64,000 nucleotides of DNA. It comes from Dendrobates tinctorius. Its lineage: Eukaryota. The DNA lies in contig NW_027361688.1 of NCBI RefSeq assembly GCF_039654945.1, positions 1,488,001-1,552,000 on the forward strand, given 5' to 3'. Below, in pieces: positions 1 through 64,000 of this stretch. The position numbers and the translations under genes were made by a program. Under the pieces are notes generated by a model. It was not told the origin of the DNA, ran no database searches, and saw only the letters and a list, made by a program, of their open reading frames with translations. Positions within the stretch are counted from its first letter, which is position 1. Every line of letters begins with the position of its first letter.

Positions 1-65
1 AGTGAAGGATGGATGGAGATAGTGAATGGGCTACGCACGCACACTTACACAGAGAATGACTTTGA

Positions 66-3000
66 TTAGTGAATGTGATAGGCCGCTCTGAACAGGTGTG
101 TTTTGAGGGAGCGCCTAAAACTATGCAAATTGTGGATAGTCCTGATTTCTTGGGGTAGAGCATTCCAGAGGATAGGAGCAGCACGGGAGAAGTCTTGGAG
201 TCGGGAGTGGGAGGTACGGATTAGTGCAGAGGTTAGTCGAAAGTCGTTTGCAGAGCGCAGCGATCGGCTAGGCCGATAGACAGAAATGAGAGAAGAGATG
301 TAAGGGGGTGCCGCACTGTGGAGAGCTTTGTGGGTGAGAACAAGTACTTTGAATTGGATCCTATAATGAATGGGCAGCCAATGTAAGGACTGGCGAAGAG
401 CGGACGTGTCCGAGTACCGATTACCCAGATGGACGATTCTGGCTGCTGCATTGAGTATGGACTGGAGAGGGGATAGTCGAGTGACGGGGAGGCCAATTAA
501 TAGAGCGTTGCAGTAATCCAGGCGAGAGTGGATCAATGCAACAGTGAGGGTTTTTGTTGTTTCCATAGTGAGAAAAGGGCGGATTCTAGAGATGTTCTTT
601 AGGTGTAAGCGGCAAGAGCGGGCAAGGGATTGTATATGGGATGTAAAGGAGAGATTGGTGTCAAACATAACACCCAGACAGCGCACCTGCTGCCGGGGTG
701 ATATTGTGGTACCACCCACGGAGAAGGAAATGTCAGATTTAGGGAGGTTAGTAGACGGCGGGAGCAGAAGTTCAGTTTTGGAGAGGTTGAGTTTCAGATA
801 GAGAGCGGACATGATATTGGAGACTGCGGACAGACAGTCACTGGCGTTCTGTAGTACAGCGGGGGTAAGGTCGGGGGAAGACGTGTATAGTTGTGTGTCA
901 TCAGCATAAAGATGGTACTGAAAGCCAAATCTGCTGATGGTCTGTCCAATTGGGGCCGTGTAGAGAGAGAAAAGAAGGGGGCCAAGGACTGAGCCCTGAG
1001 GTACCCCGACAGCAAGAGGAAGAGGAGATGACGTGGAGCCAGAGAACAAAACACTGAAGGAGCGGTCAGAGAGATAGGAAGAGAACCAGGAGAGTGCAGT
1101 GTCCTTAATGCCTAGTGACTGGAGCCTAGAGAGTAGGAGATGGTGGTCAACAGTATCGAAAGCTGCAGATAGGTCAAGAAGAATGAGCAGAGAGTGGTCA
1201 CCGTTACGTTTTGCTGTCAGAAGGTCATTGGTCACTTTGATGAGTGCAGTTTCAGTCGAATGTAGGGGGCGGAAGCCGGACTGTGAAGGGTCTAGAAGGG
1301 AGTGAATGGAGAGGTAACGGGTAAGGCGGGAGTAAACTAGGCGTTCCAAAAGTTTAGAGATGAAGGGGAGATTGGAGACTGGTCTGTAGTTGTTTTTGCA
1401 GGATGGGTCGAGAGCAGGTTTCTTTAGTAGTGGAGTAACGATGGCGTGTTTGAAGGAGGATGGGAAAATGCCCGAGGAGAGGGAGAGATTAAAGATTGTA
1501 GTTAGGTGGGTTGTGACGACTGGAGAGAGAGACTGGAGGAGATGTGAGGGAATGGGGTCGGTAGTGCATGTAGTCGGACGAGAAGAAGAGAGGAGTCTGG
1601 AGACTTCTTCTTCTGTTATGGGATCAAATGTGGAGAGTGAGCCAGGGGAGATGTAGGAAGGGATGGGAGTCACAGCACTTGGTGGTTGGGAGCAGATTTC
1701 TTGACGGATATTATCTATTTTTTCTGTAAAGTGGGAGGCCAGGTCATCAGCACAAATGTCTGTGATAGGGGCTTGTGCTTTTGGCCTGAGGAGGGAGTGA
1801 AAAGTGTCAAAAAGTTTCTTGGGGTTGTTGGCTTGTGAGGAGATCAGGGTGGTGAAGTAGGTCTGTTTGGCAAGGTGAAGGGCAGCGTTATAGGTTCTTA
1901 ACATAAATTTGAAGTGGATGAAGTCTTCTGGTGTGCGGGTTTTTCTCCATAGGCGTTCAGGACTCCTGGAGCATCGCTGGAGAAGTTGAGTTTGCGATGT
2001 GAGCCAGGGCTCTTTTACTCTGTGTTTGGAGGTTCGGAGGGTGAGGGGAGCTACTTGGTCAAGGGTGCTTCTAAGAGTGTCATTGTAGTGATGAACAGCC
2101 AGATTAGGACAGGAAAGAGAGGAGATTGGGGACAGAGATGAGTGTAGGGAATCTGAAAGTGTCTGAGGGTTAATAGCTTGTAGATTTCTGACTGTGTGGT
2201 AGGTAGGAATGAGCTGGGGTGGGCGAGGATTTGTGAGCGTGAAGGAGAGAATGTTGTGGTCAGAGAGTGGAAGCGGTGAGTTGTTTAGGTGGGAGATTGA
2301 ACAGAGCCGGCAGAAGACCAGATCAAGGGTGTTACCGTCCTTATGTGTCTCAGAGGTTGAAAGCTGTGAGAGGCCTAGAGAGGTGGTTAGTGATAGAAGC
2401 TGGGATGCAGATGTGGAATTAGGGCTGTTAATGGGGATGTTGAAGTCTCCCAGGATGAGGGTTGGTAGTTCTGAGGACATGAAGTGTGGCAGCCAGGCTG
2501 AAAAGTGGTCAAGGAAGAGGGTGGGTGAGCCTGGGGGCCGGTATATGACCGCTACCCTGAGGGAGAGGGGACGGAAGAGCCTGATGGTGTGGACCTCAAA
2601 AGAAGGGAATAAGAGTGATGGGACTGGGGGGATGACCTGGAAAGTGCATTGTGGGGACAGGAGTATGCCAACTCCACCACCAGGTCTGTTTGTGGGTCTC
2701 GGGGAGTGAGAGAATTGTAAGCCACCGTAGGAAATGGCAGCAGGAGAGACAGTGTCAGAATCCTGATTTCAGGTTTCAGTGAGGGCCAACAGATTAAGAG
2801 AGTTGTTCAGAAAGTAGTTGTGTAGGAAAGGAAGCTTGTTACAAGCAGACCGTGGATTCCAGAGGGCACAATTAAAAGATTGAGATGAGGGAGTGCAAGC
2901 AATGTTAATCAGATTATTGTGGTTTCGATATGAGGTAGGGTAGGGGTCGAGGTTGGGGGATGGTGGACCAGGGTTGGGGGAGATGTCCCCTGAAATCAGT

Positions 3001-3287
3001 AGGAGAAGGAAGATAAAGAGCCAATAGTTGTTGGAATTGTAAGTAGTTTTTTTCTGCGATGTGTTTGGGCAAGATGGGCTGAGGTTTCTCAGGAAGGTGA
3101 GGAGTGTGTGGGAGCTGTACATGGGAGAGGGAAGTATAGAGGGGCTGATGTGTATGAGTCGTGATGGAGGGGGGATAGGGTGATGAATGTGGATGGCAAG
3201 GGAACACAGGAGGATAAAAATAAAGCACATGGTTAAAGGGGAAGGCAAGGTGTGGGTTACCTGACTCCTTCCCTGACTTACTGCCAT
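66..3287 (-). pseudogene. L2 EN-RT ORF (~1073 codons) interrupted by one in-frame TGA at 2769-2771
   Basis: ORFs 66..2480 and 2769..3362 are in the same frame (2768-2480=288); motifs [53 protein letters not shown]; start MAVSQG matches MAVRQG of the intact copy. Confidence 0.88.
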
Positions 3288-3680
3288 GTATAAGTGCCGT
3301 TTTGCTGGATGCTTATCTTCTGTGATGCTTTGCTTATGGGATGCTTGCGTGCTGTACCCCACACTGCGTGCTTCCCCTTAGCAACTACTACATATATAGG
3401 CCACACTACAGGGTCAGGAGAGAGGGATTGTGGGAGATGGTTGGGTATAATTTGGCAGCTGGGGCCAGCACACCAGGGGATGGTTAGATGATCAAAGGCA
3501 CTAGACCAAGATGTGGCAAAATGCTATAGCACCTTCCACCTGATAAGATCTAGAAAGGCCCCAGTCACAGATCTAAAGCAGTAAGTATTACATACAGTGC
3601 AACAAATGAATTATACCAAAGCTTTAGCAAGCACATTTAAATATGCAGCAAAATGGTCAAGCAGCAGAAGTATGGAGTTG

Positions 3681-4032
3681 TACCATTTGGATATATTACA
3701 GCAGAGAAATAGAGGCAGCAGAGGTGGGAAGTTGTATCATTCAGGCTGCTTGCTGGCAGTGAATGGAGTAAATACATGCAGGGTGGCTCAGTTGATTACC
3801 ATTTGGATATATTACAGCAGAGAAATAGAGGCAGCAGAGGTGGGAAGTTGTATCATTCAGGCTGCTTGCTGGCAGTGAATGGAGTAAATACATGCAGGGT
3901 GGCTCAGTTGATTACCATTTGGATATATTACAGCAGAGAAATAGAGGCAGCAGAGGTGGGAAGTTGTATCATTCAGGCTGCTTGCTGGCAGTGAATGGAG
4001 TAAATACATGCAGGGTGGCTCAGTTGATTACC
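3681..4032. repeat. 116-bp tandem repeat, 3 near-identical units
   Basis: TACCATTTGG at 3681, 3797 and 3913, ending at TACC 4029. Confidence 0.95.
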
Positions 4033-4045
4033 TGTGTGAAGAGCA

Positions 4046-4650
4046 ATCCAAGAGAATTAGCATGGAGTAGTGACCGTTAGATTTAGCTGTTAGTAGATCA
4101 TTAGAGACTTTAGTGAGGGCAGTTTCAGTAGAGAGTAAAGAGCGGAAAACGGATTGGAACGGGTCGAGAAGAGAGTTATCAAAGAGATAGCGGATCAGAC
4201 AGGAGTAGACCAGGCGTTCCAGTAGTTTAGAGATGAAGGGAAGATTAGAGACAGGTCTATAGTTAGCGGCACAGTTTTGGTTGAGGGATGGTTTCTTAAG
4301 TAGTAGATGTATGATGGCATGCTTAAATGAGGAGGGAAAGATACCAGAAGAGAGAGAGAGAGGTTAAATATTTTAGTTAAGTGAGTGGTGACAGCAGGGG
4401 AAAGGGACTGGAGCAGATGTGATCGAAATGGGTCACTGGTGCAAGTGGTTGGGCGAGAAGATGCAAGGAGTCTGATCACTTCTTCTGTGACTGGTTCAAA
4501 ATCAGAGAGTGAGCTAGATGCAGTGGGGGAGGGAGGACAGTGCATGGTATGAGGTGATTGGGAGATAATTTCCTGTCGGATCTGGTCAATTTTTTTTTTT
4601 AAGTAATTGGCCAGATCGTCAGCTCAAAGCTCCATGGTTGGGGCCTGCAC
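4046..4650 (-). mobile_element. L2 internal fragment of the 60-63 kb subfamily
   Basis: High similarity to about 61263-61870 ([23 protein letters not shown]), with frameshifts. Confidence 0.9.
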
Positions 4651-5306
4651 TTTATATACTGCAAATGTCGGGAAGGGGTTAAAGCTTAATATGATTTGGT
4701 TGATCTTGTTTTTTAAATGTACAGGAAAGTCTTCTGCAGAAATGATGGAGGTTGGAGGGGCAATGGTGTAAGGAGGAGAGAATTAAGTGTTGAACAACTG
4801 TTCGGGGCTATGTGGTAGAGAAGATATGAGGGTTCTGACATCTTATTTAGCAGAGGTGAAGGCTGAAGTGAATGTGAACTCTGCCTGTGAGTGTGTTTTC
4901 ATACAGCACTCTGCACCGCTGGACACATGCCGTAGATTTTTGGTCAGGTTGATGTTTAAAGGTTGTCTATTGATTTGTCACACTCTTCCGTGCACAGGAT
5001 GGGAGATCGATAGCTGATGGAAGTGTGGCACTGTAGAAAACTATTTCTGTGCCTGTCATGGAGTGAAGATATGGAGGACAGCAGTAGTATAAAGTCAGAG
5101 TGTGTGAATGCTGATGTGTGTGAGGTTTCTGTGTGGGAGCCTGAAACAGGGTCGGGGTACACGTGTTAGGATTTCCTGTGGTCCGGAACGGAGTTCCGGT
5201 TGCCCCACAACCTCTGTTCTGAACAGATGTCTGGGTGGAGTTTGTGGTGTGGTGGAGTACATTCTTTACTCTTTCTTCTGGAGCCCTTGTTACCTCTCCT
5301 TCCAAG

Positions 5307-5938
5307 CAGGGCTGTGGAGTCGGAGTCGTGGAGTCGGTGCTCATTTTCGTGGAGTCGGAGTTGGAGTCAGTATAAAATGGACCGACTCCGACTCCTAAAA
5401 TATATAATAAATTGGGTACAGTAATTCAATGCAGGATGTGCTGAATATTTTTTAATAGGAGTTTGGGAAAGTTATGAAATATCCTATAAATGGCTGTTCT
5501 ATTCCTGATCTAAGGCTACATTCACACACAGCGTTTTTCCTGTGTTTTTTGAGGATACGTTTTTCCGCTGCAAAAGCTGATCATCTTTTTAAAAAACCGC
5601 ATCACCTGAAAGGTTTTTGAGCTCATAGATAATGTTTTCAATAGCAAAAGCAGATTAGAAATCTGCTCTATCTATCCATTTATCCATATCTGTCTATCCA
5701 TATCGTATCTGTACCAAAAAGAATGAAAACCGGGTAGTACACCAATATATATTCTGTTCTATCTAAATATCTTGATTATTGGATCATAAAAATGATTAAA
5801 TGTCTGAGGTTCACATTGTACTACAATAAATTTTTCACTTAAATATAAGCAATATGTGTGGGAGTCGGAGTCGGAGTCGGTGTAAGGGAAATTGAGGAGT
5901 CGGAGTCGCAGGTTTGGCTTACCGACTCCACAGCCCTG
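5307..5938. mobile_element. Non-autonomous hAT MITE
   Basis: 17-bp TIR CAGGGCTGTGGAGTCGG / CCGACTCCACAGCCCTG; 8-bp TSD CTTCCAAG / CGTCCAAG; subterminal GGAGTC repeats. Confidence 0.88.
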
Positions 5939-6517
5939 CGTCCAAGGGACTGATTTCGGCTACAAACAAGACAGAAGACCTTGGATCCAGGATAACAGGT
6001 CCGACTTTACTGTGCAATGATTTACACATGGCTGCAGCATACAGATTTAGGCCAGGGTCAGACTTGCGAGAAATTCGGATGAGTCTCGCATGTCAATACC
6101 TGAGACTGCCGCCGACACTCGGATCGGAGAGTTCAGCTGTATAGAAATAAATGCACCTGAACACTTTGATCCGCGTGCCGGCAACAGTGACGTATAGAGT
6201 TGAGCGACTTTTGGTTTTTTAGGGTCGCGTTTCGTTTCGTGAAACCCGACTTTTCCAAAAGTCGGGTCGAGCAAGATCGTCCGATTATAGGGAAAAGTCG
6301 GGGTCGTCCCGAAACCCGAAACCCAATGTAAGTCAATGGGGAATAAAAGTCGGCAGTGAGAGGACAGGAAACACACCAACAGTGCCCATTTGAATGCCAA
6401 AAGCATCAATTCTTCTTACTTAAGCTTCATAATACAAGTTACGCACTGAAAAATGGGGGTTATTTGGCTACAGACTGTGGGGGGGGGGGAGGGCTGACTC
6501 CAGGTTTTTCTGGCAAC

Positions 6518-9500
6518 CTATGTGTCATCAAGGGAAGGTGGGACAAAATCCTTGGAAACCCAAGCATGGTTCATTTTAATGAAGGTTAGATCATCCACAT
6601 TTTGGGTTGACAGACGGGTCCTTTTTTCTGTCAGGATTGATCCAGCTGCACTGAAGACTCTTTCCGATAGCACACTTGCAGCTGGGCAAGCGAGCTCCTG
6701 TAAGGCATATTGTGCCAATTCAGGCCAGGTGTCCAGTTTAGCGGCCCAATAGTCAAAGGGGAATGACCTGTGTGGGAGAACATTGATATGGGAGGAAAAG
6801 TAGTTTGTAACCATAGTTGACAACTGCTGTCTAATGTCACTTTCCATCGATGCAGTATTACCAGTTGTGTGAGCGGTACTTGAAAAATCAGTCCACAACA
6901 TTGTCATGAAACCCCTGTCTCCAACGCCACTTCTGCTGTGTGCACCACGAACACCTCTGCCAAGCTGACCCCGGCCCGTACGGCTCGTGTGAGAACCATC
7001 ACCGCTGATGTGTGCTGGGAATGCCTCAAGCAACCGATTTACCAGAGTTGCTTGTTTATTAGCCAATATTAGGTCAAGGTTCTCCTGTGGCATGATGTTT
7101 TGTAATTTGCCTTTATAGCGTGGATCCAGGATGCTGGCCAACCAGTAGTCATCATCGTTCATCATTTTGGCAATGCGGGGGTCCCTTTTTAGGATCTGCA
7201 AGGCATAATCTGACATGTGGGCCAATGTTCCCGGTGTCAATGATGCACTGCGAGTGCTCGTTGGAGGAGCACTTTCTGGCAAATCCACATCCCTCCAGTC
7301 ACGCACAAACCCTGTACCAGACCTTGCCACGCCAACATTTTCACTTGCCCCACGAGATGCATCCTCCTCCCCTAAGTAATCATCCCCATCATCCTCCTCC
7401 TCCTCTTCTTCCTCCACCTCGTCCAGGAGAGGTCCCTGAGCAGACAATGGCTGAATGTCATCAAGGATTCCCTCCTCATCAACATTGGCTGCAGAAGCCT
7501 GCTCCTTAAGGTGCGTCAAAGTTTGCATGAGCAGACGCATAAGTGGGATTCTCATGCTTAGGATGGCGTCGTCTGCGCTTACCAGCCGTGTGCATTCCTC
7601 AAAACACTGAAGGACTTTACAGAGGTCTTTCAGCTTCGACCACTGCACACCTGTCAACTCCATGTCTGCTCTCAAAGTGCCTGGCCGTGTATCCTCCCAC
7701 AAATGCATTATGGCCTGCCTCTGCTCGCACAGCCGCTCCACCATGTGCAGGGTGGAGTTCCACCTTGTTGCAATGTCGATAATGAGGCGGTGGTTGGGAA
7801 GGTGGAGCAATCGCTGCAGCTTCTGCATACGAACGGAGTGTACAGGCGACCGGCGGATGTGCGCGCACAGTCTTCGCACCTTCTGGAGCAGGGCTGTTAA
7901 CTCCGGATAATTTTTGAGGAAGCACTGCACCACCAGGTTCAAGGTGTGAGCCAAGCAAGGTATGTGGCTGAGTTTTGAAAGGGCTATGGCTGCCACAAAA
8001 TTACGCCCGTTATCACTAACTACCTTGCCTGCCTCAAGATGTACACTGCCCAGCCATGACTCAGTTTGTCGCTTCAAGTACTCGGTCAGCACCTCGGCGG
8101 TGTGTCTGTCGCCCAAACACATCATCTGCAACACAGCCTGCTGACGCTTTCCACTAGCTGCTCGATAGGGGGACACATCGTGTGCAACAGTGGCAGCTGC
8201 AGATGGAGTGCTCGTACGACTGCGCTCTGTAAACGAGCTTTTGCTTCTGGAGGAGGAGGGTCGAACGCCTACAGCCAACTGTTTCCTATACCGTGGGCTA
8301 GGCAGCACTGTCCCACCACCGCTGTCCCCTGTGGACCCTGCATCCACCACATTAACCCAGTGCGCAGTGATGGACACGTAACGGCCCTGGCCATGCCGAC
8401 TGGACCATGCATCAGTTGTGAGGTGCACCTTTCCGCTCACTGACTGCTTGAGTGCATGGACAATGCGGTCTTTCACATGATGGTGGAGGGCTGGGATGGC
8501 TTTGCGAGAGAAGAAGTGGCGACTGGGTAGGTCATAGCGTGGTACTGCATAGGCCATGAGTTCGCGGAAAGCTGCGCTTTCCACCAACCGAAAGGGCATC
8601 ATCTCAAACGAGATTAGTTTGGCAATGTGGGCGTTCAAACCCAGTGTACGCGGATGAGAGACTGAGTACTTTCTTGACCTACTCATAGTGTCTGGGAGGG
8701 TGAGCTGGACTTGAGAGCAGCATATGGTGGAAGTAGAGGTGGACAGGGCGAACAGAGAGGGTTGATGATGGTGATGGAGTTGGTGTTCTTTCTGATGGCC
8801 TAGAATCAGTATTTCGTTGATATAACAGTGGGATTCCCTGACTGCTGTGGCCTTGCAACGACACCTCAACATTTGCTGCTGTGCTAACCGGTGGGCTTAC
8901 AGTGGGGGAAACAATGTAGCGTTGCTGACTACCTTCGTTGTGATCAGTTGCACATGTGGCACTTGAGGTTTGGTGTTGTGTCCACACTTGCAAGTGCATG
9001 CTGGTTAAATGTCTAAGCATGCAACTGGTATTCAAATTTTTCCCTCTGCTAAAGGTCTTTGCGCACTTCTTACAGATAACCTTGGCCTGATCATGAGGAT
9101 TTTGTTCAAAAAAGTGCCACACTGCACTCTTCCTACTTTGGCAGACATTTTGCGGCCTAGCACGCTGTGATGTTTTGACCCTCTGGACAAGCTGTCCAGC
9201 AACTCTTTTGATTTTTGGAACCTGTCTTTGGAGTGCTCCGGGCCTGCCAGATAACAGCTGTTGCGATGTCGATGTCTGCTGTGGATGCTCCTCATCTGAG
9301 CTATTGGAAGCAGCACCCTCTTCCCCCAATGGATGCCAATCTGGGTCAACAACTGGGTCATCCATCACCTCCTCTTCAATGTCATGTGCACCTTCCTCTG
9401 TGTCACCGTGTATGGTGGTATAGTGTGCGGGAAGGGGCACCTGAGTCTCATCAGGGTCAGAATCTGGCTCTGTACACTGCGAGGACAATGTAGTGCTCTG

Positions 9501-10082
9501 AGTGAATGTACCAGCAGAATCATCCATCAGCGGCTGTGCATCAGTGCACTCCATGTCAGATTCATCTTGGCCTGGGTAATTCACCATTTGACTTGATAAT
9601 CAAGGCATGGTATGTGAAAACAGCTCCATGGAGTAATCAGTAGTATGGCCTGCGTCATCCTTCAATCTTGGTTGGGGTGAAGGACACAAGGAAAGGTGTG
9701 GTTCATGAACATGAGCCTCCAATGACGACTCAGTGCTTTTACTTTTTACAACTTCAGAAGAGGAGGCGATAGAGCTGGAGGCTGAGTCAGCAATGTAAGA
9801 CAAAACTTTTTCCTGATGCTCTGGCTTTAAAAGCGGTTTGCCAACTCCTAGAAAACTAAGCCTTCGAAGCCTTATGGAGCCAGACGATGACGCAGGCTCA
9901 ACACCTCCTGCATTCGGTCCTATTTTGCTCTTGCCACTACCATCAGATCCACCACCAACACCATCATTACCAGCTGCCAACCCCCGCCCAATTCCACGGC
10001 CTCTTCCACCAGCTTTCCTCATTTTTGGTAGAAATGTAGACAAAATCCAAACAACTATATAGTAATGTAAAACAAGGTACAA
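6518..10082 (-). pseudogene. hAT (ZBED-like) transposase with BED zinc finger, DDE core and hATC dimerisation domain
   Basis: KSAVWHFF..VICKKC..LRHLTSMH in 8679..9587; LTTDAW, VSDNG, CLAHTLNL, TRWNS, SERVFSAAG in 6518..8872; in-frame TGA at 9600-9602 and a frameshift near 8.7-8.9 kb. Confidence 0.9.
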
Positions 10083-10100
10083 GGTGTCTATAGGACAGGG

Positions 10101-10580
10101 GAGATTTTGAATTTCTGCTCACACTAGTGGACACTGGACACTTTTGGATTCTGTGAGGCCCACTGAATATCTGAGCGCTATGTCACAGGCTCGATGGCAC
10201 AGCTGTGACCAAAGTGACTAGAGGATAAGGGAGATTTTGAATTTCTGCAGACACTTGTGGACACTGGACACTTTTGGATTGTGTGAGGCCCACTGAATAT
10301 CTGAGCGCTATGTCACAGGCTCGATGGCACAGCTGTGACCAAAGTGACTAGAGGATAAGTGAGATTTTGAATTTCTGCAGACACTTGTGGACACTGGACA
10401 CTTTTGGATTGTGTGAGGCCCACTGAATATCTGAGCGCTATGTCACAGGCTCGATGGCACAGCTGTGACTAAAGTTACTAGAGGATAAGGGAGATTTTGA
10501 ATTTCTGCAGACACTTGTGGACACTGGACACTTTGGGATTGTGTGAGGCCCACTGAATATCATAGCGCTATGTCACAGGC
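10101..10580. repeat. 130-bp tandem repeat (~3.7 units) upstream of the hAT transposase
   Basis: GAGATTTTGAATTTCTGC at 10101, 10231, 10361 and 10491. Confidence 0.93.
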
Positions 10581-13040
10581 AGAAATTGGCTAGTGTATCA
10601 CAAACTACAAGGTGTATGTAGAATTGGGCAGAGTAGGAATCTCCCTAGAGTGCAGGTCTGTAAGAAAGGAACATGTCCTCGACTTATTCTCACAGAGTGA
10701 CACAGATAGCTTCACTGTGGCTGTGATAACAGCCGTTACACGGTACTGTGTGAGGAGCGTACACCGCTGTATGGTGTGAAAAAATGCACGCTCAGTACCT
10801 TAGCAGGACAAAAAAAAAAAATTGGGATTGCTTTTAAAAAAGCAGTTTGCAGAGCAGTGGGCAAACAGCAATGCAGCTGTCAGGAAGCCTTAGAAGGCAG
10901 CCCAACAACCAACACCACTGATACACCACAATATAGCCTCCCCTTGCACTGCACACACAGTGACTGGTGTGTTGTACAGGCACAATCGCTAGCAGCAGAA
11001 GCAGTTTTTTTTTCTTCTTCCCTGCCTAACACTCTCCCTACAGAATCAGCAGCAACCTCTCCCTATGCTAAGATCGGCAGAAGTAAGATGGCGGTCGGCG
11101 TGCACACCCTTTTATACCCCCTGTGACGCCCACCAAAGCAAGCCAATCACTTGCATGCCCTTCTGAAAGATGGTGGTGACCCGTGCCTATGTCATCATGT
11201 TGCACACAGTGTCCATGGATCCTGATTGGCTGAAAAAGAGCGCAAAACAAACTTTTGAAACGCGACTTTGGCGCGCAAGTCGCCGACCTCGTGGCCGACC
11301 TCATCCTAGGGTCGGGTTTTGTTTCAGGAAACCCGACTTTGCCAAAAGTCGGCGACTTTTGAAATTTTTCGACCCGTTTCGCTCAACTCTAGTGACGGAT
11401 ATTGACGTGCAAGACTCGTCCGAGTTTCTTGCAAATCTGACCCCGGCCTTAGACAAGGTTTCTTTTTAGTGATATTCCCTTGGTTTTGTGATCCATCAGC
11501 CCTTGTCCCTGTCCTGTCCTGACACCCACCATCTTCACCTCACTCTGCCACCCGGCTGACAACTTCCTTATCAGGGAGACAGAGATGTGACTCTCTGTAC
11601 CTCTTCTGGTCAAGACTGTCCCTGCGTCCAGACTTCCTCATTCTTCTAGGAAACTTACACTGAACTGTCCCATTCTCTTCGGATGCAGCTTAGCTGCACT
11701 AGAAACTGCTAACTCTGCTGTGTTTAGCCTTGCTCTCCACTGCACCCAGAACTTGACTCAGTCCTGGACTCTGACTATCCTGTGTCTGACTCACTGTAAC
11801 CAAGAAAACATTTTCTATAAAATCTTATCTAACCCCTCACAAACTGTGGGCTAATCCCAACTCTATTAACTATCTAATCCCTAGTGTAGTGCAAACTGTG
11901 CCCCTATCTACTGTATGATGTATGGTTCCCCTAGTGGACAGACCTCCCAGATTCCAAGGGACAGACTTAGGCATAGCCTATAGGAGAACCAAACACACAA
12001 CACTGGCCATAAGGATAAACTATAACATTACTGTATCACACATTAATGCATAGAATGAAACAACATCATCACAACCCCCTGATCCACGACGTCTTCTTCA
12101 TCCCAGCCTTCTCCCTACATGCGCTAGCTGCAGGACTTGGAGCAGGTGAAGAGGACAGGGATGAGAAAATTAGTAGAGAGTGGTCAGCAAGGGGTAGAGA
12201 TGAGGCTGTAAGGTTAGATAAGGAACAGAGGTGGGTGAAGATGAGGTCTACTGTATCTCCGTCTGTGTGGATTTATGTGGAGAATCATTGTGAAGGAAGT
12301 GATAGGAGTTTGGAGGCTGCAGATTGGTGGGTGTCAGTTGGTGTTTTGAAATCGCCTACGATGATGGTGGGAATGTCAGAAGAGAGAAAGTGGAGAAGTG
12401 ATCGAAAAAAACGGAGCCCACAGGTCGGTATATAATGGTGTCAGGCACACCTTGTGAAGTGTACCCGCTAAGCCCAAGGTGGGTACACGGGCCCACGGCA
12501 TTGGTGTAGCTAGCAGGATAGCATGTGGGAAACGAGGACGTGGCACACACAAGAGTCTTGGGAGCAGCTGGATGGAAGAAGTGAAGTATGCAGACATAAA
12601 AGCAGGTTCAGCACAGACGTGCACAACACTCGAGTCTTGAATAGCAATCCGAAGATACAGGTCTGTGTCATAATGGGCCTTTAAAGGCCTAAGGAGATTG
12701 TCATATGTCGGGGAACCTGTAAAGCCTGATGTGAAGGGAGGAGGACCCAGGTCTGGGACAGGTGTGTAACACACGTCCACTTGGAGAGTGGATACGGACA
12801 GAGTGGACTTCAGATGAATGGATGGTAGAGATAGGGTTGGGTTGAAGTTGTTAAAAAGAAGAAGGCCAACTCTCCCATCATCCATGTTTCTCTGGCCCAG
12901 GAAGAATAGATTGATAGAGGTAAAGAAGTCATGAATGGCATGGAGTTTGTCGCAGGTGGAATGGTGTTGAATAGTGCTTCAGAAAGATGGAGTGGGGGTC
13001 AACTGGGTGACTATTAAGCTGGAGAGGTTTGGTAGATTGA

Positions 13041-13923
13041 GGCTATGTACATATGTGCGGAATTGCTGCGGAGTTTATGCGTTTTTGCCGCGGAAACGCA
13101 TAAAATAAGCAACCCATTATATTCAATGGCATTCCGCACATGCTGTGCTAATGCTGCGTATTTGTCTGCGGCGGAATCGCATCGCGGAAAAATACACAGC
13201 ATGCTTATTCTTTTTGCGGAATCGCAGGGATTCCGCACACATAGGAAAGCATTGTTCCGCTTACTTTCCGCATGTGGCTATGCACATCATGCGCAAAGTA
13301 AGCGGAAAATGTGCGGATGATACCCACGGTTTGGAGGAGAGGAGACTGTCCTCCAGGCCCTGGGTACCATATCCCTGTTAAAAAAAGAATTAAAATAAAA
13401 AATCGTTGATATTCTCACCTTCCGGTGTCCCCAGCGATGCTCCCGCCAACTCCCGTTCCCATAGATGCCTTGCGTATATGACCAGTGATGACGTAGCGGT
13501 CTCGCGTGATGCTACGTCATCTGGGGTCATTATCGCAAGGCATCGCTGGGAACGGGACCTGCCGGGAGCATCGCTGAGGCCTGGGGACGCTGCGGGGGAC
13601 TCCGGAAGGTGAGAATATCACGATTTATTTTTTTATTATTTTTAACATTATATCTTTTTACTACTGATGCCGCATAGGCAGGATCAATAGTAAAAAGTTG
13701 GTCAGACTTATCAAACACTATGTTTTACGAGTGTGAGCAACCTGTCAATCAGTTTTCCAAGCGATGCTACATATCACTTGGAGAACGCTAGCATTCTGCA
13801 TTCTAATTAAGCTTGCAAAACGCTAGTTTTTCGCGGGAATTCCGCATGCGTATTTCCGACGGCAGGGAGCTGCGGAATTGCCGTGGAAATATCCGCGACA
13901 ATTCCGCACATTTGCACATAGCC
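13041..13923. mobile_element. PIF/Harbinger-like MITE
   Basis: TIRs GGCTATGTACATATGTGCGGAATTG / CAATTCCGCACATTTGCACATAGCC; flanks TGA / TTA; empty paralogous site with a single TAA near 46052. Confidence 0.85.
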
Positions 13924-13980
13924 TTATAGTAGCTAGGGAATAACAGGATGGAAAAATATTAGTAGGTATTTAGCTTTTAA

Positions 13981-14591
13981 AGGGAATCTGTCACCCTTGT
14001 TTTGGACTATGAGCTGCCGGCATCGACATCAAGGGCTTATCTACAGCATTCTGTAACGCTGTAGATAAGCCTCCGATGTGATCTGAAACATAAGAAAAAC
14101 AAGTTATATTATACTCACTAGGAGGCGGTCCGGTCTTGGTCTGATGGGTGTTGCAGTCCGGTGCCTCCCATCTTGCAGCAATGCCATCCTCTTCTTCCCC
14201 TCCTGTCGTGGCTCCAGCGCAGGCGCACTGCTCTGCCCTGTTGAGGGCAGAGCAGAGTACTGCAGTGCGCAGGCGCCGGACCTCTCCTGGCGCTGCGTAC
14301 TGCAGGACTCTGCTCTGCCCTCAACAGGGCAGAACAGTGCGCCAACGCCGGAGCCACGACAGGAAGGAAAGAAGAGGACGGCATCGTATGAAGATGGGAG
14401 GAATCGGACCGCGACAGGAAGGGAAGAAGAGGACGACATCGTATGAAGATGGGAGGCGCCGAACTGGACGGCGACACCCATCGGACCGGACCGCCCCCTC
14501 GGGTGAGTATAATCTAACTTTTTTTTTCTTATCTTTCAGGTTACATCGAAGCCAGCAGCTCATACTCCAAAATAAGGGTGACAGATTCCCT
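13981..14591. mobile_element. T2/Kolobok-type foldback MITE
   Basis: TTAA TSD; TIR AGGGAATCTGTCACC; largely palindromic; empty site with a single TTAA near 45998. Confidence 0.9.
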
Positions 14592-15664
14592 TTAAGGTTC
14601 AGAATTGGGAGATATGTCACCAGCAGTGAGGAGGAGCAGAGAGAGTGAGAGGAGGTTGGAGAGGGAGCATGTAGGGCTTATGTTGTGCTTTAGAAGGAGG
14701 GATCTAAGGTTTAGAAGCAGGTCTGCAGATGAGGTCAAGCGAGGGGGAAGAGGATGCTGCTGCGGCCATAGTGGTGAGGGGAACCATGCGGAGGCAGATG
14801 TTACAGGTTCAGTGCAATTATCAAACACCAGGCAACATGGGAAAGAACTATAGAATGTCTGGAATATCTGTCCGCAGATGTCAGTGACTCCGCGCCACAC
14901 AGATGCACAGCGGTTATCAGAAGTAAAGGTTATATAGCTGAATATTAGTGCAGAAAGGCGACATCTGGAAACAAACTTCGGTTTATACTGTAACGTTTCC
15001 AATTTGTGAATGAATCTGCAGACACTGCTGGTTGTTTGAGCTGCTGATAATTCCTTTTTACTCTAAAAATGTCTATTTTGTTGATGCTTTCATTCAGAAC
15101 TGAGTGTGCGGCTCCCAGCGCTTCTGTATATATGGAGATAAATGCTATTATGAGGAGTCCGCTTCTTCTCAGTTGTTAATCACACTGCTATTATTATACA
15201 CATAATGTAAATTTCTGGTTATCTAGAGAGGTAAACAGAAGAATTGCAGGTATTCAGGGTGGTCCTGACAAGCACAATGGATGTGGCCTGTGGGAATACA
15301 GAGGACAGAACTTGTTCTTCAAGGTTGGGGGATGCAGGGAGAAAAGTCCATGTACATGGCTACTTCAGGGAACAAGATGGAGACAACATGGTTTCCTTCA
15401 CAATCCCGTTCATCCAGTGCTGTATACACAGATTGTGCTGTTGATGCCTCTATGCTTTCCACCCCCATATTGTACTGTTTACCCCCATATAGCGCTGTAA
15501 AATCCTGATATGCTGTTCTGTCCCAAATAGCGTAGTATACCGCCACATAGCTCTGTATACCGACACATGATGTAGTTTACCCTCCATGTAGTGCTGTATA
15601 ACCCCTATAAAGTATAAACTATCACCCCATATATATGGTTCACTCACCACTACCAGATATTTAA

Positions 15665-15958
15665 AGGGGTATTCCCAGCTCCAAGATACTATCCAATATG
15701 GAGAAGGTAGAATAATAGCAAATACCTCAAATTAGAAATATAGTATAGTTTTTCAGATTTGCTGTCTCTTTCCTCATGTGCAATCATTGCAGAACCTTAG
15801 GTATCCATGTTACATAGTTGCTAGTGTTGGTAATCATGGATATCAAAGGTCCTGCAATAACTGCAGACGAGGAAAGAGACCGCAAATCAGGAGAACTATA
15901 CTACATTTCTAATTGGAGGTATTTACTAATACAGGATCTTGGAGATGGAACTACCCCT
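15665..15958. mobile_element. Older T2/Kolobok-type palindromic MITE shared by all three modules (also 43020-43318 and 50127-50425)
   Basis: TTAA-AGGGGTATTCCCAGCTCCAAGAT ... ATCTTGGAGATGGAACTACCCCT-GTAA with internal inverted arms. Confidence 0.75.
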
Positions 15959-16061
15959 GTAATCACAGCTCCCAGCCTGACAAGAGCAGGTCCACCACCA
16001 CCATCCTGACACCACATGTTACAGAGAACAAAGAGCAGAAGAAACCATCAGCCCATGTGCA

Positions 16062-16103
16062 CAGCCAATCAGCACTCAGTAGGGCTATGGCTCCGCCCAC
16101 AGG
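16062..16103. promoter_or_regulatory. Conserved 42-bp GC-box plus CCAAT element downstream of H4 (copies at 33686, 42876, 49984)
   Basis: Reverse complement of CCTGTGGGCGGAGCCATAGCCCTACTGAGTGCTGATTGGCTG; function inferred only. Confidence 0.45.
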
Positions 16104-16262
16104 CAGCACCAGATTACTCCCCCCAGGCCCTCAGTGTTAACCCATTAGTGCCTGCAATGTATCCAGCTGCTGCGGCACAGGCTGTAATCATCCCAGCACA
16201 GGACTATCTGCAGTACCTTCCCCCTCCCCAGGAGCTGTAGCTTCTCCTCAGAAGATGTGGGT

Positions 16263-16278
16263 GGCTCTTAAAAGAGCC
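16263..16278 (-). terminator. Histone 3' stem-loop (H4 copy 1)
   Basis: GGCTCT-TTTA-AGAGCC preceded by CCAAA, followed by ACCCA and a purine-rich HDE. Confidence 0.95.
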
Positions 16279-16310
16279 TTTGGGTTGTCAGGATAGAGAA
16301 GAGAATACAA

Positions 16311-16751
<441 letters not shown>

Positions 16752-17640
16752 TTATCAGCCCCCCCCCTTCCTCTGCTGATTGGCCAATCACAGAAATGTT
16801 AGTGATTTTGAATTTCCCGCTCATTGTTTTGTTCTTTTCCACTTCTACAGGGATGACACTAAAAATAGTCAGAAACCTGATTCCTCTCCCCGGTGACATC
16901 CTGCTCAGAGTAATTACAATGTGAGAGCCGGACCTGCTATATTCTCTCCATCCATAGAGTAATGTATAACCCCCCATATAGTGCTGTATACCTGTAATAT
17001 ACCACTATATTTCTCCATGTAGTGCTATAAACCCCCATATTGTGCTTTATACCCTCCATATTGTGCTCTGTTCATTTATCTCAGTGACAGGTTCTGCTGC
17101 GATAAACAAGTGATCGGCTTCTGAATGACAATGAGATTCAGACCTAGAAATAGATCAATCTTTGGGATCTTATTGGCCAGGAGCCTCCACCAATCTGCGG
17201 AGCAAAGGGTGTGTAATATCAGAGGAACGTCAGTGAGAAAGTGCAGAGAGCTCTGATCATAATGAGGACAAACTGCTGGAAACATCGCTGACTACAAAGA
17301 GCCAACAGCCCATCTCCACCTACTATCAGCAGAACAATGGACACCAGGCCCCAGCGCTCTGGGAGAGAACCGGATTCAATGAGAGAGGAGCAACCGATCA
17401 TTTATGGCTGCCTGCACCTCCACTGTTAGACTAATCCTGATGTTCCCCATCATTCTACATCTCACTACAACCCTCATCTCCCTCTCCATTTTACTATCCT
17501 TTAATCCCCACCCTCTAATGCCAGATACATTGACCTGATCTCTGCTAACACATGAGGTGTCAGTAAGTGCAGACACATTCCCCAGGAAGAGGAGCGAGAT
17601 ACAGACACGCAGCCACAGCTCTGCTGTAGACGGGGTGGGT

Positions 17641-17656
17641 GGCTCTTAGAAGAGCC
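17641..17656 (-). terminator. Histone 3' stem-loop (H2B copy 1)
   Basis: GGCTCT-TCTA-AGAGCC, HDE CAGAGCTGT downstream. Confidence 0.95.
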
Positions 17657-17687
17657 TTTGGGTTGTGGGTGCAGAGCACAGAGCAGA

Positions 17688-18791
<1,104 letters not shown>

Positions 18792-18829
18792 GCGCTGCCA
18801 CCGACCTCGTATCATCCACACAACCCAAA

Positions 18830-18845
18830 GGCTCTTCTAAGAGCC
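18830..18845 (+). terminator. Histone 3' stem-loop (H2A copy 1)
   Basis: GGCTCT-TCTA-AGAGCC, HDE AGGAGCTG downstream. Confidence 0.95.
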
Positions 18846-19780
18846 ACCCACACCGTCACCACAGGAGCTGACGCCGCTGATCTCTGGTGTCATCTGTGTG
18901 TACTGATCTGTCATGTATACCACCTTATAGTGCTGTTCACAAACACTGCTATATAACGTCATATAGTGCAGCAAATTCTCCTTATACTGCTGTATACCCA
19001 CCATATATGAACATCCATTTAATGCTGTGCATGTCTATATAGTGTGGCCGTTATCCCTGATACAGTGGAGCATCGACTGTAAAACACAGGCAGCTGCTGC
19101 ACATTACTGTGCGCCACCATAACTGGGATGTACAATTACGGTAGTTTGCATTAAACAATGCTATCCACATGTTAACCCCTTAGCGACTGCCGATACACCT
19201 TTTAACGGCGGTATTTAACTGTACTAAAACCACAGCACCGCTAATTCACGGCGCTGTGGAGAAAGTGAATAGCGCCCCCCAGTGTCGGATTTTCTCCGGA
19301 GTCTCGGCTGCCGGGGGTAGCGGAGACCCCAGAGAACATGAATCGGTAGGTTTTTACCGACCCCGCTTTTGCGATCGCCGTTATTAACCCTATAACAGTG
19401 ACCGCAAAAAAAAAGCAAGCCGCAATTGTGCATTAAATTTCTCTTTCCTCTGATGTGATCGCACATCAGAGGAGAGAGAACTAGGGTCCCCGATACACAC
19501 ACACCCCCCCCCCCCCCCGGTACCTCTCCATGGTCCGTGGTCCCGCGTCCTCCGGTGGGCGCCGCCATCTTGGATCCGGAGAAAATGGCGGGCGCATGCG
19601 CAGTGCGCCCACCGGGAATCTGCAGACTCCGGCTGGCAGATTCCATTCATTCATTTTGATCACGATTGATAAACTATCATCGTGATCAAAATAGTACATA
19701 ATCCCCCCGTTTATCACCCACCCCCTTAGTTAGGCCAACATAGCGAAATAAAGAAAATATTTTTTTTTTCAGTTTTCCAC

Positions 19781-19821
19781 TAGGGTTAGGGCTCGGGTTA
19801 GGGCGAACTAGGATTAGGGTT
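19781..19821 (+). repeat. Degenerate TTAGGG-like tract within the TTAA element
   Basis: TAGGGTTAGGGCTCGGGTTAGGGCGAACTAGGATTAGGGTT. Confidence 0.6.
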
Positions 19822-20498
19822 GGAGCAAGAATTGAAGGGTTTCCACTATTTACCAACTTTGGGGGTCTAAAAATTGTGTGGAAATAAAATTGTGTGGAAA
19901 TAAAAGACTTTTTATTTTCAAGGCTCTGCGTTTATAAACTTCTGTGAAGCGCTTGGGGGTTCAAAGTGCTCACCACACATCTAGATAAGTTCTTTAGGGG
20001 GTCCCATTTCCAAAATGGGGTCACTTGTGGGGGATTTCCACTGTTTAGGCCCATCAGAGGCTCTGCAAACGCAACATGACGCCCGCAGACCATTCCATCA
20101 AAGTCTGCATTCCAAAATGGCACTCCTTCCCTTCCAAGCTCTCCCATGCTCCCAAACAGTGGTACCCCCCCACATATGGGGTATCGGCGTACTCAGGACA
20201 AATCGCACAACAACTGTGGGGGTATGATTTCTCCTGTTACCCTTGTAAAAATAGAAATTTTTGTGGAAAAAAAATAGAATTAGACTTGCCGGTAATTCGG
20301 TTTCTAGGAACCTTCCACGACAGCCACCTTGGTGGTTGTCTCCCCGCCCTAATAGGGGACAGGAACACAAAGAGGTTAAATATCCCTCCCCTTCCTGCTA
20401 CCTCAGTGTTTTTTCTGAACGTACTAGCATGAATAGTTACCGCCAGTAGAGCAGGAATCATCATGTAAACATATTATATATGGAGGGAAATTAGTGCC

Positions 20499-20582
20499 GT
20501 CGTGGAAGATTCCTAAAAACCGAATTACCGGTAAGTCTAATTCTATTTTCTCTAGTCACCTTCCACGACAGCCACCTTGGAG
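20499..20582 (-). other. DIRS internal complementary region (ICR)
   Basis: First half complements the 20272-20320 terminus, second half complements the 25467-25501 terminus, joined at TTTT 20546-20549. Confidence 0.9.
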
Positions 20583-20601
20583 TCATGCCTACGTTAATTT
20601 T

Positions 20602-21518
20602 TTAGGGAGGGACTATGGCTTGCAAGACGCGTCTGCCGAACGTCAGATCCCTATTGAAATCCAGTCTATAGTGTCTGGTAAAGGTGTGCACAGAGGACCA
20701 GGTAGCCGCTCTGCATATCTGCTCCGAAGACGTATTTCCTCTTGCTGCACAGGAAGTAGCGACTGATCGAGTGGAGTGGGCTTTTAACGATCCGGGAGGA
20801 GAGAGATGTCTTGAAGAATATGCCATGGAGATGGACTGCTTGATCCAACCCGCTATCGTGTTCTTTGCCGCTTTCTTCCCGAATACTTAAGGAACAGGTT
20901 CTGATCGATTCTCCAATCCTTGGTTGCCTCGAGGTAGCGGAGAACTACCCTGCGGACATCCAAGGTATGAAATTTTCCTTCCTTCGGATTAGAAGGATTT
21001 GGGCAAAATGAGGGCAACACGATATCTTGACTTCTATGAAAGTCTGACACCACTTTGGGCATAAAGGAGGGGTCTAGACGCAGTACTATACTGTCTGAAT
21101 TGAGTAGAAGGTAAGGTTCCTGTACTGAAAGGGCCTGCAGCTCCCTCACACGTCTAGCCGATGTGATTGCTGCCAGAAACACCGTTTTAAGTGTGAGAAT
21201 TTTTAATGGAATTTCTGACAGGGGCTCAAACGGGGCCTGTGTTAAGCTATTGAGCACTAAATTAAGATCCCAGGGAGGAACCCGACTAGGGAGCGAAGGG
21301 TGAATTCTGCCTGCCGCTGTCATGAACTGCTTGACCCAGCGGTGTTTGGCTAGGTCTTGGTCAAAAAAAGAACTAAGGGCAGATACCTGTACTTTCAATG
21401 TACTTGGAGTAAGCCCTAGATCTAACCCTTTCTGCAGGAAGTCTAGTATTTGGGCAATATTTGGGTGGGTGGGGTCAGGGGCCCCCGGAAGGCACCAGGA
21501 GGAAAATTTTTTTTCCAT
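20602..21518 (-). pseudogene. DIRS tyrosine recombinase (frameshifted)
   Basis: TSARRVRELQAL, HTLDVRR, AHSTRSVATS, ATWSSVHTFTRHY. Confidence 0.88.
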
Positions 21519-21600
21519 ACTTTGCCGTAAACTGCATTTGTTACCGGCTTTCTACTTTTTTGAAGGGTCCGGATTATCTCATTCGAAAACCCTTTGGCCC

Positions 21601-23489
21601 TCAGAATGTTGGCCTCAATAAGCAAGCTGCTAGATATAACTTGGTTGGGTTCTGGTGTAGTAATGGACCCTGGAAAAGGAGGTCGGTCTTCTGGGGTAGA
21701 AGCAAGGGACCTTCCTGGGCTATGTCCAACAGAGCGCTGTACCAGCTTCGTCCTGGCCACATGGGAGCCACCAGGATTGTCGTGACCCCGTCTGCTCTGA
21801 TCTTTTGTAACGTTTTTGCCAGTATCGGGATTGGTGGAAAGGCGTAGGCCAGTCTGAAGACCCATGGATGGGCAAATGCATCCGTCCCCTGGGCTCCGTA
21901 CGTGGGACTGAGGGAGAAATAGGTTGCTGCTTTTGTATTTTGTGCATTCGTGAATAGGTCGACCTTTGGGTCTCCCCATCTCGAGGCTAGAGCCTGGAAG
22001 ACCTCTTGGTTTAGACACCATTCTCCTGGATGGACGTCCTTCCTGCTCAGGAAGTCTGCCTGGATGTTTTCCGACCCCTTCAAGTGTACCGCAGAAATGG
22101 ATAACAGGTTCTTCTCTGCCCAGAGGAAGATCCTTGCTGCTACCTTCTTTAGACTGGCGTACCTTGTGCCCCCTTGGTGTCTGAGATATGCCACTGTGGT
22201 CACGTTGTCGGAGTATATTCGAACATGACGGTTCTTGACAAGGGTTGATGCGGCCTTCAGTGACTCTTCCACCGCCGTCAACTCCCTTAGGTTCGAAGAT
22301 CCGGATCTTATGTTCTGGGGCCACTGCCCCTGGAAGTATGAATCCTCGACCACGGCTCCCCAGCCTCTCAGACTGGCATCGGTACAGAATATTCTTTGAG
22401 GAAGCTAATCTCAACTTACTCTTTGTCTCAGGTTTCGGTAGCTCAGCCACCACCAGAGGGTCAATTTTACATGTCCTGGAAGTGGAACCCTGTTTGATAG
22501 GTTGTTTGGGTGCTTCCTCATGTTTATCAGGACGTATGACTGGAGGACTCACGTGTGAGCTTGTGCCCAGGATACCACCTGAATGCACGCTGTCAGGGAA
22601 CCCAGGATGGACATGGCGTCCCTCAGGGTCGGTGCCCTTTGGTCTCAGAACCGGATTATCCTCTGCCGAAGGTCTATTTGATGATCTAAGGGAAGAAAGG
22701 ACGTCCTCTTTTCTGAATCCAAGAGGATCCCCAGGAATTTTTTCCTCGGGGAAGGATAGAGGGCCGACTTCTGGAGATTCGGTATCCACCCTAGGGTTTC
22801 GAGTGTAGGGTTCTTGATATGTCCTGGTTCAGCCGGGTTACCGATGGGGCGACAATCAGCAGATCGTCTACATACGGAACAATGCATATCCCATGAAGCC
22901 GAATGGAGATGACTGCTTCCTTCATGATCTTCGTGAACACCCTTGGTGCTGGGGATACCCAAAACGGCAAGGCATTGAACTGGAGGTGGCTGATTCCTTG
23001 GTCGTGGGAGATTGCGAACCTCGGGAATTTCCGGTGGTCTGGATGAATGGGAACGTGGTAATATGCGTCCCTTAGATCTATTGTAGCCATCTGCCAGCCT
23101 CGTCCAATAAGAGGGATCGTGATTTCACTGACTCCATCTTGAACCTTCAGTACTTGATGAAGTGGTTCAGGGGCTTTAGGTTTATTATGAGCCTGTGCTT
23201 TCCTGAGGGTTTCTTTATCAGGAACAGGCGAGAGTAATGTCCTCTGCTCGCCTCTTGTGGAGGTACATACGAGACCACTCCTTCCCGTAGAAGTTCTATC
23301 CGAAGCAACAGGACTTTTTGCAGGCTTGGGGACTGTGCTGGGGTAATTCTTAGGGCATGCGGGGGGGGGGGGGGGGTGCTCGAACTCCAGTTTCAGCCCA
23401 AATTGAGTAGTGTGCAGGACCCACCGGTTCGAGGTCGTGGCCTGCCATTGGGCAAGAAACTGTGAGTCGACCCCAAACCCAGGAGTCAC
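21601..23489 (-). pseudogene. DIRS pol: RT, RNase H and Dam-like methyltransferase domain (frameshifted)
   Basis: TIDLRDAYYHVPI, FNALPF, PYVDDLLI; SSNLREL, IYSDN, NIQADFLSR; VDLF ... AYAFPP. Confidence 0.88.
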
Positions 23490-24720
23490 TGCTTCTCCGG
23501 GGGCAGCTGTTGTTGGGGCACAAGGATGTTTCTTCCTTTACCCCCTTTCGGGTAGCTCCAACGACCCGTCTTGCCCTTCACTCTGAATGCCTTCTGAGAG
23601 GTCTGTTCTCTTGAGGGACGAAAAAACCGCCTTTTGGTGGATTTCTGTTCTGGCAGTGACTTATTCTTGTCGGAAGCCTTCTCAAGGATATCATCCAGGA
23701 CAGGCCCGAACAAGTGCTGCCCCTGGAAGGGGATTGCGCAGAGTTTCGTCTTGGAGGTGATGTCGCCCCCCCCCCACGACTTCAGCCACAAGGCTCTCCA
23801 GGCCGAGTTTGAAAGGACTAGGGACCTTGCTGCCACCCGTACCGGTTCTCCTGAAGCATCAGCTAAATAACCTGTTGTGTTCTGGAGGATTGACAGGGAG
23901 TGTAAAATTTCCTCTCTTAGGGTACCCCCCGATAGGTGGTCTTCCAACGTACGTAGCCAGAAAAACAAAGATCTGGCTACGCAGGTGGAAGCAATATTTG
24001 CCTTGAGCAGGTTCGTAGAAGCTTCCCAGGACTTTTTAAGGTGGCTTTCTATTTTGCGATCCATCAGATCTTTCAATTGGGAAGCATCCTCAAAGGGCAA
24101 GGACGTTTTCTTAGTGACCTTAGACACTTGGACATCTATCTTAGGGATCTCCCAAATAGAACTATCACCTTCTAGGGGAAACCGATTTTTTAGCTCAGAA
24201 GGCACCGTAAGTGCCTTCTCGGGGGAGGACCACTCCTGAGCTATTAGGTCCTGTATAACCTCATGAACCGGGAAACCCTTTCTACCTCAGGGTTTCAACC
24301 CTCCAAACATCTCATCCTGGACTGAGAGCCTGACCTCCTCCTCCTCCAACCCCATGGTATTTCTTACCATGGAGACTAACTCCTCCATATCCGCCGAGGA
24401 GAAATAGTATTTTTTTGCATCATGACTGGAGGCGGACGTGGAGCCCTCATTTTCCCAAATATCCTCCGATCCTGAGGAACTGACTTCTCCCGAGTCGGCA
24501 TCTATAGGAGCCCTTTTCCTCTTTTTTGGGGCAGGGCCCTGGGCCACCGGGGTTTAGGCTGCTATGGAGGTTTGAACCTCCTGCCTAATCAGTTTTTATG
24601 CTGTCAAACAGGGAGGGTTGCTCGATACGCAGGATATTTTGCGTACAAGGTTGGCATAACTTCTTTTTGTAGTCAGAAGGAAACCTGGCACCACATATAC
24701 CACACTTGCGGGGGTGTTTA
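23486..24720 (-). pseudogene. DIRS gag-like ORF1 (disrupted), with an N-terminal Cys cluster
   Basis: ORFs 23486..24205 and 24287..24547; CGIC...LCQPC near 24650-24705; lies upstream of pol. Confidence 0.75.
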
Positions 24721-26860
24721 GGGACAGAGGCCTTGTCTTCCTGCAAGAAAAGGCTTACTCAGACCTGTGCCACCAACTATTTAACAGGCAAGGGACCGGC
24801 CCTGCTACTCACTGTAGGAGGGGGAACGCTGGGCTCCGCAGATGCTGCAGTTGAGGGCTTCTCACCATCCATGTCTGCACACACCACAGACACACTGCGC
24901 TTTCCTGGAGCTGCTGCACCCTTTTAAGGATGATCCTGCGTTCGTTTGCTAGGTGTTCCTCCCTCCTTCCCTGGGGAGGATACCGCTCGACCCCCGCCGC
25001 CATTGGATTCATTTCCCAGGTCCCACGGGTGCCGGCGCGCGTTTCCCCCTCACAGGACGCCGGAGGTTGCAAACCGGAAGTGCGCATCACCGCTACCTCC
25101 AGTCGATTGCCCGCCCCCTCTGACGCACGCAGCTCCAATGCAGAGCTGGGAGGAAGGAGGAAGCCGGGGAGCTATGCAGGACCCCGGCAGGCACCATACC
25201 ACCCCCCTTTACCACCGAAGGGCGCAGGAGGGGCGGCAGAAGTCCCGAGTCACACCGCGGTGGAGACGGGAGCAGCCCATGGAGGAGAGGTGAACCCCCC
25301 GACCTCGGCTGCCCAGCTCGGTGAGTACATAGGGGCTCCGCTCGCTGGCCAAGGGAGCCCCTTGTGACCTCTTCATGCCTCGACAGGGGACAGGAAAAAC
25401 ACTGAGGTACCAGGAAGGGGAGGGTTATTTAACCTCTTTGTGTTCCTGTCCCCTATTAGACAACCTCCAAGGTGGCTGTCGTGGAAGGTGACTAGAGAAA
25501 ATGGATTTTTTATTTTCATGGCTCTACGTTATAAACTTCTGTGAAGCACTTGAAGGTTCAAAGTGCTCACAACACATCTAGATAAGTCCCTTAATGGGTC
25601 TAGTTTCCAAAATGGGATCACTTGTTGGAGGTGTCCACTGTTTAGGCCCATCAGGGGCTCTACAAACGCAACATGATGCCCGCAGACCATTCCATCAAAG
25701 TCTGCATTCCAAAATGGCACTCCTTCCCTTCCAAGCTCTCCCATGCGCCCAAACAGTGGTTCCCCCCCACATAAGGGGTATCAGCATACTCAGGACAAAT
25801 CACACAATAACTGAGGAGTATGATTTCTCCTGTTACCCTTGTAAAAATAAAAATTTGGGGGCGAAAAGATCATTTTGGTGAAAAAAAATGGATTTCTTAT
25901 TTTCACGGCTCTACGTTATAAACTTCTGTGAAGCTCTTGAATGTTCAAAGTGCTCACCACACATCTAGATAAGTTCCTTAATGGGTCTAGTTTCCAAAAT
26001 GGGGTCACTTGTTGGAGGTTTCCACTGTTTAGGCACATTAAGGGCTCTCCGAATGCAACTTGGCATCCGATCTCAATTCCAGCCAATTCTCCATCCCTTG
26101 CGAGCTCTGCCGTGTGCTCAAGAAGTGGTTTACCCCCACATATGGGGTATCGGCGTATTCAGGAGAAATTGTACAACAAATTTTGTGGTTGATTTTCTCT
26201 TTTAACACTTGTGAAAATAAAAAAAATTGGTTCTGAAGTAAATTTTTTGCAAAAAAAAGTTAAATGTTAATTTTTTCCTTCCACATTGCTTTAGTTCCTG
26301 TGAAGCACTTAAAGGGTTAATGAACTTCTTGGTTTTGAGCACCTTGAGGGGTCTAGTTTTTAGAATGGTACCACTTTTGGGTATTTTCTGTCATGTACAC
26401 CCCTCAAAATGACTTTAAATATGATGTGGTCCCTAAAAAAAATGGTTTAGTAAATTTTGTTGTAAAATTGAGAAATCGCTGGTCAACTTTTAACCCTTAT
26501 AAGTTCATAACAAAAAAAAATTTTGCTTCCAAAATTGTGGTGATGTAAAGTAGACATGTGGGAAATGCTATTAAGAAATTTTTGTGACACCTCTCTCTGA
26601 TTTAAGGGCATAAAAATTTAAAGTTTTAAAATTGCAAAATGTTACCATATTTCCGTTTTTTTCATAAATAAACACAAGACTTATCGAAGAAATTTTACCA
26701 CTAACATGAAGTACAATATGTCACGAAAAAAGTCTCAGAATCAGCGGGATCCATTAAAGCGTTCCAGAGTTATAACCTCATAAAGGGACAGTGGTCAGAA
26801 TTGTAAAAATTGGCCCAGTCATTAAGCTGCAAACTGGCTCTGTCGTCGCTAAGGGGTTAA

Positions 26861-27075
26861 GGAGGTGATAACTTGTCGATCGATGGAATCCGACCATTGT
26901 AAACCGCACCGATCCGAAGAATGCGTCCAAACTCAGGAAGACAGTCGATTTTCCAGATATTTTTTTTTACTATTTCTAGGAGATTGACTGTCCTTCTGGT
27001 GCTGTCGCCACCTTGTCAAGGGACAAATCCCACTTGGTCTTTGTGGATCATATAAGATAACCATTGCTTCAGACT
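26861..27075 (-). mobile_element. Decayed L1-like RT fragment
   Basis: IHKDQVGFVP ... STRRTVNL ... FLSLDA. Confidence 0.5.
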
Positions 27076-27322
27076 CAGGCCCCTTTCACACATCCATTTT
27101 TTGCCATTAGTCGCAATCCGTCGAATTTTGAAAAAAAAAAAAAGGATCCAGCGACTGATACCGCTGGACCTGTTTTTTTCCCATTGGCATGCTGTATAAA
27201 GAGATAACATCCGTATTCCAATATATTCTGGCCTCACAACCTATAGGGTAACATCCAGAATATGGAATCCAGATTGGGGCGCTCGGTCCTAGTGCCCTCT
27301 GCCTCCAGTGATCTGCTGGTTA

Positions 27323-27655
27323 GGCCTGCTTCACACATCCGTATGTTACCATCAGTCAAAATCCGCAGTTTTGCAAAAAAAAAACCGGATCCGCCATTTT
27401 GCTTGGCGGATCCGTTTTTTTTCCCATTGAGTTGCATTACCGGCGGATCTTGACGGATGGCCATCCGTTGGATCCGTTTTTTTGAGGATCCACCAAAATG
27501 TTGGCGTCCGCCGACATGCCTGGACGGACAATGCAACGTTTTTTCGGGCGGCCAGATCCGCATTTTACATTGCGCATGCCCGGAGGACTTCCCTCGGCCT
27601 CAAATTTAACCCTAAACTCTGTGCGGGCGGCTGAACAATTCTCTCTCTCTCTTCC
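27323..27655. mobile_element. Truncated Harbinger-like MITE related to 46078-46644
   Basis: TTA-GGCCTGCTTCACACATCCG start, similar to the left half of the 46-kb MITE; second TIR missing. Confidence 0.6.
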
Positions 27656-27668
27656 CCTATTACACACA

Positions 27669-28494
27669 ATGGAGAGAATATAGCACTATATGGGGGTATG
27701 CAGCAGGATATGGAGGGTATATAGCACTATATAGGGGTATACAGCAGGATATAGAGGGTATGTTGCACTATATGGGGGTATGCAGCAGGATATGGAGGGT
27801 ATGTAGCACCATATGGGGGTATACAGCACAATATGGGGGTACACAGCAGGATATGGAGAGTATATAGCACTATATATGGGGTATACAGCAGGATATGGAG
27901 GTATATAGTACTATATGGGGGTATGCAGCAGGATATGGAGGGTATGTTGCACTATATGGGGGTATGCATCAGGATATGGAGGGTATGTAGCACCATATGG
28001 GGGTATACAGGATATGGAGGGTATGTAGCACTATATGGGGGGTATACAGCAGGATATGGAGGGTATATAGCACTATATGGGGGTATGCAGCAGGATATGG
28101 AGGGTATATAGCACTATATGGGGGAATACAGCAGGATATGGAGGGTATATAGCACTATATATGGGGTATGCAGCAGCATATGGAGGGTATGTAGCACTAT
28201 ATGGGGGTATACAGGATATGGAGGGTATGTAGCACTATATGGGGGGTATACAGCAGGATATGGAGGGTATATAGCACTATATGGGGGTATGCAGCAGGAT
28301 ATGGAGGGTATATAGCACTATATGGGGGAATACAGCAGGATATGGAGGGTATATAGCACTATATGGGAGGTATACAGCAGGAGCAGGATATGGAGGGTAT
28401 ATAGCTGTATATGGGGGTATGCAACAGGATATGGAGGGTATATAGCACTATATGGGGGTATACAGCAGGATATGGAGGGTATATAGCACTATAT
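27669..28494. repeat. ~41-bp minisatellite, left part
   Basis: Unit TATATAGCACTATATGGGGG + TATACAGCAGGATATGGAGGG. Confidence 0.97.
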
Positions 28495-30567
28495 AAAAAA
28501 TAAGATAATCCTTTAATTGCCCCACCATGGGGAAATCCAGAGCATTACAGCAGCAAGGCAGGAACAAGTACAGATACTGATGCATAAAGGCATTACATTG
28601 ACAGTAGGTAGGTACATACACGAAAAAAAAAGATATAACCGGACTATCACAACTGTGGATCTATTAGTTCACTGTTTGGGTCGTTCTCCGTTTTGGACAG
28701 TGCTAGTTATACAGCCTAACTGCAGCAGGAAGGAAGGACTTTCGATAGCGCTCCCGCTCACATTTAGGATGAAGTAGCCGGTCACGGACAGTACTGCACA
28801 TCTTTGTCACGGTCTCATGCATGGGATGGGAATCATTCTGCACCATGTAGCTCACTTTGGCCAGTATCCTCCTGTCGCCTACTTCCTGAACTGGATCAAG
28901 GGGGCATCCCAGGACAGAGCTGGCCCTTCTAATCAGTTTGTCCAGCCTTTTCCTGTCCCTGGTTGATATGCCACTACCCCAGCACGCCACACCAAAGATG
29001 ACTGATGCCACAACAGAGTTGAAGAAGGATGCAAGGAGTGCCCCCCTAACTCCGAAGGCTCTCAGCCTTCTGAGCAGATAAAGCCTACTGTGGCCCTTCC
29101 TGTACACTGCATCCAAGTGATGGGCCCAGTCAAGCTTATTATTGAGGATCACACCAAGGTACTTATAGGTGTCGACTATCTCAATGTCATTTCCCTGAAT
29201 GTTCACCACTACAGGTGGATTTTTTCCCTTGCGAAAGTCCACCACCAATTCTTTGGTCTTCCTGGAATTAATCCTAAGGTGGTTCCTCTGACACCACTCC
29301 ACAAAAGCTTGGTTAGTATCTCTGTACTGTCTTTCATCTCCTCCTGTGATGAGACCTACTATTGCAGAGTCATCAGAATACTTCTGCAAGTAGCAGCTAG
29401 ATGAGTTGCACTTAAAATTCACAGTGTACAGTGTGAAGAGAAAAGGGGCAAGAACTGTACCTTGAGGTGCCCCTGTATTGCAGATCACCGTGTCTGACAC
29501 ACTGTCCCGAACCTTTACAAACTGAGGTTGGCTCGTGAGGTAGTTAAGGATCCAGGTGGAGAGTTGGAGGTCCACGCCAACAAGGCCCAGCTTGTCTCTC
29601 AGTAGACCTGGCTGTATGGTATTAAAAGCACTAGAGAAATCGAAGAACATTATTCTCACAGTGCTCCCAGGTTTCTCCAGGTGAGAGTCCTATCTAGAAG
29701 GTGGATAATGGCATCATCCACACCAATGCCCGGCCTGTAGGCAAACTTGAGAGGGTCCATATCCGAGCTCACTAGAGGATGGAGACGTGTGAGAATCAAT
29801 CTCTCTAGTACCTTCATCAGGTGTGATGTCAATGCTACAGGTCTATAGTCATTAAGGTCTTTTGGATAAGGCTTCTTCGGAACAGGTACCACACACGATA
29901 ATTTCCACAGTTGTGGTACTATACCTATTCTCAGGCTCATATTGAACAGATATGTAATGATCTCACTTATCTGGTGCCCGCAGGTTTTGATTAGTCTTGC
30001 ACTGATGCAGTCAGGACCTGCAGCCTTCAAAACTTTGATCATATCCAGTTCTTTTGCAACCTGGGTACTTGTGAAGAACAGACCCTGGCTCAGTTGACAA
30101 GTTGCAGCAGGGGGTGAGGTTATTGTAGCAGAGAGGTGTGAACGGTATGCAAGGGCAGGAGCAGCCAGTGTGTGATTAAATCTGTTAAAGAATAGATTAA
30201 GTTCATTAAGCCTCTCTTTATCAACAACCATCCTGAAGACAGTCTGTCTATGCCCAGATATAGACTTTAGACCCTCCCAGAATTCATGAATCCTTTTCTG
30301 TGACAATTTCAGTTCAATCTTTCTCATAATTAGCCTTTCCCTGCCTGATTAGATTCTTCAGATCTTTCTGCACCTCTCTCAGTCTGCCCTTGTCACCTGA
30401 TCTGAAGGCCAACTTCTCTTTGAGAAGAGCCTTTATTCCGGGGCTGATCCATGGTTTATTGTTAGAGAAGCACCTCACTACTTTTGTGGGTACCGTGTTG
30501 TCTACACAGAAATTAATGTAGTCCATCATACAGTGTGTGCGACCATCCATGTCATCACCATAGGAAT
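28495..30567 (-). mobile_element. Rex1/Babar-clade LINE, 5' truncated and frameshifted, inserted in the minisatellite
   Basis: NNKPWIS, YRPVALTSHLMKVLER, RIMFFDFSSAFNTIQP, GAPQGTVLAPFLF, KYSDD across three ORFs; 3' hairpin and AT-rich tail near 28500-28545. Confidence 0.9.
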
Positions 30568-33357
30568 CTACAGCAGGATATGGAGGGTATAAAATACTAT
30601 ATTGGGGTATACAGCAGCATATGGAGGTATATAGCGCTATATGGGGGTATACAGCAGGATATGGAGGGTATGTAGCACTATATGGGGGTATGCAGCAGAA
30701 TATGGAAGGTATATAGCACTATAGGGGGGTATACAGCAGGATATGGAGGTTATATAGCAGTATATGGGGGTATGCAGAAGGATATGGAGGGTATATAGTA
30801 CTATATGGGGGTATGCAGAAGGATATGGAGGGTATATAGCACTATATGGGGTAAACAGCAGGATATGGAGGGTATGTAGCACTATATGGGGGTATACAGC
30901 TGGATATGGAGGGTATGTAGCGCTATATGGGGGTATACAGCAGGATATGGAGGGTATGTAGCACTATTTGAGGGAATACAGCAGGATATGGAGAGTATAT
31001 AGCACTATATGGGGGTATACAGCAGTATATGGAGAGTATATAGCACTATATGGGGTATACAGCAGGATATGGAGGGTATATAGCACTATATGGGTATACA
31101 GCAGGATATGGAGGGTATATAGCACTATATGGGGGTATACAGCAGGATATGGAGGGTATATAGCACTATATGGGTGTATACAGCAGGATATGGAGGGTAT
31201 ATAGCACTATATGGGTGTATACAGCAGGATATGGAGAGTATATGGCACTATATGGGGGTATACAGCAGGATATGGAGGGTATATAGCAGGATATGGAGAG
31301 TATATAGCACTACATGGGGTATACAGCAGTATATGGAGAGTATATAGCACTATATGGGGGTATACAGCAGGATATGGAGGGTATGTAGCACTATTTGAGG
31401 GAATACAGCAGGATATGGAGAGTATATAGCACTATATGGGGGTATACAGCACTATATGGGGTATACAGCAGGATATGGAGAGTATATAGCACTATATGGG
31501 TTATACAGCAGGATATGGAGGGTATATAGCACTATATGGGGTTAGACAGTAGGATATGGAGGGTATATAGCACTATATGGGGGTATACAGCAGGATATGG
31601 AGAGTATATAGCACTATATGGGGGTATACAGCAGTATATGGAGGGTATATAGCACTATATGGGGTATACAGCATGATATGGAGGGTATATAGCACTATAT
31701 GGGGTATACAGCAGGATATGGAGGGTATATAGCACTATATGGGGTATACAGCAGGATATGGAGAGTATATAGCACTATATGGGTATACAGCAGGATATGG
31801 AGGGTATATAGCACTATATGGGGGTATACAGCAGGATATGGAGAGTATATAGCACTATATGGGGGTATACAGCAGGATATGGAGGGTATATAGAACTATA
31901 CGGGGGTATACAGCAGGATATGGAGAGTATATAGCACTATATGGGGTATACAGCAAGATATGGAGAGTATATAGCACTATATGGGGGTATACAGCAGGAT
32001 ATGGAGGGTATATAGCACTATATGGGGGTATGCAGCAGGATATGGAGGTATACAGCAGGATATGGAGAGTATATAGCGCTATATGGGGGTATACAGCAGT
32101 ATATGGAGAGTATATAGCACTATATGAGGGTATACAGCAGGATATGGAGGGTATATAGCACTATATGGGGGTATGCAGCAGGATATGGAGGTATACAGCG
32201 CTATATGGGGGTATACAGCAGGATATGGAGAGTATATAGCGCTATATGGGGGTATACAGCAGGATATGGAGAGTATATAGCGCTATATGGGGTATACAGC
32301 AGTATATGGAGAGTATATAGCACTATATGGGGGTATACAGCAGGATATGGAGGGTATATAGCACTATATGGAGGTATACAGCAGTATATGGAGAGTATAT
32401 AGCACTATATGGGGTATACAGCAGTATATGGAGAGTATATAGCACTATATGGGGTTAGACAGTAGGATATGGAGGGTATATAGCACTATATGGGGGTATG
32501 CAGCAGGATATAGAGGGTATATAGCACTATATGGGGGGATACAGCAGGATATGGAGAGTATATAGCACTATATGGGGTATACAGCAGGATATGGAGAGTA
32601 TATAGCACTATATGGGGGTATACAGCAGGATATGGAGGGTATATAGCACTATATCGGGGTATGCAGCAGGATATGGAGGGTACATAGCACTATATGGGGG
32701 TATGCAGCAGGATATGGAGGTATACAGCGCTATATGGGGGTATACAGCAGGATATGGAGGTTATATAGCGCTATATGGGGTATACAGCAGGATATGGAGA
32801 GTATATAGCACTACATGGGGTATACAGCAGGATATGGAGAGTATATAGCACTATATGGGGTATACAGCAGTATATGGAGAGTATATAGCACTATATGGGG
32901 TTAGACAGTAGGATATGGAGGGTATATAGCACTATATGGGGGTATGCAGCAGGATATAGAGGGTATATAGCACTATATGGGGGTATACAGCAGGATATGG
33001 AGGGTATATAGTACTATATGGGGTATACAGCAGGATATGGAGGGTATATAGCGCTATATGTGGTATACAGCAGGATATGGAGAGTATATAGCACTATATG
33101 GGGTATACAGCAGGATATGGAGGTATATAGCACTATATGGGGGTATACAGCAGGATATGGAGGGTATATAGCACTATATGGGGGTATACAGCAGGATATG
33201 GAGGGTATATAGTACTATATGGGGTATACAGCAGGATATGGAGGGTATATAGCGCTATATGTGGTATACAGCAGGATATGGAGAGTATATAGCACTATAT
33301 GGGGTATACAGCAGGATATGGAGGTATATAGCACTATATGGGGGTATACAGCAGAAT
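30568..33357. repeat. ~41-bp minisatellite, right part
   Basis: Same dimeric unit over about 2.8 kb. Confidence 0.97.
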
Positions 33358-33399
33358 ATAACCCTTTGCTCCCCTGACCAGTGATGATCTCGGTGATTT

Positions 33400-33900
33400 C
33401 TCCCTGTCTCACGCCGCCATTGATCCGAGCAGGAGGTCACCGGGGAGGAGTCCGCTCTGTGACTAGTGAAAGGTCCTGGAGATAAAAGCGGGAAAATGAC
33501 AGGAAAAAGTGCGGGAAATTCAAAACCGCTAACAGCTCTGTGCTCCGCCCACATGTGAGGAGAAGCCGCAGCTCCTGCTGCTGGGGGAGGGGCTGGTGAC
33601 CGCGCTGTGCCCGGATGGCTGCTCTACGGGAGCCGGAAACACCGACCACTGAAGGGTTAACACTGAGTGTGTGCGGGGAAGTGACCCTGTGGGCGGAGCC
33701 ATAGCCCTACTGAGTGCTGATTGGCTGAGCACTGAATATGAAATTCCCGCCCAACGGCTGATAGTTTCTCGCGCTCTTTGTTCTCCTCAGTGTAACACGT
33801 GGTGCTCAGCGCTGTGTGGCCGTATACAGCACTATATGGAGGGAGTATTGTAGTATTTGGGCACAGACCGCATCATAACCAGGAATACAGCCCGATATTC
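33400..33900 (+). other. Diverged paralogue of the H4 flanks with the H4 gene absent
   Basis: 33400-33545 resembles 42045-42190; 33546-33810 resembles 42711-42970. Confidence 0.7.
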
Positions 33901-33945
33901 AGTGTATAAGGCGTGATATCCTGTATCCAGCACTATGGATGGAGG

Positions 33946-35932
33946 GTGACACTATATGGCGATATACAGCACCACATGGGGGGATGACGCTATATGGCGA
34001 TATACAGCACCACATGGGGGGGTGACGCTATATGGCGACATACAGCACCACATGGAGGTGACACTATATGGCGATATACAGCATCACATGGAGGTGACAC
34101 TATATGGCGACATACAGCACCACATGGAGGTGACACTATATGGCGATATACAGCACCACATGGGGGGGTGACACTATATGGCGATATACAGCACCACATG
34201 GAGGTGACACTATATGGCGATATACAGCACCACATGGGGGTGTGACACTATATGGCGATATACAGCACCACATGGGGGGATGACGCTATATGGCGATATA
34301 CAGCACCACATGGAGGTGACACTATATGGCGATATACAGCACCACATGGGGGGATGACGCTATATGGCGATATACAGCACCACATGGGGGGGTGACGCTA
34401 TATGGCGACATACAGCACCACATGGAGGTGACACTATATGGCGATATACAGCACCACATGGGGGGTTACACTATATGGCGATATACAGTACCACATGGGG
34501 GTGACACTATATGGCGATATACAGCACTACATGGGAGGGTGACACTATATGGCGATATACAGCACCACATGGGGGTGACACTATATGGCGATATACAGCA
34601 CCACATGGGGGGGTGACACTATATGGCGATATACAGCACCACATGGGGGGGTGACACTATATGGCGATATACAGCACCACATGGGAGGGTGACGCTATAT
34701 GGAGATATACAGCACCACATGGGGGTGACACTATATGGCGATATACAGCACCACATGGGAGGGTGACGCTATATGGAGATATACAGCACCACATGGGGGT
34801 GACACTATATGGCGATATACAGCACCACATCGGGGGGTGACACTATATGGCGACATACAGCACCACATGGGGGGGTGACACTATATGGAGATATACAGCA
34901 CCACATGGGGGTGACACTATATGGAGATATACCGCACCACATGGGGGGTGACGCTATATGGCGATATACAGCACCACATGGGGGTGACACTATATGGCGA
35001 TATACAGCACCACATGGGGGTGACACTATATGGCGATATACAGCACCACATGGGGTGGTGACGCTATATGGAGATATACAGCACCACATGGGGGGGTGAC
35101 GCTATATGGCGATATACAGCACATGGGGTGGTGACGCTATATGGAGATATACAGCACCACATGGGGGGTGACACTATATGGAGATATACAGCACCACATG
35201 GGGGTGACATTATATGGCGACATACAGCACCACATGGGGGTGACACTATATGGCGATATACAGCACCACATGGGGGGGTGACACTATATGGCGATATACA
35301 GCACCACATGGGGGGGTGACACTATATGGCGATATACAGCACCACATGGTGAGTGACACTATATGGCGATATACAGCACCACATGGGGGGTGACACTATA
35401 TGGCGATATACAGCACCACATGGGGGGGTGACACTATATGGCGATATACAGCACCACATGGGGGTGACACTATATGGCGATATACAGCACCACATGGAGG
35501 TGACACTATATGGCGATATACAGCACCACATGGGGGTGACACTATATGGAGATATACAGCACCACATGGGGGGTGACACTATATGGAGATATACAGCACC
35601 ACATGGGGGGTGACACTATATGGCGATATACCGCACCACATGGGGGGTGACACTATATGGCGATATACAGCACCACATGGGGGGTGACACTATATGGCGA
35701 TATACCGCACCACATGGGGGGTGACACTATATGGCGATATACCGCACCACATGGGGGGTGACACTATATGGAGATATACAGCACCACATGGGGGGTGACA
35801 CTATATGGAGATATACAGCACCACATGGGGGGTGACACTATATGGCGATATACCGCACCACATGGGGGGTGACACTATATGGCGATATACAGCACCACAT
35901 GGGGGGTGACACTATATGGCGATATACAGCAT
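33946..35932. repeat. ~37-39-bp minisatellite
   Basis: Unit GTGACACTATATGGCGATATACAGCACCACATGGGG(G)n. Confidence 0.97.
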
Positions 35933-36600
35933 TATATAGAACTATATAGCACAATATGACTGACTGCTCAGGGCCTATACAGCGCTATATCGAGGGTGTA
36001 TAGGAGTATTCAACACTATATGAGGATAAGACCATGAACGGGGAAGGAGAGTCCACTCACCCAGGTTGCAGCAAGGATCCTTTAGAAGTCCATGGCCGCT
36101 CCAATGTGACCGAGACCTAAGTGCCCATGAGTGAGGCGCCAGAGAGGTGAGATGCGCCGGTCTCAGTCACACTGGAGCTGACAGGCACTTTTAGTTTATT
36201 TTTCTATAATAAATGTGGATGTTATCGTACACACCTGCAGCCTCGCTGGATTTTCGTTCCTCTGTAAGTGGACAAAACCGCAGTATTTTAGTATCAGCAT
36301 CAGTCTATAGCACTACAAGGAGGATTTCTGCTCTATACGGATGTATACGGCACAATTTGGAGGGTATGAAGCGCTGCGCTGGATGTATACAGAACTATAT
36401 GTTGTGTATAGAACTATACAGAGGGTATATAGCACAATACTGAGGATCACAGCACTATATGGGGGTACATGACATAGCAGTGGGATTCTGGGGTTATATG
36501 ATATTTTAGCTTAATCATCAAAGGTTGTGTTTCCTGTGACCCCAGATGTGGACACTGCCCCCCTTACTCTGCACACAATGGATATATACATAGCGCTGCA

Positions 36601-36932
36601 GCTCTAGTTGCCCTGAAGAAGGCTCCGGCTCCTGGAGGATGGGATGTAGAGAAGCGTAACAGCCGCCTGAACCATCAAGCTTCCGGTCACGAAGGGCACT
36701 GGGCTCCAGCTGACGGGCAGCAGCGCCTCCAGATCCTTAAAGCTGACAATGGATGCGGACAACCCTGAGAAACCAGCAGGCAATAAAGTGGGCGAATCTC
36801 TGATCTCAAGAAGAGCCCCAAAAAATCCAAGAAAGTCACCGAGAAGCCAAATAACCCCCGAAGCTGAAGAAGATGACGAAGAGTTCAGCTAAGAAGATAG
36901 CTAAAGACAAGAAGTCCCTGCCGAGAAATAAA
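36601..36932 (+). pseudogene. H1: Histone H1 pseudogene (5' truncated, frameshifted)
   Basis: ALKKAPAPGGWDVEKRNSRL, then a shifted frame IKLPVTKGTGLQLTGSSASRSLKL matching the H1 globular domain; Lys/Pro-rich tail; broken stem-loop at 36957-36973. Confidence 0.85.
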
Positions 36933-36970
36933 ATTTAGCTGCCATACTCCCACAAAGGCTTTTATTCACT

Positions 36971-37150
36971 GCCACCACCCTGTAATGGCAGAGCTGTGTG
37001 ACCAGTGCCACCACCATGTCCCGGCAGAGCTGTGTGATAAGTGCCACCACCTTGTCCCGGCAGAGCTGTGTGATCAGTGCCAACACCTTGTCCCGGCAGA
37101 GCTGTGTGATCAGTGCCACCACCTTGTCCCGGCAGAGCTGTGTGACCAGT
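36971..37150 (+). repeat. 36-bp tandem repeat x5 containing an HDE-like AGAGCTGT
   Basis: Unit GCCACCACCTTGTCCCGGCAGAGCTGTGTGATCAGT, starting in the 3' arm of the H1 stem-loop. Confidence 0.92.
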
Positions 37151-37283
37151 GTAGACATGATGTGACCCTCTCCTGCATTATGGCAGCCTGTGACCAGTGT
37201 GAACTGCAGAGACCCAGCAGCACTTCATGGAGGAGGGAACAACGAGATTACTGGGAGTTGTGCTGAGCTTCTTCTGCTTAATG

Positions 37284-37823
<540 letters not shown>

Positions 37824-37853
37824 ATCTGCCCCGGGCACTGAAGACAGCACAAA

Positions 37854-37869
37854 GGCTCTTCTCAGAGCC
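37854..37869 (+). terminator. Histone 3' stem-loop (H3)
   Basis: GGCTCT-TCTC-AGAGCC. Confidence 0.95.
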
Positions 37870-38399
37870 ACCAAATTGCCCCACTAAGGAGCCAATGCCT
37901 AAACTATCCGGATCCTGCACCGGATCCTTGTGGTAATAGGTGGCGATGGGTTATCTCAAGTTAAGCGAGTTTCCCTTATGGAAATAAATCACAACTTAGT
38001 TTATAAGTAATGAGCAAATGTGCTCGGATAAGGCGTTACGGGAGCATGATCATGTGCTAACGGTGTCTTCAGTGTGCTTGAAACATATGTTCCAGTCTCT
38101 GGGGCTACTTGTCTCACACCTGTTATACAGCTGAAACACATGTAGCCGCTAGGACTCTAACCTATTTTTCGAGCACGTTCGCGCATCACTATAACAGACA
38201 TGCGCATCCATCAGTCTCAGGAGCAAAAAGGGTTAATGTAACATCAGTACTAAAAGTGGGTCTGGGCATTGAGCGCTAACAGCTCAGCCTTTCATCAGCA
38301 GAACAGGCAGTGCTAGGACCCATATAATCAGTAGTGTATCGGGGTAAACCGCATTACATTGCTGTGTAGAGTTCTATATGTAGGTAGACGACTAAATAT

Positions 38400-38600
38400 T
38401 AATTTTTTACTTATTTATACAGCGCCGTTAATTCCACAGCGCTTTAGACATTGTCATCGCTGTCCCCGATGGGGCTCACAATCTAAAAATATCACTATGG
38501 CTTTGGAATGTTTTGAGGAGACCCACTGTTCAAATCCCACCAAGGACAACATCTGCAAGGAGTTTGTATGTTCTTCCCCGGGTTCTCTGGTTTTCCTAAA
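38400..38600. mobile_element. SINE/LINE-tail fragments
   Basis: L2-like 3' tail on the minus strand near 38405-38445; B-box-like GTTCAAATCC followed by GGAGTTTGTATGTTCT. Confidence 0.4.
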
Positions 38601-38649
38601 CTGGAATGGGGCTCACAGTCGTCCTTCAATAGACCTATTAGGCCCACTG

Positions 38650-40040
38650 ATGCGTGCTAGAAATTTATAGAGGATCTTCTCAAAAAAATTTCAATCTTTC
38701 ATCACCGAACTCCAGTCTTACTTCCTTCCTTTTCCATCTGCATTTCCCTACAAGTCTAGGCCACTCAATGACAGGGGTGTGGACTCAGTCTGGTTTAAAT
38801 TCGCCGACAAAGTTCTTTCTCCATTGTCTTTCATTATTCCACTACATTAAGATTAGGCACTTTGCCTTATAATTATTCCACAGTCTACAGGCGTCTACTC
38901 CTTTCGAGAGACCATGGAACAATACTTCAACAACAAAAGGTTTAATATTCAGTATTTACAATGTGTTACAGACTCCAGACACAGATTCTGTAACTCAGGG
39001 GTGAAGAATCTTTTTTTCTGCCGGGGGGGCCGTACAAACTCCGCCCACAAATTACATCCTGACTCTGGCACTGGTGTCAGGACGTAATCTTTCATTGCAT
39101 GCCCTTCAGTGTTCAGGAGTGAATACTGCGTGTGTATGCTCACAGAGCAAGAAGAAATTAAGGAGCTGGTTGCAGTCAAAATACAGCTCCCTGCCAAAGC
39201 ACTACGGTGCCTGAGAATCTGCCCGGGGGCCGGATAAAAGGTCATTAGGGGCCGTAAATGGCCCTGGGGCCTGAGGTTCCCCACCCCTGCTGTAACTAGA
39301 CACTCTTATATGCTCAGATGGGAGGAATATGTAAAATGGAGTGGAGAAATGTTTGGACCCGAGTAGCTAAGACTGCATCTTTTAATACATACAAAGAAAA
39401 TCGGTCCAAAATCCTTCATCTTTGCTTCATCTATTCCTCCACTTTGCTTGCAGGCACCCCCTACCTAAAGCTTCTACTTTTCGGTACTGCCCTTTGATTA
39501 AACCATTTTGGGTGAAAGTCCAACTCCCCACTAAGCACGTTTTTGGAGAGGTCCCTCTAGATCTTTAGCTATTCCTATTAAATTTTTCCGAGTCCATATA
39601 TAAGAGATCCATTAGATTGCTTTTACATATGCTGACAGCAGCCGGCTGTTTATTGCTCACCACTGGAAGCAAACCTCTCCCCCTTCCCACTAGATCTATA
39701 GTCTCGCATCAAGGATATCAGGAATCTTGCGTACTAGGGAGCACCTAATGACAATACTGTAGAGATTTAACCTAATTTGGTTTCCTTGGGACGGCTTTTG
39801 GGTCATGGTAAATATATGACCTCTATGAGATGGATATAACTAGATCACAACATTCTATATCATACCCCCTTTTTTATTTTGTATCGGTCTGTTAGTTTGT
39901 GAGCTTTTACACCTTATTATATACATGAAAATGTTTAACCAAAACTTTAAATTATAGAATATTGGTTGACAATCTATAAATGAGTGGAAAATTTAAAGTG
40001 GCTAAATTTACTCTTTTCCTATAAAAATCTTAAAATAAAA
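38650..40040 (+). mobile_element. Decayed L1-like ORF2 3' region
   Basis: Residual peptides SYMLRWE, YCPLIKPFW and LFIAHHWKQTSPP; AT-rich tail; bounds approximate. Confidence 0.55.
38996..39289. mobile_element. hAT (Charlie-like) MITE
   Basis: CAGGGGTG ... CACCCCTG termini; perfect 8-bp TSD CTGTAACT. Confidence 0.9.
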
Positions 40041-40118
40041 TTTCAATTTTTTTTTTTTTCCAAAAAACAGATCACACCAGAGATCAGCGGCGTCAGCTCC
40101 TGTGGTGATGGCGTGGGT

Positions 40119-40134
40119 GGCTCTTAGAAGAGCC
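40119..40134 (-). terminator. Histone 3' stem-loop (H2A copy 2)
   Basis: GGCTCT-TCTA-AGAGCC on the minus strand. Confidence 0.95.
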
Positions 40135-40172
40135 TTTGGGTTGTGTGGATGATACGGGGTCGGTGGCAGCGC

Positions 40173-41276
<1,104 letters not shown>

Positions 41277-41305
41277 TCTGCTCTGCTCTGCACCCACAAC
41301 CCAAA

Positions 41306-41321
41306 GGCTCTTCTAAGAGCC
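41306..41321 (+). terminator. Histone 3' stem-loop (H2B copy 2)
   Basis: GGCTCT-TCTA-AGAGCC, HDE CAGAGCTGT. Confidence 0.95.
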
Positions 41322-42184
41322 ACCACCCCGTCTACAGCAGAGCTGTGGCTGCGTGTCTGTATCTCGCTCCTCTCCCTGGGGAATGTGTCTGCACTTACTG
41401 GCACCTCGTGTGTTAGCTGGAGGAAGAGATCAGATCAATGTATCTGGCATTAGAGGTTGGGGACTAAAGGATAGTAAAATGGAGAGGGAGATGAGGGTTG
41501 TAGTGAGATGTAGAATGATGGGGAACATCAGGAATAGTTTGACAGTGGAGGAGCAGGTGCAGGCAGCCATAGATGATCGGTTGCTCCTCTCTCATTGAAT
41601 CCGGTTCTCTCCCAGAGCGCTGGGGCCTGGTGTCCATTGTTCTGCTGATAGTAGGTGGAGATGGGCTGTTGGCTCTTTGTAGTCAGCGATGTTTCCAGCA
41701 GTTTGTCCTCATTCTGATCAGAGCTCTCTGCACTTTCTCACTGACGTTCCTCTGATATTACACACCCTTTGCTCCGCAGATTGGTGGAGGCTCCTGGCCA
41801 ATAAGATCCCAAAGATTGATCTATTTCTAGGTCTGAATCTCACATTGTCATTGAGAAGCCGATCACTTGTTTATCGCAGCAGAACCTGTCACTGAGTTAA
41901 ATGAGCAGAGCACAATATGGAGGGTATAAAGCACAATATGGGGGTTTATAGCACTACATGGAGAAATATAGTGGTATATTACAGGTATACAGCAGTATAT
42001 GGCGGTTATACACTACTCTATGGATGGAGAGAATATAGCAGGTCCGGCTCTCACATTGTAATTACTCCGAGCAGGATGTCACCGCGGAGAGGAATCAGGT
42101 TTCTGACTATTTTTAGTGTCATCCCTGTAGAAGTGGAAAAGAACAAAACAATGAGCGGGAAATTCAAAATCACTAACATTTCTG

Positions 42185-42664
<480 letters not shown>

Positions 42665-42696
42665 TTGTATTCTCTGCTCTATCCTGACAACCCAAA

Positions 42697-42712
42697 GGCT
42701 CTTTTAAGAGCC
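42697..42712 (+). terminator. Histone 3' stem-loop (H4 copy 2)
   Basis: GGCTCT-TTTA-AGAGCC. Confidence 0.95.
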
Positions 42713-43349
42713 ACCCACATCTTCTGAGGAGAAGCTACAGCTCCTGGGGAGGGAGAGGGGGAAGGGGCTGCTGATAGGGCTGGGATGATTGCAGCCTGTG
42801 CTGCTGCTGCAGCTGGATACATTGCAGGCACTAATCGGTTAACACTGAGGTCGTGGGGGGAGTAATCTGGAGCTGCCTGTAGCGGAGCCATAGCCCTACT
42901 GAGTGCTGATTGGCTGTGCACATGGGCTGATGGTTTCTTCTGCTCTTTGTTCTCTGTAACATGTGGTGTCAGGATGGCGGAGGTGGATCTGCTCTTGTCA
43001 GGCTGGGAGCTGTGATTACAGGGGTAGTTTCATCATCTCCAAGATCCTATATTAGCAAAAACCTCCAATTAGAAACGTAGTATAGTTCTTCTGATTTACT
43101 ATTTCTCTTTCCTCGTGTGCAGTTATTGCAGAACCTTAGATATCCATGATTACCAACACTAGGAACTAAGTAACATGGATACCTAAGGTCCTGCAATGAT
43201 TGCACATGAGGAAAGAGACAGCAAATCTGAAAAACTATACTATATTTCTAATTTGAGGTATTTGCTATTATTCTACCTTCTCCATATTGGATAGTATCTT
43301 GGAGCTGGGAATACCCCTTTAAATATCTGGTAGTGGTGAGTAAACCATA

Positions 43350-44965
43350 CAGTGGGGCAAAAAAGTATTTAGTCAGTCAGCAATAGTGCAAGTTCCACCA
43401 CTTAAAAAGATGAGAGGCGTCTGTAATTTACATCATAGGTAGACCTCAACTATGGGAGACAAACTGAGAAAAAAAAAATCCAGAAAATCACATTGTCTGG
43501 TTTTTTTTTCATTTTATTTGCATATTATGGTGGAAAATAAGTATTTGGTCAGAAACAAAATTTCATCTCAATACTTTGTGATATATCCTTTGTTGGCAAT
43601 GACAGAGGTCAAACGTTTTCTGTAAGTCTTCACAAGGTTGCCACACACTGTTGTTGGTATGTTGGCCCATTCCTCCATGCAGATCTCCTCTAGAGCAGTG
43701 ATGTTTTTGGCTTTTCGCTTGGCAACACGGACTTTCAACTCCCTCCAAAGGTTTTCTATAGGGTTGAGATCTGGAGACTGGCTAGGCCACTCCAGGACCT
43801 TGAAATGCTTCTTACGAAGCCACTCCTTCGTTGCCCTGGCGGTGTGCTTTGGATCATTGTCATGTTGAAAGACCCAGCCACGTTTCATCTTCAATGCCCT
43901 TGCTGATGGAAGGAGGTTTGCACTCAAAATCTCACGATACATGGCCCCATTCATTCTTTCATGTACCCGGATCAGTCGTCATGGCCCCTTTGCAGAGAAA
44001 CAGCCCCAAAGCATGATGTTTCCACCACCATGCTTTACAGTAGGTATGGTGTTTGATGGATGCAACTCAGTATTCTTTTTCCTCCAAACACGACAAGTTG
44101 TGTTTCTACCAAACAGTTCCAGTTTGGTTTCATCAGACCATAGGACATTCTCCCAAAACTCCTCTGGATCATCCAAATGCTCTCTAGCAAACTTCAGACG
44201 GGCCCGGACATGTACAGGCTTAAGCAGTGGGACACGTCTGGCACTGCAGGATCTGAGTCCATGGTGGCGTAGTGTGTTACTTATGGTAGGCCTTGTTACA
44301 TTGGTCCCAGCTCTCTGCAGTTCATTCACTAGGTCCCCCCGCGTGGTTCTGGGATTTTTGCTCACCGTTCTTGTGATCATTCTGACCCCACGGGGTTGGA
44401 TTTTGCGTGGAGCACCAGATCGAGGGAGATTATCAGTGGTCTTGTATGTCTTCCATTTTCTAATTATTGCTCCCACAGTTGATTTCTTCACTCCAAGCTG
44501 GTTGGCTATTGCAGATTCAGTCTTCCCAGCCTGGTGCAGGGCTACAATTTTGTTTCTGGTGTCCTTTGACAGCTCTTTGGTCTTCACCATAGTGGAGTTT
44601 GGAGTCAGACTGTTTGAGGGTGTGCACAGGTGTCTTTTTATACTGATAACTAGTTTAAACAGGTGCCATTACTACAGGTAATGAGTGGAGGAAAGAGGAG
44701 ACTCTTAAAGAAGAAGTTACAGGTCTGTGAGAGCCAGAAATCTTGATTGCTTGTTTCTGACCAAATACTTATTTTCCACCATAATATGCAAATAAAATGA
44801 AAAAAAGACAGACAATGTGATTTTCTGGATTTTTTTTTCTCAGTTTGTCTCCCATAGTTTAGGTCTACCTATGATGTAAATTACAGACGCCTCTCATCTT
44901 CTCATCTTTTTAAGTGGTGGAACTTGCACTATTGCTGACTGACTAAATACTTTTTTGCCCCACTG
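43350..44965 (-). mobile_element. Tc1-like transposon, full length (1616 bp)
   Basis: TA TSD; ~210-bp TIRs starting CAGTGGGGCAAAAAAGTATTTAGTC; empty paralogous sites near 15630 and 50455. Confidence 0.96.
43568..44590 (-). pseudogene. Tc1 DD34E transposase (340 codons) with one in-frame TGA at 43979-43981
   Basis: [23 protein letters not shown] with 34 residues between D and E; both ORF halves in the same frame. Confidence 0.93.
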
Positions 44966-46077
44966 TATGTATGGGGTGATAGTTTATACTTTTTAGGAGT
45001 TATACAGCACTACATGGGGGTAAACTACATCATGTGTCAGTATACAGAGCTATGTGGCGGTATACTACGCTATCTGGGGCAGAACAGCATATCAGGATTA
45101 TACAGCGCTATATGGGGGTAAACAGTACAATATGGGGGTGGAAAGCATAGAGGCATCAACAGCACAATCTGTGTATACAGCACTGGATGAACGGGATTGT
45201 GAAGGAAACCATGTTGTCTCCATCTTGTTCCCTGTAGTAACCATGTACATGGACTTTTCTCCCTGCATCCCCCAACCTTGAAGAACAAGTTCTGTACTCT
45301 GTATTCCTACAGGCCACATCCATTGTGCTTGTCAGGACCACCCTGAATACCTGCAATTCTTCTGTTTACCTCTCTAGATAACCAGAATTTTACATTATGT
45401 GCATAATAATAGCAGTGTGATTAACAGAACTGAGAAGAAGCGGACTCCTCATAATAGCATTTATCTCCATATATACAGAGGCGCTGGGAGCCGCACACTC
45501 AGTTCTGAATGAAAGCATCAACAAAATAGACAATTTTAGAGTAAAAAGGAATTATCAGCAGCTCAAACAACCAGCAGTGTCTGCAGATTCATTCACAAAC
45601 TGGAAACGTTACAGTATAAACCGAAGTTTGTTTCCAGATGTCGCCTTTCTGCACTAATATTCAGCTATATAACCTTTACTTCTGATAACCGCTATGCATC
45701 TGTGTGGCGCGGAGTCACTGACACCTGCGGACAGACATTCCATAGTTCTTTTCCATGATGTCTGGTGTGTGATAATTGCACTGAACCTGTAACATCTGCC
45801 TCCGCATGGTTCCCCTCACCACTATGGCCGCAGCAGCATCCTCTTCTCCCTCGCTTGACCTCATCTGCAGACCTGCTTCTAAACCTTAGATCCCTCCTTC
45901 TAAAGCACAACATAAGCCCTACATGCTCCCTCTCCAACCTCCTCTCACTCTCTCTGCTCCTCCTCACTGCTGGTGACATATCTCCCAATTCTGAACCTTA
46001 AAAACTAAATACCTACTAATATTTTTCCATCCTGTTATTCCCCAGCTACTATAAATCTACCAAACCTCTCCAGCTTA

Positions 46078-46644
46078 GGTCTGTTTCACACATCCGTTTG
46101 TCACCATCAGTCAAAATCCGCCGATTTGCAAAAAAAACCGGATCTATCGGATTTATCGTGGCGGATTCGTTTTTTTCCCCATTAACTTTCATTATCGGCT
46201 GATTTTGACTGAGGATCGTCCGTTGCATCCGTATTTCTGCGGATCCTCCAAAATGTTGGCGTCCGCTGAGATCACCGAACGGACAATGCAACGTTTTTTT
46301 GTTGACCGGATCCGTATTTTCCTCTTTTGCTACATGTTTAACCCTAAATCCAATCTGGCTGCTGGATAAAAAAAAATCTCTCTCTCCTCCACTCACCACG
46401 ACATCCCCCGAGATCTCGCCTCCACTCACCGCGACATCGCCCGAGATCTCGCCTCCTCTGACCGCTACATCGCCGGTAGTCATCTTTTCTTTTCAGCCGC
46501 GGTTCCTTTAAAATTCCGAAATCGGCGGATCCTGGCGAACCAATGGTCCGGTGGCTCCCGTTGGTGTTTCATCGCCCACGGATCCGTTATCCGCCATTTT
46601 AGTGGCTGCCAACGCACAGGAAAAACGTAAGTGTGAAACAGGCC
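46078..46644. mobile_element. PIF/Harbinger-like MITE
   Basis: TTA-GGTCTGTTTCACAC ... GTGTGAAACAGGCC-TTA; empty site near 13015. Confidence 0.88.
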
Positions 46645-47321
46645 TTAATACCCACCCAGTTGACCCCCACTCCATCTTTCTGAAGCACTGTTCAACAGCG
46701 TTCCACCTGCAACAAACTTCATGACCTCTTTACTAGTGTTGAGCGACTTTTGGTTTTTTAGGGTCGAGTTTCGTTTCATGAAACCCGACTTTTCCAAAAG
46801 TCGGGTCGAGCAAAATCGGCCGACTATAGGGAAAAGTCGGGGTCGTCCCGAAACACCAAACCCAATGTAAGTCAATGGAGAATTAAAGTCGGCAGTGAGA
46901 GGGGGACAGGAAACACACCAACAGTGCCCATTTGAATGCCAAAAGCATAAATTCTTGTTACTGAAGCTTGTCAACCTTAATTAACTTCATAATACTAGTT
47001 ACGCACTGAAAAATGGGGGTTATTTGGCTACAGTTGTGGGGGGGGGCTGGCTCCAGGTTTTCGTGGGCCCAGGGCCAAAGAGCGCCCCTTTAACACATAC
47101 CACAACTCATGATGCTCCGATACGGCAGAGAAATAGCGGTATAGTACAATGAAAAATACTTCACTTCTTACATCTCATGACTGATATCCATTTTAAATTC
47201 TCCAATACCTCCAAAAACAGACAGTATATAACGCCATACAGTATTATGGCCAGCGCTTAGTGCGCTATACAGAGTAATGAGGCCCATATATTTCTCCATA
47301 CGGAATCATTATTCCCATATA

Positions 47322-48169
47322 GATACAGGAAAGATGTATATCTTTGTACCGTGTTAGCCAGTGTATAGAAAAATATTCAGGATTGAGAGTCCTCAGTAGT
47401 TGATACCTTTTAATGGCTAACTGAAAAGATGGTAATACATTGCAAGCTTTCGAGACTACTCAGGTCTCTTCATCAGGCTAGACTAATACAAAATCTGAAG
47501 TCACATATTTATGCACAATACAGCCTAGAAAAAATGCAATAGATAAGACAAGTGACGTGAAGCAGAACTATCAATATGGGAGAGGGAGAAACATAAATAT
47601 AAACATTGGACCAGTTCATAGATAAGGAGTCTGGATGTTTTATGGTCCTCTGATTGGGGTCTAGTTCTGTGTTGCCCCGCAAGGTTTTAAAAGGAAATTC
47701 GTTAAGTGATGTAAAAAGACATAAATCCATGCGACACATTCATTCCAGCACTGAGAGTGTCAAAGTTCGTCATAAATTTGTACTCCCAAACTCGTGTCTC
47801 TCTCTCGTCTCTTTATGTCTTTTTACATCACTTAACGAATTTCCTTTTAAAACCTTGCGGGGCAACACAGAACTAGACCCCAATCAGAGGACCATAAAAC
47901 ATCCAGACTCCTTATCTATGAACTGGTCCAATGTTTATATTTATGTTTCTCCCTCTCCCATATTGATAGTTCTGCTTCACGTCACTTGTCTTATCTATTG
48001 CATTTTTTCTAGGCTGTATTGTGCTTAAATCTGTGACTTCAGATTTTGTATTAGTCTAGCCTGATGAAGAGACCTGAGTAGTCTCGAAAGCTTGCAATGT
48101 ATTACCATCTTTTCAGTTAGCCATTAAAAGGTATCAACTACTGAGGACTCTCAATCCTGAATATTTTTC
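47322..48169 (-). mobile_element. Penelope-like 3' fragment with an inverted pLTR (~360-bp arms)
   Basis: Arms about 47362-47726 and 47812-48171; minus-strand peptide RVWEYKFMTNFDTLSAGMNVSHGFMSFYIT*; 12-bp flanking direct repeat TATTCCCATATA. Confidence 0.82.
48055..48098 (+). ncRNA. Minimal hammerhead ribozyme-like motif (mirror copy near 47440-47482 on the minus strand)
   Basis: CTGATGA-A-GAGAC(ctgagta)GTCTC-GAAA-GCTT; helix I weak. Confidence 0.55.
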
Positions 48170-49349
48170 TATTCCCATATAATGTTTCAAACCGTATATG
48201 ATGAGCTCCACATAATGCTACAGTATATGTTGGTCCCAATGGATGAAGCTCCACTGTGTTATGGGCCCAAATAATGCTCCATACATAATGGGCCCCATTT
48301 CTACTGCTCTAGTGTATAATGGGCCCTGTAAATGCTGCTCCAGTGTCTGATGTCCACCTTTGGAATGTTCCAGTGTATGGTGGGCCCCATATAACATTCA
48401 CCAGAGTATAGTGCTCCCCAAAAATTGCTGTCCCAACATTGAAAACAATTACATAAGTCTCCTTGCTAGGGAATCCCTGCACTACTCTGAACTCCTTGTC
48501 GTCCCCATCTTCCATCTCACTGCACCGGCAGAGACACTTTTTCGTACTATGCGGTGCCCTGTGCCAGTGCTATCGCCCATGAATATGCCCCCCACCTGCT
48601 CAAGAAACCTGCACTTTCATCTGCACCTTCCTCTTTGTCACCGTGTAAGGTGGTATAGTATGCGGGAAGGGGAACCTGAGTTTCCTCTGGGTCAGATTCT
48701 GGCTGTGTAGAGTGCGAGGGGAATGTAATGGTCTGGGTCAATGTACCAGCAGCATCATCCAGCAGTGGCTAGGCCTCAGTGCACTTGTGGTGTCCCCAAG
48801 AGTACGGTCGCCACTGTGGCATTGCCTTCCTCCTAGGGAGTGTGTTGTCAAGCTTGGGAGCAACGAAGGATCTCTCTAGCAGTGAAACCAACACACAACA
48901 CATTTCCCACTCCAGGCCAGCAGGGAGACCTCTGAACCTGACTGCTGAGGAGCTGCTCTATTGATCTATTTCTAGGTCTGAATCTCACATTGTCATTGAG
49001 AAGCCGATCACTTGTTTATCGCAGCAGAACCTGTCACTGACATAAATGAGCAGAGCACAACATGGGGGTTTATAGCACTACATGGAGAAATATAGTGGTA
49101 TATTACAGGTATACAGCAGTATATGGGGGGGTTATACATTACTCTAAGGATGGAGAGAATATAGCAGGTCCGGCTCTCACATTGTAATTACACCGAGCAG
49201 GATGTCACCACGGAGAGGAATCAGGTTTCTCACTATTTTTAGTGTCATCCCTGTAGAAGCGGAAAAGAACAAAACAATGAGCGGGAAAATCAAAATCACT
49301 AACAGATCTGTGCTTGGCCAATCAGCAGAGGAAGGGGCGGAGCTGATAA

Positions 49350-49790
<441 letters not shown>

Positions 49791-49822
49791 TTGTATTCTC
49801 TTCTCTATCCTGACAACCCAAA

Positions 49823-49838
49823 GGCTCTTTTAAGAGCC
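49823..49838 (+). terminator. Histone 3' stem-loop (H4 copy 3)
   Basis: GGCTCT-TTTA-AGAGCC. Confidence 0.95.
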
Positions 49839-51309
49839 ACCCACATCTTCTGAGGAGAAGCTACAGCTCCTGGGGAGGGAGAGGGGGAAGGGGCTGCTGA
49901 TAGTCCTGTGCTGCTGCAGCTGGATACATTGCAGACACTAATGGGTTAACACTGTGGGCCTGGGGGGGAGTAATCTGGTGCTGCCTGTGGGCGGAGCCAT
50001 AGCCCTACTGAGTGCTGATTGGCTGTGCACATGGGCTGATGGTTTCTTCTGCTCTTTGTTTTCTGTAACGTGGTGTCAGGATGGCGGCGGTGGATCTGCT
50101 CTTGTCAGGCTGGGAGCTGTGATTACAGGGGTAGTTCCATCTCCAAGATCCTATATTAGCAAATACCTCCAATTAGAAACGTAGTATAGTTCTTCTGATT
50201 TACTATTTCTGTTTCCTCGTGTGCAATTATTGCAGGACCTTAGATATCCATGATTACCAACACTAGCAACTATGTAACATGGACACGAAAGGTCCTGCAA
50301 TGATTGCACATGAGGAAAGAGACAGCAAATCCGAAAAACTATACTATATTTCTAATTTCAGGTATTTGCTATTATTATTCTACCTTCTCCATATTGGATA
50401 GTATCTTGGAGCTGGGAATACCCCTTTAAATATCTGGTAGTGGTGAGTGAACCATATATATGGGGTGATAGTTTATATTTTTAGGGGTTATACAGCACTA
50501 CATGGAGGGTAAACTACATCATGTGTCGGTATACAGGGCTATGTGGCGGTATACTACGCTATTTGGGGCAGAACAGCATATCAGGATTATACAGCGCTAT
50601 ATGGGGGTAAGCAGTACAATATGGGGGTGGAAAGCATAGAGGCATCAACAGCACAATCTGTGTATACAGCACTGGATGAACAGGATTGTGAAGGAAACCA
50701 TGTTGTCTCCATCTTGTTCCCTGAAGTAGCCATGTACATGGACTTTTCTCCCTGCATCCCCCAACCTTGAAGAACAAGTTCTGTCCTCTGTATTCCCACA
50801 GGCCACATCCATTGTGCTTGTCAGGACCACCCTGAATACCTGCAATTCTTCTGTTTACCTCTCTAGATAACCAGAAATTTACATTATGTGTATAATAATA
50901 GCAGTGTGATTAACAGAACTGAGAAGAAGCGGACTCCTCATAATAGCATTTATCTCCATATATACAGAGGCGCTGGGAGCCACACACTCAGTTCTGAATG
51001 AAAGCATCAACAAAATAGACATTTTTAGAGTAAAAAGGAATTATCAGCTGCTCAAACAACCAGCAGTGTCTGCAGATTCATTCACAAACTGGAAACGTTA
51101 CAGTATAAACCGAAGTTTGTTTCCAGATGTCGCCTTTCTGCACTAATATTCAGCTATATAACCTTTACTTCTGATAACCGCTGTGCATCTGTGTGGCGCG
51201 GAGTCACTGACACCTGCGGACAGATATTCCAGACATTCCATAGTTCTTTTCCATGATATCTGGTGTGTGATAATTGCACTGAACCTGTAACATCTGCCTC
51301 CGCATGGTT

Positions 51310-54004
51310 CATAGAATCATAGAATCATAGAATGGTAGAGTTGGAAGGGACCTCCTGGGCCATCTGGTCCAACCCCCTGCTCAAAGCAGGATTCGCTAAA
51401 TCATCCAAGTTAGATGTCTGTCCAGCCTCTGTTTGAAGACTTCCATTGAAGGAGAACTCACCACTTCTCGTGGCAGCCTGTTCCACTCATTGATCACTCT
51501 AACTGTCAAAAAGTTTTTTCTAATATCTAATCTGTGTCTCCTCCCATTCAGCTTCATCCCATTGCTTCTAGTCTTTCCTTGTGCAAATGAGAATAAAGTT
51601 GATCCTTCTACAATGTGACAGCCCTTTAGATATTTGTAGACAGCTATTAAGTCTCCTCTCAGTCTTCTCTTTTGCAAACTAAACATTCCCAAATCCTGCA
51701 ACCTTTCCTCATAAGACAGGGTTTGCAGACCGGTCACCATTCTGGTCGCTCTTTTCTGAACTTGCTCCAGTTTGTTGATGTCTTTTTTAAAATGTGGTGC
51801 CCAAAATTGGACACAATATTCCAGATGAGGTCTGACCAAAGAGGAGTAGAGGGAAATAATTACTTCACGTGATCTAGACTGTATGCTTCTGTTAATACAT
51901 CCTAGAATTGCATTTGCCTTTTTTGCTGCTGCATCACACTGTTGACTCATATTCAGTCTGTGATCTATTAGTATACCCAAGTCTTTTTCACATGTGCTGT
52001 CACTTAGCCCTATTCCTCCCATTCTATATATGCTTTTTTCATTTTTATTGCCCAGATGTAGTACTTTGCATTTCTCCCTGTTAAAAACCATTCTGCTAGT
52101 TGCTGCCCACTTCTCCAGTTTATTTAAATCTTTATGAATCCTCTCTCTCTCTTCTCTAGTATTAGCTATCCCTCCTAGCTTTGTGTCATCAGCAAATTTA
52201 ATCAGTTTACCCTCAATTCCTTCATCTAAATCGTTGATAAAGATGTTGAACAATACAGGGCCCAGGACAGAGCCCTGTGGTACCCCACTTGAGACATTCT
52301 TCCAACTGGATGTGCAGCCATTTACGACCACTCTTTGGGTCCGATCACTAAGCCAGTTATGAATCCACCTAACAGTTGTCTTGTCCATTCCATACTTAGT
52401 CATTTTTTCAATAAGGATTGTATGAGAGACTTTGTCAAATGCTTTGCTGAAGTCAAGATATACTATATCTACAGCATTTCCTTGATCCACCCAATCAGTA
52501 ATACCATCATAGAAGGAAATTAAATTAGTCTGACATGACTTATTAGTTACAAACCCATGCTGACTCTGTTTAATCACTTCATTCTTATCCAGGTATTGAC
52601 ATACATGTTGTTTAATAATTTGTTCAAAGATCTTTCCTGGTATAGAAGTCAGACTCACCGGCCTATAGTTGCCTGGGTCCACCTTCTTCCCCTTTTTGAA
52701 GATAGGAACAACATTTGCTCTTCTCCAGTCTTCTGGCACTTCTCCTGTTCTCCAAGAATTTTCAAAGATTATGGAGAGGGGTTCAAAAATTTCTTCTGCT
52801 ATCTCCTTCAGTACTCTGGGGTGTAATTCATCTGGACCTGGAGACTTGAATTCATTTAGGTTAGCTAAGTGTTTCCTCACTATCTTTCTGTTTATAGATA
52901 TCCTGGATTCTTCTATTCCCTTAATAGGACAGTGAATAACAGTTGATGTTACATTTCCTTTCTGAGAGAAAACAGATGCAAAATAGGAATTTAAAAGTTC
53001 AGCCTTCTCAACATCCTGTCTTACCATTTCATCATTTTCATCCTGTAAAAATCCTATAGCATCTTTGACTTTTCTTTTACTTTTGACATATCCCCAAAAT
53101 CCTTTATTATTGCTTTTGACATCTCTTGCAAGCCTCAATTCATTTTCAGCTTTAGATAATCTGATTTGTGCCCTGCAGGTTCTGCAGACAGCATTATATT
53201 CTTCTTTAGATATGCCTCCCTCTTTCCATTTTATAAACATTTTTTTCTTCCTTTTTAGCATGTGCTTAAGTTCTGTGTTCATCCATCCTGGTTTCCTTAA
53301 ATGCTTCCTATTCTTCCCTCTTTTTGGAATTGTTAACAATTGTGCTTTGAGAATTTCATTTTTCAAGATTTCCCATCCTTCCTGGACATTTTTGTCTTTA
53401 AGGATATCCAGCCATTGGATCCCTCCAATTCTCTTTCTGAATCCCTTAAAATCTGCCTTTCTGAAATCTAACCTTGACGTCTGAGTCTTCACAGGTCTTC
53501 CGCCTCTAGTTATCCAAAATTCTAAAATAGCATGGTCGCTACCTCCTAGGGTCCCAGCCACTTTTACCTCCTCAACCATTTTCTCCCTGTTTATAAGGAT
53601 TAGATCCAAGGTAGCAGTTCCCCTTGTTTTCTCCCCTACCTTTTGGAAGATAAAGTTGTCAGCAAGAGAAGATAAGAATTTCCTTGACCTGTTAGTTTTG
53701 CCTGAGAGAGATTCCCAACAAATGTATGGATAGTTGAAATCTCCCATGACAACTATGTCATATTTTTTGGAGAACTTGGCCATTTGATGCATAAAGAGTT
53801 CATCCATATCTTCAGCTTGCACAGGCGGCCTGTAGTAAATGCCTACAATGGTGTCCTTTCCATTGTTCTGTCCTTGTATTCTTACCCAAACAGTTTCCAC
53901 AGAACTCCCAGTCTCTGAAGCTTCAATCTCTGTGCAGATATACGCATTTCTAACATACAATGCGACACCCCCTCCTCGTTTATCAAGTCTGTTTCTTGCA
54001 AAAC
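51310..54004 (-). mobile_element. CR1 LINE, 5' truncated within the endonuclease
   Basis: (ATTCTATG)-type 3' repeats at 51310-51333; empty site near 45812; open ORF2. Confidence 0.94.
51396..53960 (-). CDS. CR1 ORF2 (partial EN plus RT), uninterrupted
   Basis: [52 protein letters not shown]. Confidence 0.88.
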   Translation of the reverse strand: MYVRNAYICTEIEASETGSSVETVWVRIQGQNNGKDTIVGIYYRPPVQAEDMDELFMHQMAKFSKKYDIVVMGDFNYPYICWESLSGKTNRSRKFLSSLADNFIFQKVGEKTRGTATLDLILINREKMVEEVKVAGTLGGSDHAILEFWITRGGRPVKTQTSRLDFRKADFKGFRKRIGGIQWLDILKDKNVQEGWEILKNEILKAQLLTIPKRGKNRKHLRKPGWMNTELKHMLKRKKKMFIKWKEGGISKEEYNAVCRTCRAQIRLSKAENELRLARDVKSNNKGFWGYVKSKRKVKDAIGFLQDENDEMVRQDVEKAELLNSYFASVFSQKGNVTSTVIHCPIKGIEESRISINRKIVRKHLANLNEFKSPGPDELHPRVLKEIAEEIFEPLSIIFENSWRTGEVPEDWRRANVVPIFKKGKKVDPGNYRPVSLTSIPGKIFEQIIKQHVCQYLDKNEVIKQSQHGFVTNKSCQTNLISFYDGITDWVDQGNAVDIVYLDFSKAFDKVSHTILIEKMTKYGMDKTTVRWIHNWLSDRTQRVVVNGCTSSWKNVSSGVPQGSVLGPVLFNIFINDLDEGIEGKLIKFADDTKLGGIANTREERERIHKDLNKLEKWAATSRMVFNREKCKVLHLGNKNEKSIYRMGGIGLSDSTCEKDLGILIDHRLNMSQQCDAAAKKANAILGCINRSIQSRSREVIISLYSSLVRPHLEYCVQFWAPHFKKDINKLEQVQKRATRMVTGLQTLSYEERLQDLGMFSLQKRRLRGDLIAVYKYLKGCHIVEGSTLFSFAQGKTRSNGMKLNGRRHRLDIRKNFLTVRVINEWNRLPREVVSSPSMEVFKQRLDRHLTWMI

Positions 54005-54156
54005 ACCACTATCACCACTATGGCCGCAGCAGCATCCTCTTCCCCCTCGCTTGACCTCATCTGCAGACCTGCTTCTAAACCTTAGATCCCTCCTTCTAAA
54101 GCACAACATAAGCCCTACATGCTCCCTCTCCAACCTCCTCTCACTCTCTCTGCTCC

Positions 54157-55057
54157 TGTGCACATGTGCGGAATTGCCGCGGATATTTCTGCGGCAATTC
54201 CGTAACTCCATGCCGCAGGAAATTCGTGGGAAATCTGCATGCGGAATTCCCGCGAAAAACTAGCGTTTTGCAAGCGTTATTAGCTTGCAGAATGCTAGCG
54301 TTTTCCAAGCGATCTGTAGCATCACTTGGAAAACTGATTGACAAGTTGGTCACACTCGTCAAACATAGTGTTTGACGAGTGTGACCAACTTTTTACTATT
54401 AAGGCTGCCTATGCGGCATCAGTAGTAAATAGATCTAATGTTGAAATAATAATAAAAAAAAATCGTGATATTCTCACTTTCCGGAGTCCCCCGCAGCGTT
54501 CCCAGGCCTCAGTGATGCTCCCGGCAAGTCCCGTTCCCAGTGATGCCTTGCGATAATGAGCCCAGATGACGTAGCATCACGCGAGACCGCTACGTCATCA
54601 CTGGTCATTGACGCAAGGCTTCGCTGGAAACGGAAGTTGGCAGGAGCATCGCTGAGGCCTGGGGACGCCAGAAGGTGAGAATATTAATGTTTTTTATTTG
54701 AATTCTTTTTTTAACAGGGATATGGTACCCAGGGCCTGGAGGACAGTCTCCTCTCCTCCAGACCACTGGTACCATCCGCACATTTTCCGCTTACTTTGCG
54801 CATGGTGGGCACAGGCACATGCGGAAAGTAAGCGGAATAATGCTTTCCTATGTGTGCGGAATCCCCGCGATTCCGCAAAAAAGAATGAGCATGCTGCGTA
54901 TTTTTCCGCAATGCGATTCTGCCGCGGACAAATACGCAGCATTAGCACAGCATGTGCGGAATGCCATTGACTACAATGGGCTGCTTATTGTATACCTTTT
55001 CATGGCGAAAAAATGAGGCAAAAACGCATAAAATCTGCGGCAATGCCACACATGGCC
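54157..55057. mobile_element. Harbinger-like MITE at the site equivalent to 13041-13923, left end clipped by a deletion
   Basis: Inverted similarity to the 13-kb MITE; same right flank TCAATTTACCAAACC. Confidence 0.78.
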
Positions 55058-55461
55058 TCAATTTACCAAACCTCTCCAGCTTAACACCCACCCAGTTGAC
55101 CCCCACTCCATCTTTCTGAAGAACTATTCAACACCATTCCACCTGCAGCAAACTCAATGCCATTCATGACCTCTTTAACTCTATCAATCTATTCTTCCTG
55201 GGCCAGAGAAACATGGATGACACCCTCACCTGCTGTGTTATGGTGGCCTTCACTTCACCCACACTGCTCACCGTGAAAAAAAACCATGATGGAAGAGTTG
55301 GCCTTCTCCTTTTTAACAACTTCAACCCAATCCTATCTCTACCCTCCATTCATTTGAAGTGCACTCTGTCCGTATCCACTCTCCAAGTGGACGTGTGTTA
55401 CACACCTGTCCCAGATCTGGGTCCTCCTCCCTTCACATCAGGCTTTGCAGGTTCCCCGACA

Positions 55462-55641
55462 TCCATTTATATAATCGGCGTATTTTGTCTGTCTATAACG
55501 GAAATCCTTTGGCGCTGATTGGCTGCGCCCGGCCGTCCGCAACAAATCAGCGCATTTGAACGACGCATGCCTCCGTCGGGAGATCTGTGAGCGAGAGAGA
55601 TTATAGAATACCCGATGCGTTAGAATCGGGCCACCATCTAG
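55462..55641 (+). mobile_element. Non-autonomous Helitron (180 bp)
   Basis: 5' TC, 3' CTAG, hairpin CCCGAT-gcgttaga-ATCGGG at 55611-55630, inserted between A and T with no TSD; empty site near 12705. Confidence 0.88.
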
Positions 55642-56408
55642 TATGACAGAATCTCACTAGGCCTTTAAAGCCCATTATGACACAGACCTGTATCTTCGGA
55701 TTGCTATTCAAGACTCGAGTGTTGTGCACGTCTGTGCTGATCCTGCTTTTATGTCTGCATACTTCACTTCTTCCATCCAGCTGCTCCCAAGACTCTTGTG
55801 TGTGCCACGTCCTCGTTTCCCACGTGCTATCCTGCTAGCTACACCAATGCCGTGGGCCCGTGTACCCACCTTGGCTTAGTGGATACACTCCACAAGGTGA
55901 AATACTTAGGAGAAAGAACATGAGAGCACGCAATAAGTTCCATATAGAAAAAATATATAAATTTTTTATTATTATTATTAAATAGTTTACAAAAGATGGA
56001 TAAAACAAGATGTGCTCATAAACAATATGGACCATAAATCCCATGTACCGACCAAATCCCCTCCAGATGGAAAACCAGGTGAGAATATACTGACGGCCTC
56101 AAATCATGTCCAGGAACTAAAAATCGCCCCAGCAAATATAGAATCCACAAATCACGATAGCGGTAACTGGTATTACCAGTATCAACACACGCTAACAGCA
56201 GAGATCAAAGTGCTGGTGGACATGATAGATGACCATCAGAAAAAAGCCACCCCAGCTGATGTAAAATAAGTAGTCATGGAGGTAGAGGCTAGTAATACAA
56301 ATGCCAAAAATACACTGCCAATAGTATCAAAGAGCGCTGGTAGTGGTACAAAGTCGAATAAATGACAACTCACCAGGGAGGGGAAAAGGGGGGGGTCCAG
56401 TAGTGGGG

Positions 56409-56455
56409 CCTCCGACGCGCGTTTCGCGACGTCCCCCGCCGCTTTATCAAGGAGG
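56409..56455 (-). ncRNA. Minimal type I hammerhead ribozyme, U3-A8 variant
   Basis: CCTCC-TTGATAA-A-GCGGCG(gggga)CGTCGC-GAAA-CGCGCG-TC-GGAGG. Confidence 0.75.
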
Positions 56456-57348
56456 AGAGTGAATAGAAAGATCCCAGTAGGGCCTTCAAATAGCCCCTGA
56501 CCCCGGTCACATGACCGGCGTCAGCCAATCACAATGGCCTAAGCGGCGCATGCGCCGTGGTGTCCGCAGGTCCTATGCTGCAGCCCGGCGTCCACACACT
56601 GCGCATGCATCGGTACCCGAGGCATAGCGCACTGTGTAAAGGGACGCCGACCGCAGCATGGAGCAGCACACAGCACGGCGATGCGCACAGCCATATAACG
56701 ATTGAACTAGGACACAGTGTATGTAATCCCTGATCCAAGATTCCCTAACAAGGGGCCAAGATGACATAAGAATAAGCCCCATAATATCAGGAGCAATGAT
56801 GCTGTATGAAAGTCCTAAAAAATACTATAGACAATGATCCACAAATAACCCCCCCATCCGATAATATGTATATAGTATCGTACATTATATTAATTATAAG
56901 GAGTGAGCAGAAGATCATTAATACATAAAGGGTGAAATACAACAATATACAGCAAAAAATTCAAATAAACAGCAAATTCGATGTTATTCAACCCCTGAAT
57001 AGATGTTCTTGATTGTAGACAAAGGAAAATCAGATCCAGTATATAGGGCTACTTGAGGCAAAACCGGGACATATAAGATGATACTGAAAATAACAAAACA
57101 CATATCTCAGAATTAAAAACAATAAGATTAGGAAGAAAATAGATTAAAAACAACCACTAAGGGAAAACATAGGAAATATAGAGTCCTGCGGGACTTAAAA
57201 AAGACTGGGGAAACCATGTTACAATTCATTCAGGTTGGATCAAAGAAGAAAAGGTAATCTCACATAAAGTGAGATGTTGTAAATGAACAGGGGTCAAAGA
57301 AAGGGGGGGAACGGACAACCACAGAATTTTATTTGGCCAAATGGAGTG

Positions 57349-58605
57349 TCACAAAAATGGAATAAAACTCAAGGACTCATTCAGTCCCCTAGGTCTCATA
57401 GTGTCCAATCGGACAATCCACTTAACCTCCATTTGCCCAAGGATCTTTCTATGGTCCCCACCCCTTATGCCCATATGCAGAGCATCAATCCCCCTGATCT
57501 TTAATAGACTTGCCTCACAGTTATGATAAGCCCGGAAGTGTCTGGGGATGGTTTTCAATTCAGTGGAATCAGACATCGCCCTGGCTGCGCCAATGTCCCG
57601 CACATGTTCACGTGTCCGCACCCTCAGCTCCCTCGTGGTGAGGCCCACATAAATTTTAGGGCACGGACAAGTTGCATAGTAGACAACGTTAGACGTCCCA
57701 CATGATATCCGTTGTCTAATTGTGAACTCCCTATTACCATCAGAGGAGCTGAAGGTGGAGCAGCGTAGGACATTAGCGCAAGCCAGGCAATGTCCACACT
57801 GAAAAGATCCCCAGACCGGGCCACTAGTCCCAAAGAAATTTCTGGGGGTGGGTACATAGTGGCTCCGAACCAAGAGATCCCTTAAGTTCCTGGATCTACG
57901 CGGCGTCATGGAAGGGGAGTGTCCAAGGACGGTCCTCAGGGCTGGTTCTGTCTCCAAAATGGACCAATACTTTTGTAGAATGGTGCGCATATTGGACCAT
58001 TCATGATTGTATGTTGATATAAAACGTATAGGTCCATCTTTATCTCGTCTGCCAGTCTTCATAGTAGATTGTAGGAGACCATTGCGCGGGGTACATCTTG
58101 CTCGATCATAACCCCTCTTAATGCACCTACGACTGTAGCCCCTTTTGAGAAAGCGATCCCTCATATCTTGGGCTTGTTTTTCAAATCGATCATTGGTGGA
58201 GCAGATGCGTCGCATGCGGAGGAACTGTCCGACCGGGATGGCCCGCACAGTAGCCGGATCATGGGCCGAAGATGCATGTAATAAAGAATTGACAGAGGTG
58301 GGTTTCCTAAAGACGTCCGTCTGGATACGCCGATCAATGTCGATCTCCAGACGGACGTCCAGGAAATCCACAACCCTGCCATCATGCTTATATGTCAAGC
58401 GAATATTGTAATTATTGACATTTAATGACCTCATGAAATTCCCGAGCAGGTCGACCCCACCATCCCACAAAAATAAAATATCGTCAATGAAGCGGTACCA
58501 GCACAGCACATGGGAAGCGTCACGTGGGCCCCCGTCGCCAAAGAGATCCCTCTCCCAAGCCCCCAAAAAGAGGTTGGCGTACGAAGGCGCACAAGCCGCT
58601 CCCAC
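57349..58605 (-). CDS. Penelope RT C-terminal part plus GIY-YIG endonuclease (partial)
   Basis: GAACAPSYANLFLG, WYRFIDDI, FLDV, CGHCLAC, NVVYYATCPCPKIYVGLT, RTREH, PRGLN. Confidence 0.9.
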   Translation of the reverse strand: MGAACAPSYANLFLGAWERDLFGDGGPRDASHVLCWYRFIDDILFLWDGGVDLLGNFMRSLNVNNYNIRLTYKHDGRVVDFLDVRLEIDIDRRIQTDVFRKPTSVNSLLHASSAHDPATVRAIPVGQFLRMRRICSTNDRFEKQAQDMRDRFLKRGYSRRCIKRGYDRARCTPRNGLLQSTMKTGRRDKDGPIRFISTYNHEWSNMRTILQKYWSILETEPALRTVLGHSPSMTPRRSRNLRDLLVRSHYVPTPRNFFGTSGPVWGSFQCGHCLACANVLRCSTFSSSDGNREFTIRQRISCGTSNVVYYATCPCPKIYVGLTTRELRVRTREHVRDIGAARAMSDSTELKTIPRHFRAYHNCEASLLKIRGIDALHMGIRGGDHRKILGQMEVKWIVRLDTMRPRGLNESLSFIPFL

Positions 58606-59573
58606 ACTCTTGTGTGTGCCACGTCCTCGTTTCCCACGTGCTATCCTGCTAGCTACACCAATGCCGTGGGCCCGTGTACCCACCTTGGCTTAGTGGATAC
58701 ACTCCACAAGGTGAGCCTGACACCATTATATACCGACCCGTGGGCTCCATTTTTTTCGATCACTTCTCCACTTTCTCTCTTCTGACATTCCCACCATCAT
58801 CGTAGGCGACTTCAAAACACCAACTGACACCCACCAATCTGCAGCCTCCAAACTCCTATCACTTCCTTCACAATGATTCTCCAGATTAATCCACAGACGG
58901 AGATACAGTAGACCTCATCTTCACCCACCTCTGTTCCCTATCTAACCTTACAGCCTCATCTCTACCCCTTGCTGACCACTCTCTACTAATTTTCTCATCC
59001 TTGTCCTCTTCACCTACTCCAAGTCCCGCAGCTAGCGCATGTAGGGAGAAGGCTGGGATGAAGAAGACGTCGTGGAACAGGGGGTTGTGATGATGTTGTT
59101 TCATTCTATGCATTAATGTGTGATACAGTAATGTTATAGTTTATCCTTATGGCCAGTGTTGTGTGTTCTCCTATAGGCTATGCCTAAGGCTGTCCCTGGG
59201 AATCTGGGAGGTCTGTCCACTAGGGGAACCATACATCATACAGTAGATAGGGGCACAGTTTGCAATACACTAGGGATTAGATAGTTAATAGAGTTGGGAT
59301 TAGCCCACAGTTTGTGAGGGGTTAGATAAGCTTTTACAGAAAATGTTTTCTGGGTTACAGTGAGTCAGACACAGTATAGTCAGAGTCCAGGACTGAGTCA
59401 GAGTCCAGGGTGCAGTGGAGAGCAAGGCTAAACATAGCAGAGTTAGCAGTTTCTAGTGCAGCTAAGCTGCATCCAAAGAGAATGGGACAGTTCAGTGAGG
59501 AAAAAAAAAAAAAAAAAAAAGTTGTAGGATCACACAGCTGAATAGTAAAAAACAATTCTTCTTTATTTCACAC

Positions 59574-59714
59574 CATCATAAAAACGTGTAGATATATCCA
59601 CAAATGGATGAAAACAGAGTCACATTCTATGACTAAGGGCTGATAGCCAGAAACGCATGAGAATGTGACTCTGCTTTTATCCATTTGTGGATATATCTAC
59701 ACAATTTTATGATG
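59574..59714. repeat. Inverted repeat (~55-bp arms) around a degenerate hammerhead-like core, possible pLTR relic
   Basis: CATCATAAAA...CACATTCT / AGAATGTG...TTTTATGATG with central ATGACTAAGGGCTGATAGCCAGAAACGCATG. Confidence 0.65.
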
Positions 59715-60143
59715 CAAAATTAAGGAAAAATTGAGTAACTATCAACCACAAGACAAAAATAGAGAAAGAATAGGAACAAGTAATAATAATAATAATAATA
59801 ATAAATTTTATTTTTATAGCGCCGACATATTCCGCAGCACTTTACATTTCAGAGGGGATTTGTACAGACAATAGACATTACAGCATAACAATAATCACAT
59901 ACAGTAGATTATAACACATACCAAGAGGAAAGAGGGCCCTGCTCGCAAGCTTACAGTCTATGAGGAAAGAGGGAGACACGAAAGGTGGGTGGTAACAGTT
60001 ACCCTGAATTGTATGGACCAGTCATAATGTTAAGTGTGTAACAGTACAGACACAGAGGGCTAATGGAGGCATAAAGCATGTGGGAACATGATGCGGGGAA
60101 CCTGGTTATGGTAAAACTTTTGGCTCTGCCACACAGGGATAGA

Positions 60144-63100
60144 TTAGGTTAATGTGTTGGGGTGGTAGGCCAGTCTGAATAAATGCGTTTTCAGGACACG
60201 CTTAAAATTGTGGGGATTGGGGACTAATCGTATTGACCTGGGAAGTGCATTCCAAAGAATTGGTGCGGCACGTGTAAAGTCTTGGAGACGGGAGTGGGAG
60301 GTTCTGACTATTGAGGATGCTAATCTCAGGTCATCAGCAGAACGGAGGGTGCGGGTAGGGTGGTATACTGAAACAAGGGAGGAGATGTAGGGTGGTGCTG
60401 AGCCATGGAGGGCTTTGTGAGTGAGGGTAATAAGTTTATACTGAATTCTGGAGTGGATGGGTAGCCAGTGTAATGACTGGCACAAGGTAGAGGCATCAGT
60501 GTAACGATTGGTGAGGAATATGATCCTGGCTGCAGCATTCAAGACAGATTGGAGGAGGGAGAGTTTGGTAAGAGGGAGACCGATTAGAAGAGAGTTACAA
60601 TAGTCAAGACGAGAATGAATAAGAGAAACAGTAAGAGTTTTTGCAGAGTCAAAGGTAAGAAAAGGTCGAATTCTAGAAATGTTTTTGAGGTGCAGATGAC
60701 AAGAGCGAGCCAGTGATCGAATGTGGGGGGCAAAGGAAAGCTCGGAATCAAGTATGACCCCAAGACAGCGGGCCTGTTGCTGGGGAGTAATAGTGGAACC
60801 ACACACAGAAATGGCAATGTCGGGTATAGGTACATTAGTAGCGGGAGGAAACACCAGGAGTTCAGTCTTTGACAGGTTCAGTTTCAGATATAGTGAGGAC
60901 ATGATATTAGACACAGCGTTTAGACAATCGCCGGTGTTTTCTAGAAAGGCTGGCGTGATGTCAGGAGAAGAAGCGTATAATTGGGTGTCATCAGCATAGA
61001 GATGGTACTGGAAACCAAATCTACTGATTGTTTGACCAATAGGGGCAGTGTACAAGGAGAAGAGGAGGGGACCTAGAACCGATCCTTGGGGGACCCCAAC
61101 AGTAAGGGGAAAATGAGAGGAGGAGGAACCGGCAAAAGATACAGTAAAGGAGCGGTCGGAGAGATAGGAGGAGAACCAGGAGAGAACGGTATCCTTGAGG
61201 CCACTGGAACGGAGCATAGTGAGGAGGAGCTGATGATCCACAGTGTCGAATGCTGCAGAGAGATCCAAGAGAATTAGCATGGAGTAATGACCATTTGATT
61301 TAGCTGTTAGCAGATCATTAGAGACTTTAGTGAGGGCAGTTTCAGTGGAGTGTAAAGAGCGGAAACCGGATTGGAGAGGGTCGAGAAGAGAGTTTTCTGA
61401 GAGATAGCGGATAAGACGGGAGTGGACCAGGCGTTCCAGGAGTTTAGAGATGAAGGGAAGATTAGAGACAGGTCTATAGTTAGCGGCACAGTTTTGGTCG
61501 AGGGATGGTTTTTTAAGTAGTGGATGTATGATGGCATGCTTAAATGAGAAGGGAAAAATACCAGAAGAGAGAGAGAGGTTAAATATTTTAGTTAGGTGAG
61601 GGGTGACAGCAGGGGAAAGGGACTGAAGGAGCTGTGACGGAAATGGGTCACTGGTGCAAGTAGTTGGGCGAGAAGATGCAAGGAGCCTGCTTACTTCTTC
61701 TTCTGTGACTGGTTCAAAATCAGAGAGTGAGTTAGATGCAGTGGGGGAGGGAGGACGGTGCATTGTATGAGGTGATTGGGAGATAATTTCCTGTCGGATC
61801 TGGTCGATTTTTTCTTTGAAGTAATTGGCCAGATCGTCAGCTCGGAGCTCCGTGGTTAGGGCCTGTACTCTTGGATTGAGTAGAGAATGAAAAGTGTCAA
61901 AGAGACGTTTCGGGTTATTGGACAGTGAGGTGATGAGGGTGTTGAAATAGGATTGTTTGGAGAGGTGAAGGGCAGTGTTGTATGTTCTAAGCATAAACTT
62001 AAAATGGATGAAATCTTCGTGTAGATTGGATTTTCTCCACAGACGTTCGGCGCACCTGGAGCACCGCTGCAGGAAACGTGTTTGCACCGTGTGCCAGGGT
62101 TGTCGCCGTCTGCGTTGTGGTGTTCTATTTATAGGGGGTGCAAATTCATCCAGGGCACTTTGAAGTGTTTCATTGTAATGCTTCAATGCAGAATCAGGAC
62201 AGGAGAGGGAGGAGATAGGGGCCAATGAAGACTGCAAGTTCTTCATAAGTTTCTGGGTGTTAATGGCCTGTATGTTTCTATAAGTCTGGACAGTGGGGGT
62301 GACCTGAGCAGCCTGGCAGTTCTTGAAAGAGAATGAAAGAAGATTGTGGTCAGAGAGCGGGAGAGGGGAGTTTGCAAAATCATCCACTGCACAAAGCCGA
62401 GAGAAGACCAAATCGAGGGAGTTTCCGTCTTCATGCGTTGGAGAATTAGTAAGCAGCGAAAGGCCAAATGAGGAGGTTAGAGATAAAAGGTGAGTAGCAG
62501 ATGGGGAGAGGGGAAGAGCAATGGGGATGTTGAAATCACCCATGATGAGGGTAGGGATGTCACAGGAGAGAAAATGTGGAAGCCAAGTGGCAAAATGATC
62601 CAGGAACTGATGGGAGGGGCCGGGAGGACGATACACCACCGCCACTCGCATGGAGAAGGGGGTGTAGAGTCTGACGGCATGGACCTCAAAAGAAGGGAAG
62701 ACAAGTGAGGGTACTTGAGGGATAACCTGAAAGGTACATTTTGGTGATAGGAGCAGACCAACGCCTCCACCAGCTCTATTGTCTGATCTTGGGGTATGAG
62801 AGAAGTGAAGCCCCCCGTATGAAAGAGCAGCAGCAGCAGCGGTAGTGTCTGACTGCTGGATCCAGGTTTCAGTAAGAGCCAGGAGGTTAAGAGAATTAGA
62901 AAGGAAGAAGTCATGAATGAAGGAGAGTTTGTTACACACTGAGCGAGAATTCCAAAGTGCACAATTAAGAGAGACAGATGGCATGCAGGGAATATTAATA
63001 AGATTAGAGGGGTTTCTGAGTGTAGCAGTCGGGAGGTTTGACTTTCTATAACATGGGGGACCAGGGTTGGGAGCAATGTCTCCTGCGACTAGGAAAAGGA

Positions 63101-63413
63101 GGATAGAAAGAGTGAGCAGATGGTTAAGTGATTTGTGAGAGCGTCTCTGATGTTGAATGGTGGGACTGACTGGATCTGTGCAGTTTAACAACGTGAAAAG
63201 AGCATGAGTGCTATACATAGGAGAGGAAAGAAGCGAGGGGCCAATGTGAATGGAGTGTAGAGAGTTAATGCCAGGGCGGTTGATGTGTGTGAATGCAGCG
63301 GCCAGGATTAAAATTACACAAATGCATATGGTATATATTTGTTGTCCTCCAAATGTACAGGGAGTAGATGTATATAAATGTCTTACCTGTCTCCAGCCCT
63401 GTCTCACTGCCAT
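60144..63413 (-). CDS. L2 protein: hydrophobic leader, 2A-like motif, APE endonuclease, reverse transcriptase
   Basis: [56 protein letters not shown]. Confidence 0.93.
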
Positions 63414-63716
63414 GTTATAACTGCCAGTACTTTGATAAATTGTACTTGGATAAAGTGTGCATAAATGCCCCCTGCATAAATGCTATCCCCAAGCTATGTC
63501 TGAATATATAGGAGGATAAGACTTAGAACTTTTTTTTTTTTTTGGGCTCTCTCTTCTCGTTAATCAATCACACTAAATTGAGACACCAGGACCCAATAAA
63601 ATGTTGTGGTCAAATAAACACATGTCCAGCACTACATGGATCATAAAGCACTTTGAAAAGTTTCTTGACCTCACAACATAAGGGGACAAGCAGAGTAAGT
63701 TGAAAAAAAACTATAT

Positions 63717-64000
63717 ACCATATAGAAGCTTGCAGAGTTGAAAACACAGAGATAGCATTCAGGATTAACTGCTTGCTGACATTGAATGGAGACACAGGAG
63801 TGGATTCAGAGCAGAGATTGGAAAAGCTGGTTACCATATAGAAGCTTGCAGAGTTGAAAACACAGAGATAGCATTCAGGATTAACTGCTTGCTGACATTG
63901 AATGGAGACACAGGAGTGGATTCAGAGCAGAGATTGGAAAAGCTGGTTACCATATAGAAGCTTGCAGAGTTGAAAACACAGAGATAGCATTCAGGATTAA
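63717..64000. repeat. 116-bp tandem repeat (at least 2.4 units)
   Basis: ACCATATAGAAG at 63717, 63833 and 63949. Confidence 0.95.

What the first reader, a model, noticed from the sequence alone, without database searches (positions are those of the whole stretch)
63717..64000. Two divergent L2 lineages both carry 116-bp tandem monomers at their 5' ends
Seen: the arrays at 3681-4032 and 63717-64000 both have a period of exactly 116 bp. They lie about 400 and 300 bp upstream of the L2 start codons and share CATTCAGG followed by CTGCTTGCTG.CA.TGAATGGAG, although the rest of the monomer is diverged. There is no room for an ORF1 between array and EN-RT ORF. Known: mouse L1 uses 5' tandem monomers as a promoter. 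Inference: a single-ORF L2 group with a monomer-type promoter under length constraint. I do not know whether this has been described.
Basis: partly seen in the sequence, partly recalled or inferred. Interest (0 to 1): 0.72.

Follow-up and report, generated by a model that had tools for sequence, protein, structure and literature searches.

The report
Tandem 5' monomers on frog L2
Two young copies of an L2-type jumping gene in a poison-frog genome each begin with a perfect head-to-tail array of a 116-base unit, laid out like the repeated promoter units of mouse L1; the arrays are real and belong to the elements, but promoter activity is untested.

Summary
TRF finds two perfect 116-bp arrays, at 3681-4032 (3.0 copies) and 63716-64000 (at least 2.5 copies, cut by the window end). 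Each lies 393 or 303 nt 5' of the ATG of a minus-strand single-ORF EN/RT LINE. Element B (60144-63413) is intact. Element A (75-3287) has a single nonsense codon.

A and B are 66-74% identical in ORF nucleotides, and their spacers ("tethers") no longer align. The monomers still share a 23-nt core (21/23) and a second block, in the same order and with the same period.

No other monomer occurs in the 64 kb. Array A abuts an interrupted older L2 RT fragment at 4037-4651. It is therefore the 5'-terminal part of element A, and no ORF1 lies beyond it.

The layout of monomers, tether and ORF matches mouse and rat L1. Unlike L1, the monomers contain no CpG.

Four more distant L2-like loci and three metagenome relatives have no such array. 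I found no description of L2 5' monomers in the searchable literature.

An unchecked scan note (s1-366948) reports another L2 5' array elsewhere in this genome.

Verdict: a new variant of a known kind, of moderate interest.

The parts
63716..64000 (-). Element B monomer array: at least 2.45 units of 116 bp, all identical, cut by the window end
   Evidence: TRF; nhmmer profile hits; no CpG
63414..63715 (-). Element B tether (about 300 nt, non-repeated). It starts like a degenerate monomer and holds a degenerate copy of the core at about 63569-63591, an A14 run (63530-63543), a TATA-like CCTATATAT (63504-63512) and a 20-codon uORF that ends 2 nt before the ATG
60144..63413 (-). Element B ORF: 1089 aa, intact, made of a leader, a 2A-like GDIAPNPGP motif (63057-63083), an APE endonuclease and an RT
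59782..60143 (-). Element B 3' UTR, ending in an (ATT)7 tail at 59782-59802
3681..4036 (-). Element A monomer array: 3.03 identical units of 116 bp; this is the 5' terminus of element A
   Evidence: TRF; junction alignment; nhmmer
3288..3680 (-). Element A tether (393 nt). Its first 47 nt resemble the 3' half of the monomer. It holds a TATA-like CCTATATAT at 3392-3400
75..3287 (-). Element A ORF: 1071 codons in one frame with a single in-frame TGA at 2769-2771; 2A-like GDISPNPGP at 2964-2990; RT domain
4037..4651 (-). Fragment C: a 615-bp piece of a B-lineage L2 RT, 91.7% identical in DNA to B 61254-61869. It is 5'-truncated and stops abruptly at array A

Best explanation
The 116-bp arrays are an inherited, transcribed, 5'-terminal part of a frog (dendrobatid) group of single-ORF L2-like LINEs. 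The layout is monomer array, then a 300-390-nt tether that begins as a decayed monomer, then the leader-2A-EN-RT ORF. This is the same layout as the mouse and rat L1 5' UTR.

Shown:
- The arrays exist.
- They are collinear with the ORF, and homologous between two lineages.
- In element A the array sits at the element's 5' boundary.

Inferred:
- The monomers act as a modular internal RNA polymerase II promoter or enhancer. Their conserved 23-nt core (CTCCATTCAnTGnCAGCAAGCAG, with inverted CATTCA / TGAATG arms) would be the factor-binding part. Transcription would start in or at the head of the array, so that the promoter is copied into each new insertion.
- Monomers are gained and lost quickly, by reverse-transcriptase template jumping or by unequal exchange. 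That would explain why they are identical within an element and diverged between lineages.
For: - Two perfect arrays with the same period.
- Both are 5' of homologous ORFs with a conserved ATG context.
- The core and a second block (ATGGTAAyCArCT) are shared in the same order; the core is found only in the arrays, with 0 matches in shuffles.
- The core is 21/23 identical, while the ORFs are 66-74% identical in nucleotides and the tethers do not align above chance. The core is therefore the best-conserved non-coding piece.
- In both lineages the array gives way to the tether directly after ATGGTA, and each tether begins like a decayed monomer (p about 0.04-0.05 each).
- Array A abuts an interrupted RT fragment of another L2, so the array is the 5' end of element A.
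- A has one nonsense codon and B is intact, so both insertions are young.
- No other monomers occur in the 64 kb.
- Monomers plus tether is the established mouse and rat L1 architecture, in which the monomers carry the transcription signals (PMC5381506).
Against: - There is no expression, transcription-start or reporter data.
- Only two full-length copies were seen, and only one 5' boundary. Array B is cut by the window end.
- The monomers have no CpG (o/e 0, against 0.5 in the ORFs), unlike every mammalian L1 promoter.
- Each monomer carries 3 upstream ATGs in sense orientation, which is awkward for a translated 5' UTR.
- A conserved TATA-like box sits downstream in the tether, so the array could be an enhancer rather than the start site.
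- No factor motif was identified.
- The perfect identity of the units is equally expected from neutral, recent duplication.
Confidence: 0.55

Rival explanations
1. Neutral by-product. The arrays are part of the element, but they are only 5'-terminal duplications. They would arise when the L2 reverse transcriptase reaches the RNA 5' end and jumps back to a short internal homology, or by unequal exchange. The real promoter would lie elsewhere, for example in the tether.
For: The units are 100% identical within each element. Array A starts and ends in the same phase, at GGTA. The monomers have no CpG and no recognisable promoter motif. There is a conserved TATA-like box in the tether.
Against: The 23-nt core is kept at 21/23 while the rest of the 5' region diverged beyond alignment. 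The period of 116 is kept despite +12/-12 changes in block spacing. A promoter located downstream of the transcribed array start would still need start-site control from inside the element.
Confidence: 0.22
2. RNA-level role. The monomers would act in the transcript, as splice units (an intron plus a 10-nt micro-exon, as another scan note reads a similar array), as a structured 5' UTR element, or as a translation control.
For: The B monomer has a pyrimidine tract followed by AAG, then 10 nt, then GTAACC. The core has inverted arms, CATTCA and TGAATG. Removing the many uATGs by splicing would make sense.
Against: The A monomer has no AG at the matching place, so the splice-like pattern is not conserved. 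Monomer RNA folds no better than shuffles, with z from 0.0 to 0.9 on both strands. There are no Rfam matches. Spliced RNAs would not pass the array on to new copies.
Confidence: 0.1
3. The arrays do not belong to L2. They would be a separate satellite or non-autonomous repeat next to which L2 copies happen to lie. For B, this repeat would be a poly(A)-tailed element ending at the A14 run.
For: An A14 run at 63530-63543 lies between array B and the B ATG. The 5' boundary of B is outside the window.
Against: Two independent insertions carry homologous arrays in the same orientation, with a similar distance and the same phase of the array-to-tether junction. The array sequences have diverged in step with their ORFs. 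Array A is wedged between an interrupted RT fragment and element A. There are no solo monomers in the 64 kb.
Confidence: 0.05

Closest known systems
Mouse and rat L1 5' UTR (A, Tf and Gf monomers plus tether)
   Same: There is a head-to-tail array of monomers at the 5' end, in sense orientation. A non-repeated tether of a few hundred nt, which looks like decayed monomer, precedes the first ORF. The 5' UTR evolves fast relative to the ORF (PMC5381506).
   Different: The LINE clade is different (L2-like, single ORF, no ORF1). The monomer is 116 bp rather than about 200 bp (mouse) or about 650 bp (rat), and its sequence is unrelated. There are no CpGs, whereas L1 monomers form a CpG island. The units are perfectly identical. 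Promoter activity is not shown here.
Tandemly duplicated 5' UTR motifs in other mammalian L1s (horse, elephant, hyrax, opossum)
   Same: Motifs of 70-100 bp are duplicated two or three times in the 5' UTR (PMC5381506).
   Different: These are mammalian L1s and CpG-rich. That paper reports no tandem duplication for lizard L1 5' UTRs and mentions none for the short frog and fish L1 5' UTRs; it does not treat L2.
Single-ORF L2, CR1 and Ingi-clade LINEs with an N-terminal 2A-like peptide (Odon et al. 2013, PMC3708506)
   Same: There is one ORF with a leader, a 2A-like motif ending in NPGP, then the endonuclease and RT. L2-clade examples from Xenopus tropicalis are listed there.
   Different: That work does not describe 5' monomer arrays. 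Here the motif has Ala or Ser where the canonical Glu stands, and some non-conservative changes at that position (including Ser in two tested elements) were inactive in that study.
Dictyostelium TRE5-A (DRE) A-module repeats (from my own knowledge, not checked here)
   Same: It is a non-LTR element whose 5' promoter module can occur in tandem copies.
   Different: The clade, host and sequence are unrelated.

Membership tests
L2-clade non-LTR retrotransposon | APE-type endonuclease and reverse transcriptase in one polyprotein | tested here: met
   Pfam Exo_endo_phos and RVT_1 in B. The RT matches L1 ORF2p and R2 structures.
L2-clade non-LTR retrotransposon | The RT groups with the L2 clade in a phylogeny with named references | not tested
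   No labelled reference set was on hand. The evidence is indirect only. B is 22% identical to the CR1-like element at 51396-53960 in the same window. It is 38-41% identical to fish-like elements, one of which (L002/L003, P0016) carries a (TAAATG)n repeat about 200 nt 3' of its ORF. PMC3708506 lists frog L2-clade elements that carry 2A.
L2-clade non-LTR retrotransposon | 3' end is a short-unit microsatellite tail rather than poly(A) | tested here: met
   (ATT)7 at 59782-59802, about 340 nt after the B stop codon.
Monomer-type LINE 5' UTR (mouse/rat L1 type) | Two or more head-to-tail monomers at the 5' end, in sense orientation | tested here: met
   3.0 and at least 2.5 units of 116 bp, collinear with the ORFs.
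Monomer-type LINE 5' UTR (mouse/rat L1 type) | The array is internal to the element and is carried to new insertions | tested here: met
   Two independent insertions of two lineages carry homologous arrays. Array A directly abuts an interrupted foreign RT fragment. Only one 5' boundary was seen, and no target-site duplication could be checked.
Monomer-type LINE 5' UTR (mouse/rat L1 type) | A non-repeated tether lies between the array and the first ORF | tested here: met
   393 nt in A and 303 nt in B. Each starts like a decayed monomer.
Monomer-type LINE 5' UTR (mouse/rat L1 type) | Monomers have promoter activity and contain transcription start sites | not testable with these tools
There are no reporter data.
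Monomer-type LINE 5' UTR (mouse/rat L1 type) | CpG-rich monomers (a CpG island) | tested here: not met
   0 CpG in both arrays. CpG o/e is 0.10-0.15 in the tethers against about 0.5 in the ORFs and the whole window.
Monomer-type LINE 5' UTR (mouse/rat L1 type) | Monomer number varies among copies | tested here: inconclusive
   3.0 units in A and at least 2.5 in B, which is cut off. An unchecked scan note (s1-366948) mentions a 1571-nt L2 5' array elsewhere in the genome.

The most novel reading that the evidence does not exclude
An L2-clade LINE has evolved, independently of rodent L1, a modular internal promoter built from CpG-free 116-bp monomers. Unit length would be constrained (116 bp is about 11 helical turns, so repeated sites would face the same side of the DNA). 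Copy number would be rebuilt at each generation by reverse-transcriptase template jumping. This would give a methylation-blind promoter design for a vertebrate retrotransposon.
Probability: 0.2. Interest if true: 0.6.

Novelty: new variant of a known kind. Interest (0 to 1): 0.42.

Why it matters
Promoters of vertebrate L2 and CR1-type LINEs are hardly known, because almost all copies are 5'-truncated. Here there are young, full-length L2 copies with a clear modular 5' end and a short conserved core. That gives a concrete, testable candidate for the L2 promoter. It would also be a second, independent case of the monomer solution known from rodent L1. The complete lack of CpG would be an instructive contrast with L1, whose monomers are controlled by DNA methylation. 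In practice, these arrays will be annotated as minisatellites unless they are linked to the element.

Tried and rejected
- The look-up of encoding contigs for the closest frog proteins (Phyllobates, Ranitomeya, Dendrobates) returned no DNA because the assemblies are too large.
- Exact look-ups of two ORFs inside the arrays found nothing.
- A 200-aa N-terminal protein search gave only one short ENA contig, with 101 nt of upstream sequence.
- Core-pattern scans of metagenome, viral and prokaryotic genome contigs gave 0 hits, as expected for frog DNA.
- Ungapped alignment of the two monomers in any phase is no better than chance (45/116 against a null of 43.5). The homology is block-wise, not full-length.
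- The tethers of A and B do not align above chance.
- RNA structure is rejected as the main explanation: fold z-scores are about 0 and there are no Rfam hits.
- The intron plus micro-exon reading fits the B monomer but not the A monomer.
- The bacterial-type promoter scan is irrelevant to a eukaryote and is not used.
- Six literature searches found L1 monomers and 2A-LINE papers but nothing on L2 5' monomers. The library cannot match the string 5'UTR well, so absence there is weak evidence.

Full report
**Observation.** Tandem Repeats Finder reports two arrays with a period of exactly 116 bp and 100% matching copies. One is at 3681-4032 (3.0 copies). The other is at 63716-64000 (2.5 copies) and is cut by the window end (sequences).

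**What the arrays sit next to.** Both arrays lie on the 5' side of minus-strand LINE ORFs.
- Element B (60144-63413) is an intact 1089-aa ORF with Pfam endonuclease and RT domains. It has a 3' UTR ending in (ATT)7 at 59782-59802.
- Element A (75-3287) reads in one frame over 1071 codons and is 67% identical to B. It has one in-frame TGA at 2769-2771, where B has TGG.
- Both elements are therefore young. They belong to two lineages, with ORF nucleotide identity of 66-74%.
- Both ORFs start with the conserved context ACATGGCAGT.AG.CAGGG. After a leader of about 100-110 aa, both carry a 2A-like motif: GDIAPNPGP in B and GDISPNPGP in A.
- The best protein hits are dendrobatid frogs: 97% to Dendrobates tinctorius, 88-91% to Ranitomeya and 79% to Phyllobates. 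One earlier scan note calls the genome cane toad. The protein hits favour a poison frog.

**Are the monomers homologous, and do they belong to the elements?** In sense orientation the two monomers share a 23-nt core, CTCCATTCAnTGnCAGCAAGCAG, at 21/23. They also share a second block, ATGGTAAyCArCT, in the same order.
- The core pattern occurs five times in the window, only inside the arrays, with none in 100 shuffles.
- A profile built from both monomers finds no other copy in the 64 kb.
- The rest of the monomer does not align. The best ungapped phase gives 45/116, the same as chance.
- The distance between the two conserved blocks is 34 nt in A and 46 nt in B, and the other segment compensates, so both periods are 116. 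This is suggestive of a length constraint, but it rests on two lineages.
- The tethers (393 and 303 nt) do not align above chance. The core is thus far better conserved than its surroundings, and better than the coding sequence.
- In both lineages the array gives way to the tether directly after ATGGTA. Each tether begins like a decayed monomer, and B has a degenerate core copy about 125 nt into the tether (p about 0.04-0.05 each, so weak).

**The 5' boundary.** On the sense strand, the sequence upstream of array A is a 615-bp fragment of another L2 RT (fragment C, 4037-4651).
- C is 91.7% identical in DNA to B 61254-61869.
- Its homology stops within a few bases of the first monomer, with a little microhomology at the junction.
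- Either element A inserted into C, or the reverse transcriptase switched from the 5' end of the A RNA to another L2 RNA. In both cases the array is the 5'-terminal part of element A, and no ORF1 lies beyond it.
- The test that would separate the two cases needs sequence to the left of window position 1.
- The 5' boundary of B lies outside the window.
- Between array and ATG, and within the arrays, the longest ATG ORFs are 50 and 75 codons. There is no room for an ORF1.

**Properties relevant to function.**
- Both arrays contain no CpG at all. The tethers have CpG o/e of 0.10-0.15, while the ORFs and the whole window are near 0.5.
- Each monomer has three sense ATGs.
- Monomer RNA folds no better than shuffled sequence on either strand, and Rfam has no match.
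- The core has inverted arms, CATTCA and TGAATG, with a 16-nt spacer in A and a 21-nt spacer in B. This could be a dimeric binding site or a small hairpin. With two sequences, covariation cannot be assessed.
- The B monomer shows a pyrimidine tract followed by AAG, then 10 nt, then GTAACC. That is the 'intron plus micro-exon' look described by scan note s1-366948 for another L2 5' array. The A monomer has no AG at that place, so the pattern is not conserved between lineages.

**Relatives.** Four loci of three L2-like families at 38-40% protein identity, from three other assemblies, show no long-period array within 2.5-3 kb upstream of the ORF (L002, L003, L010, L011). Neither do three distant metagenome loci. 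The arrays are therefore not a general L2 feature. No closer frog DNA could be fetched.

**Comparison with what is known.**
- In mouse and rat L1, the 5' UTR is an array of monomers that carry the transcription signals, joined to ORF1 by a tether of about 250 bp.
- Several other mammalian L1s have 70-100-bp motifs duplicated two or three times. All of these are CpG-rich.
- That paper reports no tandem duplication for lizard L1 5' UTRs and mentions none for the short frog and fish ones (PMC5381506).
- Single-ORF L2, CR1 and Ingi-clade elements with an N-terminal 2A-like peptide are published, including L2-clade examples from Xenopus tropicalis (PMC3708506).
- I found no paper describing tandem 5' monomers in L2. 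The search library is incomplete, and Repbase notes are not covered.

**Explanation.**
- Most likely (about 0.85), the arrays are a heritable, transcribed 5' part of these L2 lineages.
- By analogy with L1, and because the core is conserved, I take them to be modular promoter or enhancer units with rapid gain and loss of units (about 0.5-0.6 given the first point).
- The main rival is that they are neutral 5'-terminal duplications made by template jumping, with the real promoter in the tether. A TATA-like CCTATATAT is conserved there, 99-113 nt before the ATG.
- An RNA-level role, or a separate repeat unrelated to L2, is less likely.

**Limits.**
- Clade assignment to L2 rests on indirect evidence, not on a labelled RT phylogeny.
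- Perfect unit identity in a long-read assembly cannot be checked against reads here.
- No N-runs were touched (17835-17962 and 41002-41129 lie outside the finding).
- Nothing encountered looked human.

Noticed in passing
window 63057-63083 (B) and 2964-2990 (A), minus strand: A 2A/StopGo-like motif sits at the end of a hydrophobic leader of about 100-110 aa: GDIAPNPGP in B and GDISPNPGP in A. Ala or Ser stands in place of the canonical Glu. The kind is published (PMC3708506), and some non-conservative changes at that position (including Ser in two tested elements) were inactive there. Other scan notes have already flagged it.
   Followed up: partly
window 63381-63389 (B) and the matching place in A, about 3255-3263, minus strand: A consensus-like 5' splice site, CAG|GTAAGA in B and CAG|GTAACC in A, lies 24 nt after the ATG in both lineages. 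It may only reflect the conserved codons Gln-Val.
   Followed up: no
window 63415-63477, minus strand: A 20-codon uORF with two in-frame ATGs, at -64 and -49. It ends at a TAA 2 nt before the main ATG of element B. Element A has only one uATG in its last 300 nt, at -106.
   Followed up: no
window 63504-63512 and 3392-3400, minus strand: A TATA-like CCTATATAT is conserved in both tethers, 99 and 113 nt upstream of the ATG. It is followed in both by a duplicated GGGG.AGCA-type motif.
   Followed up: partly
window 63530-63543: An A14 run (sense strand) inside the B tether, with no counterpart in A. It could mark an old retroposed insert in the B-lineage 5' UTR. This is unexplained.
   Followed up: no
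window 10080-10580: A 130-bp x 3.9 tandem array (95% matches) lies directly 5' of a minus-strand hAT transposon with a BED finger and a hAT dimerisation domain (ORFs 6518-10082). These are probably subterminal repeats of the transposon.
   Followed up: no
window 51396-53960, minus strand: A CR1-like LINE ORF (EN plus RT, 854 aa), only 22% identical to the L2 elements. TRF shows no 5' tandem array next to it.
   Followed up: partly
window 12180-12410 and 29090-30126, minus strand: Further decayed LINE remnants: an L2-like EN piece at 44% identity and an RT piece at 28% identity.
   Followed up: no
window 27669-28494, 30569-33360, 33939-35931: Large minisatellites with 41-bp and 38-bp units that share TATATGG(G)GG-type motifs. 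Together they cover about 5.6 kb next to the histone-gene region noted by other readers.
   Followed up: no
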